A stretch of DNA of 63,566 bases, the filler included, from Folioceros fuciformis (taxonomy: Eukaryota): NCBI GenBank assembly GCA_049999805.1. It is 6 parts of 5 records of this genome, joined end to end, with 100 filler letters (N's around TTAATTAATTAA, not from the genome) between each part and the next. Parts side by side here need not be neighbours in the genome. Positions count along the whole stretch, not along the records: positions 45,788 to 49,347 come from JBNGIO010006174.1; positions 49,448 to 60,480 come from JBNGIO010006180.1; positions 60,581 to 63,566 come from JBNGIO010006188.1; 3 more parts are not named here. One strand, 5' to 3'. Numbering within the stretch: the stretch's first letter is position 1; each line of letters starts with the position of its first letter. The notes under the pieces were generated by a model that saw only the letters and a program-made list of their open reading frames with translations, did no database searches and was not told the DNA's origin. Of this stretch, positions 1 through 63,566 are shown in pieces. Position numbers and translations under genes: made by a program.

Positions 1-1829
1 ATGACCTAGGCAGCCAGCTGCGCCATGTGAAGGTAGCTTGGCACCACGAAAATGAGTCGTGGCTCGACTCTCGGCGCGGCTGGAGTGCGCAAGCATTCAA
101 ACTTCGTCAGGTGACAGGTATTTTGGAAGAAGTATCATCGGAGCCCGGGAAAGTTTGAAAGCCCGATGACGTAGTAAGGTGAGTGCGCGGGAATTTGTGA
201 AGAGCAGCAGTCTACTTATCCCGCCATCAAGGGGCTTCTACCCAGCCTCCAGGCTCTTGTTGTGAGACATCGAATAACCCCTGGGCCCTAGCACAGTTCA
301 TTGCATTGAAAGCTGACCCAGGAAGTTTTGATGGAGACTGATGGCTTGAAGTTGGGAGAGATGCCAACATGCCTCTGTTTGCTCCGCCCAGCTCTCCAGC
401 CCCTGCAGGGAAGGACGCGAACAGGCGGCCTCCTTGGCAGCTGGCAAGGGAGCCGCTGGGGGAGCACAAGCCTTGCGCTAATGGGGGCAGGAGGGGAGTG
501 AATCAGTTCTTTCCACGGAAGTGGTGAATGCCATCCCTCAGCCTCCTATGAATGTGAAGCAGCCTAAGCAGGTTGAGGTGGAGAAGGTTCTAATTTCGGC
601 CGTTAGAGCTGGGAAGGGCGCAGGAAGGTATGGTCATTTCGACAATGTGTCTGGCCGGCCAGGTGCACAGTCTGAGATGAGGGTTGGGTTGAAGCCCTTT
701 GAGGGGGTAAGCAGTGCTGTGGCAGCTGGGAGAGTTTCGGCGGGTGGTTTGAACAAAAGGTTGGCGGATGGGGATAGGGTCAGGGATGGCATGAATGGCT
801 CCTGCGGTGATGTGCATTGGGTGCCTTGGGATGATTTTAGTTCAGATGGCTGCAAGGCTGGAGCCATCGGGAGTGGAGATTGTCAGCGCTGTGGAGGTTG
901 GAGAAGGGGTTGAATTTGGCGCCATTTTTGGTACCCCCAGTTGCTCCGAGGATGATCATGAGGACATGGGTCCAATGGTGGAGACATCTAGCTCCCCAAA
1001 ATTGGTGAGGAAGCTGAAGGGATCCTGGCTATCCACCAGGTATAGGCTCCGCCACTCCCTCCATGCTGTGATGTGCTATGCTGAGCTGGGCTGGGCTCCC
1101 CAGTACAAGCAAACATGAAGAATGGCTTGTCTGCATAACCTCACCTGCTTTGTAGCAGGGGCAAAAGCTCCCACACAATACAATGAATTGGGAGAGCAGA
1201 CAATGCTAGGCTAGGCTAGGCCATGCCAGGGGCCATGAACCTCACAGCACACACACTAGAGGAGGATAACGATACCAAGCCTTCCTTCCCTCCCCCACTT
1301 GTCAAAACAGGAAAGAACATGACTGTTGCTCCAGTGCTCCGTGCAGGAGAGATGCCTTCCTTCACATTGAAGGTAGGTTTGTGGAGCGTTGAATCCCACC
1401 ACCTGTGCTCAGCTAGGCTCCAAGCCCGTTCATCGTCATCCCGTCCTTTGGACTTTTTCCCTTTGAGTGGGACTGTCCTTCCGGGTTGCTTCAAATCCCA
1501 CCATATATTTATCCCGAGAATATATATCGTGCCTATCAAAGAGATGGTCAGATCGCGTATTCTGAGAAACTGTCTTTTTCTTGTTTTAAACTGTGGGTTC
1601 ATAAAAAGGTCTGCCTCCCGTCTGTACTCAGGTTAGCTGAGGTATGGTACACATGCAGGAGAGCACCCTGCTGCCTCAATGACTCTGACACCTCGTTGGT
1701 GGGCATGTACGGAAAGTTGTGGGGACTAGAGGAGAGGAAAGATGCCCTGCTAGGCCTCAAAGGATGTGAGGATGTGTATCTGAGATACAAGTGGAGAGAC
1801 AGTTGTTCCCGGAATCGGACTTGATTCAG

Positions 1830-2755
1830 TAACGCGGTTCCTGTGTGTGATCGCAATGCGCGCCATGCAGTAATCATGCTGGTGGGAAGAGTGGTCTTCC
1901 CTGCGTAAGGTGCACCGCACAGGAAAAGGCGCCCGACCCGGGGCTTCACAGCCTCTTGCCCCAGATAAAGCTGCAGGAGAGTGGCACAGAGCGGAAGATC
2001 GTTTGCAATACACTGGGCGGGATAGCGTTTGCAATATACTGGGCGGGATAGCGTTTGCNNNNNNNNNNTTTGCAATATACTGGGCGGGATAGCGTTTGCA
2101 ATATACTGGGCGGGAGAGAGTTTGCAATACACTGGGCTCCCGCCTCATCCATGAAGAGAAGTCGTAAACCCAGGGTATTGAGACGGGGAGCGGTGGCCAG
2201 CATGCAATCGAGTTGCTGTCCCCCTTCAGCATCTCCCACAATGTTGCGCCTTAGGTCAAAATACTCTAGGAGAGAATCCTTGTTGAAGCCATCGACCAGA
2301 GCACCAAGTCCAGCGGCATCAAGCCCAATCTCGCGTGCCTCCAGCCGTCGCAAGCTGCGACTGGAAGCAATAAGCTGGCCCAGGGCCTTGCAACCCGCCA
2401 GCCTTCCAAAACCATCGCACCAACTCAAATCAAGAGATTCCAGGAAAGAGTTGGATGCCAGGGCCCCAACAGGACCCGCGCATTCTTCCTACCGAGCGAT
2501 GCCGATTTCCCATTTCGGACGGACCCACAGGTGGCGGGGGACACTGAGGCACTGGCCAATAGCTGTTAATACCCGCTTGCGCACCCCCCCGTGCCTGCCA
2601 TCCTTCCTTGTTGAAGCTTCGTTTGAGAAGAAATCGCCGTACTCCTCTCCGTCCAAGTCGGGGACTTCGGTCAAGACGTGCCCTTCCACATCTTCCAGCA
2701 GCCGTTGCAGCTTATCCGGCAACTCGCGCCAATCATAGTCCTCCTGCTCCTCCAT
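1830..2755 (-). pseudogene. LRR-ROC (ROCO, TORNADO1-like) gene relic
   Basis: ORF 2489..2755 and ORF 1946..2428 are in the same frame, separated by one TAG. They carry RI-like LRRs (FLESLDLSWC, LRRLEAREIGLDAAGLGALVDG, LLEYFDLRRN). After a minisatellite/gap comes AVKPRVGRLFLCGAPYAGKTTL, which matches the ROC P-loop of TRN1-type proteins. The rest of ROC-COR is absent. Confidence 0.7.
2001..2140. repeat. 26-bp minisatellite inside the LRR-ROC relic (contains a 10-N gap)
   Basis: Unit GTTTGCAATA(T/C)ACTGGGCGGGATAGC repeated about 5 times; copy number uncertain because of the gap at 2059-2068. Confidence 0.9.
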
Positions 2756-2844
2756 GCTGTGCTACGCTGCGCTTACCAAGGCAAGCAAATCTGATGAATG
2801 GAGTGTATGTATCATCCGTTTTGCAGCAAGGGCAGCATCCTCAC

Positions 2845-3100
2845 GGCACGCACTCGAGGATTGGGACACCAGACAAGGACAGGCTACGGGACAGCGACCT
2901 CACAAGCACACACTCGAGGAGGATTGGGAGACCAGACAAGGACAGGCCAGCAGCCAGCAACCTTCCAAGCAGACACTCGAGGAGGATTAGCAGACCGACC
3001 ACACAATGATCGGCTAGGGGACGGGGACATCAACCTCACAGCACACACACTCGAGGAGGATTGGCAGACCACACAATGATCGGCTAGGGGACGGAGAGAT
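2845..3100. repeat. Degenerate ~60-70-bp tandem repeat, with a related copy at ~1195-1270
   Basis: Recurring CACACTCGAGGAGGATTGG..AGAC and AACCTCACAGCACACACACT motifs; the second motif also occurs at 1238-1266. Confidence 0.75.
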
Positions 3101-3329
3101 TCCCCACGCGCTCTCTCTCTCTCTGTCTGCGACCAGTGGATATTCCTCCTCCGCACTTGCGTGCAGTATTTTATCAAACCACACCTAGGCGTAGGTGTTG
3201 TGGACTGATTCGGCCAGCCTGCATCGTGGACAGGAAAGGCTACACTTTTCTGAGAAGCTGCTTCCAACCCTCCTTCGAATTCTTTCCCCCCTACTTGTCA
3301 GAACACGGCATCACTCTTGCTACACTGCT

Positions 3330-3513
3330 GCTTGCCCGAAAGATGACTTCCTTGCAAAGGAAGACTGCTTGCCAGAAAGATGACTTCCTTGCAAAGCAAG
3401 ACTGCTTGCCAGAAAGATGACTTCCTTGCCAAGAAAGACTGCTTGCCAGAAAGATGACTTCCTTGCGAAGGAAGACTGCTTGCCAGAAAGATGACTTCCT
3501 TGCAAAGGAAGAC
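3330..3513. repeat. 37-bp minisatellite x5 with internal palindrome
   Basis: Unit GCCAGAAAGATGACTTCCTTGCAAAGGAAGACTGCTT, head-to-tail with no spacers; CTTCCTT-GCA-AAGGAAG can form a hairpin. Confidence 0.92.
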
Positions 3514-4491
3514 AGGTGCAGTAGGTACAGCAGGTTTGTGGACAGTAGGACCCAGCACGTGCGCCCAGCTCAGCTAGGTTCCTAGCGCATTCATCGTCAT
3601 CCCTTCCTTTAGACTCATCCGGGGAAACGCGGCTTGTCCGGACCAAGCGCGTTGAATGAGAATGCCCTTTTGGGTTCCTTCAAGTCGGCCATTCTACTCT
3701 ACCTTGATTACATACATATCTTGCCTGCCGCGAGGAGAAAAGTGAGATTGCTTGCATATGCGAACGAGGAACAGTCCGTTTGTCAGTCTCAGTCGTGAGT
3801 GCATTACTGAAAAAGGTGAGGACGCTGCTGCCTCAATGCCGTCTGGCGCCTGCTTGGTGGCCATGTACGCATTTAAACTGCGGGGACTCGAGGATTGATG
3901 CCATGCTTGGCCTGACAGGATGGGTAGTCGACTTGGACAGACTGCCCTTACATATGTATCCAGCATGGACTTGGTGACGAGGCACTTGCCGTGTATGAAC
4001 GCATGTAGGTGGCGGGGCCCTCATGTTGCTCTTTGTTGCCTTCGTGGTGTTCTTTTAAGATGCAGGCACTTGGCCACAGGGGACTACAAACGTGTGGCCA
4101 CGGGTACGGTCCTTCATGGGAGGTCAGAAGGCAACAGCTTGTTGCGAGCAGATGTTACTTAGTCGTACTATATTCAGCCTTGACAATTATCTTGGACTTT
4201 GACACAATAAGATGAAAGCCCTTCAGCCAAGAATGAGTAGCATGTATCAAGACTTGTTCTTGTGCCCAGATCATGAGCCTCAGGCCTCCCAAACACAAGA
4301 ACAGGGTACAGACTATGCCCTCCCTGCCTTGACCCACCGTCTCTACAGCTATTGCTCATTTGATCCGTTGCAGGTCCAGACTGGCACAGCATTTCCAATT
4401 AGTCTTAGAGCTGCCTCAATTCTCCATACGAGGGGGTAGTCTCAACTTCTCTGATCAAGAACCTCTGATGATATTTTGTGTTGAAGTTGCA

Positions 4492-4628
4492 ACAAGCTGA
4501 AGTCCCTCAAGCATGCCCTGCCATCATCAAGGACCCACAAGCTGAAGTTCCTCTAGCATGCCCTGCCATCATCAAGGACCCACAAGCTGAAGTTCCTCGA
4601 GCATGCCCTGCCATCATCAAGCACCAAG
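4492..4628. repeat. 45-bp tandem repeat x3
   Basis: ACAAGCTGAAGTTCCTC..GCATGCCCTGCCATCATCAAGGACCC repeated three times. Confidence 0.9.
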
Positions 4629-5635
4629 TTGAGTCAATACCAGAATGCTTTGTGTTCTTCAAGTCCTGTTCGTAGACCTTAGGCTCTCAAGTTGCAAGAT
4701 ATGTATTCGTGACTGATGACTGCAAGTGTAACTGTGAGTGTGTCTAATTCATACACCAATAATTGCCTTGAAAGGCTATCTTTAATCATTGCCTTGAGAC
4801 GATATCTTTTCAGTAGAGGCCTGAATGACTAGCAGGCCCATGACCAGGAGCAGCATTTCACAGTTCTCTTGTAGCTAGAAAAGCACTCCTTTACAGTGTG
4901 CCAACAAGAAAAGTAGAAGGATTGAGCATCTCGGGGAATGCTTTCCTTCAACCGCTGCGGGACACATCCAAGAAAGACCTGATTGCTCACTGCTTGGCGA
5001 GCAAGCTGAATAAGTATCGACAAGGTGAAGAAGGGAGCAAGGGCTTTTCTATGTCGAGAACTGCTTGTTTCAAAGACAAAAGAGCTCAGTTCCCGGAAAC
5101 CGGCACCTGCGACTATTCCTACGGCCAGAAACATAGTCTCGGGTCCGGTGTTTCTGTTCATCGGAATGCTGTCCTTGCAAAATGGCCGTCGCCCACTCAA
5201 TTGAAGTCTCCTCCTGGCCGCAAGATCAATCGGAGCCATGGGAAGGTCTTGGTGACCTCAGCACAGGCATTGGTCGGGCTTGGCAGTCATCTTAGTGTCT
5301 TTGGGACCTCAAGTTACAGTACTTCGCTTCCGAAAGTGTTGGCTCGAATGGTTGGTGAATCATCTCGTTTGCATCTACGTTTATCACCGATTCTTTGCGA
5401 TCACGAAGTCAGGGAAATGTTGTTTGTTGCCCTCCTTGAAACTTGCATTCAATCACGAAATGGAGCCTGCAATTCTGTTTGTTCAATGCAGAAAGACAAC
5501 CCACACCCTCGAGCTTCCGTCCTGTTGCGGGCTGTAAATGGGTGCCTGTGTGCCTGGACAAAGAAACGACTCCGGCAGCATTTGCTTGAATCACCTCAAG
5601 ATCAAGTTTAATGGAAAACGTTTTCTCCGTTATTT

Positions 5636-5790
5636 CCTGACAATCTGGCTGCAGCGAAATCAGACAGGGTAGACTTTTCTTGACAATTTGGCTGCAGCGA
5701 AATCAGACAGGGTAGCTTTTCCTGACAATCTGGCTGCAACGACATCAGACAGGGTACACAATCTGGCGGCAACGACAGTAGACAGGATAG
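5636..5790. repeat. ~40-bp tandem repeat x4
   Basis: CTGACAATCTGGCTGCAGCGAAATCAGACAGGGTAG repeated with decay. Confidence 0.85.
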
Positions 5791-6949
5791 GGTATCTGGA
5801 TACGATGTCAGATCATGCTTTTTTCAGCTGGGGATAGCAAACACCCAGCAAGGCGGGGACACCTTGTTTCAACAGTCGATCTCTGATCTGGGTTCTTCCA
5901 CACTGTGTGCTCACCAATATAAAGATCCTAGGCTGCGGCGGGCCAAATTGTTCCTCATGATATATACAGGTTCGTCCTCATGTGCATCGCAATCAGCATC
6001 AACGTTTTGATGATCAATCCCAGGATGGCAAGGCACGTAATACTGGGAGTGGTGCTGAGGGACAGCTTGTAACAATGGGAGTCAAGAGGGAAGCAGTGGC
6101 TGTGTTGGGAGATCATGCATTTTTGGGGTAGGTGAGGAAAATCAAGGCTCCTCTTCACTCGCATTTCCAGTAGACTCTGGAGGAGAGAATCTCCGCACCG
6201 GAATTGTGCAACGGTTACGTTACCCTGGCATGGAAATGGAAACATGCATGGAAGATTACCATGGCATCACAGTTTCCTTGCCATGGTAACCTTCTGGCTA
6301 TAGGTCACCATGGGAAGAAACCATGTGTGGTTGCCATGCACGTTGGAAGGTTATCATGACAAGTAAACATGTGATGCGACAAACGTGCCGTGCCCTCTTG
6401 GGAAACCTGAAGGAGTTTGGGCTTTTGGATGGACGTGTCATGTGGTGTTTCATGCCAGGAGAGTTGTGACTGCATGTTGGCTGATGAAAGAAGGGTTTCC
6501 ATACCTATTTTCAGGGCTTTTGATGGGCACCAATGGAACGGTGATGCACTTGCTCTTTAGTGGAGTAATGGCCAGATGAAACATGACCGAGCTTTGTCAC
6601 CACTGTCACCAAACCTCTCATAGCACACCAGCGAGGACTCCTATCTAAGTTTCACGGATCTGGCTGGAGCCCTGAGCTGTACACGCAGGATACGAAGCGT
6701 CAGGCTGTGGGATCACTCGCCTTCACCTGGACCGCCTGCTTTTGCTGGTGCTGGCAGCTGGTCATCTTCAAACTCGCCCCCCATCCGACTCATCTTCTTC
6801 AGGGCCGCATCTTCTGTGATCACTGACTGCTCGCTCACGGGATTTCCGGGTCTGCCAGCAGGACTCACACCAACAGAACTCATGCCTGTCGTTCTGGAGA
6901 AGACAAGTTCCTGTGCAATCACGTCTTGCAAATGTATTCTTCTCATGGC

Positions 6950-7680
6950 ACGTTGCAAGAAGCTGTGGATGTGTTGAAGTGAGTGTCCAAACCAGATGCT
7001 TTCACGTGGTCTCCCATAATCTCTGTAAACGTTAAGCAGGGAGAGGATAAGCAGGCCCTAGAGCTGTACCATAGGATGCGGCGGTCGAGTGTGAAGGCAG
7101 GTGGCCTGTTTTTGTATCAGCCCTTCAGGCTCGTGCGAGGGGAGCAGACTTCAAGTCTGGGGTGGAGGTGAATGCAGGTTTGTGCCAGTGCGGGCACTGT
7201 GGATTTGGAGCAGGGGAAGCAGCGTCGTGTAAGGATTTTAGACCTAGGACATCAAGCTGATGTCTTCATAGCCAGCAGGTTGATAAATATGTAGGCAAAG
7301 GATGGCAGCCTGGCTGATGCCCAAAGAGGTTTTGACGGGCTTCCTCAAAAGGATATGGTGACATGGAGTCCCATGATAGCAGGATATGGGAAACACGGCA
7401 TGGAGCAGAGGGCCTTGATCTGTACAGGAATATGCGAGGAGACATCATTGTACAGGATCCTGTGACATTTGTTTGCCTCCTCCACGCACGTGCTTGTAGG
7501 GCTATGGAACTAAAGGGGTTGTTGGTGTTTTCAGGGAAATGGAACTAGAAGGGATTATTGCACCCGATCCCGTGGCATTGTGTGCTTCCTTCAGGATTGT
7601 GCAAGTGTGGCAGCCTGTGGGAAGGCAGCTTCATGTGGGAAGGCAGCATTATGCACAGGTAAAAGAACAGGGGCTTTCAA
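6950..7680 (+). pseudogene. Degenerate PLS-class PPR gene
   Basis: PPR-like segments in shifting frames: PDAFTWSPIISVNVKQGEDKQALELYHRM, GAEGLDLYRNMRGDIIVQDPVTFVCLL. Multiple stops and frameshifts. Confidence 0.75.
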
Positions 7681-8269
7681 GGTATCTACGAGCTGATTAG
7701 CTGAATCTATTGTATCACCCATCACCTAGTGTTATCACCGATCAGTAGACCCGTTCCGCAAGTTACCTCCGTCCATACGTCTGGACAGAAACAAGAGAAA
7801 GGCATGACTTGCGTGCATCTGGTTTCCTGTCTGTGGCTTGCGTTAACTCAGCCGAAAATTGTAGTATGCCCTTCGTGTCCTGAAAAGCTCGACCCCAGCA
7901 CAAATGTGTAGTCGTCACGGGACCCGAGATGATCAACAATAAGTGAGACGGATGCGGTGAACTCGAGACGTGCAATGGAGTATCGAAGCATTCCGGACAG
8001 AACCGGAATCCATCCAATTTGGTTTCCATTTGAGGAGCTCGAGTGAGCTCAGGCCAAACATTGAAGTACGCAGCTTTTTGTGTCCCGCGCACGGTATTCT
8101 TTAGTAAGAGGCGAAAGAACAACACGCTCTGCACAGAACACGCAGCTCTGCGACAAAATTCACCATCTCATGTTAAATAGCAAGCAAGGGCAACAAAGAC
8201 GCAGGACGCACTATGGGATAAATGATTCATGTACGGAGCGAACTTCTGCCCCGAGTCAAGGGAGCGTGT

Positions 8270-8500
8270 GAGATGGACTCGGAACGCTATGATTGCAGGA
8301 TATTCGCAGCAGGTGAAGGGGCGACAAGACCTCCTTCTTTACAACGCCATGCAAGAAGAAGCCATCGTTGCACCTGATTTTGTGACATCTGTGTGCTTCC
8401 TGCAGGCATGTGCAAGCATGGCAGCTTTGCATATGAGAAGACAGCTGTATGCGCTGATAGAAATGAAGAACATCAGGCAGCCGGCAATTGTTTCCTTCTC
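8270..8500 (+). pseudogene. PPR motif fragment
   Basis: NAMIAGYSQQVKGRQDLLLYNAMQEEAIVAPDFVTSVCFLQACASMAALHMRRQLYALI resembles the P/L motifs of the PPR gene at 41029-42289. Confidence 0.75.
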
Positions 8501-11499
8501 ACCAGGTCTGTCATGAGTTGCCGAAAGAGATAACCTCACCAGGATCGCGCTGACTGCCAAAAACAGCCCGTCAAGGAGACAGTTAAGAGGTTTTTGACCC
8601 GGTTCACAGAACAAGAGAGGACGGCATGCAGACAGAATAGCTCTAGCAAAGACAGTGCCTCTAGAACCGTTCAACCGATTCATGCTGCCGTTTGGCACAC
8701 ACCATTAGGCTCTGTCGAAAATGGACCAAGAGAGACGCTGCACTCCAATTCTAGACGAAGTAGTGAAGTTAGACAAGACAGAAGCACTTACTTAGGATTC
8801 AGAGGTCGAAGATGTACACAGATTCTGGAGCTCATTCGACCAACATAGTCCCCACCGAAACAAGTAATTTCAGAACAAACTTGTAAGGAGAAGTTTAGGT
8901 TAGATTTAGGATTAGGGTTAGGGCTAGGGCTGAGGAGTACGCATTCGAGAGAAGAGGTGCTGTAGGTCGCGTCCTGTGTGTGCTTGCGATTCACCTGTCT
9001 GTAGTTGGGGATGTCAGGCAGGTGTCCAGCCTCCTGTTCGAATCACCGTGCATGACTCATGTCTGCAGGTCCTGAATGCCGTGCCGGCAGTTGAAGTATG
9101 CGGGTTTCGACTCTAAGGCAGGACAACCCGTGTGCTCGTGTCTGTAAGCTAGCCTTTTGAGTTGGGACTGGCTTTGGCAGGTTGTGTTCGTAGAGGCGAT
9201 GTGAGCTGATCGCGATTCGTAGTCGGGTAGATAGTGGAGGAGTTTTCATCCTTATGTCACGTTTTTGTCGATGAAGGTCTCCGCACAGTCCTCTGCTGCT
9301 AGGTTGACGCTCCGTGCGGAGGAAGGTTTCAGTGTGGGTTTAGGGAGCCAAGCAGACCCTATCCTCGCACCTTTAAAAGCAACAAGGTTAGCTTTGCTCT
9401 GAGCCTTGTTGAAGAAAGGGTTGCCATAGTGACAAGATTTCTGGGCAGATGGAGGGATACACGTATGACCTTTGAACTTCAATCAGCGATCTGACACTTT
9501 CGTGTGCATCGAAAAGACGTCTGGACTGTTGGGGGTGTTAGCGGGTGTGGGGCTGTGCATGTGTGATTTGTGGTACACACTTAATCCGAACTAGGTCTCT
9601 ACGTAGAGAAGAGTGGATGTTAGAGAATTTTACACTCTGCTCTCTCTAGTATGTCGAGAGCACCCTGACGTGGTTGTGTTATCCTGTGTTATCTATCCCT
9701 ACTTTCTTGACCAAGGACCGGTCGATGTGGAGTTCTGGCACGCAGTTGGACTTCGGACGAATTGGAGGATAAGGCATTTTGATACGACCAACCCGTGAAA
9801 GCAGCTGTGCAAGACACTGTTTGTGGACAGGGAGCCTGCACCCATGAGAAGACAGAGCCACGGGGCGTTGAGCAGTTACGTACTTAATCCACTCCGGTCT
9901 AAATCTCTTCGGTACCAGTCTGCCTCACTCATGAACTGTTTTGATAGCTGCATTTCAAAATGGGGCCTTGTTGTCAGCTGACTCTCTGCAAGTGTATCGG
10001 TCATGTCATCCTTGTATGCTTATGTTACTTTTAGAAGCTCCTAAATTCAGTATCACCTGTGGCTCCGTCCTAGTAGACAAGGAAGCACCTCTGAACCCCC
10101 GAGTCCCCTGTTCTCCGCAATGCCCCTGTCCGTAGTGTCCACCTTGTCTGGCGTATGGCTCCATGTTTTTCATTTCTCCGAAATCTTCGGTTTCGCTGTG
10201 AATGAACCAGGCCATGCAACCACTGAAGTGGGGACGAGCTAAGTGTCGAGAATGTCAGAACCATCTATGTTATTCGCTCTAGTGACTCTGAGTTCGCTGC
10301 ACCGGAAGGAGGTTACAGTAGACAAGTCGGGGGAGAACGCAAAACGTTCGACTGCTCTATTGTAATCTCCTTCCGGCGTCCGCGAATCATATTTGTGAAT
10401 TCCTACTAGAGGTTTCTTCCAAACCCTAAACTCGTAGGTACTACTGTTGCGCGGTCCTTCCGTTTTGTTTTGTTTGAAATTCAAAATTTGTTCGGTCGGA
10501 GTGGAAAATTTATAGTCGTTTTTAAAATCTTGAGCTTTCTTTTTTTATATCGAACATCTTTAATTCCAAGTTCTGTTTTGTTGGAATGGATTTTTTCCAT
10601 TCCAACGTCTTAAAAATTTTAAGGTCCTACAGTCTAAGTATAACATCCTCAGCAGATCCTCAGTCCGAAGTCGGTCAGTTTAGCCGTCCCCACCATCGCA
10701 GGGAGCGATAGGGTCCCAACAATGTACGGTAACAAATCGGATTTTCTGTCCATCCTGATACAACGACTATGAAGCACACGTGGCGCAGTTCAAGTAAACT
10801 GAAGCAGAGATTTAACGACATCCAGCTTTGTTTTACTTTGTAGAACTCGTTAGAGCTCAGCCAAAAAATTGGAGGATGCTGCTATTTGTGTCCCGTGCAC
10901 GGTATTCTTTAGTAAAAGGCGAAAGAATAGTTCGCTTTGCACTGAGCACACAGCTATACACGTATCTACCAGCCACTTCGCTTTAAGTAGTAAGTCAAAG
11001 GCGACGAAGGAACACCAGACAATATGGGTTAAAATGAATGGATGTACGGACCGGCCTTCCGCCTCGCCTCATGTGCGGAGCAGAAATCGACATAAGGTTG
11101 GTTGAAAGGCCCAGGATTTGAACTTCTACATGCCTCGAATATTTGCTGAATCCATGGACATGGATTCTCAATTTTCAAAGCCGATTTGTCTGGAGAATTT
11201 TTCATCTTGCTCCAGGTGCTGTGCACTTTCAATCGAGTGATGGGTGAAGCGCGTTTTCGATTGTGGAGACAGTTTCCTGGGCACGCCAATGCTGAGAGCA
11301 AACAGGCATCCCAGGCCGCTGGGCGCTGGATGATCAGTTTCTGGGCACAGCAGTGCTGAGAGCAGCAGGTATTTCATGAGAGATCCCTCTCAAACGAGTT
11401 CGAAGGATGCAGGTTTGACAAACAACGAAGACACGGACTGCACCACTTTTGCAAGCAAGCCAGTGTGTTCAACAAGATGGGTGGCTCGACACGGGCTCA

Positions 11500-12760
11500 T
11501 TTGATAATAGCTCCTTCTGGACTCCAGGTTTTGGTGGAATCGCAGGCAGGGATCCCTGAACAATCTCTGCAAAAACGGATGGATGGATGGATGTGCAGCT
11601 GGCTGCTATTGATGGGCATGCTGCATCTTCGCCCAAATGGAGCGTGGGGCATGGTCTTGGCCATGGCAGACTTGCAAGATGTGCTTGCAGGCAACAGTTG
11701 GGTAAACATGTATGCAATGTGCGGTGATCTAAAGGACGGTCGGATTGTCTTTGATGGCCCTGTACAGGAGGACGTGGTAACTTGGTATGCTTTAGTAGCA
11801 GGATGGTGCCCAGGGCATGAGCAGGAAGCCCTCGCTCTTTTCAGGGCTATGCGTGAAGGCAGCAGGGCTGCAGCTGATGGTGTATCGTTTGTATCCGTCC
11901 TCCAGGCATGTGCAAGTATTGGCACGAAAGATTTAAACAAGGGAAAGCAGCTTCATGTGCAGATGAGTGACCCAGGGCTTCTAGTTGTATGGTTTTCCGA
12001 TTACAGCAATGCTTAGAGCAACAGGCATTTCAGGGAGAGCTCCCTCTCAAATGACTTCAAATGATCGCCTCATATTTCCAGAAGGGGACGAGGCACGAAT
12101 CCCGTCGTCTGCACTGGAATATTCAAGATGAAGGTATCGTTGCAGCTGATGCTGTCACATTTGTATGCCTCCTGCAGGTACGTGGAATTCTGGACCCACC
12201 TGCTTTGGATGATGGGAAGCAGGTTCACGCTCAAATTAGGGAACAAGGGCTTGAAAAGGATGCATCTTTAGGCAGCAGTTTGGTGAACGTGTATGCAAAT
12301 TGTGGCGACCTAAAGGATTCTCGGAGTGTGTTTGATAACCTTGTTGACAAGAACGTTCTGACGTGGAATGCTTTCATAGCAGGATGTGCCCCAGCAGGGC
12401 ATGGGCAGGAAGCCCTCGCTCTTTTCACGGCTATGCATGAAGACAGCACGGCTGCACCTGATGCTCTGACTTTTGTACAAAATCCGTCCTGCAATCATGT
12501 GCAAGTATTGGCACGAAAGCTTTAAAGGAGGGAAAGCAGCTTCATATGCAGACCAGAGACCGAGGGCTTCAAGTTGATGTGTTCGTAGCCAACAGCTTGG
12601 CCGACATGTAAACAACTTGAAGGATGCTCAGGGCGTGTTTTGATGAACGCTGACAGTAGCATGTGATTGCAGAACTCGGAATGCTATGATTTCAGAACAT
12701 CCCCAGCAAGGTATGAATCGGGAAGCTGTTCTCCTTTACAACGCCATGCAAGAAGAAGGA
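11500..12760 (+). pseudogene. Degenerate PLS-class PPR gene
   Basis: GNSWVNMYAMCGDLKDGRIVFDG..DVVTWYALVAG and LGSSLVNVYANCGDLKDSRSVFDNLVDKNVLTWNAFIAG are S/P motifs. Broken by stops and frameshifts (for example at ~12016 and ~12485). Confidence 0.85.
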
Positions 12761-14111
12761 AGGCATCGTTACATCTGGTTCTGGTTCTGGACTGGTGCAC
12801 AGCTTTCCTGTTCTGGGTAAGAATACGTCTCACGAGTAACGTAAAGGCATTCTGAAACATTCTTCTAGATGTGTATATTCATTCTGGTCTAGTCTTTTGT
12901 TTCCTATGGCAGTCGAACTCATGGGGGTTAGAGACCTGACCAGCTTCGGGTCAAGCTTATGTCAACCTTCTGCCAAGCAATAACGCCAGTTGTGTGTCAA
13001 ATGACACGCGGCTGCATGGAGGGAAGTGCTTCAACTTCTCACCTTGAAAAGTATATTCCTTTGAAAAGTGGATATTGATTCGTTCACGATTCTGAAACCG
13101 TGTTTCAACATTCCTTTGACTAGTGCGTATGAATTCAATCGAAGACCTCCCAAGCCATTCAATCCTCCCAGTTTAACCTTGAAGATGTTAGAAGAAAGGA
13201 CGGAAGGCATTGAAAATGTCGAAAGGATTGGAGATGTTGGAGGGATTGAACATGTTGAAGGGATTGAAAAGGTTGGTCACTTTGACAGAGACGAGCTCAC
13301 AGCAACTTCAGCTCCAGAAAATGTTCTCCATCTCTTAAGTCGCTCTCATTCAAATTTACCGGGCTGTCGTTGAGTAGAATGCTGATTCACGATTCAATCT
13401 CTAAACCAGTGAATTCCAGCACCCGAGCGGGCCGCAATGCTGTCATCAGATGCGGACTAAAGTTAGGGTTACGAAGCTAAGTGATTGAAAGTAGTGTAAG
13501 GCATCAAACTTTTGCGATGCTTTGTACTGATCTCTGTGCTAGCAAATGCGCGCCAGCTGTTCTGGGTGTTGAGAATGTGCAAGTGTTGTTGTCTAGCAAC
13601 AGTGGCGTCAATGACAGTCAGGCCAGCCACGCGTGTCAGTTGTTTAGCTCAACGAGCAAATGAGAAACAATCGGGGAATGTGGAACTCGGTGATCGTGGT
13701 ACGGTTTCAGAGCAGGTAGACTGAACGTGACGCACTGACGAAGTGAATTGCTTGGATATGGATGCGCCTGGCACCGTTCCTGTAATAGATGAAACGTCCA
13801 CACCAATTCTAACTGTGAAGGGAAGTCTGAGATGTCGGGTGCTTTGAATTAACAAACAACATTCTTTTGATTCCTTCCAATTCGACAACCTTGTCCGGCA
13901 GTCCTCTGTTCCAGGCTACCGACTTTGAGTGGACGGAAGTCTCAACTACCAACACTGCGTGCAATGCAGCGTCGGGATAGACACGCTGAGAGAAGCCAAT
14001 TGCAAGCCAGCTAACCCTGGGCTCATTGTGTTTTCTTGCACGAGCTTCAGCTGTCGTGAAAATCTGCTCAACAGGGTGAGCGACGCGACAGAAAATCCGG
14101 CATTACAGAGA

Positions 14112-15907
14112 ATGGCAGCTAGCAGATCCGGCACAGTGGGGCGCGACGAGCTCGTCATTTTCTCGCTGTTCTTGGGGTTACTATTGGGAGCTGAGGCCCA
14201 GGCTGTGCCCGCTGTCTGCCCGGCCACCTGCACGGATGCGCAGGCGTATTTCGTTGCCCGCTCTCCTTCCACTTTTGGAGAGATTGCCAACAACTTCAAC
14301 ATCGACATTGTGAATCTGGCAGGGGCAAACAACGAGGACTTCGCAGATCGTTTGACATTCGGAGACATAACTGTGCAGACCACTGCAAAAGTGCGAGTGC
14401 CCCTCTCGACCTGTTCCTGCAAGGGAGGGGTATACACCGCCGACAATATCTCCTACACGGTGCAACCAGGAGACACCCTATCCGAAATAGCTTCGACGAC
14501 TTATAGCGGACTCGTTATTTACCAGGACATTGCCATCGCGAACAACATCAGCGATCCTTCCCTGATACAGGTGTGATGTCCACGTGGTTTGGGTGTGATT
14601 TGGATTCCCCTTTCTTTTGCTTCCAATCTCTGACAAAAGGCTGTAGATCCGATTTCCCTGCTCTATCTGTGCAGCCTGGACAGCAATTTTTCATCCCTAT
14701 TCCATGTACTTGCGTAGCACGGCCTCAAACTCCGCCAGCAGTGGCTCTGTCCTACGTGATCGAGTCCAACGACGACTACACTCGCATTGCCAGCGAGTTC
14801 AACACAAATGCAGAGGCTGTTGGGTCACTCAACCCGTCTGTGAATGCTTCTGCCCTGCTTGTAGGCCAAGTGATCGAGGTTCCTCTTCCAGGTAAAATCA
14901 CAAACGTTAAAATAACAGACTGTCACACAAGACAGACTCCATGTGATGCTCCTTTTCCTTGATCTGGGCAGGAGCTGACAAAGTAGTGTTTCATTCATCC
15001 ACCCTGTACAGCCTGCTCTTTCAATCTGTCAACTGGTAGTCTCCTGGTGGCCTACGATGCCTACACTGTCACTGCAGGCACCTGCGTGCAATGCAAGTGC
15101 ACGGCTTCGGAGTCAGGGGATCCCACAGGCGAATGTGTACCATCCCCGCCCTCCGCTCCCTGCAACGCCAGCTTGACGTGCCCTGGCACGAACCTGACCA
15201 TCGGGAGCTCCATCGCAGTACAGAAAACAGCTTCCTCCTGTGAGGTCACCTCATGCTCATACGACGGATTCTCCAGCTCGTCAGGCATACTCACCAAGTA
15301 AGTGACACAGGTCATGTGATGCTAGACGGTAGCACTGACTGCTGCTTTGCCGAGCTACTCGAATAGGCGTGGCCTGGGCATGTCATGCCCGTGATGCTTT
15401 CTGCTTGCAACTTGCATCCACTGCCACTGATCGATGATTGTAACGTGACCTGTCCCTGGTGGTGCAGACTGCTGAGTGAAACCGTGACTGGAATCTGTCC
15501 AGGTGAGAATGCAACCCTTATCAGCAGGGCCCTACCAGCATGCGTATGGGTACATAGAGTGTGCATTGCGTGACATGTCAGGTCGGGGCAGGACACGGCA
15601 GGGCATGAGTGTATGTGTTTGTGTGGTGACGTCTAGGATTGACAAGTCTGTGGTTGGGCATGATGCAGAGATCACACCACCCTCGCCTCCTCCACCTACC
15701 CCAGCCGGAGCTCCAACCCCTCGGGCATCGCCAGCCACATCACCCCCTGCCAGCACATTGTTCCCCCCTCCTCCTCCTACCACGCCAGGTTCGAATCCTG
15801 GTTCCGGCTTGTCTGCCCCACCTCCAAGTTCACCCGCAGTGGTGATTGAAGCGTGGCCTGCCTTCATCCTGGCAACATTGGCTGCCATAATGATGAACTT
15901 TGTGTGA
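14112..15907 (+). CDS. LysM-domain GPI-anchored receptor-like protein (LYM/CEBiP family), 5 exons
   Basis: Predicted exons 14112-14570, 14675-14891, 15012-15297, 15468-15502, 15669-15907 with GT-AG introns and consistent phase. Signal peptide, LysM motifs (YTVQPGDTLSEIA) separated by CxC, family motif YTVTAGTCVQCKC, Pro-rich stalk, hydrophobic C-terminal GPI signal. Confidence 0.9.
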
Positions 15908-16084
15908 AAGGCTAATGAGCATAGTACATACATACATCATCCTCTTGCGCTTTTACTACGAGTGTCCTGCCCTTAAAGTTTGAAAGAGGGTCCCCCGTGA
16001 CTTTCTTTGTTCCAAGTTCCTTCCAATGGAAGGAAGTGTTGCGACATTCAAGGATATTACGTACACTTTGAAGATTTGTTCCCC

Positions 16085-16310
16085 CTCCACACGCAAAGCA
16101 ACGGAGCGGAGCTGTGCATCCTATGGCATACCAACCTCCTCCACACACAAAGCAAAGGAGCACAGCAGTGCATCCCTATGGCATACCAACCTCCTCCACA
16201 AACAAAGCAAAGGAGCACAGCAGTGCATCCCTATGGCATACCAACCTCCTCCACACGTAAAGCAAAGGAGCACAGCAGTGCATCCCTATGGGATACCAAC
16301 CTCCTCCAAA
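16085..16310. repeat. 55-bp tandem repeat x4
   Basis: AAAGCAAAGGAGCACAGCAGTGCATCCCTATGGCATACCAACCTCCTCCAC.. units head-to-tail. Confidence 0.9.
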
Positions 16311-16441
16311 AGGGGAGAGTGTTCAAACTTTTTCTTAACACTCCTCAAACGAAAGGGTGAGGGTGTCAACTTTTTCTTAGCACTCCTCAAATTTCCACTA
16401 CGGTTCTTAACACTCCACATAGGACCGTTGTGACGCCTATT

Positions 16442-16645
16442 GAGAACATTTGCCTCTCAAAATGAAAAGCCTTACTTGAAGTGGAGAACATTTGCCTCTC
16501 AAAATGAAAAGCTTACTTGAGGTGGAGGACATTTACCTCTCAAAATGAAAAGCCTTACTTGAGGTGGAGAACATTTGCCTCTCAAAATGAAAAGCCTTAC
16601 TTGAGGTGGAGGACATTTGCCTCTCAAAATGAAAAGCCTTACCAA
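16442..16645. repeat. 42-bp tandem repeat x5
   Basis: GAGAACATTTGCCTCTCAAAATGAAAAGCCTTACTTGAGGTG units. Confidence 0.92.
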
Positions 16646-16659
16646 AATTTTGAGTTGAG

Positions 16660-17750
16660 TCGAAGCGAAGGGCGTCAGCCAACGTGTGGGGCAAGACCTT
16701 GAGGCGTAGGGCCTCAGCCGTCGCCCAGGACAAGGGCCTAAGGCATGAAGGAAGGGCCTGAGGCACAAGGCCTCCGCCCTCACTCCCTCATGCTCGGCCT
16801 CCTTCATCACCTTCGAGCAAGGCAATGAAAAGGCATGAGCCTTGCCTAAGGCTGAGGTCCTCTGCTATGGCAATAGCCTCGGCCACACCAAGGCTGACAT
16901 CCTTGGTTTGGCAACACCCTTGCAGTGGTCAATGGCCACTATGGGGTACTATAACTGCTTTGAGGAAGGCCTTAGAGCAGTCACAGGCATCAAGGGTATA
17001 CACCTTCAGGTACCCTTGAAGAAAATATTAGAGAAAAGGCATCCCCCTTCTATTATCTTCATTATGTCATACATCCCATCCAAGTGCCTAGTTGGTGCGC
17101 ACCAAAAGGACGCTGATGGTAAAATGGTCGTGTTTACAATACAATGGGGTGCAACTTGGCAGGGCAAGGTAGGGCCGAGTCGAGGACGGCAAGGCTGGGC
17201 GGGGAAGGGGCAGGGCAATGTAGGGCAAGGCAAGATTAAATGGTGCCCTAGAAAGCCGTAAACGCGGTGTGGATATGGATTCAATTTAGGTGGGTGGTAG
17301 CAACATGGGGCGTATGGTTGGATGTCGCTCCAACGCTCCTCCCCTCTTTCCAGTGAGGTTGAATCAAAGTCATGCCATGCGGTGACTCAGATGAGCTTGT
17401 GGACAATGGAAGGGCAGGCAAGATTAACATAAGCTGCCATAAAGCAAATGTTTACCTATTGCCTTGCGCATGGGTTGCCTGATTTGCTGCAAGGCTTGCC
17501 CAAGCAAATCAGATTTCCTCCCTCCCTCCATACGGGCACATCATGTGTTTGTTTGGACTCGAGACAACTAAGCTACTGCAAAAATCCTTTGGAGATTGTT
17601 GTGGTAAATCAACTCAACTCTTTGCACTCATTAGAGGCTTCGACACCAAGAAAAGTACATGTATGCACATAGAGGCCCATACTATGACAGGATTCCTCAA
17701 AATCCCGTGTTTGGCACACGTGAAGAAGATATACAACACAAAAATGTAGC
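16660..17750 (+). mobile_element. Possible hAT-type transposon remnant
   Basis: YCLAHGLPDLLQGLPKQI resembles the hAT CxxHxLxL..D..K motif; GAGGC/GCCTC-rich subterminal-like tract at 16690-16900. Highly degraded. Confidence 0.35.
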
Positions 17751-18226
17751 ACTCCTCTCAAGGTTGGGAGTGGTGTTCTCTAACAACTCCCTATTTCTAA
17801 ACCGGTCAACGCAACATGATTTGTAAGCAAGGGATAGAAGCCTCTACTACCAATATATCTTGTCAGATAATTATATTTGCCATTGTTTATCAGGCAAAGC
17901 AATTGCAAGTGGAGGGGGAGGGGGAGAAGGAAGGGAAACAACAAACCGTACAACAACAATATTCTATACAAAGTCTAATTAGACATGGACAATGCATACT
18001 ACGTGTTCACAAGCCCATAATAGGACGCTACAAGAACAACCAACGCTATCCAAATACACATGTATCTATGTGCCACTCTACCATAGTTAAGAAGCAATAT
18101 GGCTTGTTAGAAACATTGCACTAGTGCAAGTGCTCTTTTTAGGGAGCTATCTAGCCACTTCAATAGAGAATAGTAGAAAGATAGCTCCCTAGAAAGACTT
18201 AATTATTCTCACAGCAGTATGGCTTG

Positions 18227-19272
18227 CTAGAAAGACTATATTATTTTCTCTGACCTTAGGGGCCCACGACTTCAACTTGGATGATATGGAAAGGTATCAA
18301 TATTCCTCGGCTATTTCGTTCAACACCTTGGTGTCACTCAAGCGGTGCTGCTGTTGTAGAAGAGGTAGAAGCGTAACACATGCACCACTCAAGATGCTCC
18401 TCTCTTCAAGGTATGACAAACAACCATGCTTCCATCGGGAAACTCTTCTCGAAAGGTTCCATCATAGAAGTATCTGTGGGGGTAGACAGTCATGTTCCAT
18501 GACGATGATGTGTTGTCCTTTCAAGTCACGAACAAAGCAACAAAAAGTATCTTGGGCCAGAAGATGCGAGCCGCTCTATCAAACAGCGCATGCAACCCGC
18601 TGTCGTTTGGTCCATATCCCATGGCCTCGAAGCTGGCATAACTAAAGCCAATCCTCGGCGTCACATGGATGGTGGAGTGTGCTCCCCACTCCAACCCATT
18701 CATAGGACAGCCATACGAATTGAACACAAAATCTGATATCTCCGACTTAAGCATGATATCACTTATGCCCGACACATGAGTCATCTCCATCCCCATCGGG
18801 AGCACCACAATACGAAATTGTGAAGCGCATCCAAACAATGTCCAGCTATGTCATGCACATCTCCAGAGCATAAATAGGGCCCACCTCTCCAGGACATGCT
18901 CGAAGTCCCTCGTCCACCAAATAGTAGACATCCCAATTGTGAGCATCATTTAGATGTCCACCCAACATGAATGACTTCCCTCCCTCCTTTCCAAGATGCA
19001 AAAAATACTTCTCCAAGAAGCTCATCTCTTCCACAAAAATATTGTGCAAAAACGGCTGCATGTGAGAAATAAATAAAGGAGCCACAAGTATACTTGCAGC
19101 TCATAACTTCGAGAACCAACCGCACCACGGACTCCAGCAACACAGGGATGGCCCGCAACAGGTTCGTCGTCCCACATGTCTTGATCATGATCTTGAGCAT
19201 TTCCAGGCTTACAACTGCCACAATTCGACTTCCAACCTCTTGTCAAATTCCTTAAACCTCAAGTAAGCACAT
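18227..19272 (-). pseudogene. SAMDC: S-adenosylmethionine decarboxylase pseudogene
   Basis: Minus-strand pieces FKEFDKRLEVE, IKTCGTTNLL, ALEMCMT, YGCPMNGLEWGAHSTIHVTP..FSYASFEA and YFYDGTFREEF..VVCHTLKR are collinear with the intact SAMDC. Several frameshifts and stops, plus an internal deletion. Confidence 0.92.
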
Positions 19273-19394
19273 CTTATCACTCTCCGCCCGCCTGTTGTGC
19301 ACAAACAGCACCCCCATCCCCCCGTTCCACATGATCACCCCAACCTACACCCGCGCCTGCCTCCCTATCAATCCTTTGCTTGCATGCAGCAATA

Positions 19395-19544
19395 TCAAGA
19401 TGGCTCATGCTAGCAGACAAAGTAAGCAGCGCTACGGAACTTCTCAATTCCCCCTCACAGCCGGATGTCTTCGATCAAGTAGCCTAGAACTCTCTTGTGT
19501 TGGCCATAGTTACCTCTACCTCTCCCAAGCTTGCTCTCGTCCAT
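19395..19544 (-). pseudogene. Decayed SAMDC small uORF of the pseudogene
   Basis: Reverse strand reads ..VLGYLIEDIRL*G/IEKFRSAAYFVC*HEPS*, homologous to the intact small uORF; the start context TTATGATGG is conserved. Confidence 0.85.
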
Positions 19545-19687
19545 CATAAATTCGCATTGAGAGACCTCTACCCAACTGATTTTCATACCTCCGCCTCTCC
19601 CCTCGTCTCCAACTTCCACGCCTCATGCCACCACACCTCACCACAACACAAACCACACAACACCTCCCTTTCGCATCACACCAAACC

Positions 19688-19787
19688 NNNNNNNNNNNNN
19701 NNNNNNNNNNNNNNNNNNNNNNNNNNNNNNNTTAATTAATTAANNNNNNNNNNNNNNNNNNNNNNNNNNNNNNNNNNNNNNNNNNNN
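19688..19787. other. Artificial contig spacer (same at 42290-42389, 45688-45787, 49348-49447, 60481-60580)
   Basis: N44-TTAATTAATTAA-N44, with stop codons in all six frames. Confidence 0.97.
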
Positions 19788-20002
19788 TGTGTTCCATCGC
19801 CTTCCTCGGTGTCGCGCTCTCTGCGGCTTTGTCTGCTTCCGCCATCATCGCGACGCTTGCTGTGACGCTGGTTGGCTTCCTGCGATCCTAGGGTTTCGTG
19901 GTTGGGGCGCAACCGCAGCGGCTTTGGCTTCGGCCGCATCTGCGGAGAAGGGCAGGAATTTTGTAGATTGTTATCACTGGCGCTGGAGGTGGATCGGGGG
20001 GG

Positions 20003-20011
20003 ATGTTATGA
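20003..20011 (+). promoter_or_regulatory. SAMDC tiny uORF (ATG TTA TGA) overlapping the small uORF start by one base
   Basis: ATGTTATGATGGAA: the last A of TGA is the A of the small uORF ATG, the canonical plant SAMDC arrangement. Confidence 0.9.
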
Positions 20012-20163
20012 TGGAAGGGAAGAAAAAGTCGCGGAGTAGGTTGCGACCGGATCACCTGCGCGAGAGTGCTCTGGGATATCTGATCGAAGACATCCGTCCG
20101 AGGGGTGGAGTGGAGAAGTTTCACAGTTCCATCTACTCCGACTGCGGGCGGGAGCCTTCCTGA
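20011..20163 (+). CDS. SAMDC conserved small uORF peptide (50 aa)
   Basis: MEGKKKS...LGYLIEDIRPRGGVEKFHSSIYSDCGREPS matches the plant AdoMetDC leader peptide pattern LGYxIEDVRPxGGIxKF..YSNC...PS. Confidence 0.93.
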   Translation: MEGKKKSRSRLRPDHLRESALGYLIEDIRPRGGVEKFHSSIYSDCGREPS

Positions 20164-20363
20164 CAGGACCAAGGAGGTGATCTCCCTGCCTTGGAATCCA
20201 ACTCCTTCTTGATTGGCCGCGGGAATTGGAGGAGATATGTTGGATCGCTAGCAAGGCAGGCGTAGGAGCAGAGAGAAATTGCGGTGGAGCAAGTGAGCTT
20301 GGAAGCGAACGGGAGTTGATACGGGGGAGATCTGAGTAGGGGAAGGCCCCGGGGGGTGTGGAA

Positions 20364-21554
20364 ATGTCGTTGCCAGGGTTTGAGGGATTCGAGAAGAGGC
20401 TGGAAGTTGGATTTGCGGGGCCTGGCGCTGCGCAAGGAATCGGATTGCGCGCCATGGCCCGCGAAGAAATTGATGCTATGCTCAAGGCGGCTGAGTGCAC
20501 AATTGTGTCTCAGCTCAGCAACGAGCATTTCGACTCGTACGTCCTTTCGGAGTCGAGTCTGTTTATCTATCCTCGCAGCTTGGTAATCAAGACGTGCGGC
20601 ACCACGAAGCTGCTCGAAGCTGTGCCCCTCTTGTTGGATTCAGCTTCCCGGCTGCATCTCAGAGCTGTGAGCTGCAGGTATACCCGTGGTTCCTTTCATT
20701 TCCCCGCGGTTCAGCCCTATCCGCACAACAGCTTCAGGGAGGAGGTGCAATTTTTAGACAGGTTTTTCGGCCATCTTGGCGGACAGGACCGCGGGGAGTG
20801 GGTGGTTATGGGCCAGGAAGAGGATCGCCACAAGTGGCATGTTTACTACGCGGTGGAGGACGGAGCATTGTGCAGGGAGGCTGATCCGGTGTACACGGTG
20901 GAGATGTGTATGACTCAGCTCGACTCGCTGTGTGCTTCACAGTTTTACAAGAGTGCTCTCCCATCGTCCTCGAAAATGACTCAAGTATCAGGGATTGCTG
21001 ATATCCTACCTGGATCGGAAATCTGCGATTTTGCATTCGATCCATGCGGCTATTCAATGAATGGGATGGAGGGAGCGGCATACTCCACCATCCATGTGAC
21101 ACCGGAGGAAGCCTTCAGTTATGCCAGCTTCGAGGCCCAGGGTTACAACGAGGAAGACATCGCTTTGCAAGTTCTCGTGGACAGAGCCGCTGGCGTGTTC
21201 AGGCCGGAAGTCGTGTCTGTGGCGCTCTTTCTGACAGGAGATAACACTAGGGCGTCTACCTTGAACTCGTCTGTCTGTCCTCGAGGTTATTTTTGTTACA
21301 GAACATTCAGGAAGGAGTTATCGGGCGGAAGCGTGGTTGTCTATCACACTTTCAGGCGATCAAGCATTTGGAGCGGTTCCTTCATAGCCCCTCTGCCTCT
21401 GCTCCCCCAGCTCACTTCTGTGAACGTGGATGACGACACACCCAAGACTGTTCAGGGCCCGGACGACGATGGACCTCAACATCTCTTCCTGCCCTTGCCA
21501 CCTTCAGAGCTCAACCCGTGGACACATCCAGAGAAGATGGTGGTATCCTTCTAG
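20364..21554 (+). CDS. SAMDC: S-adenosylmethionine decarboxylase proenzyme
   Basis: GFEGFEKRLE, DSYVLSE/SSLF autocleavage site, IKTCGTT, FDPCGYSMN, TIHVTPE, SYASFE. Intronless main ORF, as usual in plants. Confidence 0.97.
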   Translation: MSLPGFEGFEKRLEVGFAGPGAAQGIGLRAMAREEIDAMLKAAECTIVSQLSNEHFDSYVLSESSLFIYPRSLVIKTCGTTKLLEAVPLLLDSASRLHLRAVSCRYTRGSFHFPAVQPYPHNSFREEVQFLDRFFGHLGGQDRGEWVVMGQEEDRHKWHVYYAVEDGALCREADPVYTVEMCMTQLDSLCASQFYKSALPSSSKMTQVSGIADILPGSEICDFAFDPCGYSMNGMEGAAYSTIHVTPEEAFSYASFEAQGYNEEDIALQVLVDRAAGVFRPEVVSVALFLTGDNTRASTLNSSVCPRGYFCYRTFRKELSGGSVVVYHTFRRSSIWSGSFIAPLPLLPQLTSVNVDDDTPKTVQGPDDDGPQHLFLPLPPSELNPWTHPEKMVVSF

Positions 21555-24527
21555 CAATGCGGTAACTGTAGCCCTCATGGCGTAGCTTTAACGGTATACT
21601 CTACAGGAGCACGAGGAGAATAGTTATTTCGTGTCACGTTTTGCTGTGTTCAACAACTTTGACGTATGCCACTGTTCATCAGCATCTCTGTTTGCTGTTA
21701 CAGTGCAACTCGTGAGCGTGAGCTCCCTGCACTGATCTATTATTGGGTCACTGCAATTCTATTCAATGTAGCTGTCTTGCCTTGCGTTGACTATGTTGTG
21801 TGCAATGTGCCGGACTTGTGTGATCCCAGAACTGTAGCCCCTGGCAGGCTCTGGCCTTGGGGGATGTCAGTTGCCTATCGGCATTTTCCCTCCACGTGAT
21901 CCATCAATTTTCGAAATCCGAGCTGCTGCAGACTGTCCCGCGCTGTGCTGCCCATGTCGTCACACAGCCCACGCTTGTTCGTTGTATTGTTTGTTTCTTC
22001 TGCCACTAGCCAGCACAATCGCCGTACCAAGTTCACCAGGTTCTGCGCATGACGAGAATCTGGTTGGGTTGCAGACTGCGTTTAACTTGCAGTGTGGCGG
22101 CTGCCCCCGAGCCGCCGCAGAAACCCTGAAGATTCCAGCAGCGATCCAGCTCTCATCACTGTTTTGCTTTTCTACTGCAGCCGGAAGCCGGCGTCCCAGT
22201 TGTATGTGTGTGTGTTGGTGTGTGCGTGTTTGAACAGTTTGATTCCTCTGGTTGGCCACTTGATGGAGCTGATTTGGCCATGTCCCGGGCGACACGGATT
22301 CCTCTGGCTGGCCGATTAAACGGTGAGTCAAGGGGGAGTGGAATCCGACTGTGCGAATAGGAAATTTCTACTGTGCACATGCGTCTGGAGGTCGTGGCTG
22401 CAGCTGTGACTGTAGCTGTGGCTGTGGCTGGCCTGCTAGTTCCGTCGCAACTCTTCGACTCCGTCCAACATTTACTTTGCAAGGATCGTTCGACATACTG
22501 CACGTCTGGACGAGGCACGTCTCTTCCAGCCACAGGGTTTCTCCTCCTCGGAAGTAATTACGCTCACCAACGGTACAAGTGTTGTTGCTCGAGTGGAGGT
22601 TCATAACCCTAATCCAATCCAGGTGGAGCGGTTAGGGCATCTCCGGCTCTCTTCTGTCATCCGATTGTCATACATACTGTGGAGAGTTACGATTGCACAA
22701 GGCCGCTGTCAGAAGCAGCCCCCATCAGAGTCCAGATGTGCCAGATGTGGTGAGGTTGGTAGGGATCTCTGGTTCCTTGCAGAAGGAATCATCGAGAACG
22801 AGCATGGTAGGGCTCACGCGTGAGTGCCAACACTGCAGCCGAAGATGAAAGCTTCAAGAGGCTGTGCTCCGACTGCGCGTCTACCTGGAAGCTGCTGTTT
22901 AGCGGCGATCGTGTGAGGACAAAAGTCCTCTTGGCCACCACTGCCTGCTCTCATCAGCTACTCATCGTTCTTTCACAGGCTCTCTCAAGGTTCTCAACAC
23001 GTTGTCAAACTCAACACCCGAGTAGTCCCGGTGTTGATGCTTCGCTGACGCCTTCACCAAACAACACGTCTGACCAGATGCCTGGAGGTGGCCACCTTCC
23101 TGCTCTGAGATGCAACAGACCTTCCCAGGCTGTGGTGCAAGCAAGACACGCGGTAGGAAGATACACAGGATACCTGAATCTTTACCTCCACCTCCTTCAT
23201 GCAAGTGGAAGAAGATCGCAGTCAAAACGTGGGGCCTGATTGAAGAGGATGCGAGAATTTCCCATCGGCATCTACGGATTTCCAGGCTTCGGACTGAAGT
23301 GTCCTCCACAGCCGAGAGCAAAGAACCTCCACGCTCACTCACTCGTCGTTTGTGCGACCTCTGGCCGCCAGAATTCGCTGGGAAAGAAACGGGGCTGGGA
23401 GGATTCGATCGTGCCTGCGGTGGCGCGACTACTGTTGAACGTGAACCAATGAATTTCACGATCCCGTCGCAGCCGGATCAGCTCGCTTTGGTATGGGAAT
23501 CACATGCTGCACGCCCACACGGCGCCACTCTGCCAATCTCGAATACATCGTCGTCCCAGGGGACGACAGACAGCACATATCCCCAGTGAACCTCACACGT
23601 CAGACGCTTGAAAGAGTAACTTACGGGAATAGATCCCGTTCTCGGTGTGGCTGGCCGCATCCACACTGTGAGGAGTAAAATCTGCACTGGTGGAGGACCC
23701 CACCTCGTCCACTGCTCTCTACGTACATACTGTACTTGTTTCGTTTCCGAGGAGGATTATTCCGACTTCAGTTTCACAGTAAAGTCACATTTGTATATAT
23801 TTCAGTAGTTTATCGTGGTTATGTACCAGAGTGACTATGGTGACACAATATAAAATTTTGGAGAGGTAGAAAATAAATGTCAGTTTCTGCAGAAACGTTT
23901 TGGGCGGGAACTTTTTGTCATCACAAATTTGACCACATCACATTAGTACGGAGGTTCACATGGGCCATACCAATGTGATCATCATTACAAAAGTCTCTCT
24001 ACCCTTACATAGAAACTGGTTCTTTACTCAAACACGTTCTTCTTCCCAAGAACTTAGGGTTAGGGGTTTTTGTGGCTCATGTGAAGACGTATGGCTAGAA
24101 TGTCGGTGCACTTAGGGTTAGGGATTTACACAACTCCTATTGCAAAGCACCAGCTAAGGTAGCACACAATTGCGAGAAAGGTGAACAATAATGTAGGGGC
24201 TTTCTTGCCTTGTTTGAGGGCTTGTCTTCATAACTATGTGCATCATTTATGTGCATTGGGAGAAAGAAGCCAATACTTTAGGTTTGCTATTAGGACTTTG
24301 CACAAGTACGACATCCACAACAAGTGTGTGGCCGGAAACATGCAACCACACTTCAACATGGAATAGAAAAGATGCATGTATTTGCCTCAGGTGTGGCCTC
24401 CTCCTTCATCCATGCTTTCAATCTCCTCCTTTGCCCACACTTTGAGCCTCCTCCTTTGCCCACACTTTAGGATTTCTCCTTTGTCTGTCCACTCTCAAGA
24501 TGTTTCCACTAGCTCCATCTACTCCCT

Positions 24528-25047
24528 ACACAAGATTGTTAGGGCTAGGTGTAGCCAAAACATATGGGCGGGAAGTCCATACCCTCAAAGCCATTCCCAT
24601 AAGCATTGTTGGTGGCAATTTGCAATGCCTCCCCATAACACACAAGAGGCACACACCCATGTTGCCTCTGACTCATCCTCTGCAATGGTCACATCTCCAA
24701 TGCTACATTTTGCAAATACTAACATCGATGCTTAAGCAAGATACACAAGATTGTTAGGGCTAGGTGTAGCCAAAACATACTTAAGCAAGATACACAAGAT
24801 TGTTAGGGCTAGNNNNNNNNNNGTAGCCAAAACATACTTAAGCAAGATACACAAGATTGTTAGGGCTAGATGTAGCCAAAACATATGGGCGGGAAGTCCC
24901 TACCCTCAAAGCCATTCCCATAAGCATTGTTGGTGGCAATTTGCAATGCCTCCCCATAACACACAAGAGGCACACACCCATGTTGCCTCTAACTCATCCT
25001 CTGCAATGGTCACATCTCCAATGCTACATTTTGCAAATACTAACATC
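24528..25047. repeat. Near-identical ~200-bp duplication plus short repeats around a 10-N gap
   Basis: 24528-24727 is almost identical to 24849-25047; the TACACAAGATTGTTAGGGCTAG unit recurs between them. May partly be an assembly artefact. Confidence 0.8.
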
Positions 25048-25404
25048 GAGGGTGTAAAGATGCTTAAGCATAGGATAGGCTCAGAGGTAGATTTATAGCA
25101 ACACAAGTGTTGCCTTAGAGGTAGAGAAGTAGCAACTTCTTAGTAGTCGATTTGTATTTGTTTTTCTTAGGTTTGTGTAGGTACAATTTTTGTTTGCACT
25201 GTAGTTTTGTTTCTACACCATTTGCAAATTTCTCCCTTTGCTTGGGAAAAATGAATAAGATCTCTTATCTCTTTTAAGTAAAATACTATTTCTATTGTAG
25301 CCATGAACAATGTGAGTCATGGACGTGATATGTTTAAACAGTTAGAGTGCGTACTAGTAACTAGTTAGTTAACTAGGTATAGATAACTAAGGTAAAATAA
25401 TTAA

Positions 25405-25460
25405 TTAATATAATATAATAATAATGATAATAATAATGATAATAATAACAATAACAACTA
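25405..25460. repeat. (ATA)n-type microsatellite
   Basis: AATAATAATGATAATAATAATGATAATAATAAC run. Confidence 0.85.
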
Positions 25461-26234
25461 GCCATCAAAGTATGCCCATTGGACCATCTCTTCTCTTTAT
25501 TTCATGGAAATATAATAAACTTTTATGTCATATCATATGACTTGTATAGTTGGGTGCTAGAGTTTCAAAATTAAACCATGTAAGATGTAAGGAGTAGAGC
25601 GAGCGCTGCCCAAAAACAGAAAATAAAATCTTGACAAAAGTTGAAATCAATCTAATCTATGCCTGATAAGAAAGATAAGCGCTGTTTTACTACTACCATA
25701 TGTTAATACTAGGAAGGCATTTTAAGTATGCTTAGCTTAGCTGCTAGTTGGATAGATTTCAGTATTGCTCAAGTTTCGGGTTTCACATTTTCGTAAATCC
25801 TCCGATGTGAGTGCAGGAAGCTGTCGAGTTCACACTCCAGCAACGTGAGGCGGATCTGCATCGGTAGTGCTTCGAGGGTCGTGTCCTGCTGCCACATCTT
25901 TCATGCATCTGAACCTTGGAGGAGGTGCGAATTTTGGAGCAGGAGCACGAGCGGGCTGTACCGGTTCCTTGTAATTCTCGTTTGCCATACGGAGGGCCGA
26001 GTAACACAGGCGAATTGAAGTGAAGATGTGCGTCTGGCTTGGTAGGGTTACCCGTGCGGCAAAGAGGGAAAGCTGGCTGATCTTGTTGCAGGTAGAGCAG
26101 CCGCAACGCTAGAGGTGAGGTGGATCAAGGATAACTTTCGGGCTTCGGGCTGGCAGGAGCTGAAGAGGGAGAAGCGAAGGGAAATCTGGTGATTCTCGCT
26201 CGACAGGAGCACCGAAGACGGACTGAGACCGAGG

Positions 26235-26993
26235 ATGAGTGCAGAATTGGATGCCGATGAAGTTGTGGAAAATTCGGAGCTCGTGTTGTTTCAAGTGAAG
26301 GAGTGCTATGTCTACATGATACCTCCTCGGAAATCTTCGTCTTCTTTCAGGGCTGATGACTGGAACATCAACAAGTGGGTGTGGGAAGGGGGAATGAAGA
26401 TTGTGGCCAAGGGGGAGCAGTGCAGCATCAAATTGCAGGATTCCAAGACGGGAGAGCTTTATGCTGAAGCTCCTGTCAGGAAGGATGAGCCGTTGCCGAT
26501 TGAGCCAGTGATTGACAGCAGCAGGTACTTCGTGCTTCGTATTGAAGATGCTCAGTCTTCTGGCCGAGCCAGGCATGCGTTTATAGGGATTGGCTTCCGA
26601 GAACGGACAGAGGCTTATGACTTCCAGGCTGCCCTGCAAGATCATGTCAGCTATTTGAATAAGAAGAAGGAGGCTGAAGAGCTTGAGAAGGAATACCAGT
26701 CTAAGCCCGCAGTAGACTACAGCCTGAAAGAAGGGGAGACTCTCCGCCTTCAGCTCAAGACTGTGAATGCGAACTTGAGCGCAGTTTCAGCAAGAAGACG
26801 TCTTGCTGAGACTACTTCTCTGCAGAAGACATTGCCTCCTCCCCCATGTCCAGGGATTGTTGTTGTCAGGAGTCTGTCTGGGACACGTTTGCCCGAGGTT
26901 ACAACCGAGGCAGCATCTGGTGCTGCAAACCAACCTGAATCAAATGTGGAGCAGCACGAAGATGACGATTTTGGGGATTTTCAGACAGCGTAG
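26235..26993 (+). CDS. NECAP: Adaptin ear-binding coat-associated protein (NECAP-like, PHear/DUF1681)
   Basis: ECYVYMIPPR..FRADDW, GELYAEAP, IEPVIDSSRYFVLRIED, HAFIGIGFRERTEAYDFQAALQDH, DYSLKEGETL, acidic C-terminal DDDFGDFQ AP-1-binding-type motif. No introns in the CDS. Confidence 0.93.
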   Translation: MSAELDADEVVENSELVLFQVKECYVYMIPPRKSSSSFRADDWNINKWVWEGGMKIVAKGEQCSIKLQDSKTGELYAEAPVRKDEPLPIEPVIDSSRYFVLRIEDAQSSGRARHAFIGIGFRERTEAYDFQAALQDHVSYLNKKKEAEELEKEYQSKPAVDYSLKEGETLRLQLKTVNANLSAVSARRRLAETTSLQKTLPPPPCPGIVVVRSLSGTRLPEVTTEAASGAANQPESNVEQHEDDDFGDFQTA

Positions 26994-27163
26994 AGCATCT
27001 ATGCAGGAAAGGAAAGGATAGTAAGGCGGGCTTCGGATCATTGTTGGGAGAGATTGGTTTCTGCCATGACATATGTCTCGTTCATAATGATGGCGTAGAA
27101 CAATGTGCCCAATGTTTGCAGGGTCTTTTATAACTCAAAGCGACAAACGACAGATTTAGGAAA

Positions 27164-30100
27164 TTAGCCCGGGGAATGATGTTGCTGCATACCTTGGCGC
27201 TCTGCAGTATGACCTTTGTTGGTACCCAGACTTGTTGTCAACCTGCGAGCCTCTGCTTTCTCTGCTTCGTCTGTCAGTTGTTTGACAATTGCTGGCCCAC
27301 ACTTGGCAACCATGGTAGCAAATACGTTCTCGGTGCCATCATCCGCACGCTTGAGCAGGTTGACTGGAGACTCGAACTCAAGGACCCTTCCACCCTCTCC
27401 AAGCACGAGTAGAACGTCAGCGTCGATAACAGTCTCAATTCTGTGAGCTATTGTGAGCACTGTACAATCCTTGAACACTTGGCGCATAGTCTCCTGAATG
27501 ATACGGTCTGTCCCTCCGTCTACCGAAGCAGTGGCCTCATCCATCACTATAACGCGAGACTTACGAAGGAAGGACCTTGCCAGGCACAGGAGTTGCCGTT
27601 GTCCAACGCTGAAATTCTCCCCATTCTCGGCCACCACGCTGTCAAGCCCGTCCACCAGACTCCGAATCTTTGCTGTGAGACGGACCTTCTCGATGGCTTC
27701 GTGAATCTCCACATCTGAATGCTGCTGAAATGGGTCAAGATTGCTTCTTACCGTCCCTCTGAAAAGCACAGGATCCTGAGGGATGATGGAAATCCGCTGC
27801 CGCAGGTCGTCAAGCCCGACATCCCTGATGTTTATACCGTCCACTAAGATGGATCCAGAACATGCTTTGTTCTCCACCATCCTGAACAAGGCTGCAGCCA
27901 GACTCGATTTGCCTGCTCCGGTTCTGCCCAGGATGCCCATCTTGCTACCGCCCTGCAAATTGAAGGAGACATCATTTAGCACAGGGGGTAATCCTTCCCG
28001 GTAGGCCATGCTGTAGTGACAAAATTCTATGCTTCCTCGCTGGGGCCAATCTCGCGCGATTGTTCCAGGTGTGGTGCTGGCCCCTTCCTCGGTGGACAGT
28101 TGGCTGTAGGCTTGGATTCTCTCCACGCTTGTGAACAGGTTCTCCGTTTCCGCTGCCAGCCTTATGCCATACTGGAACACTCCGGTGAGCTGAAGGCTTT
28201 GCACTAGTATCACGCCGGCAAGTCCGGGAGCCAGGGAGTCCCCCAGCAGGACAACGATGATGGCAGACGCTGTGACACACACCGCGGCAAGCAGGTCCAG
28301 CCTGATGCCTAGCCATCTCCCGGCGTGAAAGAAGAGGATGAATGCTCGTTGATTTGCATCGATGAGAGCTGCAAAGCGATCATGGGCGCGGGATTCCACT
28401 CTATAGGCACGAATTGACGTGATTCCTGCCAGAGTCTGTACGAAGTGCTCGTAGACTGGCGACCTGGAGATTCCATCTAGGCGTTTCAATTCCCTGGAGG
28501 TGGCCACGTAGCGGCGCTGGAAGAAGAGGAATCCTGCCAGACAGGGCGGCACTATTAGGAGAAACCATGGAATGAGAACTGCAATTAAGCACATCGAGCC
28601 CAGCACTGCAATCAGGTTCTCGCAGGTCTGCTGGGCGGTTGTGGGGAGGGAGTCGTCCACCATGGCCTGGTCCTTGCTGAATCTGTTGAGAATCCTGCCC
28701 ACGGGATGCTGGTCGAAGAAGAGCTGAGGGGACCTGAGCACGCTCTGTGCCATCTGGCTGTGCATGTTCTTGGCAGATAGAATGGCTGCACGAGTGAAAA
28801 GCAAACTCCTGAGCAGGGAGAAAGCCAGAGTACCCATACAGAGCGCAGCGTACACGGTGGTGTATGAGTGTGCCTTGAGATTGTACTTTCTGTCCACCCA
28901 CACACTCAGCCAGTAGTCTGCCGTTACACGAACTCCCTGTCCTAGGACGAAGACCACCAACACAAGGCTGCACAATCCAACACCAGCCCCTTGGAGGTAA
29001 GTTATGTAGTTGGAAGAAGTTACCACTCCCTCTGCCCTGTCCTCCTGCACTCCGAACGTTCCTTCTTTCGAATTTCCTCCAGACCTCCCGTCCTCACCAT
29101 TTGCTGTGCCAGCATCAAGGTCCGCGGGATTTGCAAGGCCCTGCGCTGCCTCGTTTGTTCCGAGTGTCTCATCCGGTTGCAGTTGAGTAACCTCTTCCTT
29201 AGATATCAGTCTCAGCTGCCCGCTGTCCATGAGGTAGACTCGATCACACAGCTGGAGTGAGGCCTTGGTGTGGGTGACAAGAAGAACCGTCCTGTCCTCC
29301 AAGAGTCCTCTCAGAACATGCTGCATCAGATGGTGGGCTGTGGGGACGTCCACTGCCGCCAAAGGATCATCCAGAAGAACCACCTCCGCAGAGCTGTAAC
29401 AGGCCCGAGCCAAACTGAGTCGGGCTCTCTGCCCGCCACTCAAGTTGACTCCCCTCTCCCCGAGCTCGGTCTCGTGTCCTGCTTCAAATTTGCTGATGTC
29501 GTGATCCAAAGCGCAGGCATGAATCACCCTCAAGTACCGAGCTTCATCGTACATGCTCCCGAAGACAACGTTCTCCCGGATGGTGGCATTCAGAATCCAC
29601 GCCTGCTGTGGGACGTAGGCCACAGTGTCCCCTCTAAGTTGGAAGCTTCCCCGCACGCAATGCATCTCTCCAAGCAAGGCAAGCAATAGGGAGCTCTTTC
29701 CGCTCCCTACAGGGCCAATCACTCCCACTGTTTCTCCTCTATTGATGCTGATGCTCACGTTTTCGATTGTACAACTGCGATCTGGCATCCTTGTAGGGGG
29801 CTCTGATGCAACATCTGGCAGACTGAGGCTGATTTCGAAGCTTGTAGGGCTCCCCGTCGTGCCTTCGTCATGCTGCGTTAGGTTCCAGGAGAAAGTACAA
29901 TCCACAGCAACAACAGGTGCCAGCAACTCCTCGTGAGTCTTGCGAACATCGCCATCCGGGGAATCGAGAAGATGTTGCAGCCTTTGGAGTCCGACCAGGG
30001 CTTCCCCTGCGTACTGTATCCCACTTGGAGTGACCATAAGGATTCTCTGCAAGATACCGAACATGGCCACCACGGTGAAGGCTTTGCTGGGACCAAGTTC

Positions 30101-31135
30101 CTGATTGCGCCAGGCATACGTACCGAATGTCATGAGCACGGCCAAGGGACCGACCAAGTCCTTGATGGTCGAGGTGGAAGCTCGCAGAAATACGGCTTTC
30201 TGCATCCATCTCATCTCCACTGCCCGCAGATCCTCCACCTTCTTCAGGTATGCTGACGTCCAACCATTATACTTAACCACTCTGATTCCCGTGAGCACTT
30301 CCGCAATCAGCCTAACTCTGGCGTCTGTGTACTTCAGTGCTGATCTCCGCAGGCTTGTCACGGACCTGGCCAGAAGAACCTGCAGAGGCACGGTGAGGAA
30401 CATGAGAGTAATCCCCGGAGTCGCTGCCACCCCTATCACCCAGATGGACAGTCCTGCAATCAAGGTGATCTCTACAAGCGAGAACCAGGTGTAATGGAAG
30501 TACAAGGACGCGTCTATGAACTTCTGAGTGTCATTGGTGAGCATATTGAGGAGCTGCCCGTTGCTGGCTTGCGCCAGCTGGAGAGCCACTGCCTTCATTG
30601 CCAACACCTTGTCAAACACCACCATTCCAACTATGGCTCGCAGCTTCATGCCCACCTTCAAAGTGAGAGCTATGAGCGAGTGGGTGGACATGCTGTTGAT
30701 CACTAGGACAGCCAGCATTGCGGCCACCAAGCCCAAGTGCCACCAGCGGTCATGCACTTTCTGGGCGGTTTCATTTACTATAGTTCTAAGAAGGTACACT
30801 TGTATAAGCCAGGTTACAAGCCATACGGGCTTCCAGAGCGACGACACAAGAAGCTCCCAGCCAACAGTGTGAGCGAGAATGTGGAACACAGGGACATTGT
30901 TCTTGCATTTCCCTCTGTGGGGATCCTGAGAAATGGACGTCTGTACTCCCCTCCATTTTTCGTGGCAGTAGGCTGTGGATTCCTGAACATTCAGCTGGTA
31001 GAGATGTTCTTCTTGCAGGGGCTCTCTGCTTCCCAGCTTCATGAGAGGCGAAATCCAGACCCACAACAGTCTGCTCAAAGTTCCTGCCTTCATCTCAGGA
31101 CTTGTTCCGCCCCATCTCTGCTTCCCCTCCTCCAT
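27164..31135 (-). CDS. ABCC: ABC transporter subfamily C (MRP-like), short form without TMD0, 1323 aa, intronless
   Basis: TMD1-NBD1-TMD2-NBD2 layout; Walker A GPVGSGKS and GRTGAGKS; signatures LSGGQ and FSVGQRQ; lasso-like N-terminus (WVWISPLMKLG..PLQEEHL); ABCC motifs PVGRILNRFSKD and SRELKRLD..SRSP. Confidence 0.95.
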   Translation of the reverse strand: MEEGKQRWGGTSPEMKAGTLSRLLWVWISPLMKLGSREPLQEEHLYQLNVQESTAYCHEKWRGVQTSISQDPHRGKCKNNVPVFHILAHTVGWELLVSSLWKPVWLVTWLIQVYLLRTIVNETAQKVHDRWWHLGLVAAMLAVLVINSMSTHSLIALTLKVGMKLRAIVGMVVFDKVLAMKAVALQLAQASNGQLLNMLTNDTQKFIDASLYFHYTWFSLVEITLIAGLSIWVIGVAATPGITLMFLTVPLQVLLARSVTSLRRSALKYTDARVRLIAEVLTGIRVVKYNGWTSAYLKKVEDLRAVEMRWMQKAVFLRASTSTIKDLVGPLAVLMTFGTYAWRNQELGPSKAFTVVAMFGILQRILMVTPSGIQYAGEALVGLQRLQHLLDSPDGDVRKTHEELLAPVVAVDCTFSWNLTQHDEGTTGSPTSFEISLSLPDVASEPPTRMPDRSCTIENVSISINRGETVGVIGPVGSGKSSLLLALLGEMHCVRGSFQLRGDTVAYVPQQAWILNATIRENVVFGSMYDEARYLRVIHACALDHDISKFEAGHETELGERGVNLSGGQRARLSLARACYSSAEVVLLDDPLAAVDVPTAHHLMQHVLRGLLEDRTVLLVTHTKASLQLCDRVYLMDSGQLRLISKEEVTQLQPDETLGTNEAAQGLANPADLDAGTANGEDGRSGGNSKEGTFGVQEDRAEGVVTSSNYITYLQGAGVGLCSLVLVVFVLGQGVRVTADYWLSVWVDRKYNLKAHSYTTVYAALCMGTLAFSLLRSLLFTRAAILSAKNMHSQMAQSVLRSPQLFFDQHPVGRILNRFSKDQAMVDDSLPTTAQQTCENLIAVLGSMCLIAVLIPWFLLIVPPCLAGFLFFQRRYVATSRELKRLDGISRSPVYEHFVQTLAGITSIRAYRVESRAHDRFAALIDANQRAFILFFHAGRWLGIRLDLLAAVCVTASAIIVVLLGDSLAPGLAGVILVQSLQLTGVFQYGIRLAAETENLFTSVERIQAYSQLSTEEGASTTPGTIARDWPQRGSIEFCHYSMAYREGLPPVLNDVSFNLQGGSKMGILGRTGAGKSSLAAALFRMVENKACSGSILVDGINIRDVGLDDLRQRISIIPQDPVLFRGTVRSNLDPFQQHSDVEIHEAIEKVRLTAKIRSLVDGLDSVVAENGENFSVGQRQLLCLARSFLRKSRVIVMDEATASVDGGTDRIIQETMRQVFKDCTVLTIAHRIETVIDADVLLVLGEGGRVLEFESPVNLLKRADDGTENVFATMVAKCGPAIVKQLTDEAEKAEARRLTTSLGTNKGHTAERQGMQQHHSPG

Positions 31136-32519
31136 GCTTCCTTCTGGGCTGTCACTTCGGCAAATGTAACTCCTCCTTTTATTTTAATACTTCTTCCTTC
31201 CTGAGTTTTGTATACAATCATGCAACTAACTAAGGCTGTACTGGCTGTTTATTCCTTCGGCCCCAATCCCAAGTGGAATTGAACATTACGTAATAAATCA
31301 TTTTCTTGCTGATTCTTTCTCTCAATACAACCTGAAAAATCAGTATATTCTTTTGATCGTCTGCCGGGAGCGACTGCTCATCAACTCTATTCACATTGAA
31401 TGTGGACGCGCATCCCGTCAAATCTTTCAATTATTTTTTTTTTAAGCTTTCTTTTCTGTATGAAATAGTATGAAATGAATAAAGATGGATAGTTTCAATG
31501 CACACTTATTAATATATGTGTACTATAAAGTAAAAAATAAGAATCTCTTGACCCTATTCAATAATATATCGACACATGTCCAAAATAATCATAAACAAGA
31601 TTATATTATGTAAAGAACCTCTCGTATTTATTTTAGAAAAAAAAAAGACGGAAAAAACCATCTATCCCAACAGAGGGGGATAAACCACTAGAAGCTAACC
31701 CCCTCGAACCTAATGACTGTCAATAGCACCTAAAACAACATGGTCTAAGAGGAGAAAGGGTTTACTACCACTAGAGTTGTTAATGCCGCCTCTCTTGCCA
31801 ATGTTGTCGTCCTATGTACGGCATTATAATGTCAATGCTCGCTACTAATTGTTTCAGCTTTGATTCAATGAAAATAAGTGGATGGCATCTTTAGTTTGGA
31901 AGAGAGATAGAAAAACTCATCTATCTCCCAATGTGGGGCAAAAACCTATAGGGACTGGCCTAATTAGGAGGAAGGGGGAAATCATACTCCATAATTACCA
32001 ATGAAGCTGGCAGAAATATATCTAATTAAATTTGATTTACAAAAATTCTAAATAGTGGCCTCACGTTCTACAAGCATCTTGTGTTTCGTAGGTTCAAAAT
32101 TCATTTACTACGAACTAATTAAGATTTCTTTAAAAAGGTTGCTAATATCTTTTAGTATTCTTATATTCAAACGTGGGCAAGACCACGACTAGCCGTAAAA
32201 ATCAGGTGGCCAGGTAAAGGCCCACTCACACTATTCTTACACGAGTCTGCCTGTAAAGGTTGCCACATGACATGTGACCATCATACATACACCGCATATA
32301 GTTTAGGCTTGACCAGCTACCGGTTGTGTCTGCCACTAGGTTGTAAGGACTACGATTTAGGTACTGAAACCCTCATTTCAAATCGTGATTTGCTTACACT
32401 GGAGTCCACGAAATTGGGGCCAAATTCGCACTCCTTAGATGGATAAGGGTGATCCTAGTTGACCTCGCTTACCACCAAATGATGCGCCCTATACTACTTA
32501 CTACCAAATAATCGCATGA

Positions 32520-34570
32520 TACTTGGCTCCAAGACACATAAAAGAGGCTAGAATCGTGCACATTCCTTGGGAAAGAGAGCAAGATTTTGTGGCGGGAATG
32601 AATAGCCAACATGAAGCACCGACAAATTTTGCTTTGTGTTTGGACAAAAAGGCCCAGCTAATTACCACAACCAAGCGAGCCCAAAGCAGAATCTCCTATC
32701 ACTGTAGTCAGGTACATTGGTTTCAGATTGCTTCTTTCAATTCGGTTTCAAATGTCACATGATGCCGTCACAACCTCACATTGCATAGTGGTAGAGTTTG
32801 TTGTACTACACTCTATTCTTATCAAATCATATACCAAACTGTTTTCCTTAATGAGACAAATCTAACCATATGCTATGAGTTCAATGTTGAGCACATTTGA
32901 GTAGGATGCTGCAAGAAAATGTTTTCTTCACATCCTGACTTTGTTCAATTCTAACTCCAGTCTTCAATGTCTCGGTGCTACGAGTTGGTGGCGATGACTT
33001 TAGCGATACGGATGCACAACGGCTCAGAGATTTAGATGTAGTTGTGGATTCTGAAGCCAACCAGGATGACCCAGTTTTTGTTTGACAATAGACTTGACTT
33101 TACTTGAACTCGTCATAAACTTGAACGTGAAGTACTTTGAATAGTTTGTGTGCTGATTGACCGGCGCATTATATGCTTTAGTTAAGAAATATCAAGTTTC
33201 TAGTAGAAGACTCAAAATTTTTACTCCATTTACTTTGGTTTTATTGACATTTGGAGAAAAAAGAATATATGAATACATGTCGGTGGCGTAATTGTTTTTG
33301 AAATTAGATCAAAGGTAGATAAGGAGCGCAGATCATGACAAATTTCAAATGCGCAAAACGGGCTTTGAGAAATCCGCTCGTCTGGGCTGTATCACGTGAC
33401 ATTATCACATGATGTCATCACAACCTCACTTTGCATGGTGGTAGAATTTGTTCCACTACACTCTATTCTTATCAAATCATATACCAAACTGTTTGCCTTA
33501 ATGAGGCAAATCATCACTAATTGTTGCATTTTTTACCATTCTGTTTCTTCATTCTGTTTTTGTATACTTTCAGCAATGCAAGCAGAATGATGTATTTTTT
33601 GTGCGTTTTGGAGCACATTTGAGGAGGATGCTACAAGAAAAGATTTTCTTCACATCCTGACTTTGGGTGTTCAGTCCTTTCTTCAGTTTTCACTAAGTGT
33701 TGCATGCTATATACCATCCTCACTTTGGGTGTTCAGTTCTTTGTCCAGTCCTCACTAATTGTAAGAAGGGGGGTCACATTGTGAATACTAAGCAAGAACA
33801 GTTGCACAAACATGCAGTAGCCGGTGCAAATGATATTCTTGATGATATGGTGACCCTTTCTATGGTGCCTTACAGTATGGCTAAGTGTATGTCTGCAGCA
33901 AATCCTTGGAAGCCAGCTTATGTGGTCACTGATTCAATGTCCATGTGGACAACTTGTAGTTGTCTACAAGAACAAGGTTTTTTTATGTAAGTATGTTGTG
34001 AAAGTTCAGCATATGCTTGGGGTGTTTGCTTGTTTAAGCCCTTAGACGAAAGTTTTCAGCTAGTAACGGAAAGAAAGGGGAGGAAGTGGACACAATATTA
34101 TGGCTAAATTGTCTTCACTGTACACATGACGATAAGACTACCTTCCCAGCTTCATTGGATGAGTATTCTACCACAAGCATACCACCTCCAGTAGAATATC
34201 ATAAGCCTAGATATCTAGAATTGAAGGAAAAGAAGCAAGTGAGTGTGGAACAAGAGTGCAAGGACATTTGAGATTGTGTGTACATGCATGATGGTATTGT
34301 GTTTGAGGCTGATGTCCTTGTGCAAAATACTTTGTTGGCTGTGAAGCAACTCATAGCCCAAATGCAAGAGACTGGTGGTTCGCCCGAATGCAGGTCATTG
34401 CAACCTTTTATACCAATTGAAGGACCGAGCAATGCAGCTAGGTCGAGACCTTTCTTTTCCCCTCCCAAGGGAAAAAGGAAGAAAATCACTTGGAATGTAG
34501 GAGGTGGCAAAGAGAATCCATGGAGACCAATGGTAGATAATTACAAGCCTTGTTTTCCAGGACAATAGGA
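32520..34570 (+). mobile_element. Degenerate MULE-like / SWIM zinc-finger transposase relic
   Basis: HIPWEREQDFVAG N-terminal motif; WTTCSCLQEQGF/LCKYVVKV (SWIM CxC..CKH-like, frameshifted at ~33985); internal duplication 32755-32945 vs 33405-33665. Confidence 0.55.
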
Positions 34571-35237
34571 GGGTTGCACGCCCTGGTTTTTCTCTCTAGA
34601 GGAGTACCATGGCTTCCATGTTTTTGTTGCTTTATGGATTTAGTTTCCATTCACTATAGTGCCTTGTTGCCTCCATGACCTTCTTACTTGCAGCCTTCAT
34701 ATCCATGGAGCTCAGGCTCCTGCAGCCTTCCAATCCATAGGCCTTAGATTCCTACAGCCTATAAATCCATGGGGCTCATACCCCTGCAATTTCAAATCTA
34801 TGGGGCTCCGGGAGTGCAATGGCAAATCCATGGCAAACCTTCTATGCTCACGAAAGGAGACACACACTTGCTTATTTATGCTCGTGGAAGATGAGAAGCG
34901 GGACTTGGTTATCCCTGTGGAAGAAGAAGAAGCGGGACTTTGGTTTCACGCAAGGGCAAGTCAATATTTTATTGAAGATATACGCTTATTCATATACATA
35001 TATTGTGTGTAGTGTAATAGTGTGCGCTGTAGAACAAGGACTAGTTCGCTCGTGATCTGCATTGCCAGCCCGTTTTTTGCGGCGATAACCAACGGACAAG
35101 CCCCTTTATTTCACCGGTTTCCGGTGCCCTGGAAAACCATACGTAGATGCTGACCGTATCTCGATGCATAAGACATGGGATGTCATACATGAAGCATGGC
35201 ATGGCTCCACGAGTGGATGGGTGGGGCCAGACTTGGC

Positions 35238-35288
35238 TACATCAGGATTACGGCTTTTGGGCTAGCCGTAAGCCGTAATCCTGATGTA
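35238..35288. repeat. Perfect 19-bp inverted repeat with 13-nt loop, TA at both ends
   Basis: TACATCAGGATTACGGCTT (35238-35256) ... AAGCCGTAATCCTGATGTA (35270-35288). Confidence 0.85.
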
Positions 35289-35960
35289 CAATGAACCTCC
35301 ACAAAGATCGGCCAATAAAGCGGAAAATCTCTACGTTCGAGGAACAACGCCCAATCCGAATCCGTCTGCACTGCAGATTTTCGAAGTGAACAACACATAA
35401 CTAAACATTCTAAACGCTATTCGCATTACGTTTCAAGGCCTACCAATCCTACCACACGTACACAAGTGTAGTAAAATGGATGGATAGTGCAGCCTATTTA
35501 AATCGCAGGCAGGACTACAACGTTATCCTTAGACACCAGCCGGTGCAATTCCCTCAGACAGGGGCTCCGCATGTGAGCAGAGCCATTTCGTGGAGGCTTA
35601 ACAAGTTAGGCAATGAGAAACCTCCTACATTTCATGACCACGTGGCAGAAACGTGCTATTCTTAAGATAAGAACAATTCATGAGCGTTACCCGACTCAAA
35701 ATCACCTCTGCCTCATGTGGCCTTTCGGGCCACGTCGCCTACGATGAATCATCCTGCATACTAGATTGAATATACCACGTCGTTGCATAAACAGGCATCC
35801 ATAACCGTGACCAACGCACCGACGTGCGACATGGGCATGCCACGGACAGACAGAGAAGACAGTCCATCGTTGGGAGTAATCAGAACGTTGCCGATAAACA
35901 GATATATCAATTGGCATCTTTTAAGGATAGGATCGTGCCCCCTTTAAAATCATTCCCAGC

Positions 35961-38900
35961 CTATATCCTGCAACGGAGGGACATCTCAGGAAAAGTCGAC
36001 AGAATTGAAAGCATCCAAAAGGATGCAGTGCCAAACGCAAGGTCACTAACCTGTCCTCGTCTGTCAGATGATGCAGGGCATCACCCTGACTGTCGAGAGG
36101 CATGTACTGCGCCATAATTGCTCTAATTTCTGAATCCATGTATGACTGCGCCACAAGGAGCCCACCGCACGTTCAGTTCCTCACCAACAACGAGCACCGA
36201 AACAGTGGAGAACAAATTCAAACAACTCTTACCCGAAGCCTGTACTTGTACACAATGTAACCACTGACACCAATAACGGCCAAGGCCGCAAACACAATCA
36301 AGGTGACTACCCAACCAACCCTAGAAGCTTGCTCCGACTTACCTGCAAGGCTCAAGAATCTTGTAAGGGCCTACCTATGGAAACGAGTACATCACCTTCA
36401 TCGTTAGAGGGCTAGCTGATGGTAGCATACACTTACTTATGCATGTGTCATGCTCCCGAATATATAGGAGATCTGAGGAGCCTGTGCATGAGCAATCGAA
36501 GCCTCCCCATGTGTCCTTGCACGAGCACTGTGGACACGTGCAAGCTAGTTTCTCTGCACACTCGTCAATATCTGATACGTAACACAGCAAGGGTTTAGTT
36601 TATTGAGACACTCCGCCACCAGGGGCCAGTATTACTAACTGTGCCGAAGGTAAAAGCATACCCATACAAGTAGAAAAGTAGTAACATACCAATACAACTG
36701 GTGACTCCGTCGCCTTTGAAACCACTTGGGCATTGACAGCCCTGTAACGTCACGTCCTGGAGAAAGGAACCACAGTAACGCATGTTGAAAGGGACGAGCA
36801 GTACCAGCAACTTGATGAGAGAACGTCTTACTCACCGAACAGGCAGAGAAGGTCACGGAATCTCTTGTGTCTTTCCAGCAGCCACCATTATCGATTGTAC
36901 AACGCCCGGTGCCGATAGCTGGAAAACAGACAGTTAGTGACTGCTCCCCCAGCCTTAAGCTCGGGATGACTGATAAGTCAAATGGACTTTGAACTTACGT
37001 TCACAGGAGCTGTAACCATCACCCTGAAATTGTACCCCTCCAACTGAAGGGCACTGGCAAACCCTACCGCGGAAAGTATCCTGCACACTTCCAAGGTTTT
37101 CAGCTGTTCCTGCCCTGGCTCCACAAGGTTGCAAGCTAGCAGCAGCTAAGACAACGTGTCATACCTTGCAGGCTGTGATATTCTGCTTTGTATTTTGCCA
37201 ACAGCCACCGTTATTGTTCAGACACTCGTTGGTCTCCATGTCTACGATAAAAAAGATGTAAAGTGATGAAACCAATCCATGCAAAAATGATCCAGACACT
37301 GGAGGCCCGTCCTATCAAAGACTTCCATCAATCAGACCTGCATTCAGACAGATAGCTGGCTCGGTTGCTTCCTGGAACCCTGAGCAAATGCCCTTCAAGA
37401 CTGCCGTCCTCTCCAACTTCCCTGTAGACACCCCAAAAAAAAAAAGCAAGATTTATCGACTCAGAACTGCAGATGGATGTGGCATTAGCATAGACTGTGG
37501 TAGTTCATGAACCAAATTGCCCACCTCTGTACTGTCTCTGATTGATGATAAGGGTAGGTAAAATAGTAACATCACCCCGATCCCCCTGTCCAACCTAAGC
37601 ACCACGCCCAGAAGCCAAAGCCAGCCAGAAAGAAGTCATGAAGCCACAGCTGCTAAGATCTTGATGCCTACGCAGAAGCCCTTTGGCTCCACAAAAGTTC
37701 AATCGAAAGACCAAGTGTTGCACCTGTGCATCTTGCTCTTTCTTCAGAACTTCATTGTCCATATTGGCGTCCGGGTCACCAATACAGGCATTGATGTCAT
37801 CCAAAGGTAGACCTACAATCCGTTCGATCAAGGCAGTTTCAGTACACATTTGAAACGATGTCGTTTGAATCAAGACAGGACATGCGACCGTAGAACCGGA
37901 CGAACCGAGTGACTGGATGACTTCCTCCGCACAAGCTTTGTTGTACTTTTGCTGCTTCATGGGGCACCTGATCTGGAAGTCCGTCACATAATCCCACCAC
38001 ACCCAAGGTCTTTGCAGCTTTTCTTTCCCAACCTTGAACACACACAGCTGCCTCAAATTCTCCTTTACAACATCTTTGCCGTCATATCCGACAGTGAAAT
38101 CTTGTTCCGGATCTGGGGCGCAATATCTGCCGTTGTTGATGCATTGGGCCTTGCACTGCTTACTTAAAATGAAAGCCTGAGGACAGTACCAAGTTATGTA
38201 GTGCGGAGTGAATTCAGCGAAAGAACCCTGCTCGAGGATCTCCGCAGCACCTTTAAAGTCCTTCAGAAACCCCATAATGGTGTCGCACTTGGGTCCGCAC
38301 TGATCGTTACTGTTTGTCCAAAACTCATACTCGACCCGGTTATCAGGGTGCGGCAACGACTCCCTCCAATCCAAGTTCAAGGTCACCATCTCACTCTTGT
38401 CCGCCAGCCACTTCTTGAGCTGATCACCAAAGTTCTGCTCAATAAGGGCAGACGGGATGGTGATGTTTAACAAGTACGTGTCCGCATCTGCGTCAGCATC
38501 CGGCTGGTCCATGGTGATAAGAAGCTCTGGCCTATCATCCGCCACAAGAACCGCCGCAGCTCCAGCTTGCTGTGCATTCCATACCTTCTTGGCAAAGAAA
38601 CAATCTGTAAGCAAACCACCAGTACTCAGTCATCCATCACGATTCCGGGCCGAGCCACTGGATTGAGATCCAAAACACGGATCCAACATTGAAACTGCTG
38701 CAAACGACAGTTCCAGCACGTACCACCACGATCTGTTAGTAAAATCGTGGGCAGGCCTCCCGGGGTGGCACTCTTGAAACTGGTGGAGAAGGGGACACAG
38801 GCAGTGGGATTCACGCTCGGGTACACAACATTCCCGAGCAACGTTCCGCCGTAGTGCGGGACTCCAAAGTTCCCAATCGCGCTGTTGTAGGTCTTCTGTG

Positions 38901-39030
38901 TAGCCGTGGACGGCGAGCTGACGGTGATGCTGTTTTCCTCCACCACAAACCTGGCCTGCGTTACCGTCATCCATGCTACCAGAAGTTGCAGCAGCAGCAG
39001 AAGCAGCGGCGTGCCCCGAGCCTGCCTCAT
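35961..39030 (-). CDS. VSR: Vacuolar sorting receptor (BP-80/VSR family), multi-exon
   Basis: Signal peptide then [23 protein letters not shown] domain ([26 protein letters not shown]); [21 protein letters not shown] repeats ([23 protein letters not shown]); TM segment; cytosolic [19 protein letters not shown]. Exon 1 is 39030-38724 and exon 2 starts at 38604. The stop at 35961 assumes a final short intron. Confidence 0.95.
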
Positions 39031-39819
39031 AGTTGCGACCAAACCCTTAGCGCTCCGATCCCACGTCTTCGCAGCACGAATCTGTGGCATCCTCTTGACG
39101 GACAGCAACCATAATTCCACTTTCCTTTGCGGCATCAACCTTGTCTTGTAGACCCAGTCCGGACTTATTTAAGGAAAAGTTGAGTTCCAGTTGCTGCCCC
39201 ATTTGCATTTATAGCGTAAACTTGCCTTGGTCAAAAACGCCATCTGGGTAACATTTATCCAAGTCTCATGTAACCTGGATTATTCTCAACAACATTGAAC
39301 ATTATTGGTCCGGTAAGGGGATCTGCAGAGGGAAGCCCTTTTTTTCGTGTAAAAGCCTGTTTGGCGCTTCCACGAAAAATGCTTCTCCATGCCGAGACTA
39401 TTTTTCTGCAAGAAAAGTGTACAATAATATAATTAAATATAAAATAAACAGACCAAACATTGAGCTACATGAAGTTATCAAGTAGTTAATGAGTGCATAG
39501 AGAGATGTGCGTCTTAGGACTAATAAGATCAATCCTAAGATTTTTATAGGGAAGACTAAGGGATTCTTATAAACCAAACTTCTCTATACTTGAAGTGAGA
39601 CTTAGCATATAGGGTTTAGGGTTTAATTATCTTGATGTTGCTAACCCTACCTCTTTCATTGTTGGCCTCATAGTATGCAAGCACTAAATAGTTGAACTAA
39701 TCAATAGGATATCACTCCTTGTCTAACTTGCTACATTCCTTATCTAACTTGCTATGCATTCTTGTTTTGATTCTCTCTAATACTTACATATCATGCTACC
39801 TCATTCTTAGGTCTACTTG

Positions 39820-40012
39820 ACTTTCGACATTCAAGGAGTTGAGAAAAACATGTCAACTTACTACTTTAGACATTTAAGGAGTTGAGAAAAGCATGTTAAC
39901 TCACTAATTTCGACATTCAAGGAGTTGAGAAAAGCATATCAATTTACTAATTTGACATCCTAGGAGCTTAAAAAAGCATATCAACTTAGTACTAATTTCG
40001 ACATCCAAGGAT
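39820..40012. repeat. ~40-bp tandem repeat x5
   Basis: TTTCGACATTCAAGGAGTTGAGAAAAGCAT.TCAACTTACTA units. Confidence 0.85.
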
Positions 40013-40174
40013 AGTTCTCTTGAACTAAGATTATAAATGCAAGGAAAGCATAGCTATATTATGAATACAAGGAGAGCATAGCTCTATAACAAATATAAGG
40101 AGTCACAGCATAGCCATTCTACAACATCTTGAAAGGCATAGGCAACCTTAGAGTAAATCACATCGACAATCAAG

Positions 40175-40723
40175 ATGAGTGCTACTTTGTATAAGGAGGA
40201 GTCGAAGAGGAAGAGGGATCTTGAAGCTCAAGTTGAGACGAAAAGCATATGCCTATGTACGGCAATGCCTAATAACCATGGCATGGAGCGCCCACAAAAG
40301 GTTGCACAACATGAAAGCCACATGCAACAGCCTAGCTTAGAAGTTACAGGCAAATCAACCTCCACGAATGTGCAAAGTGAAGAAGAAGTGAGCGACCCAA
40401 GGGAAGCATTGTTTCATAAGATGATGGCAAGCGGTCGCAATATCAAAACCAAAGAGCTTCAAGCACGCGCAGCACGACGAGAGTTGATTGTGTTGAAAGT
40501 TGATCCAAAGTCATCTTCATGTACATCTAGGAAGCAAGTGCAACGAGGGGGACGAACACAACAAAAGCTTGATAACCCACCTATTCGCTCCAACAATACT
40601 ATGGTGGGAGCAATCAATGTTAACCCTATTGCTCAATCAATCCAAGAACAGGAGAAGAAGATGGCGAAGAGAAAGCGAGAACTCACAAAAGGCCAAAAGT
40701 TGCTAAAAAAGCTCAGAAAGTAG
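40175..40723 (+). CDS. Unknown basic 182-aa ORF, possibly TE-derived
   Basis: ATG-started open frame, K/R/E/Q-rich, no recognisable domain, AT-rich flanks. Confidence 0.25.
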   Translation: MSATLYKEESKRKRDLEAQVETKSICLCTAMPNNHGMERPQKVAQHESHMQQPSLEVTGKSTSTNVQSEEEVSDPREALFHKMMASGRNIKTKELQARAARRELIVLKVDPKSSSCTSRKQVQRGGRTQQKLDNPPIRSNNTMVGAINVNPIAQSIQEQEKKMAKRKRELTKGQKLLKKLRK

Positions 40724-41028
40724 GCCTGTGCAAATTGCCCTTACAAAAAGTAAAGTCCCTACTTGACTAGCAACTCAAGGTTTAGTCTAGCATTTTTCAT
40801 GATTACATGTTAGTATTATATATTTATTAAAAGGTTGTGCATGATCGTATAATTACATAGAAGTTCAAACTACCAAAATATACAGCACACCTTGTAATTT
40901 GGCACAAACACCTAGGATTAGGATTTGAGACTGAGATTTGGGACTAGCATCACTTGGATATAAAAAAATACTGGTGTGATACATGCAACTCTTACGTTGG
41001 ATGAACTACAAATAAGAATGTAGGATCT

Positions 41029-42289
41029 CTAAACGTTTCCCATGCTGTACAGTGTGGCTAAAATGGAGCAAAACGTTTGAACCCGGTAACCCCGAACTAG
41101 GAAGGAATGCACGAGGCCGTTCATGTCTGTCCACCAGCTCTGGCCTGGCTGCTTCCACGCCCTAATTTTGATTCTCCTCGTCTGAATCTCTTGAGCCTGC
41201 TCCCACATATGGGCACTGGAATATATGTTCGACATGGACACGTAAGCTGCGGCATCCTTGTTGTCAAGCTTCAGGGCTTCATGGAAAGCCTGGCGTCCCA
41301 CCTCCACATTGCCCCACTTTCGACAAGCGCCCAACAGAGTGTGCCAAACTGCCGCATCGGGCAGGACAGACATCGTCCTTCCCAGAGAGAGTGCTTCATC
41401 CAGTTGGCCTGCACGACTTAGGAGATCCACCATGCACGTGTAGTGCTCCACCGTGGGTCTGATGCCGTAGTCTCTCCTCATGACATGAAAAAGCTCTTGC
41501 CCTAGGTTCACCAGACCTGCATGGCTGCATACTGTTAGCAGACTGAGGAATGTTGAGCCCGTTGGGTTCATGCCATCCTCTCTCATTTGGTCATAAAGAT
41601 GAAAGACCACTTGACTGTCTCCTTGTCGAGTATAGCCTGCAATCAGTGCATTCCAGGCCCCTACGTCTCTCTCGTGTAAATTGTCAAAAACCTGCTGTGC
41701 CTCCGCCATGCTGCCACATTTCCCGTACATGCTTACTAAACTGTGGGCCACAATCATATCAGCTTCTAGCCCTTGTTCTTCGATCTGTGCATGAAGTCTC
41801 CTTCCTATATGCAAAGCTGCCACATTTGCGCATACCTGCAGGAGGGATACGAAGGTGACAGCATCGGGTGCAGCCACGCCCTCTTCTACCATAGCATGAT
41901 AGAGATCAAGGGCTTCCTCGTCCATGCCCTGCTGGTAAAAGGCAGCAATCATGGCATTCCACGTCCCAACATTCTTTTGGCCAAGCCCATTAAACAAACC
42001 CCGAGCATCTTCTAGGCTGCCGCACTTTGCATACATGTTCACCAAGCTGTTGGCTACACACACATCAGTCAGAAGCCCCTGTTCCCTAATCTGTGCATGA
42101 AACTGTTTCCCCTTCTCCAGCGCCTGAGTGCCCACACTTGCACACGCCTGAAGGAGAGATAGAAAAGTCACAGCGGTGGGCGTAGACATGCCCTCTTGCT
42201 GCATAGCACTGAGAAGACGCAGGGCTTCCAGGCCCATGCCCTTTTGCGAATATGCCGCTATCATGCTATTCCACGTCACCACATCCTTC
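41029..42289 (-). CDS. PLS-class PPR protein with E1/E2 and WW-type PG box, DYW domain missing (5' end cut by contig join)
   Basis: P-L-S triplets (ANSLVNMYAKCGSLEDA, VGTWNAMIA), P2-L2-S2, E1 (PDAAVWHTLLGACRKWGNV), E2 (AAAYVSMSNIY), then KQPGQSWWTDMNGLVHSFLV and a stop shortly after. Confidence 0.92.
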
Positions 42290-43001
42290 NNNNNNNNNNN
42301 NNNNNNNNNNNNNNNNNNNNNNNNNNNNNNNNNTTAATTAATTAANNNNNNNNNNNNNNNNNNNNNNNNNNNNNNNNNNNNNNNNNNNNAACTGGTTTCA
42401 ACCCTTTCTCCAACTGTTCATTCCTTGACATCTCTTTAACTTCACAATTAATTCTAAATTCTCTACTGTCTACAATTCACTCCTTCCTTCTTCTCTCGAT
42501 TCATTCAATCACTGTAAACATACACACAACATTCACCATAACAACGGTGCATCCAATACTTCAATCACAAGAACAATCAATCAGTTCTTCACAATTCAAT
42601 CTTTATTAACATCCACTTCAACTGGATTTCCAACTCTTACTTCACAACTTACAATCAATTCAATTCTTCAAAGTAATTTCCAAACTGTAACAAAACAAAA
42701 CAAAGAAACAAAACAGGAAGCACCAAGCTTTCCTCGGCACTCGACATCAACAGTCCGGCCCACTTCTCTTTGAAAATCTTCTCTATATACTTCCAACATC
42801 TGTACAGATTCCAACCGATACCCCACTCTAACTGCCTAACAGACTTTCTGAAATAACCTTTCAAATCTAACCTGCATAAGTACCTATTCACTGGTAATTA
42901 CTTAATCCGACCATACTCTAAACCAAAAACTCAAAATAAACCAATTTACTATTACTACATAGCCCCACTTCTAACTGTGCAGCGTCCTCGCAAACACCAA
43001 T

Positions 43002-44762
43002 TCAGAACCCAGATTTCGATGAAGAAGAAGGATCCTTCGGCACATGCACTACAATTGCCTTCAATTTCGGCTCCGAAGGTCTGACTTCAGAGACTGCCAC
43101 CCCGATCTCCTCTATGGGTTCTTCCCGTATTAGCTCCTCATCTTCCTGCTCTTCCTCACTGTTCATTTCTTCGTCATTTGGCTCATCGCCAGCTAACTTG
43201 GCCGTCAAATCTTCATTATACGCCCCCAAATCTCTGACTTGCGACTCCAATAAGGCAATTTGCGCCTCCTTCTCAGCGACTAATTCTCGCTGTGCATCCA
43301 GTTGCTGCTGCAACAGTTCTGAGTGATCCCCCGTAGTAACAATAGGTTCTTGAGAGCTAATCTCATCCAATTGACGCTTCAGGTCTTGAACTTCCTTCTT
43401 CTGCGTGGCTATCTCGGACTGAGAGATCTTCTGCTGCTGGACCAGTTCGCTAACCAATTTCTTGGACTCCGTCTCCACCTGCAACACTTTGTTCCTCTCT
43501 CTCTCCAACGCATCCCGAAGTTCCCTTCGTTCCTGTACACCAATTGCTTCCATGCTCTTAAGCAATTGCCTCTCCTTCCCCCAATTTATTTCTTTTTCGT
43601 GGAGCTGCCTCTCCATCAAATTATACCTGGCCACCGCTTCAGCCAAATTACCCTCCAACTCAGCCAATTTCTTATTCTGCTTGACTACGGTCTTTCGTTC
43701 TGAATCCAATTCTTTCTTCAAATTGGTATCCCCTTCCCATTGCATCACCGTTTGCTGTAATTGGCCGAGCTGGGCCAATATTGCCTCTTTCACACCACCC
43801 TGTTTTATACTGGTCCCTGCCAAACCAATTCGCTGATACAAGTCTACCGAAATTGGTACTTCTGTAGGTCTCTGGGTAACCTGCCAAGCCATAGTTTTTA
43901 ACCCTGCATTGGACCTTCGGTGGGATTCACTCAATCTATTACCCCCTTCCACCAGTTCCACTACATTCTCCTCTACAGGTACCACCTCCTGTTCCGAATT
44001 GGGTTGCCTGTCCTCGGTAAGAAGTTTCTCCTTCGATAATGACTTCTCCTTTTCCTGTAATGGCTGCTGCAACTGCCAACGTATCACTTCACATATATAA
44101 TTGGAACATAAAAGTGCTGGTACTCGACCCACCTTCCGCTTTGCCTCCAATTCCGCATGAATCCGCGTCGCGACATACGCTGCCCAGTTGAACACCATAC
44201 CGTCCAATGATCCAATTGCTGCAAATAATAACTTCTTCGCCATGTAGGTTGTATGACGATTCAGAGCTAGTCGCTTCTGAACGAATCGCATCCATTCGCC
44301 CAATTCCGGTGTAATCGCATCACTGGTCTTCCACCCTTGACCCTTCTCGAACGCGTCCACTCCCGATTTGAAGTGGTCCTCCTGAACAAAGTCCGTCGCC
44401 ATATCTGATCCTACCGATAACTCACTAATCGGTAGATATAACACCTTATTCAGTACTACTTCGTCAATTCCCACAATTCGTCTTCTAACGACACTACTAC
44501 CATCCTGTGGGTCGTAGTTACGCACAAACTCCTCTACTAACGGTATATCTATCGGTGGCAATTTCTCCGACCACCGTAAAAACGCATACAATCCGGCACT
44601 GCGAAAATCTTTCTGTTTCGACGGCATCCAACATAATTCTAATTTGACTGGCTCCATATTGGTCACTATAACAAACTCCAATTCTGGTAACTCGTCTTTC
44701 CTGCGCACATTACGCTGTCTATCGTCTCTCACGGCGCTTCTCTTTCCTCGTACCATCGCCAT
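43002..44762 (-). CDS. Extra 3' ORF (env-like) of a Ty3/gypsy element, with long coiled coil and acidic tail
   Basis: Same strand as the integrase and ~235 nt downstream of its stop. PLVEEFVRNYD..VRRRIVGIDEVVLNKVLYLP resembles the Athila-type env-like N-terminal motif; heptad-rich region in the C-terminal half. Confidence 0.7.
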   Translation of the reverse strand: MAMVRGKRSAVRDDRQRNVRRKDELPELEFVIVTNMEPVKLELCWMPSKQKDFRSAGLYAFLRWSEKLPPIDIPLVEEFVRNYDPQDGSSVVRRRIVGIDEVVLNKVLYLPISELSVGSDMATDFVQEDHFKSGVDAFEKGQGWKTSDAITPELGEWMRFVQKRLALNRHTTYMAKKLLFAAIGSLDGMVFNWAAYVATRIHAELEAKRKVGRVPALLCSNYICEVIRWQLQQPLQEKEKSLSKEKLLTEDRQPNSEQEVVPVEENVVELVEGGNRLSESHRRSNAGLKTMAWQVTQRPTEVPISVDLYQRIGLAGTSIKQGGVKEAILAQLGQLQQTVMQWEGDTNLKKELDSERKTVVKQNKKLAELEGNLAEAVARYNLMERQLHEKEINWGKERQLLKSMEAIGVQERRELRDALERERNKVLQVETESKKLVSELVQQQKISQSEIATQKKEVQDLKRQLDEISSQEPIVTTGDHSELLQQQLDAQRELVAEKEAQIALLESQVRDLGAYNEDLTAKLAGDEPNDEEMNSEEEQEDEELIREEPIEEIGVAVSEVRPSEPKLKAIVVHVPKDPSSSSKSGF

Positions 44763-44997
44763 TGTTACAATTCCCTGATCGTGTGCACAATATGCTCTAA
44801 TGCACCTCAACTACAGACGCACAAGACGACTACGGCCCCACTTCTAAGCGAAAAACACAACGTAAGCAAGAAAAACAATGGTGCCTTCTCCCGGCTGCGC
44901 TGCTGCTTAACCCTTAACCTAAAATTTCGGCGTCATTACTCAAGCGCCGCCATTTCTAACACCCTTCCCCCATTTAAAACGGAAACCCGTCCCGGGA

Positions 44998-45687
44998 TTA
45001 CTGATGATATAGGCGTAACCTATTTCCATTAATCCGAGTTAAAAATTGATTACCCATAAAATCTTCTAATTGAACAGATCCATTCGGAAATCCTTCAATA
45101 ACGCGATAAGGACCATGCCAACGGAATTGAAATTTACCCGGAAAATTATAAAATCGACTGTCATATAACAATACCAAATCATGTGGCATAAAAATTTTAG
45201 GTTTCAGTTTACTGTCATAATAACTCTTCCGTCGTTTCTGGATAGTTTCCATCGATAAAAATGCATTCGCTCGAGTTTCATCCAATTTTTCCAATTGGGA
45301 ATAACGATGCTTCAATGAATCCTGGTCACCCAAACGGGCATCAATGGCAACCCGTAAACTGGCCACTTCCAATTCTATTGGAAGGATCGCTTCCTGACCG
45401 TAAACCAATTGAAAAGGCGTAGAATTGGTTGTAACTTTGTACGCAGTACGGTATGCCCATAGAGCGGCAAATAATTTAGTATCCCAATCCGTACCCGCTC
45501 CTGAAATTGTTTTCGTTAAAATCTTACATAAAATACCATTAGTTTTCTCCGTCTGACCATTGGCTCGAGGATGATATGGAGTTGTTTTCCGATGCTTAAT
45601 ATCATATTTACTGGTTAATGCTTCAATTGTACTATTGATAAAATGGGTGCCACGATCACTGACCAATTCCTTAGGACAACCAAAACG
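44998..45687 (-). mobile_element. Ty3/gypsy (Athila/Tat-like) integrase C-terminal part
   Basis: LVSDRGTHF, TTPYHPRANGQTEKTN, ALWAYRTAYK..TPFQLVYGQEAILPIELE, GKF..RWHGPY (GPY/F motif); no chromodomain. Confidence 0.93.
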
Positions 45688-45787
45688 NNNNNNNNNNNNN
45701 NNNNNNNNNNNNNNNNNNNNNNNNNNNNNNNTTAATTAATTAANNNNNNNNNNNNNNNNNNNNNNNNNNNNNNNNNNNNNNNNNNNN

Positions 45788-48700
45788 GAAGCCCTCAGGC
45801 TGCTGCATGAAGATCTCTTCTTCAAGTTTGCCGTGCAAGAATGCCGTTTTAACATCCATTTGATGTATGAACAAGGAGAAAAATGCCGACATGGAAAAGA
45901 GAACTCGCAGTGATTGAGACTTCACGACAGGTGAGAAGGTATCATGATAATCCAGTCCCGGCACTTGTGAAAACCCACGTGCTACTAGTCTAGCCTTATA
46001 ACGCGAGATTCTGCCGTCTGCCTTATACTTCAATTTGAATACCCACTTTGAGGTAACAATTTTCCTCCCTTGAGGCGGAGGGCAGATCTCCCATGTCTTG
46101 TTATCAATAAGGCTGTCATATTCTGACTTGATTGCTTGTTTCCACTGTCGTGCTTCAGGACCAGACACTGCTTCACGATATGGCTGAGGCTCATAGCCTA
46201 GATTTACAGTCATGTTAGCCTGCTCAACCACATCAATAACCACCTCCCCTGGTGCTCAGCCAACATGATTGGGTACCTTCCTGAAATCTTCACTTCTGTA
46301 TGGAGGAGGTCCATTGCGCAGGAGGTCTCCTGATCCTCGTGAAAGGACGTGGAAGAACAGGCTGTGGAACAGGTATGACATACTCTACTGGATCATCGAC
46401 AAACCAGTCAGGGTTTATAGCGTGATTTGGAGTAGCAGGTAAGTGTTCATCAACACCTTGTGCTGCATGATTAGGGGCAGGTGCATCATCATATGAGGAA
46501 TCAGACAGATCAGGCTGATCTGGAGGATCACCTGGATTTGGTGGAGGCAGTACAGGCTGGACAACAGCTGGAGGCTGGACGACAGGAGGAAGAACAACTG
46601 GCTGAACAGGGTTAAGAAAAGACGGATCATTGGCTGGAAAATGGACAAAGTCTGATTCACTAACCTCTTGTTCAGTGTCTACAGGAGGCTCTGACAGCTC
46701 TACACTGTCTGGATCTACAAAGTCATCTAAAGAATGCAACGGAGGTCTAAGTACAATGCTCTCATCAAAAGCAACTGTTCGTGCATGAACAACTCGACGA
46801 GTGGTGGGTTCAAATAACTTGTAGCCATGTATTCCAGATGTGTATCCTATAAAAATGTGTCTTTTGGACTTAAAGGCAAAATTTTGACGTAACTTATCAG
46901 GAATATGCGCATATGCAGTGCTACCAAAGACCTTAAGATGAGAAAGATCAAGCTTACTTCCTGTCCATGCTTCAAATGGAGTGGAACCACGAAAGGAAGA
47001 CACAGCAGACCTGTTCTGAAGGTATGTAGCCACCTGCACTGCCTCTGCCCAAAACCTGATTGAAAGCCTTCCTTGATATAGAAGTGCTCTAGCAGCATCC
47101 TGGATGGTCATGTGTCTTCGTTCAGCACGGCCATTCATATCAGAGTGATATGGAATGAGTTGGCATGTGATCCCCCTCTCTTGACAATACTCCTGAAAGG
47201 TTGTTGATAGATATTCCTTGCCGTTGTCAGATCTTATGCACTTAAGCTAATACCCTGTTTGCCTTTCTGCATACGCGAGGTACCGCTTGAAACTGTCAAA
47301 CACCTCACTTTTCCGGCGAAGAAGCTCAGTCACAGTGAAGTGAGATTTATCATCCTCAAACACGACAAAGTACTTGGCTCCTCCCCATGAGGAGACAAAC
47401 ATGGGTCCACATATGTCTGTGTGAACCAGATCTAAGATCTCTGTGGGCTTTCTTGGTTTTCCACTTCCAAAATGCGACTTGTACTGCTTGCCATGTACAC
47501 ATGCAACACAGAGATCAAGATCAGGAAGTTCACTCTCATTGAAACCAGTTACCATCTTTTCACGCAACAGTCTCCTCATAGCCTGGATGTTTGGGTGCCC
47601 TAGACGACAGTGCCACTTAAAAGCATTGCTAGCCTTAACAGTTCTAATGCTTGTCTCTGTGGAGTTCACTGCAGCACCGGGAACATCTGATGCGAAATCC
47701 AGAAGATAGAGATCAAAGAGTGGTGTCCCACGAGCGATTGTGACAGCTGGAGCAGCTAATTTGGAGATATGGCACTCTGTGCATTCAAATGTAATCCTAT
47801 ACAGGTTTGTCTTCCCTAACGCCATAGTGCTGACCAGGTTCTTTGCAAGAGCTGGTACATGAAGTGTATTCTCCAGCAATAGATGACTTCCATCCTTCAA
47901 CGTAATTTGAATGGTTCCTGAACCCTTGATTGGAATGGTAGAGTCATCTCCTAACACTACTGCTGTCTCGTGACATGTGGGAGATGGCACGTATGTTACA
48001 AATGACTTCCTCTTTGAGCACATATGATTGCTGGCTCCACTGTCTAGGAACCACTTTTGGCAACCCTTTTTGGAAGATGTAAGACAGGCTACAAGCAGCC
48101 TTGGAGTAGTAGCCCTAGCAATGTGGGCTTTAGGTGCATGTCTGCCTTTAGCAGCCTCGTCTTTTGCTCGTTTTCTACAGTCTTTAATCCAGTGTCCTAG
48201 CTTCCCACAATAATTACAATTTCCAGGTTTAGAGGATGAGCTTGACTGACCAGCAGGGGATGACGTAGACATAGAAGCCTGTCCTCTACCCCTACCGTAG
48301 CCACCTCTACCTCGACCCCTACCCCTTCCTCTACCTCTACCAGAGAATAAAGCTGTATCACTTTGTCTATGTGAGGAATGGGACGCAGGTGGGCCACCCT
48401 TCATTTGTTTTCTATGGGCCTCAAACTGCAGCAATGCCCCTACAACTTTCTGGACAGTTAGGTTAGACAAAGCAGGAGTTGTGGCTGTAGCAGGTATGAC
48501 TACTACTGATGTTTGCAGACTCGAACTGAAATGTTCATAGCTAGGTGGAAGTGAGAGCAGCAATTGGACTACTCCCCTAGATTTTGTTATGATCACTCCG
48601 TAGGATGCAAGCTTGGCCCTACAGGCTCGAAACTTGGCAACATGACTCTCAACAGAGTCGTTTTCCTTCGTACGAAGTGTCTGATACTGCAGGGTTGCTG

Positions 48701-49347
48701 CTGCCTCGGCTACCATATCCTTAGAGTCATAAGTTTCTGATAGCAATGACCAGACCTCGTTTGAAGACTGCGTCAATCGAATGTGAGGAATCATCTCCTG
48801 CGAGACAGAGGCAACTAATATGGTACATGCCTTTCTGTCCTTATACTTCCACTCTAACTCATCTTTCATTGTCCAGGGCACTTGATTCACACCTCCTGGT
48901 GTCATTACTCCGGATGGCTGACCATGTACCCTTCTTGGTACAGTTCCATCTACAACTTCCATCAAAAGTTTCTCTTCTAGGATGCAGCGCACCCTGAAGC
49001 TCCAGGCATCGAAATTACCTGGATTCAGACAGTCCTTTTCCTGCAACCGATCTGAACCCGTGTCTGGGGGAGCAGCCCCAGACATGATGCCTGCGAGCAC
49101 TAAATCTCGCTTAGTGGGGTAATGACAGGTGAGCAATCTACTCCCTAAGGCTGTTTATTTCCTGCTCTTGCTTAGCCATTGTAGATAGATCTGAAATGCA
49201 AAGATGCTCAAGGCGTTCTTGTCTTGACTGCAGATGATCAGCACGAGTGGTATACTCCAGCACTTTACTTCTAATGTTCAGGATGGAGTTCAGGATTGCA
49301 TCATGCTCTGTAAACCTTTCGACGTATGGTACCAATTTTTCTGGCGC
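45788..49347 (-). mobile_element. Ty1/copia element A (ORF0 tail, gag, protease, integrase, RT start)
   Basis: gag ATG at 49085 (NFDAWSFRV), zinc knuckle CNYCGKLGHWIKDC, WFLDSGASNHM, WHCRLGH..CVAC, HTDICGP, IRSDNG, RT YKARLVARGF/QMDVKTAFL. Order INT-RT is copia-type. Premature TAG at 47247. Confidence 0.95.
49111..49347 (-). CDS. ORF0 of copia A (3' part only, one internal TAG at 49138)
   Basis: FTEHDAILNSILNIRSKVLEYTTRADHLQSRQERLE..KQEQEINSLRE*IAHL aligns with ORF0 of copia D; ends 25 nt before the gag ATG. Confidence 0.7.
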
Positions 49348-52300
49348 NNNNNNNNNNNNNNNNNNNNNNNNNNNNNNNNNNNNNNNNNNNNTTAATTAAT
49401 TAANNNNNNNNNNNNNNNNNNNNNNNNNNNNNNNNNNNNNNNNNNNNAAGTAGCCCAGGGTATGTAATCTAAACCCGGTATCTGGGTAAAACCTTTGGCT
49501 ACTAGTCTTGCCTTATATCTCTCAATGGAACCATCACCCTTTCGTTTAATTTTAAAGACCCATTTACTCCCTACGATTTTTCTCCCTTTGGGTGGTTTAA
49601 CTAATTCCCATGTAGAATTCTTAACTAGGGAATCATACTCAGAGTCCACTGCAGCTTTCCATAAGTCCTTCTCGGGAGAAGTGAAAGCTTGTTTAAGGGT
49701 CAGTGGCTCTTCAGGATCAACTGTAGCTTTGTAAACAGATTGATAAAAATGGGAGAAAGGTGAGGAGGGATCATCAAAAGTGGTGAGGTATCCTAAAGGT
49801 GGTTCCTTCCATCCTGCAGGGCCAGAAATAACAGGTCTGGTCCTTAGGTTGTACCTTGGTGCAGGTTGCTCTACGTCGTCGACGATTGGATTCTCTGTGT
49901 GTACAATATCTTCATGTGCTGGTTCTTGTAATGAAGGAACCAGTTCCTCAATATCCGGATAGTCAGGCTCGGGAAGTTCATCATCCGGAACCACATAAAT
50001 ATCATCCAGGTGTTGAGGAATTTCCAGATCTGGATCTGGAATAGTAGGTTCGTCGCGGAGAAGATGGCTCCTCCTCCTCCTGCACAATAGGTTCAACTGG
50101 AGGAGAGGAAGGAAAAGATTGAATGCTGATAAACTCATCATCATCAAAAGATGTGGGTACAGTATTGTCGTCAGGAACATAGACAGAAGAGTAGGAGTCC
50201 ACTGGGGATAAGAGTGGAGACTCATGAAAAGTAACGCTGCGGGCATAAATGAGTTTCCTTGTAGCTGGATCAAATAACTTGTATCCTTTAATACCTTCTG
50301 TATAACCAATAAAGGTGTACTTGGCAGCCTTATCATCGAACTTCTTACGCTGTGCTTTAGGAATATAAACATATGCCGTACAGCCAAAAACCCGAAGGTG
50401 GTCGATGGAAGGCTTTCTGCCAATGAATGCTTCATAAGGTGTCATACCCCGAACTGCTGAGGTGGGTAGTCGATTGAGAAGATATGTTGCCGTTATCATT
50501 GCTTCTGCCCAATATGGTTTAACTAACCGGGCTTGGGAAAGCAAGCAACCTGTTATCTCTTGAAGACGTAGATTCTTATTTTCTGCTACGCCGTTTTGCT
50601 GAGGGGTATAAACCACCGTGAATTGCTGAGCAATACCTTGAGCTCGACAAAAATCTGTAAAAGCATTGGAGATAAACTTGCCTCCATTATCGGAACGGAG
50701 GGTTTTGAGTTTCTTCTCTGTAAGTCGTTCTGCCCACATCATGTAATCCTTGAAGTATTGAAAAGCTTCACTTTTGTGCTTGAGGATGTATGTTGTGGTA
50801 AAACGGGAATAATCATCAATAAAAGTAATAAAATATCTGCAGCCGCTGAAAGATGGTGCAGAAATTGGGCCACAAATGTCGGTGTGAACCAACTGTAAGG
50901 GTACCTTGGCCCGCTGAGGAGAATTGTTTTTGAAAGGAGCTTGATGTCTTTTAGTAAGGACACAAGCTTCACACCATGATAATGGTTCTATCTTTGGAAG
51001 GGAAGGGTGTCTATAAAGGTTTCCCTTAGACATTTGGACAAGCTTTTGGCTATTAGGATGTCCTAATCTACAATGCCAAAGTAAAGTAGTGTTGGACGTG
51101 ATAGAGTTCTGAGAAGCTAAATTAACTCTATCATGTGATGATTCTACTTGGACTGCAAGTTTATATAACCCGTCCTCTATTGTGCCTGTGCAGATATTGA
51201 GAGATTCACTAGGAGAGTAAGTGAGAAGACAACTATCTGCATCTAAAATGACTTGTATGTTATGTTCTATGCATAAACAAGTAGCTGACACTAAATTCTT
51301 ACACATGGCTGGTACATGAAGAACATTGGAAAGAACAAGGATTTGACCAGAAGAACATCTGAGTTTTATCGAACCTATACCAGAAATAGGAAGGTTATGA
51401 TCATCACCTAATAAGACACTCTGATGTCCTGTAACATAATTATAAGATTGATACAGACGTCTATTATTACAGATGTGTGCAGTGGCTCCACTATCCAAGT
51501 ACCAGTTTGGATTTGATGACTTTGATGAAGTCAAACATACAGTTAGAGCCGAAGGTGTTGTAGAAGATGTCTTCTTCACAGCTATATGAGCTCCAGGCGC
51601 AGCCTCTTTTCTAGGCTCACCATTTTTCTTCTTGTAACAGTCCTTCTCCAGGTGGTTTGGTATTCTGCACCAATTACAAATGATGCCTTTCTTCTTGGTA
51701 CCTTTAGCAGGTGTTGAAGAAGAAGTCTCTCGTCTTCGAGAGTTGTCATTGGAAGTCTGGGGTCGATATGAAGTGGAACCTCGGCCTCTGCCTCGTCCTC
51801 TTCCATTACCCCTTCCAGTGAACATCACCTGTTGCTTATTGGTTCTGGAGTGTCGCCGACTTGATTCCTCTTGCATCAATGCTCCTATGAGCTCGGCGAT
51901 GCTGAGCTTAATTTCTGCTTGTGGATTCTCATCTGCCTCACGTCTTGCATTACGGAGAACAGCATTTTGAGTTGTAACAAAAGCTCTATAAGACGGCGGT
52001 AAAGATGATAGAAGGATAACATATGCTTCCAACTCATGGACAGGAATGCCACTTGCAGCCTCAAGTTGAGATCTTGCTAGTCAGAAATTACTAATATGGC
52101 GTTCAATGGAATCGGACTCCTTCATTTGAAGGTTGCGGAAATTACAGGAGGCGGCAACAATACTCATAACATCCATGGAGGAGTAGAGCTGAGCAAGGTG
52201 AGTCCACATGTCGTGGGAGGTCTTTGCATGACCAACTTGTATCACCATTTGCTCCGAAAGTCCACTGATGATAAGGTCTTGTGCCTTCTCGTCCCTGACG

Positions 52301-52576
52301 TCCCAGGACGTTCGAAGGTGTGCTTCAAATCTTTCAGTGGGTCTGGGAAGTCTTCCTTCGACTATGTCCCAGAGATCTCGTTGTCGCAAGGCTCCTTTCA
52401 TCCGTATAGCCCAAACATAATAATTCTTTCCATTGAACCTATCCTTCTCTTTGAAGCTGTCACCATAATGATTAATCAAGGTATGATTAGAACTCCCAGA
52501 AGGATCCATCATGGGTGTATTTGGTGACGCTGAAAATTCTTCTTCAATATTAGATACTCCAGCCATAGCAGGTGAT

Positions 52577-53152
52577 CTAGAGGACTAAGCCTCGGCGGTA
52601 CAGCTTTCCATCTTCTCTATTGCAAGCTCGAAACTCCTCCCTTGCACGGTAACCTGCATCAGGAGATGATGACCTATTAGAAAGTTCCTGCACATCTTTG
52701 AATTTAGAGAGATTGGACACCCTTACCCCAAGTTCTGTTAGTTTTCTCTTGAATTCAAGATGTTGAATTGTTAGAGAAGATAATTCTCTATCTAGGTCAT
52801 GAATTTGGTGAGTTTCTATATTTTGGCCTTGTAGACAAAAGAATTTAGAAGCGTTAACGCCAGCTCTCAAATTAGGGATATGTTGAATAGCTAATTCTAA
52901 GGCCTTAACATGGATTGGGCTAAATACTTCTAGCAAATCACATCTAGCAAGCTTAATCAACTTCCCTTGGTCTGGTTTAGAAATTAGAATAGATGCAATG
53001 AAGTTAGCTATGCGAGAAGATATCTCATCTATCTCTCTTGCTATAATTTGTGAACTTGTATTGCTCTTAATCCTAACTTGATCTTGTTGTCTTGCAGGGC
53101 AATTTCTTTTCCTAATTCTAGGCCTCCTCCTATTAAAAGAAATCAAATCCAT
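52577..53152 (-). CDS. ORF0 of copia B (191 aa)
   Basis: Intact ATG-to-TAG ORF between PBS and gag; N-terminal RRRPRIRKR; heptad-like IHDLDRELSSLTIQHLEFKRKLTELGVRVSNL; stop 10 nt before the gag ATG. Confidence 0.7.
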   Translation of the reverse strand: MDLISFNRRRPRIRKRNCPARQQDQVRIKSNTSSQIIAREIDEISSRIANFIASILISKPDQGKLIKLARCDLLEVFSPIHVKALELAIQHIPNLRAGVNASKFFCLQGQNIETHQIHDLDRELSSLTIQHLEFKRKLTELGVRVSNLSKFKDVQELSNRSSSPDAGYRAREEFRACNREDGKLYRRGLVL

Positions 53153-53343
53153 AAAGAGGAGACGAAGAATTAGTGCATATGAACATTATGGGAAAAGAGA
53201 TATTTGCATGAGAAGAAAACATAAGAGAGCAGCAATTATAAAAGAGACACAATCCATCTAGCGAGGTGCTAGATTGGAAAAGATGTCTCCTAGATGCGCT
53301 CCTTAAATGCTTAAAGCTGCACTTGCATAATGAAGAGCAAGAT

Positions 53344-53355
53344 GCTCTGATACCA
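53344..53355 (-). promoter_or_regulatory. Primer binding site (tRNA-iMet) of copia B
   Basis: Minus-strand TGGTATCAGAGC directly after the LTR end CA. Confidence 0.92.
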
Positions 53356-53625
53356 TGATGAAAATCTAGCCTTGCTCTTAGATGCAAATCTTAGAATGTA
53401 ATTGAATGTAATGTAAGAAGTAAAGTACAAGCCTTTATATAGGCTAGGTAGTTGGGCGGTTACAACTATAAGTGGTTGTAACCATAAGTAGTTGTAACCG
53501 TAAGTGGTTGTAACCGTAAGTGGTTATAACCACTATAGCTAATAACTACCTAAATAACCCTAGGTAGATAATTAAAGTTAAGAGGCCCTAATGAATAGTG
53601 CCCTAAATCTAGACTTATTTCATCA
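53356..53625 (-). repeat. 5' LTR of copia B (270 bp) with internal 16-bp repeats
   Basis: Terminal inverted repeat TGATGAAA...TTTCATCA; minus-strand TATATAAA near 53435; TAAGTGGTTGTAACC(G/A) x4-5 at ~53455-53532. Confidence 0.85.
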
Positions 53626-55823
53626 AAAGTGGCCCAAGCTATTCCTCACATAGCGGTGAGTTGCCCTCGATTCCTCAGAAGACGACATCTTGGTCACATG
53701 GTTCTTCATCTACTCTTTCAAAATGATGCTAAGAGCGAACACGGTGAGAATGAGTATTGCACACTTGGTTTCAAGAGGTTTCTCTTGGGCACGCTCCAAC
53801 AAGCATCATACTATGGAGTTTTGGGGCGTAAAGCAGGAGGAGACCAAGCACTCGCAATTCATGGCTAGAGCCTCACATGGTTCTCACTTGTAAGGACTGA
53901 TAATGGCAAAGCAAGACTATGAATTCATTGCTCAAATATCATCAACGAATGGGAGTGTTAAGGGATAGTGTTGATAATATCTTTTAATTAAAGGTGCATA
54001 AATAGTGATATATAGGGGTACATAGAATAAATAATTATTAGTATCCCTTAGTTAAAGGTGTGACTTATGGTGAACCATTATGGTGTTTAATTTTAGAAAA
54101 ATAGTATCTTTTCAGTACAAGCACTTAAGTCTTTTCTTCATACACAATGATACATCCATGTAATTGAACAATATGTATTTGATATGAAACAAGCCTATTT
54201 TATAACAATTGTGCTAAGACCTACCCATAGATGGGTAGCCCACATAGAAGCTAACTTCAAAACTACCTACTGCCTTGATAATATCATGGTTTGAGATAAA
54301 AGGCGCACCCTAATACCATACTTATATACTTAAGAAAATCAGTTATTTGAATCATTAAGTTTAATAATTATGCATCATTGTATGGACATTATTGAATATG
54401 CATATCATCTAGCTACATGATATTTATATGTCTTAGGCTCATAAAAGAAAGATGGAGGAGATGGCAATACGAGAAAAAGAAAGACTTGCTCTTGTTGAAC
54501 AAGCAAACAAAGAACGTAAATTGCATAATTTACAGTTAAGGCAAGAAGCAGAAGCACGATCTAGAGCGGCAATGGAAAATTGGCAACGTTTGTTACAAAA
54601 GCGAAAGGATGACTATGACAGACGACAGCAGGTTGGGTACTTTCTTGAGTAAAACTCAAAGCACTTACTTAATGACATGCTATAGCATATAATGAAGCTT
54701 GTAACTTAATCATTATATATATATGTGCAATGAATTCAAAGGCTTCCATAAATAGAATGTAGCTCTCAAATTGGTCCTTCTCCTAAAGAAAAAAAATATA
54801 GAGCAAGATTATAAAAGGCCTTGGTTTTTTTATTTTTCTAAATTACATCATCTCATAAACAAAAGGTGTGTGTTGAAGACTACTCACTCTAAATTGAAAG
54901 GCAAGGGACATTACTAATTCATCAATAGATGTGGTCACACCCCTTAACTTAGCGTTTTGGCTGTATTACAATCCATTCATTGGTCTCCTACAATATAAAC
55001 ATCTGATACTTCCCGTGCATTTGTACCTCTTTATCCCTCATTTGTATCCCATTTGTTCTCTATTGTGGTTCATTACTCTATGTTTACATTACTTCCAGTT
55101 TGGGGAAGAACTTTGGCTAACAAAACTATGACCAAAAGTTCTTTAGTAAGAAGTTCACAAGTTATACTAAGCACAACTTCACAAGTTATACTAAGACTTT
55201 TCTTTGTAAAATCAGATGTAGTTATAAAGAGATTTGTGCAATGGGAGATATGGAAGAAAGATTCCCATGTAGCATCAAATAAACGTTACCTAGTTCAAAG
55301 AATTGGAAATTAGAATTGGTTGCCACAAACTCAGTAAGCAAAGAGTGCTAGACCTCAAGTTCTCTATAGTTATCAACGAGATCATATGATTTTCACGCCA
55401 TGTACTATAGAATACTTAAAACTAATTTGAACATAAAAATATGAAGAGATGACAACATGAGCGTCAAAGATAGTGTGGTGGCAAAACATGGAGCACAAGT
55501 CTGTCAAAGGGCTTGGGCTGTCTTTAGTCCACACTTATCCCACTATCGTCGAGACATAAGGTTTTGTTACCATGAAGGAGTGACAAAGTCTCTCGCTCTC
55601 TAGGATGGATGGAGGGTCTCCCTTTCTCGCTACCTCGACTCCTAAGCATATCCTAGTCTGTCTTGGCCTTTATGTCACAGCCATTCCAAAATAGTTGGGC
55701 TAACTTCCTAGCCAACCCACAAATAGCTCACAAATTGACCCCAAGTTAGATGCCTCTCATGGTCAATTCTTACAACAACAATCTAGGATAGTCCACTAGA
55801 TCTTGTTAGATATCAAATATTAC

Positions 55824-58800
55824 TGTTGGACCTTAACTATTGCATATGTAGGAATATGTCTAAGTTGTTTAGACCATTAATTAGTCGTATAGTGAAACGC
55901 CATGTCTCATGTACTTAAACAGCGCCACCAGTAAATTATTCTTCTTTGATGCTAACAAGCTAGCATGCTACTTTGCTTCCACTTTTGCCCACGTTTACTC
56001 ACATGGTATCAAAGACATGTTTTGCACCTTGTAGAAACTTATGAAAGATGCCAAGGCAAGGTGGCTGCTCCAAAAGGTCGCGTTGAGGTGGACCATTAAA
56101 ACATGACCTTCACGGAAGACTATCTGCCTATACTTATAGCACCTCTATATTTACAAAACAATACTCGATCCCTGTAGTCAAGCCTACCTTGCTCATTGGT
56201 CACATGGCCTCATTTTAGGTTGTGCACTCAAATCAAATCATGAGGTTGGTTGTCTTCATCCAAAATGTTGCCACAGGAGAAGACTGAACTCTGACTTGCT
56301 CCATATTCAATGAATCGAGCCACCCTCCTCCTTTGATTTAACATTTTGACCATGCACTGTGGAGGCAATCCCTAAACTTGCCTCAAAGATACCCACCTTT
56401 TGCGTTGTGGCTTGGAAGACAAGGCGATAAAGTGAGAACTAGGCGTTATATGGAATTCAAGAGTATTGCTAACAAACTAGAATTGGCACTTATCCATTTA
56501 AAGGGAGCCCTATTGCTTATTCTTTCAAATTAGGTGCTCATCTACAATAAGTTTGGCATCTTGGATTTTGAGTCAAGATCTGAACTCGAGAGGTCTGGAT
56601 CAACTTTGAATTCCCAGATCCCTTGAAGCGTATGCTGCGGAGTGGTGTAGAGGCTTAGGCGCGGGAGTGGAATCCTACTCTTAATCCCAAGCGGCGCACT
56701 TCCGCAAGCACCCCTACCACAATCTTACCCATGTTTCTACTTTGGTCCAACTATTGATGCCCCTTCACCAGATGTGGGCCTATTGATTAGTAACGACCTG
56801 ATTTCACAAAATTGACATGCCCATTTAGATGAGAAGTCATATGTTTCAAGGTTTCTGTTCAAGCGTCACAACTATTCATGAGTGCCTGAAAGGAGTTGAG
56901 GAGTTCATCATAAGAAGGGCATAAGTCCTTGTTACTCCCTCCTCTACCTGAACCCCTCAACTACCCTTCCTACACATAATGATCAGTAGTTACGTTCAAA
57001 TAGATCACATACACACATACGATACATCAATACTTAGCTGTGCTGGCTAAGCCATAGTCTCATATAGTCTACTTGAGTTTTCATGTTCACTACAGCACAA
57101 ATGACTGCCCTAATTAGTAACTTTCAGATCTAAGTTTGTTGCCTGGTGATCCCCACAATCAACCTCACCGATGGCCACCGTTAACTCTCCTTCATTTACC
57201 TCTAAATTTAGAGAAAAGGACAGGTTTAAAGGAGATGGCTTTTCTACTTAGCGTGTGAGGATGAAAGCTACCTTGTTAGCTCGCGGCATCTGGGGCACAA
57301 TTGATGGATCATACCGGAAATTGGATTCTACAACTTCTCCTGCACGATCTGCTGGCAAAATTACCAAGTAGGAACAATACAATGCAATTGTTGTGGCACT
57401 CCTTATTAGTGGACTTGATGTGGATCTGGTCCCTGATGTTGAATTTTTGAACTCAGCAAAAGAGATTTGGGATCGTCTGGAGAAGACTTATAAAGTACAA
57501 AGACAAGAGGGTAAACCCTGTAAGACAAGAGTTTTTGACCCTGAAGATGAAGGAGGGTGATAAAGTGGCAGTGCATACAAGTAGGTTCCAACACCTTTGA
57601 GCCCAACTCACCTCGTTGGCTGGAGACAAGACGTCGGAGATAGATGTTGTGGTGCAGTTTCTCACAACTCTTCCTCCTTATCAAACCTTTGTCACTAGCT
57701 AGAATGGACGCCTTTGCGCTACCTCCACGACCTCCTTATCTGGTGTAACAGCAACCGTTACCTTGGAAGAAGTAATTGGTGCGCTGTTTCAAGAGGAGCA
57801 GAGTCGTACCTTTGCTACTGGATTCCCTAAGAACAAATATCAAAAGGTGTTGGTGGCAAACTTCTTTAAGGGACGACCATTTAAGGGCAAAGGAAAGTGC
57901 ACAGGGTGCACCTCTCCTAGATAGAAGGGGGAGCTGCTAGTTTCGACTAAGAGTCCATGCAACTACAATTGGTGCGGCATGCGTGGACATTGAGCAAAAG
58001 AATGCCGGAAGGAAAAGGCTAGTGAGCCACAAAAACAACTAAAGCTAGTTGCAAGTGTTGCAGTATGCCTGGACACTGGTCAAGAGAATGCCGAAAGACA
58101 AAGGCCGGTGAGCTACAAAAAGAACTTAAGCCAACTACAAGTGTTGTAGTTAAAGACACATCAGGAGGCCCGAAAGCACCAACGAAGATTCTCACTATTT
58201 GATTGGTGAGTTCTCTGAATGATGATAGCTGTTGGTATCTCGATTTTTGAGCTACTACATATATATGTAAGGACCAAAAGCTGTTCACCACCCTACACCT
58301 GATTCATGCAAATGATAAGGTATTCCTTAGTGATGAGCAAAGAATTACAAGCTTACATATAGAAAGAAAAGGTACATATGTTTTCAAATTGAATGATGGC
58401 ATAGACCTTATGCTTGAAGACATCCTTTTCATCCAAAGTATGGCAAAAAATCTCAAGTCTATGAGCTAGCTCATGCGTCTACACATGTTTTATCTACTGG
58501 TAGACCATGAACATTGTTGATTCTATAGGCCATCTCCCCCTAACATGTGCGTGCTCAAGGGAATACCTGTCCAATATTTGTACAAGTTAAACATCACTTG
58601 TCTTTTGGCATAAGGTGCCATGCAGCATTTCACTAATTCTGCTGGTGCACTCAAACCTAGTTCTGCACAAGAAGTGATTTTGTGGCATGCACGGTTAGGA
58701 CATGTTCATAGGTCCAAGCGTATCGATATGTATGTTACAGAATGCCACAAGGAACCTCTTCCTAAGTGTTTTAAACACTTACCTATTTGTGAGTCATGCA

Positions 58801-59227
58801 TACTAGCCAAACAAAAGGAGTCTCCTTTCCAAAATGCATGTGTGCATAGAGGTACAGATACACTTGAACCCCTACACACCTCAACAAAATGACGTTCCAT
58901 AACACAATAACCAGACATGACAAGGAACATTTTGCTATGGGCATGCTTACCTTAGAGATAATGGGGTTGAAGCAGTTGTGACAACAATTTATATCCTTAG
59001 TAGAGTACTCACCAGCTCAATCCCTAATATGACTCCATTCGTGGCGCTTGGGCATAAAAAGCCTAGCCTGCTACAATGCATAGTTTTTGGATCTAGGGCT
59101 TTTGCTTATGTCCATGCGGAGAAGTGCAAGAAGCTTGATCCATGAGCACAAAGCCTTATTCACGTTGGCTATAGTGAGCACACCAAGTCTTATAAATTGT
59201 ATAATGTACAAACAAGCGACGTGGTAC
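55824..59227 (+). mobile_element. Degenerate Ty1/copia element C
   Basis: PBS-like TGGTATCAAAG at 56004 after ..CACA; gag from ~57171 (FREKDRFKGDGFST*RVRMKA); two zinc knuckles near 57970 and 58050; LWHARLGH..CESC; integrase tail to 59227. Many stops. LTR start is approximate. Confidence 0.8.
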
Positions 59228-60480
59228 TGTTAAAGGTATTATTTAGACCTAAGTATACATTGCTACTACTTAGGGTTAGTGACGGTTACATACTGTTTTA
59301 GGTTCTTAGACTATATACTTTATTTGCTTTCATGTTTTTCCTTAATGCAAGTCTACATGCTTTGTGGTCAAATGCGCCTAAGGTCGTGTGCCAATTGATC
59401 ACAAATATCAACATGGTATCAGAGCCCAGGCTCTGGTCCATCCTGGAAAAATTTGCTGTAGAAAGAAAATTTGAAAAAGAGAAATCGAAATGTCTTTCTT
59501 TGTTTTTAGGCGCTCAATGTGAGCTCTAATGTGTAGGAGGCACAATGCCTCGTAAATCAGGCTACAGGGATGTCTAGACTGACTCTGCCAAATTTGGGAG
59601 GTCAAGGGTGTCGGATCCTCGCAATCTGCTGAATTTCCAAGTGGAATTTGAGCACTTGTATTTCAAGAAAACAGTTGCACGAACCGAACAGCGAGAGCGC
59701 ATCCGGTTCTTGAAATCTTTTATCGACTCCTATAATCCAGATCCTCCTGGCCTTGATTCCCTAGCGTCTGACAAAAGATCAGATACATTAGATAAATTTA
59801 GTTGTTCAATAGGTGGTGGTATTCATGAATTTGTAAAACTTTCTCCTCATCACTTACCTCAAGATTTCGAAAATATTGACGTAATCCTCAATTCCCTCTT
59901 TATCATCAAGTCTTCTATATTCGAATTTTCTAGAAGATTAGACAGTCTCTCATCCCGTATGGATGGTTTAGAGAATCAAAAGGGGTCATATTCTTCTTCA
60001 TTGATAGAAATAGAATTAGAGGTAAAGAAACAATTCAAGGATATCACATGCATCAAGGAGCAGATTGCTACCTTGAGTGTACACTCTTCCTAGTTACCTA
60101 ACACAGTGCAGGCATGCATCATGGAAGCGGGAGCGGCTGATTCATCTACACATCGGCTACAAGAGACAGACCGACTTACCTCTGCTAATTTTGATGCCTG
60201 GAGTTTTAGGGTTAGGACAATTCTGGAGGAGAATCTCTTGATGGATGTGATGGATGGAAATGTTCCTCAACGACTTGTAGGACAGCCCTCGGGCAGGGTG
60301 TCCCCTGGTGGCAGCTCTATTAAAGAGAAATCTGATTGGAATCATAAAGATAGAAAAGCGAAGACGATTTTAGTCTCTTTTGTGTCACATGAAATGATTC
60401 CACACATCAAACTAACAAAGCATGCACATGAAGTGACAAGTGTCGAGTACGCGCGGAAGGCCGATAGGCGTAGGCAAGAA
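59228..60480 (+). mobile_element. Ty1/copia element D nested in C: LTR 59228-59413, PBS 59414-59425, ORF0, gag start
   Basis: TGTT...AACA termini followed by TGGTATCAGAGC; gag ATG at 60121 (RLQETDRLTSANFDAWSFRV), same family as element A. Confidence 0.9.
59545..60093 (+). CDS. ORF0 of copia D (182 codons, one internal TAG at 59575)
   Basis: MPRKSGYRDV*TDSAKFGRSRVSDPRNLL...DVILNSLFIIKSSIFEFSRRLDSLSSRMDGLE...IKEQIATLSVHSS*; lies between PBS and gag, in frame with gag. Confidence 0.72.
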
Positions 60481-60580
60481 NNNNNNNNNNNNNNNNNNNN
60501 NNNNNNNNNNNNNNNNNNNNNNNNTTAATTAATTAANNNNNNNNNNNNNNNNNNNNNNNNNNNNNNNNNNNNNNNNNNNN

Positions 60581-61056
60581 TGGCAAGGGAGGCCTAAGAA
60601 TGTGGGCATGAGAACTCCACCCAATCCAAATCACCGAAAGCTCACTTGCAACTGGTGTAGGAATCTAGGCCATATAGAGGCAGACTGCCGCAAGAAGGCA
60701 GCCGGCGAGTCATGGAAATCTGGATCTCCTGAAGCTAACGTGGTCACAAAATCAAAGGCGTCAAGCTCCAATATCATCTTGACTGTGTTTCTGGCACACA
60801 CCAAGTCAGACGAGCACTCCTGGTTCCTGGACTTGGGGGCATCAGCTCACATCTGTTATAATCGAGACAGCTTCGACGACTATCAACACTACCCACCTGG
60901 ACAATTCGTCCTGTTAGGCGATGAAAGCGGACTAAGCATAGCCGGTGTGGGGACAGTCAAAATTCGACTGCATGATGGTTCCCGGAAAACTTTGAAGCAG
61001 GTCCTTCACGTGCCTCAGATGGTGAAAAACCTCATGTCTGTTAGACATGTGTGTCA
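60581..61056 (+). mobile_element. Ty1/copia element E fragment (zinc knuckle and protease)
   Basis: CNWCRNLGHIEADC, WFLDLGASAHIC, VLHVPQMVKNLMSV; homology stops abruptly at 61056. Confidence 0.88.
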
Positions 61057-61315
61057 TAAAGATAAAGTACATTTATTATTAAGTAGCCAAGCATTAATTA
61101 AATAGAGATAATCCCGATATGAAACGCTAGATATAGAAAGGCAAAGTATTAGGGTCGTGACTCTAAGTATCAACCGTCACACTTCACGGGACACCACCAA
61201 CGGTTGCCCTGCACACCTTTTAAGGCCACACGGCCTAAGCTATCTACTACTCACTTCTTGAATCTCTTTCTCGCCTCTCCCGCGATCCTCCTTCGATCTT
61301 TATGGTATCAGAGCC

Positions 61316-61507
61316 ATGACCGATCCCGCCGTGCCGCCAACCTCATGCGCACTCTTCTGCGCAATTTGTGGCAACACGCAGTGCATCAAGAACCTCACAC
61401 ATTACCAGTTCTATGCGGCGATCTTAGCATTGAAGGCAGCCCTCACCAGGTTTGGATGCATGGCGGATCAATTTCTTGCAAATACTGTAGCTCACTACTA
61501 CACGTAG
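61316..61507 (+). CDS. Upstream ORF-a of copia F (63 aa, Cys cluster)
   Basis: ATG one base after the PBS (GAGCCATGA); CALFCAICGNTQCIKNLTH. Confidence 0.45.
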   Translation: MTDPAVPPTSCALFCAICGNTQCIKNLTHYQFYAAILALKAALTRFGCMADQFLANTVAHYYT

Positions 61508-61517
61508 TCCCCGCAAC

Positions 61518-62105
61518 ATGCCGAGACCAAGAGGCCAGAGGAATCGCCTGCGCTGGACAGATTCTGTTGCTGGTAGACGCGGTGAGCCAGCAAGATTACC
61601 TCCTAATCGCTGCGACAACCTTGATTGCTTTAGTCACCTGGCTAGAAAACCCTCGCGTCAGGCACGCACGATCCCTCTCTAGGCAGCATGGTTATTTTGT
61701 CCTCAGAGTCTCACTTGCAGCTCCTGCATTAGCAATCTTGAGTCAAATCCCGGTACTTCCGATTTGTTGATAGAAGACATACACCACTCCGTCAAGACAC
61801 TTGCATTTGACACAAAGAAACGACTAGCTGATCTTTCCATTAAGGTAGCAAGTACAAATAGGCACGTCACCCACCTTGCCCATCAAGTGAACACCTTGTT
61901 AAAGATCAGCAACTTGTCCCTGCGCGAAACAGCATCTCCTAAAGAAACATCTTCACGAGTTCCAGAGAAACCTGCACCTGTTCAGATCTCTACAAACACA
62001 CAACAGTCAGACTGGGAGAAAATGTTTCATGTGATGCAAGAATTTTTTCCACAACATATGGAGCAAATGCACGCCTTCGAAGCAGAGGCTGATCTCCCTC
62101 TCTAA
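61518..62105 (+). CDS. ORF0 (ORF-b) of copia F (195 codons, one internal TAG at 61680)
   Basis: MPRPRGQRNRLRW..RCDNLDCFSH..PL*AAWLFCPQSLTCSSC..LADLSIKVASTNRHVTHLAHQVNTLLKI..DLPL*; ends 12 nt before the gag ATG, in frame. Confidence 0.62.
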
Positions 62106-63566
62106 GCTTTGCTGTATATGACACACGGTGGAAGGTCGCGAGGAAACAGCAAACCAAGAGGCCCTCGTGGCAGACCTGCTGGAAGGGGTGCCGGCAGAGG
62201 GGGGCATCTTGTTGTTGATCCTCTGTCCATTAACGACGACCAGTCATTTTCAGGCCCTTCTCAAGGCAGTTCATCCACCGGTGGTATATCCAACTTGCAC
62301 GCTGCACAATTACAACACGTTGCTCAAGTTGGGTCAATAGCACAAGCCACTAGGGCAGCCTTAGCAGCTCACATAGTTGGAATAATGGGTACTCAACAAC
62401 AGGGAGGTACAGTTACTAATAACACTACTGTACACAACCTCAAGATATATTTTAAAGAACGTGATAGATTTTCAGGCACACAGTTCGATATCTGGGCACT
62501 TAGAGTCCAAACTATCTTGAAAGAAAATGATCTCTGGGGTGTTGTTTCTGGGATAGTCCCTAAACCTGCCCCCACAACTCCTCAAGCTGATAGAGATGCT
62601 TGGGCCAAACTTGATCTTCGTGCACTAGCTGTCATACAGTCTGCACTCGATGGCACAATGATGCCCCACACACGTGAGGCTGAGTCCACAAAGGCTGTCT
62701 GGGATGCACTTACACAAGTCTACCAAGTAGTAAATGGATCCTCACTTGTGAGTGCAACTCGACATTTCTACAATTGTAAAATGAGGGAGCATGACTCCGT
62801 TGAGCACCATATAATCAAGTTCATGACCTTGAGATCTAATCTTACCTCAAGTGGAATGAAGACCACAAAGATGCAGGCAGCAGTTGCTTTGCTTCTCTCT
62901 CTTCCAGAAAGTTATCGCACTTTCGTGAGCAATCAAAGCTCGTCACTTCGGCAAGCAGCACAAGCTGCCCCACCTAGAACTCAACCAGCTGTTACACTCT
63001 TGGATGTTATTGGTGCTCTTCTCGAGGAAGAGTCAACCCGCAAAGCAAGCAGGGGTACCTCCCACAAGGGAGAGTCTTCAAATAGGGCGCTCTACATGAA
63101 CAGAGGCCCAAAAAGACAGCCTCGTCAGCCTCGGCAATAATAACACAATCCGGGAGTCAGCAACTCTTACAAAAAGCGTCCTCCAGCTGGTGGTGCGAAG
63201 AAGAAGGGGCCCTGTAATTGGTGCCTCATTCCAGGTCATTGGGAAGCAGAATGCCGTAAGAAGAAGGCTGGTGAACCAAGACGAACTTCACCACCTGCTG
63301 AAGCAAACATTACACAGCGCAAGACAGCCACTCTTCTCGTTGTATGCATGGTCTCCACGGCCACCAACAAGCGTGTCTGGTACATTGACAGTGGAGCATC
63401 AGCACATTGCTGTCATGACAAACATGCTTTTGCTAAGTACCGACATGTCCCACCTGGTCAGTTTGTCTTGCTTGGAGATGACAGTGGACTACAAATTGTT
63501 GGTATAGGCACTGTCCCTATTCAGTTAGCGGATAGAACCACTTTGCATTTACTAGATGTCCTGCAT

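Follow-up and report, generated by a model that had tools for sequence, protein, structure and literature searches.

The DNA analyzed here, a window of 63,566 nucleotides from Folioceros fuciformis, is made up of unplaced contigs chained by N44-TTAATTAATTAA-N44 linkers, and neither complete elements nor LTR pairs were found in it. Directly 5' of four Ty1/copia gag genes (those of elements A, B, D, and F) lies a sense open reading frame (ORF0), in each case at the position at which it had been predicted. Membership in the Ty1/copia group is evident from element B, whose domains follow one another in the order gag, PR, INT, RT. The gag genes fall, as had been proposed, into three divergent groups: the products of A and D share 57% identity over 111 amino acids, and the corresponding values are 33% over 607 amino acids for A and B, 34% over 400 amino acids for A and F, and 34–37% for B and F.

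The motif TGGTATCAGAGC, which we take to be the primer binding site (PBS) for tRNA-iMet, is present in exact form three times in the window, once in each of the elements B (53355–53344, minus strand), D (59414–59425, plus strand), and F (61303–61314, plus strand); when up to two mismatches are allowed, there are seven matches versus 5.3 expected, three of them the exact ones. In all three of these elements, the ones with preserved 5' ends, the exact PBS is followed after 110–200 nt by ORF0 and, 10–27 nt beyond its stop codon, by the gag ATG. This last distance amounts to 10 nt in B, 12 nt in F, 27 nt in D, and 25 nt in A, where it is measured from the second of two stops, so that the claimed spacing of 10–27 nt applies to all four elements. 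The decayed element C has no recognizable ORF0 within its leader of ~1.1 kb.

Element B is read from the minus strand. Its 5' LTR (53356–53595; outer end approximate) ends at the PBS, and ORF0-B (52577–53152; 191 codons plus stop), supported by its length, codon usage, charge, and heptad pattern, is separated by a 10-nt spacer (52567–52576) from a gag gene in the +1 frame, with which the gag-PR-INT-RT region (49451–52566) begins. The contig end cuts this region on its 3' side, and it is broken by an in-frame stop (52083–52081), which is absent from the four contigs that align there, and by a frame change near 50002–50441. On the plus strand, element D sits within the integrase of element C; its 5' LTR (59230–59413; start approximate) begins near the end of a unique contig at position 59257. 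ORF0-D (59545–60093; 182 codons), supported by length, codon usage, and a helix modeled by AlphaFold2 (AF2), is followed after 27 nt and in the same frame by gag (60121–60480), which the contig end truncates. In element F, also on the plus strand, ORF0-F (61518–62105; 195 codons), supported by codon usage and heptad pattern, precedes a gag gene (62118–63140) in the same frame by 12 nt. Three complete ORF0s had been claimed; only ORF0-B is uninterrupted, whereas ORF0-D has a TAG at codon 11 (59575–59577; 171 codons open from 59578) and ORF0-F a TAG at codon 55 (61680–61682; 140 codons open from 61683). ORF0-A (49111–49347, minus strand), whose product is homologous to that of ORF0-D, is indeed partial: only its C-terminal part is present because the contig ends there, and its 69 codons to a first stop (49140–49138) are followed by eight codons to a second one (49113–49111). 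The gag-PR-INT region of A (47247–49085, minus strand) starts in a frame shifted by +1 from that of ORF0-A.

Sequence statistics argue that an additional coding region is probably present between PBS and gag. The leader ORFs of B (202 codons, stop to stop) and D (171 codons) are both longer than those of 2000 out of 2000 shuffled sequences; in the F leader, the longest frame, which is not that of ORF0-F, is matched in 55 of 2000 shuffles. Codon usage resembles that of gag-pol in ORF0-B, ORF0-D, and ORF0-F, whose scores were reached by 0, 4, and 2, respectively, of 1000 stop-free null sequences of the same composition. An open frame overlapping ORF0-F (61345–61767) behaved as noncoding in this analysis (522/1000), all 42 noncoding control frames scored below the ORF0s, and the value for ORF0-A was not significant (250/1000). 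The reading frame of ORF0-F is backed by codon usage only, its length lying within chance. For the ORF0s of A and D, the relationship is preserved in the protein: a Smith-Waterman score of 85, versus 26.7 ± 4.5 for shuffled sequences (z 12.8), was reached in none of 500 shuffles, at 36–38% identity, and the DNA similarity is marginal (6/300 shuffles reach the score). Default BLASTP returned no alignment between these two proteins; their match emerges without composition adjustment and in the shuffle tests. Identity at the first, second, and third codon positions is 0.41, 0.62, and 0.34 for the two ORF0s and 0.69, 0.84, and 0.32 for the corresponding gag genes. The original prediction had named a dN/dS ratio near 1 as an argument against ORF0; between A and D, pN (0.45) is lower than pS (0.85), whereas the differences between copies, of which 40 of 710 variants were listed, comprise three nonsynonymous and one synonymous change in ORF0-B and four and two in ORF0-D, and show no third-position excess in ORF0s and gags alike.

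Sequencing depth in the region of element B is 170–330, versus about 12 in unique sequence, and a high-copy stretch with a depth of 691 ends at the edge of its LTR, where a unique contig with zero differences starts (53596). A 396-nt contig of depth 87 spans the interval from the PBS of B to codon 60 of ORF0 with one difference, which indicates that ORF0-bearing copies of B are multiple and young. In an abundant B-like contig (depths of 107 and 146 in two runs), 490 nt of ORF0 are swapped for 81 letters, and a second B-like form skips 427 nt; judged by depth, only about half of the B-like copies possess ORF0. Since this sister subfamily of B spread without most of it, ORF0 is dispensable in cis.

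The basic N-terminus that had been predicted is found in all three ORF0 proteins in which this part is preserved, the N-terminal third carrying a net charge of +7 in B, +6 in D, and +9 in F. A heptad pattern in the C-terminal half is clear in D and F, where none of 300 shuffles reached the observed enrichment at the a and d positions, but it is weaker in B (15/300) and A (24/300); two Gag proteins used as controls lack such an enrichment (127/300 and 133/300). The best heptad window lies within residues 99–142 in B, D, and F (114–141 in B), and a heptad helix at residues ~100–145 is common to these three proteins. AF2 modeled a 76-residue helix at positions 94–169 of ORF0-D (pLDDT 66–93), whereas the prediction for ORF0-B alone was of low confidence (pLDDT 42).

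No Pfam family exceeded the cut-off in a scan of the ORF0 proteins, word-indexed searches of 5.8 billion protein clusters recovered no relatives, and a profile built from A and D had no match among 1.84 billion representatives. Searches of the PDB with the ORF0 proteins gave no meaningful match, and no match in the Atlas rose above chance level. That ORF0 is one homologous gene shared by the three families was not borne out: the B-D and B-F protein alignments are marginal (7/500 shuffles reach the score in each pair), and D-F, A-B, and A-F show no similarity. Likewise, an HMM from A and D did not rank B or F among 1275 ORFs of the window (best non-self E-value 1.2), and hhalign comparisons between ORF0 families yielded E-values of 0.22 and 0.3. 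Unrelated sequences could have been gained separately at one permissive site, their common look reflecting convergence or composition. This origin, which we consider possible but not the likelier one, fits the great heterogeneity of extra-ORF proteins, reported to form 45 groups in copia elements (Neumann et al., 2019; PMC6317226); a separate origin has also been suggested for the majority of additional ORFs in LTR elements of plants. Against it stand the tblastn searches of the window, in which the best non-self matches of ORF0-B were ORF0-D and ORF0-F, that of ORF0-F was ORF0-B, and ORF0-D matched A, then one unrelated sequence, and then B. Furthermore, in every pair the best hhalign segments cover the same heptad region, ORF0-D and ORF0-F share the opening M-P-R-x-x-G and resemble each other around the ATG, and length, charge pattern, and heptad position agree. 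Separate acquisition concerns the origin of ORF0 only and is compatible with its coding for a protein.

A different matter is whether these frames do anything at present. They might be relics, chance frames in long leaders, or captured remains carried passively, as one could suspect from the in-frame stops in three of the four copies, the unexceptional length of ORF0-F, the ORF0-poor but abundant sister subfamily of B, the leader of element C, and the lack of Pfam domains and of homologues in the protein libraries searched; in addition, no RNA run was found to contain the stretch. We judge this unlikely in view of the lengths of the B and D frames, the gag-pol-like codon usage of three ORF0s but not of F's alternative frame, the A-D likeness kept in the protein when the DNA has nearly lost it and third positions are randomized, and the recurrence of placement, spacing, N-terminal charge, and heptad position across three gag families. 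It is equally necessary to ask if ORF0 is the N-terminal part of Gag, joined to it by a continuous frame, readthrough, or a short intron, with the gap reflecting decay or unspliced DNA. Neumann et al. (2019; PMC6317226) dropped from their data set those extra ORFs that some copies carry as part of the polyprotein, so such cases do occur; in D and F a single stop separates ORF0 and gag in one frame, and in D a consensus-like donor (GAG/GTAAAG at 60022) and acceptors 72–90 nt 3' of it would create an open in-frame fusion. Yet D is the only one of the four elements in which the splice scan found such a pair, and gag lies in the +1 frame in B and also in A, the close relative of D, so that no one rule of readthrough or fusion fits. 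All four gags retain their ATG and usual N-terminus after a stop 10–27 nt upstream, the stops of A and D lie no more than ~2 columns apart in the DNA alignment, and the Pfam gag domain of A begins at residue 33, near the gag ATG. We therefore regard a mere Gag N-terminus as quite unlikely, in agreement with the original prediction.

On balance, we favor, with some reservation, the reading of ORF0 as a separate 5' accessory cistron for a basic and helical protein, with gag probably translated by reinitiation. Between the start codons of ORF0 and gag there are seven (B), six (D), and six (F) further ATGs, without depletion relative to shuffled sequences, which makes leaky scanning to gag unlikely; the ORF0 ATG is itself not the first, six (B), three (D), and five (F) AUGs preceding it downstream of the PBS. 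RNA folding at the ORF0-gag junctions revealed no unusual stability (z +1.1, −1.6, −0.2, and −1.2). Reinitiation after long ORFs is reported to operate within a window of ≤20–30 nt (PMC10275272), with which the ORF0-gag spacers agree, and ribosomes that finish translating ORF0 probably resume at the gag AUG, 10–27 nt 3' of its stop. As the first cistron on the genomic RNA, in the interval from the tRNA-iMet PBS to gag, ORF0 probably represents a fast-evolving accessory 5' ORF found in two Ty1/copia families of this land plant at the least, and probably in three. Its product is predicted to have ~190 amino acids, a first third rich in arginine, and a long amphipathic helix toward the C-terminus; it may self-associate through this helix, and its basic end may bind nucleic acid or drive nuclear import.

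A 5' extra-ORF layout has been described for Ty3/gypsy elements; for copia we found none as far as we searched. It reaches beyond Ogre, with which it had mainly been associated, since sense 5' ORFs are also reported from Retrosat-2, RIRE3/8, and other Tekay chromoviruses (PMC11728184, PMC3485330). Like ORF0, the Tekay ORFs (Retrosat-2 ORF0, RIRE3/8, sunflower 5'aORF) and Ogre ORF1 lie in sense orientation between the 5' LTR/PBS and gag, are described as lacking known domains and diverging strongly among families, have predicted NLS-type basic stretches, helices, and disorder, and occur in some subgroups while missing from sister groups (PMC11728184, PMC3485330, PMC7264820). The host here is Ty1/copia (PR-INT-RT) rather than Ty3/gypsy, the ORF0s have 182–195 codons versus about 400 amino acids in sunflower Tekay, and they match neither the Pfam plant mobile domain nor Transposase_28. 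The largest survey used a cut-off of 250 codons, under which the ORF0s fall. The SIRE eORF-3'F (env-like), the sole extra ORF called typical of a plant Ty1/copia lineage (PMC6317226), is likewise a sense ORF with heterogeneous sequences, but it is situated downstream of pol rather than upstream of gag and often has transmembrane features, none of which were apparent by eye in the ORF0s.

By analogy with coiled-coil and basic proteins of pararetroviruses and LINEs, the ORF0 protein might serve the RNA or the particle of the element. The caulimovirus virion-associated protein and badnavirus ORF2 are small coiled-coil proteins with basic, nucleic-acid-binding parts; their genes directly precede the gag-like one, and the cistrons of the polycistronic RNA are separated by very few nucleotides. 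Caulimoviridae are kin of Ty3/gypsy and not of copia. ORF0 shares the small size, the combination of coiled-coil and basic parts, and the gene position with these proteins, but its basic part is N-terminal, and the Pfam scan detected no sequence similarity. LINE-1 ORF1p is a coiled-coil RNA chaperone that binds nucleic acid. LINE-1 and SART1 resemble the elements studied here in having a coiled-coil protein as the first cistron and a second cistron after a short spacer; as bicistronic non-LTR retrotransposons they belong to another element class, the ORF0s lack RRM and Transposase_22 domains, and nothing links the two apart from a match in the PDB, at chance level (E 0.44), between the A+D profile and the coiled coil of L1 ORF1p. 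Cauliflower mosaic virus is reported to need a viral transactivator for reinitiation, a counterpart of which is absent from the copia elements here, and in SART1 the second cistron is reached by documented, unconventional reinitiation (PMC10275272).

We use the term ORF0 for a sense ORF that is situated between the 5' LTR/PBS (the tRNA-iMet primer binding site) and the gag gene of a copia element, and that is set apart from the polyprotein. Four such ORFs in front of a copia gag were found where the original prediction had placed them, namely at 49111-49347(-) in element A, 52577-53152(-) in element B, 59545-60093(+) in element D and 61518-62105(+) in element F. The short distance of 10-27 nt claimed between the ORF0 stop codon and the gag ATG was recovered as well, with spacers of 10 nt (B), 12 nt (F), 27 nt (D) and 25 nt (A), the last of these counted from the second stop of ORF0-A. 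Three of the ORFs had been described as complete; their lengths of 182-195 codons hold, but only ORF0-B (191 codons) is unbroken, since TAG codons interrupt ORF0-D at codon 11 and ORF0-F at codon 55. ORF0-A contains an additional stop nine codons ahead of its last one and is indeed partial, for the sole reason that its contig ends there. A GGAG-containing purine motif, spotted by eye and post hoc, precedes all four gag ATGs by 58-75 nt (49137-49145, 52634-52643, 60056-60064 and 62059-62064); it may reflect Glu, Gly and Arg codons.

The gag proteins of A and F are of the copia type (Retrotran_gag_2, DUF4219; E 5e-27 and 6e-30, respectively), and the second part of the B gag weakly matches copia-type gag domains. 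The domains of B are ordered Pol_BBD, gag_pre-integrs, rve, SH3_retrovirus and RVT_2, corresponding to the copia order gag, protease, integrase and RT; the protease-integrase-RT order was read from B, as D and F are cut short. The LTRs are short (about 190-240 bp). The gags form three divergent groups, with A and D sharing 57% identity and the remaining pairs 33-37%. The exact sequence TGGTATCAGAGC, the tRNA-iMet PBS motif, has three occurrences in the 63.6 kb; they precede ORF0-B, -D and -F by 110-200 nt. A complete tRNA-Met primes most copia lineages, according to PMC6317226. The ORF0 region consists of three independent contigs, which carry element A (45788-49347), elements B, C and D (49448-60480), and fragment E with element F (60581-63566). 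No LTR pair and no complete element were found in 40000-63566; an LTR pair with a target-site duplication is missing because a contig end or a nested insertion truncates each of the elements, an effect of the assembly.

Several features of these contigs accompany the ORF0-bearing elements. The gag of F starts with about 115 extra N-terminal residues (62118-62460(+)), Arg/Gly-rich and then Gln/Ala-rich, ahead of DUF4219/Retrotran_gag_2, and this element combines an ORF0 with an extended gag. Element C (57150-59230(+)), old and single-copy, is a copia element in which gag, protease and integrase have decayed; its gag runs from about 57150, and its PBS-like site (56004-56015) has two mismatches. 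No ORF0 is recognisable in its leader of about 1.1 kb, which has decayed too far to be scored. Element D is inserted inside the integrase of C. Fragment E (60608-61105(+)), a zinc-knuckle and protease piece of another copia element, extends from the contig start to the beginning of the F LTR, which indicates a nested insertion.

Are the ORF0 frames coding? None of 2000 leader shuffles matched the stop-free frame of B (202 codons) or that of D (171 codons). The 140 codons of F are within chance: an equally long other frame exists in F, and 55/2000 shuffles reach this length. We also scored codon usage with a measure trained on the gag-pol frames of the window, with random ORFs, free of stops and matched in base composition, as the null. 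ORF0-B, ORF0-D and the open part of ORF0-F scored in the coding range (reached by 0, 4 and 2 of 1000 nulls, respectively), and the alternative open frame of F scored as noncoding (522/1000); the value for the short ORF0-A fragment was not significant (250/1000).

The proteins encoded by ORF0-A and ORF0-D are homologous (36-38% identity over 61-63 residues), with a Smith-Waterman score of 85 versus 26.7 +/- 4.5 for shuffled sequences (0/500 reach it); the match appears without composition adjustment, default BLASTP having given no alignment. As DNA, the two ORFs are hardly alignable (6/300 shuffles reach the score). At the three codon positions, identity amounts to 0.41/0.62/0.34 in ORF0 versus 0.69/0.84/0.32 in the gags, and pN and pS in ORF0 are 0.45 and 0.85, all from a protein-guided codon alignment that is biased toward positions 1 and 2. 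Between A and D, ORF0 has evolved more quickly than gag. Even with this bias, strong protein likeness combined with randomised third positions is the trace expected of a translated and constrained sequence. ORF0 is a real feature of these copia elements and probably a coding 5' accessory ORF, the odds being, in our view, somewhat in favour of this core reading; the mechanism of its translation and the role of its protein are steps that we infer.

Similarity between the ORF0 families was less pronounced. Shuffle tests of the proteins gave marginal values for B-D and B-F (7/500 each) and no similarity for D-F, A-B and A-F, and an HMM built from A and D retrieved neither B nor F among the 1275 ORFs of the window. 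Comparison of the families with hhalign yielded E values of 0.22 and 0.3, the best segments falling on the same helical stretch. In tblastn searches of the whole window, the best non-self matches of ORF0-B and ORF0-F were other ORF0s, and both ORF0-D and ORF0-F start with M-P-R-x-x-G. The ORF0 families resemble one another more plainly in architecture than in sequence. A basic N-terminal stretch had been predicted, and the N-terminal third does carry a net charge of +7 (B), +6 (D) and +9 (F). The coiled-coil-like heptad pattern proposed for the C-terminal half exceeds shuffles in D and F (0/300) and is weaker in B (15/300) and in A; the best heptad windows are residues 114-141 (B), 115-142 (D) and 99-126 (F), and two gag controls were unremarkable in this test. 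AF2 models ORF0-D with a single helix of 76 residues (94-169; pLDDT 66-93) and ORF0-B alone as helical at low confidence (pLDDT 42); a complex prediction with two copies of ORF0-D 85-171 gave a score of 0.02 and no verdict.

Copies elsewhere in the genome were followed through contigs from two DNA runs of one sample, aligned at 80% likeness to the stretch with elements B and D. Contig depth was about 12 for unique sequence, 170-690 for element B and 60-150 for element D. A 396-nt contig (depth 87), running from the PBS of B into its ORF0, shows a single difference, and hence ORF0-bearing B copies are several and young. In a B-like contig of 690 nt (depth 107 in one run and 146 in the other; flanks 87-88% identical), 53084 is joined to 52593, so that 490 nt of ORF0 (52594-53083) are replaced by 81 unrelated letters, and a rarer B-like form skips 427 nt (52655-53081). 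Neither deletion joint has GT..AG ends on the element strand. Contigs cover ORF0-B at about half the depth of gag-B; by this measure about half of the B-like copies possess ORF0, and a sister subfamily has thus multiplied without most of it. Among the variants listed (40 of 710), no synonymous excess was seen in either ORF0 or gag. Copy B itself has an intact ORF0, and its gag-pol is broken by a stop codon (52081-52083(-)) and a frame change at about 50002-50441(-); no other copy shares the stop among the contigs at this position, four of four of which read otherwise.

The original prediction had named, as one case that would overturn it, an ORF0 that in intact copies is simply the N-terminus of gag. 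This is unlikely: gag shares the ORF0 frame in D and F but is shifted to the +1 frame in A and B, and when consensus-like introns were sought that could join the two, an open in-frame pair turned up only in D (one of the four elements). Because the frames differ even within the A/D pair, no single rule of fusion or readthrough fits, and readthrough of the ORF0 stop codon as a general rule is out. The terminal stops of A and D lie within about two alignment columns of each other, upstream of the conserved gag start GCATCATG. Collectively, we read ORF0 as a putative separate cistron.

Leaky scanning past ORF0 to gag is unlikely, since the stretch from the ORF0 ATG to the gag ATG contains further ATGs (seven in B, six in D and six in F) and shows no depletion of them. 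Further ATGs are present between the PBS and ORF0 (six, three and five, respectively), so that the ORF0 AUG is not the first AUG either. TURBS-type reinitiation involves a structured upstream RNA element complementary to 18S rRNA; a structured RNA at the ORF0-gag junction finds no support in the RNA folds from -115 to +25 around the gag AUG, whose z-scores were ordinary (+1.1 to -1.6). The spacers of 10, 12, 25 and 27 nt compare with the 20-30 nt or less between stop and restart that PMC10275272 reports for TURBS-type termination-reinitiation after a long ORF. Since the constantly short stop-to-AUG distance matches this reported limit, we adopt reinitiation as the likeliest route to gag; ribosomes would end at the ORF0 stop and then reinitiate at the gag AUG across the short spacer. 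No RNA run was listed among those containing the stretch; in one run, which we guess to be RNA, three tiny pieces matched the stretch, all of them outside ORF0.

Database searches gave no relatives of ORF0. No Pfam family scored above its cut-off with any of the four ORF0s, word-indexed protein cluster searches with ORF0-B and ORF0-D returned zero relatives, and a HMMER search of 1.84 billion representatives with the A+D profile had zero matches. Comparison with the Atlas remained at chance level (recognition 1886 and 1405 versus a mark of 2300). PDB sequence searches produced only chance-level coiled-coil matches (E 0.14-0.7), among them the L1 ORF1p coiled coil and viral phosphoproteins, and one further row at E 0.0099 without a passing stretch.

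According to the review PMC7264820, extra ORFs of plant LTR elements may lie on either side of gag-pol, a position between pol and the 3' LTR being treated as the most frequent. A sense ORF ahead of gag is described from Ty3/gypsy lineages, including the Tekay chromoviruses with Retrosat-2 (PMC11728184, PMC3485330 and PMC4093653). The eORFs of Ogre, Retand and Athila contain the plant mobile domain PF10536, Transposase_28 (PF04195) or Athila ORF-1 (PF03078), whereas the ORF0s match none of these at E<=1. Likewise, the env-like eORF of SIRE is situated between pol and the 3' LTR, whereas ORF0 is located 5' of gag. Neumann et al. (2019; PMC6317226) scanned for ORFs of at least 250 codons, reported them in 582 copia elements (45 groups) and singled out solely the SIRE 3' ORF among copia; at 182-195 codons, the ORF0s fall below this criterion and would have escaped that survey. 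In the literature searched, copia elements are called structurally uniform but for the SIRE 3' ORF, and a sense ORF between PBS and gag is undescribed in Ty1/copia, although the per-element tables of PMC6317226 may contain copia 5' eORFs.

Extra genes are the chief departure of LTR retrotransposons from the gag-pol plan. A short 5' gene in three divergent copia families would show what surveys miss below 250-codon cut-offs, would add a second superfamily that has evolved a 5' accessory protein, and would offer a compact natural case of a plant ribosome reaching gag after an ORF of 190 codons. We think it rather unlikely that the elements represent a plant Ty1/copia clade with a pararetrovirus-like polycistronic strategy, in which a small basic coiled-coil protein is made first and Gag-Pol by coupled reinitiation. 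On the genomic RNA, the gene of this dedicated protein would then come first among the long cistrons, and Gag-Pol synthesis would be coupled to ORF0 termination via the conserved 10-27-nt spacer. Such coupling would fix how much accessory protein is made relative to Gag, and ORF0 would supply an RNA- or particle-associated factor not known from copia elements. If the ORF0s are relics, the finding amounts to an annotation note only.

The window as a whole is a pseudo-scaffold of independent contigs, linked by five N44-TTAATTAATTAA-N44 linkers with stops in all six frames (19688-19787, 42290-42389, 45688-45787, 49348-49447 and 60481-60580), and it contains two gaps of 10 N (2059-2068 and 24813-24822). 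Hence, neighbourhood across linkers or gaps has no biological meaning. Land-plant genes elsewhere in the window encode a PPR protein with an E motif, a vacuolar sorting receptor, a LysM receptor kinase, a SAM decarboxylase and an ABC transporter. The last of these is full-size (27164-31183(-)), with two ABC_membrane and two ABC_tran domains in one unbroken frame of 1339 codons, and is intron-free to a degree unusual for a plant gene of that size. An open frame of 602 codons at 43002-44810(-) weakly matches Transposase_32 (E 4e-6; 27 bits versus a cut-off of 45), a putative plant transposon protein related to Athila ORF1. An Rfam scan of 49448-63566 gave zero matches. Within this region, a stretch of 52 nt (55529-55580), flanked by loose ends on both sides, reaches a contig depth of about 1190 in run X1, and the small runs X4 and X5 contain it too. 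Neither a tRNA nor an Rfam family accounts for this stretch, which probably represents a piece of some very abundant repeat.

Follow-up and report, generated by a model that had tools for sequence, protein, structure and literature searches.

The window analysed here is a joined stretch of 63,566 nt from Folioceros fuciformis (GCA_049999805.1), and contains the copia elements A, B, D and E together with an older element, C. Elements A and D are Ty1/copia LTR retrotransposons, as identified by the type of gag, the order of domains and, in D, the primer-binding site. The Pfam domain order within A is Retrotran_gag_2, zf-CCHC, Pol_BBD, gag_pre-integrs, SH3_retrovirus and RVT_2, while D contains the start of gag (Retrotran_gag_2) and Pol_BBD. 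In both elements gag is preceded by an open reading frame, named ORF0. The relevant features of the two elements are listed below.

59230..59413, + strand: probable 5' LTR of copia element D, about 184 bp with TGTT...AACA ends; left boundary approximate
59414..59425, + strand: primer-binding site of D, TGGTATCAGAGC, an exact 12-mer match
59545..60093, + strand: ORF0 of element D, 183 codons including stops, ATG at 59545
59836..60081, + strand: part of D ORF0 that is alignable with A (local alignment blocks), with two predicted helices and heptad-spaced hydrophobic residues
60094..60120, + strand: D spacer of 27 nt, from ORF0 stop to gag ATG
60121..60480, + strand: start of D gag (Pfam Retrotran_gag_2), in the same frame as D ORF0 and cut by a scaffold linker at 60481
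49111..49347, - strand: 3' part of element A ORF0, 79 codons with both stops counted, namely an in-frame TAG at 49140-49138 and a terminal TAA at 49113-49111
49086..49110, - strand: A spacer of 25 nt, from ORF0 stop to gag ATG; ORF0 and gag are in different frames
47250..49085, - strand: gag-protease-pre-integrase ORF of A, 612 codons from the ATG at 49085, with more in-frame stops downstream

The 3' end of the D LTR abuts the primer-binding site, and its 5' side is preceded by a truncated integrase of the older element C. Exact copies of the 12-mer TGGTATCAGAGC are also located at element B (53344-53355, - strand) and element E (61303-61314, + strand), and we take it to be a primer-binding site of the initiator tRNA-Met (tRNA-iMet) type. 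The accessible text of one survey gives tRNA-Met as the usual primer of copia elements (PMC6317226).

ORF0 of element D reads MPRKSGYRDV*TDSAKF...IATLSVHSS*, with an in-frame TAG at codon 11 (59575-59577) and the final TAG at 60091-60093. The open part between the two stops (59578-60090) spans 171 codons, a length that none of 500 dinucleotide-shuffled versions of the 695-nt D leader attained. It is a sense frame lying between the primer-binding site and gag and apart from the polyprotein, which is the arrangement that characterizes a 5' additional ORF. In element A the corresponding frame (49347-49111, - strand) reads APEKLVPYVERFTEHDAILNS...SLRE*IAHLSLPH* and breaks off at 49348, where a scaffold linker of 100 bases begins (49348-49447, N44-TTAATTAATTAA-N44), with the loss of the 5' half of ORF0 and of the primer-binding site of A. 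All comparisons of ORF0 are between these two copies, neither of which could now yield the complete protein, as a single nonsense codon interrupts the frame of each.

Across the ORF0 region, contigs of this sample, drawn from four sequencing runs of which one may be RNA, reach several times the summed word depth of unique flank, a depth that is not equivalent to copy number. No RNA run was listed as containing the stretch. Among the best-supported rows at least four non-bisulfite variant codons (five places) were located within ORF0, namely Ala>Thr, a synonymous Leu change, Ile>Thr and Tyr>Asp, the last of which gives the residue found in A. Rows with C>T changes confined to X3 were excluded as bisulfite-type conversion.

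Similarity of ORF0 between elements A and D

The initial annotation had matched peptides of the A and D ORF0s to each other, and these peptide pairs are present exactly where it placed them. Local alignment gave a BLOSUM62 score of 95, the comparison being restricted to the last ~85 codons of D since the 5' half of A falls in the scaffold gap, so that the first ~95 codons of D are without comparative support. When A was shuffled by composition (2000 runs) the mean score was 26.2 (sd 4.4) and the maximum 48, and shuffling both sequences raised the maximum to 53. Shuffles that preserved the hydrophobic/polar pattern of each sequence, the control called for initially, had a mean of 31-32 (sd 7-8) and maxima of 67 with A shuffled and 77 with both shuffled. 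A score of 95 was reached in 0 of 5000 such shuffles in each of two runs (10,000 in total).

When the window was scanned from end to end in all six frames, by sliding, the two ORF0s were mutually the best non-self match (95), the next score being 51 and the 99th percentile 39. Default tblastn did not report the A-D pair, and Smith-Waterman alignment was used instead; this miss is attributed to seeding and to the stop codon, and is not counted against the similarity. The likeness of ORF0 between A and D is thus confirmed as far above chance. Their gags are clear relatives, as had been noted initially, with 65 of 106 residues (61%) identical at the N-termini, compared with 40% for ORF0, which is the faster-changing of the two.

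Protein-level constraint and the predicted product

Of the 18 possible frame pairings on both strands, ORF0 against ORF0 alone was significant (z 16.5), the remaining 17 having z values of 3.3 or less. The aligned codons are identical at 109 of 219 nucleotides (50%) and at 29 of 73 residues (40%). A neutral simulation in which 110 differences were scattered at random (n=5000) left 15.1±2.7 identical residues with a maximum of 26, against the 29 seen, and a BLOSUM sum of 22±18 (maximum 89), against 125. When this nucleotide alignment was translated with a shift of one or two bases, 15/70 and 9/70 identities were retained, with BLOSUM sums of 9 and 2. Different codons encode 19 of the 29 identical residues (66%), a proportion similar to that in the neighbouring gag (44 of 65), and the swaps include Ser TCT/AGT and AGT/TCA, Arg AGA/CGT and CGT/AGA, and Leu CTT/TTG and TTA/CTT. 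The single significant frame pairing, the simulation, the shifted frames and the codon differences all agree with the initial suggestion that conservation acts on a protein and not on UTR sequence.

Synonymous sites between A and D are saturated by the Nei-Gojobori method, with pS 0.73 and pN 0.45 in ORF0 and pS 0.91 and pN 0.29 in gag. The ORF0 pN/pS of 0.62 and the distribution of differences by codon position (42/30/45 over 76 codons) form a weak signal, and are weak because the A-D pair is saturated. In-frame codon usage of D ORF0 resembles that of copia genes, ranking 8 of 110 ORFs of at least 100 codons, where a presumably non-coding ORF scores about equally. Judged from the alignment of the two copies, ORF0 was demonstrably constrained in its amino acids, and in precisely this frame, over a period in which synonymous sites turned over to saturation. 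Its protein-level conservation is comparable in kind to that of the element's own proteins.

Over 28 residues at the same aligned place, the a/d positions read LIIFLLML in D, where 8 of 8 are hydrophobic (reached in 0 of 500 shuffles), and IIVYALQL in A, where 7 of 8 are hydrophobic (6 of 500 shuffles). The heptad spacing of a coiled-coil protein is therefore seen in both A and D, on a helix that is itself predicted at low confidence. The single-sequence AlphaFold2 model of D ORF0 places helices at residues 94-132 and 139-169 with low confidence (pLDDT 46.7), and a predicted complex of two copies of residues 86-171 scored 0.02 against a mark of 0.32. The ORF0 product would be a small protein (~180 aa), mostly alpha-helical, in which the conserved C-terminal ~80 residues probably fold as a helix-loop-helix that carries coiled-coil-like spacing over about four heptads. 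Given such helices, the protein would act by binding itself or another protein. Its role in the element might be in particle or RNP assembly, nuclear targeting or counter-silencing.

Leader frames of elements B and E and wider searches

Elements B and E also carry open frames ahead of gag, which are listed here as positional analogues only.

52577..53152, - strand: leader ORF of element B, uninterrupted, ATG at 53152 and TAG at 52579-52577
61683..62105, + strand: open frame in the leader of element E, 140 codons, ahead of gag

The B frame stops 10 nt before the gag ATG at 52566 and is in a different frame from gag. Its 202 stop-to-stop codons were reached in 0 of 500 shuffles. In E, 12 nt separate the end of the leader frame from the first ATG in the gag frame (62118), with which it is in phase; the leader frame is not longer than chance allows, since 22 of 500 shuffles reached the longest leader ORF. 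Homology of the A/D ORF0 to either frame was considered and is unsupported, as pairwise z scores were 3.8 (D-B), 1.2, -0.8 and 0.0. With hhalign the A/D ORF0 matched the B frame at E 0.088 over 19 residues and the E frame at E 0.29, and an hmmsearch with an A+D profile over 1552 six-frame segments placed B at E 16 (about rank 19) and E at 55. The initial proposal that ORF0 was inherited with its family consequently holds for the A/D lineage and does not extend to the copia elements B and E, for which homology is not demonstrable. Of note, one same-sample contig skips 490 nt of the leader ORF of the unrelated element B, and such leader ORFs can therefore be missing or replaced in sub-families.

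Searches beyond the window gave no relative of ORF0. A protein search of D ORF0 against sequences of near length had no match, and phmmer against 1.84 billion representative proteins returned no true homologue. Its single match (P0004, E 6e-5) is a tandem-repeat protein of the GIGGG...SPHH type and was rejected as spurious. The ESM Atlas gave no score of 0.9 or above for D ORF0, with low recognition, and Pfam assigned no family, listing at E≤5 just coiled-coil noise (Filament and Fib_alpha, at 0.13). A metagenome scan with the gag alignment yielded 530 pattern matches, none of which was confirmed. The host lineage is barely represented among known proteins, the best gag-pol match being 25-28% identical and the best SAMDC match 56%.

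Relation of ORF0 to gag and to known systems

In both A and D a stop precedes gag, and a continuous ORF0-gag frame is absent. This stop follows a common I-A-x-L-S motif by three codons in A and four in D, placing it 25 nt (A) or 27 nt (D) before the gag ATG, and the 15 nt immediately before that ATG are identical at 12 positions. The offset between the ORF0 and gag frames is zero in D and non-zero in A, which identifies ORF0 as a separate cistron. Our conclusion, held with moderate confidence, is that ORF0 is a genuine, protein-coding 5' additional ORF, or was one in the active elements from which the dead A and D copies descend. It would belong to a single Ty1/copia lineage, reads in the sense direction from a position between the primer-binding site and gag, and was probably passed down to both A and D by their common ancestor.

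The leader of D contains 10 ATGs, so that simple scanning to either ORF0 or gag would be difficult. Because the ORF0 stop is so near the gag ATG, we suggest, purely by inference, that ORF0 would be translated first and gag then reached by termination-reinitiation on the full-length RNA. Alternatively, splicing might remove ORF0 and so give access to gag. A GT...AG pair (60022..60111) that would join ORF0 to gag was considered and dropped, as its use would excise the block that is conserved as protein.

ORF0 and gag of D share a frame with a single TAG between them, likewise in the unrelated element E, and ORF0 could on this basis be read as the N-terminal extension of a long Gag, active elements having one ORF0-gag-pol frame and the stops representing decay or programmed readthrough. 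The A and D copies are both decayed anyway, and eORFs fused to the polyprotein in some copies do occur, having been removed by Neumann et al. according to the accessible text of that survey (PMC6317226). However, the frames differ in A, and under an extension of Gag the same ~40 nt would have had to acquire a frameshift in A and, independently, a nonsense change in D. The position of the stop so soon after the shared IAxLS motif, together with conservation of the gag Met and the nucleotides preceding it (12/15), also speaks against it, and a 2-nt length difference in a non-coding spacer is the simpler explanation of everything. We consider such an extension unlikely. A role mainly in translational control, in which ORF0 would be a long upstream ORF metering ribosomes to gag and releasing a functionless peptide, is in our judgement decidedly improbable. 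Its location upstream of gag, with a stop 25-27 nt before the gag ATG and many ATGs in the leader, would suit that role, yet uORFs acting as ribosome barriers need no conserved peptide, and here 29 of 73 residues have been kept through synonymous turnover along with the heptad pattern. Those uORFs that stall ribosomes in a peptide-dependent manner keep a short C-terminal stretch and not 80 residues, and ~180 codons is long for a regulatory uORF.

That the ORF0 block is a fragment of a host gene, captured by transduction in the ancestor of A and D and carried without a role in the element, appears very unlikely. Although ORF0 has no relatives among retroelement proteins, no host-like protein was matched either, and a passenger would not hold amino-acid identity through synonymous saturation. 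Capture could still be the origin of ORF0, which is compatible with a later function. Retroelement leaders carry cis-acting signals, and nucleotide conservation is higher immediately ahead of the gag ATG (12/15), as would be expected were conservation at the level of RNA or DNA (a packaging, dimerisation or promoter element in the leader) with the open frame incidental. This was already disfavoured and we regard it as extremely improbable, since nucleotide identity across the block is merely 50%, the likeness appears in one of 18 frame pairings and is lost in shifted readings, and 19 identical residues are retained through different codons. Capture of host genes is documented for plant LTR retrotransposons in the accessible text of PMC7264820.

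Beyond the reading of ORF0 as a protein-coding 5' additional ORF, a broader scheme may be drawn, which we consider doubtful. An under-sampled group of land plants would harbor a truly bicistronic Ty1/copia lineage in which a fast-evolving coiled-coil ORF0 is translated first off the genomic RNA, with gag-pol coupled to it by termination-reinitiation over a 10-27-nt spacer. This layout would have arisen or been kept in lineages whose ORF0s are unalignable (A/D, B and perhaps E), and ORF0 would be a required trans-acting factor with a role like that of LINE-1 ORF1p or the small accessory proteins of caulimoviruses. If the tight stop-to-start spacing does reflect coupled translation, these elements would make polycistronic translation in plant retroelements amenable to study.

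To our knowledge, extra ORFs are widespread in plant LTR retrotransposons and a function has been assigned to none of them. As a rule they are observed inside a single family, in which sequences may be conserved only because they are young. ORF0 has survived a divergence that saturates synonymous sites, and thus provides rare direct evidence of such an ORF being selected as a protein. Small 5' ORFs may be systematically overlooked, because ORF0 lies in a copia lineage, falls below a 250-codon survey cut-off and occurs in a plant group with almost no sampled relatives.

Plant regulatory uORFs resemble ORF0 in lying upstream of a main ORF and ending near its start codon, and differ in that ORF0 is much longer, with a conserved peptide of 80 residues. 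LINE-1 elements have a bicistronic RNA of ORF1, spacer and ORF2, in which ORF1p is a coiled-coil protein and translation of ORF2 is described as unconventional. The order of a coiled-coil first cistron, a short spacer and the main ORF is like that of A/D ORF0, and serves as an analogy for the proposed mechanism only. However, LINE-1 is a non-LTR element, and its ORF1p has RRM and C-terminal domains that are absent from A/D ORF0, which had no Pfam match.

For a described copia 5' ORF of this kind, the open literature gave general surveys and gypsy cases only, and 5' copia eORFs may also figure in the supplementary data of PMC6317226. In its accessible text, this REXdb survey (Neumann et al. 2019) reports eORFs in 582 Ty1/copia elements, falling into 45 mutually dissimilar groups, most without a known domain, and the copia eORF it discusses is the 3' ORF of SIRE (PMC6317226). 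Only ORFs of at least 250 codons were counted according to the same text, so the survey would have missed the A/D ORF0, which at 183 codons including stops is below what is a survey threshold and not a biological criterion.

The closest parallels are the 5' additional ORFs (‘ORF0’, 5'aORF) of Tekay-clade Ty3/gypsy elements, which the accessible text of two reports describes for Retrosat2, RIRE3 and RIRE8 in rice and for Tekay 13-2 in sunflower (PMC3485330; PMC11728184). As given there, the three rice elements are 30-34% similar in ORF0 and 69-70% in ORF1 (PMC3485330), the 5' aORFs are conserved within families and diverge much faster than gag-pol (PMC3485330; PMC11728184), and the sunflower protein has predicted helices and disorder (PMC11728184). 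No likeness between A/D ORF0 and the Tekay ORF0 proteins appeared in the phmmer search of 1.84 billion representatives. Tekay elements belong to the Ty3/gypsy chromoviruses, occur in seed plants and have larger ORFs (~400 aa in sunflower), whereas A/D ORF0 is a Ty1/copia frame of ~180 aa and its host, unlike those of Tekay, is a land plant far from any sampled species. As far as the accessible descriptions extend, both are sense frames positioned between the 5' LTR and gag, lack a recognisable domain and diverge faster than gag. The 5' extra ORFs of plant LTR retrotransposons are an already described class, and the ORF0 of A and D belongs to that class.

Organization of the copia elements and their surroundings

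The last 20 kb of the window is a Ty1/copia nest, whose elements were annotated from Pfam domains, primer-binding site (PBS) matches and direct reading of the sequence. ORF0 denotes the reading frame upstream of gag, and the leader is the stretch between PBS and gag.

Elements, open frames and linkers in the window
19688-19787, 42290-42389, 45688-45787, 49348-49447 and 60481-60580: five identical 100-base linkers (N44-TTAATTAATTAA-N44), scaffold gaps
20340-21551, plus strand: S-adenosylmethionine decarboxylase (SAMDC) frame, 404 codons, no interruption
27167-31183, minus strand: ABC-transporter frame, 1339 codons, no interruption
43005-44810, minus strand: 602-codon open frame, weak Transposase_32 match (E 4e-6, under the Pfam cut-off)
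49347 down to 45788, minus strand: element A; ORF0 tail, gag, protease, pre-integrase, SH3-like integrase end, RT start; 5' side lost at gap 49348
PBS 53355-53344, gag from 52566, minus strand: element B; leader ORF, gag, protease, integrase, RT start; 3' side lost at gap 49348
ATG 53152 to TAG 52579-52577, minus strand: leader ORF of B, uninterrupted, 191 codons from the ATG, no Pfam family
About 57170-59230, plus strand: element C, copia, heavily decayed
LTR ~59230-59413, PBS 59414-59425, ORF0 59545-60093, gag ATG 60121, gap 60481, protease to ~61100, plus strand: element D
PBS 61303, open frame 61683-62102, gag from 62118, plus strand: element E, inserted in D

Insertions are nested across 57170-63566, with D inside the integrase region of C (~59230) and E inside the protease region of D (~61100). 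The LTRs of D and E are very short (~180-190 bp). In A and B, gag-pol is interrupted by in-frame stops and, later on, by frameshifts; both elements are dead copies.

Sequences flanking a linker need not be contiguous. Linker 49348 brings the RT fragment of B up against the end of ORF0 in A, and same-sample contigs continue differently there (loose end 49450). B-type contigs, one in each of two same-sample runs, join 52593 to 53084 and skip 490 nt; the contigs with this joint have a word depth of 107 of about 243-299 and 146 of about 312-335, and therefore some B sub-family lacks, or has replaced, most of the B leader ORF. A second joint in B links 52654 to 53082 with 18 other letters between.

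Pfam identified land-plant nuclear genes in the window: PPR genes with an E motif, LysM-domain ORFs, SAMDC, an ABC transporter and a vacuolar sorting receptor. At 7000-13000 and 41032-42288 there are several PPR-repeat frames, of which one has an E motif, and the diverged direct repeats there (repeat families D1, D4 and D5) are PPR units. An integrase-core end fragment (45001-45687) adjoins the 602-codon frame, a possible additional ORF of some other retroelement. No database protein matches SAMDC at more than 56% identity, and its lycophyte, moss, fern and conifer counterparts lie at much the same distance; the host lineage is therefore poorly sampled in protein collections. The gag-protease ORF of A reaches at most 25-28% identity over most of its length among 68 matches, a few short partial matches exceeding this.

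Conservation of ORF0 between elements A and D

The initial annotation held that ORF0 is conserved as a protein between A and D, under purifying selection, and was inherited with the family; both frames and every peptide it quoted were found exactly as described. In D, the frame starts with the ATG at 59545; codon 11 (59575-59577) is an in-frame TAG, after which 171 codons stay open up to the TAG at 60091, a run longer than in 500/500 dinucleotide shuffles of the 695-nt leader. The visible part of ORF0 in A comprises 79 codons with a final TAA and one in-frame TAG (49140-49138), aligned opposite a sense codon of D.

Local BLOSUM62 alignment of the two products scores 95, with 29 of 73 residues identical. 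Composition shuffles gave 26.2±4.4 (max 48, n=2000; max 53 when both sequences were shuffled). Shuffles keeping the hydrophobic/polar pattern, the coiled-coil control that the initial annotation had set as a refutation test, averaged 31-32 (sd 7-8, max 67 and 77), and 0/5000 reached 95 in each run. When all six frames of the window were compared in a sliding scan, the A and D ORF0s were reciprocal best non-self matches at 95, the runner-up scoring 51.

Four tests agree that this conservation lies at the protein level. Among 18 frame pairings on two strands, with each frame aligned separately and hence free of frame-0 selection bias, ORF0/ORF0 was the sole significant one (z 16.5; remaining 17 at z ≤3.3). 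The aligned codons agree at 109/219 bases. With some bias from an alignment picked in frame 0, random placement of the same 110 differences left 15.1±2.7 identical residues (max 26, n=5000) versus 29 observed and a BLOSUM sum of 22±18 (max 89) versus 125, while reading the nucleotide alignment 1 or 2 bases off phase gave identities of 15/70 and 9/70 and BLOSUM sums of 9 and 2. Conserved DNA blocks would not be expected to lose similarity in this manner. Codons differ at 19/29 of the identical residues (66%), the same share as in adjacent gag (44/65), including jumps between the two codon families of Ser, Arg and Leu.

Classical dN/dS, which the initial annotation had proposed, was uninformative owing to saturation at synonymous sites (pS 0.73 in ORF0, 0.91 in gag); differences per codon position in ORF0 were 42/30/45 over 76 codons. 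With 40% identity against 61% (65/106) in gag, and pN of 0.45 against 0.29, ORF0 has evolved faster than gag. It has nevertheless been maintained as a protein since A and D split.

The ~80 conserved residues fall on two helices, weakly predicted (model pLDDT 46.7), at 94-132 and 139-169 of the 171-residue frame. Over 28 residues at equivalent alignment positions, heptad a/d positions are hydrophobic in 8/8 (D) and 7/8 (A) cases, values reached by 0/500 and 6/500 shuffles, respectively. Given these helices and the heptad pattern, the product is read as a putative small helical, coiled-coil-like protein.

Database, read and leader ORF comparisons

Searches with D ORF0 gave no relative among proteins of similar length, no true relative among 1.84 billion representative proteins, no Pfam family and no Atlas neighbour at ≥0.9. 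The sole match among the representatives was a tandem-repeat artefact. Of 530 pattern matches from scanning metagenomes with the gag alignment, none was confirmed. Since the host lineage itself is missing from these collections, their silence says little on the spread of ORF0.

In three DNA runs of one sample, summed contig word depth, which is not equal to copy number, was 55-117 over D leader and ORF0 versus ~11-12 in unique flank. Among the variants listed, ORF0 has at least four altered codons (five places) outside the bisulfite pattern, including a synonymous change and the replacements Ala>Thr, Ile>Thr and Tyr>Asp; Tyr>Asp yields in D the residue present in A. Over 49448-60480, run X3 differs by C>T at 659 and G>A at 666 places, with every other change type at ≤45, a profile typical of bisulfite conversion in a library from the same sample; across ORF0 and gag of D, numerous C positions are read as T in this run.

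The B leader ORF spans 202 stop-to-stop codons, a length reached by 0/500 shuffles, and ends 10 nt ahead of the B gag ATG in a frame other than gag. Its product begins with the highly basic RRRPRIRKR, which resembles a nuclear localisation signal. The open frame of E has 140 codons, a length within chance (22/500), and ends 12 nt ahead of the first gag-frame ATG. Homology of these frames to A/D ORF0 was not demonstrable by pairwise alignment (z ≤3.8), by hhalign (E 0.088 and 0.29 for B and E) or by an A/D ORF0 profile search of 1552 six-frame segments (E 16 for B, 55 for the E-element frame). Because gag identity between the A/D, B and E lineages is only 29-38% and ORF0 diverges faster than gag, such homology would be invisible even if real; the common leader-ORF layout is at most suggestive. 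When 110 ORFs of at least 100 codons were ranked with a sense-codon model trained on the copia genes, the B leader ORF came 6th, D ORF0 8th and the E frame 11th, weak evidence given that one presumably non-coding ORF equals these scores.

The ORF0-gag junction and the nature of ORF0

ORF0 stops 4 (D) or 3 (A) codons past a common I-A-x-L-S motif, and 27 nt (D) or 25 nt (A) separate its stop from the gag ATG. Because these spacers differ by 2 nt, ORF0 is in the gag frame in D and off it in A. The 15 nt preceding the gag ATG are 12/15 identical (D, 60103-60120; A, 49103-49086, minus strand), versus 50% in ORF0, and may be a conserved initiation context. As the D leader holds 10 ATGs, plain scanning to gag seems unlikely; the spacing suggests that gag could be translated by termination-reinitiation after ORF0, or alternatively splicing might take out ORF0.

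The initial observation is confirmed, and its interpretation as protein-level selection is supported. ORF0 belongs to the 5' additional ORFs of plant LTR retrotransposons, and the evidence for such selection is unusually clean, though it comes from two broken copies. We regard it as fairly probable that ORF0 was a separate, once-functional accessory protein gene. The constant stop position and variable frame offset fit two cistrons and fit poorly with a single decayed ORF0-gag frame, and an N-terminal extension of Gag is accordingly unlikely. A purely regulatory upstream ORF is rather less likely again. What little probability remains is shared by two readings, a passenger fragment and nucleotide-level conservation, the latter opposed by the loss of similarity in phase-shifted readings and by the single significant frame pairing.

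The class to which ORF0 belongs, the extra ORFs of plant LTR retrotransposons, is well established. The review by Vicient and Casacuberta sets family-wide conserved additional ORFs (aORFs) apart from one-off captures and reports cases upstream and downstream, sense and antisense (PMC7264820). Neumann et al. describe extra ORFs (eORFs), counted from 250 codons upwards, in 582 Ty1/copia and 3372 Ty3/gypsy elements, those of Ty1/copia forming 45 dissimilar groups, the majority without known domains (PMC6317226). Sense 5' aORFs are best studied in the Tekay clade of Ty3/gypsy (PMC3485330; PMC11728184): the 'ORF0' of rice Retrosat2, RIRE3 and RIRE8 shows 30-34% similarity versus 69-70% for ORF1 (PMC3485330), and the 5' aORF of sunflower Tekay 13-2 occurs in 500/523 elements, with helices and disorder (PMC11728184). 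In a search of openly accessible articles, we found no description of a copia 5' ORF of this kind. A/D ORF0 resembles the Tekay 5' aORFs in position, sense orientation, lack of a domain and divergence faster than gag-pol, yet its host element is of a copia lineage. It further differs from known cases in being short, under the cut-off of at least 250 codons of the Neumann et al. survey, in its coiled-coil-like conserved core and in ending 25-27 nt from gag.
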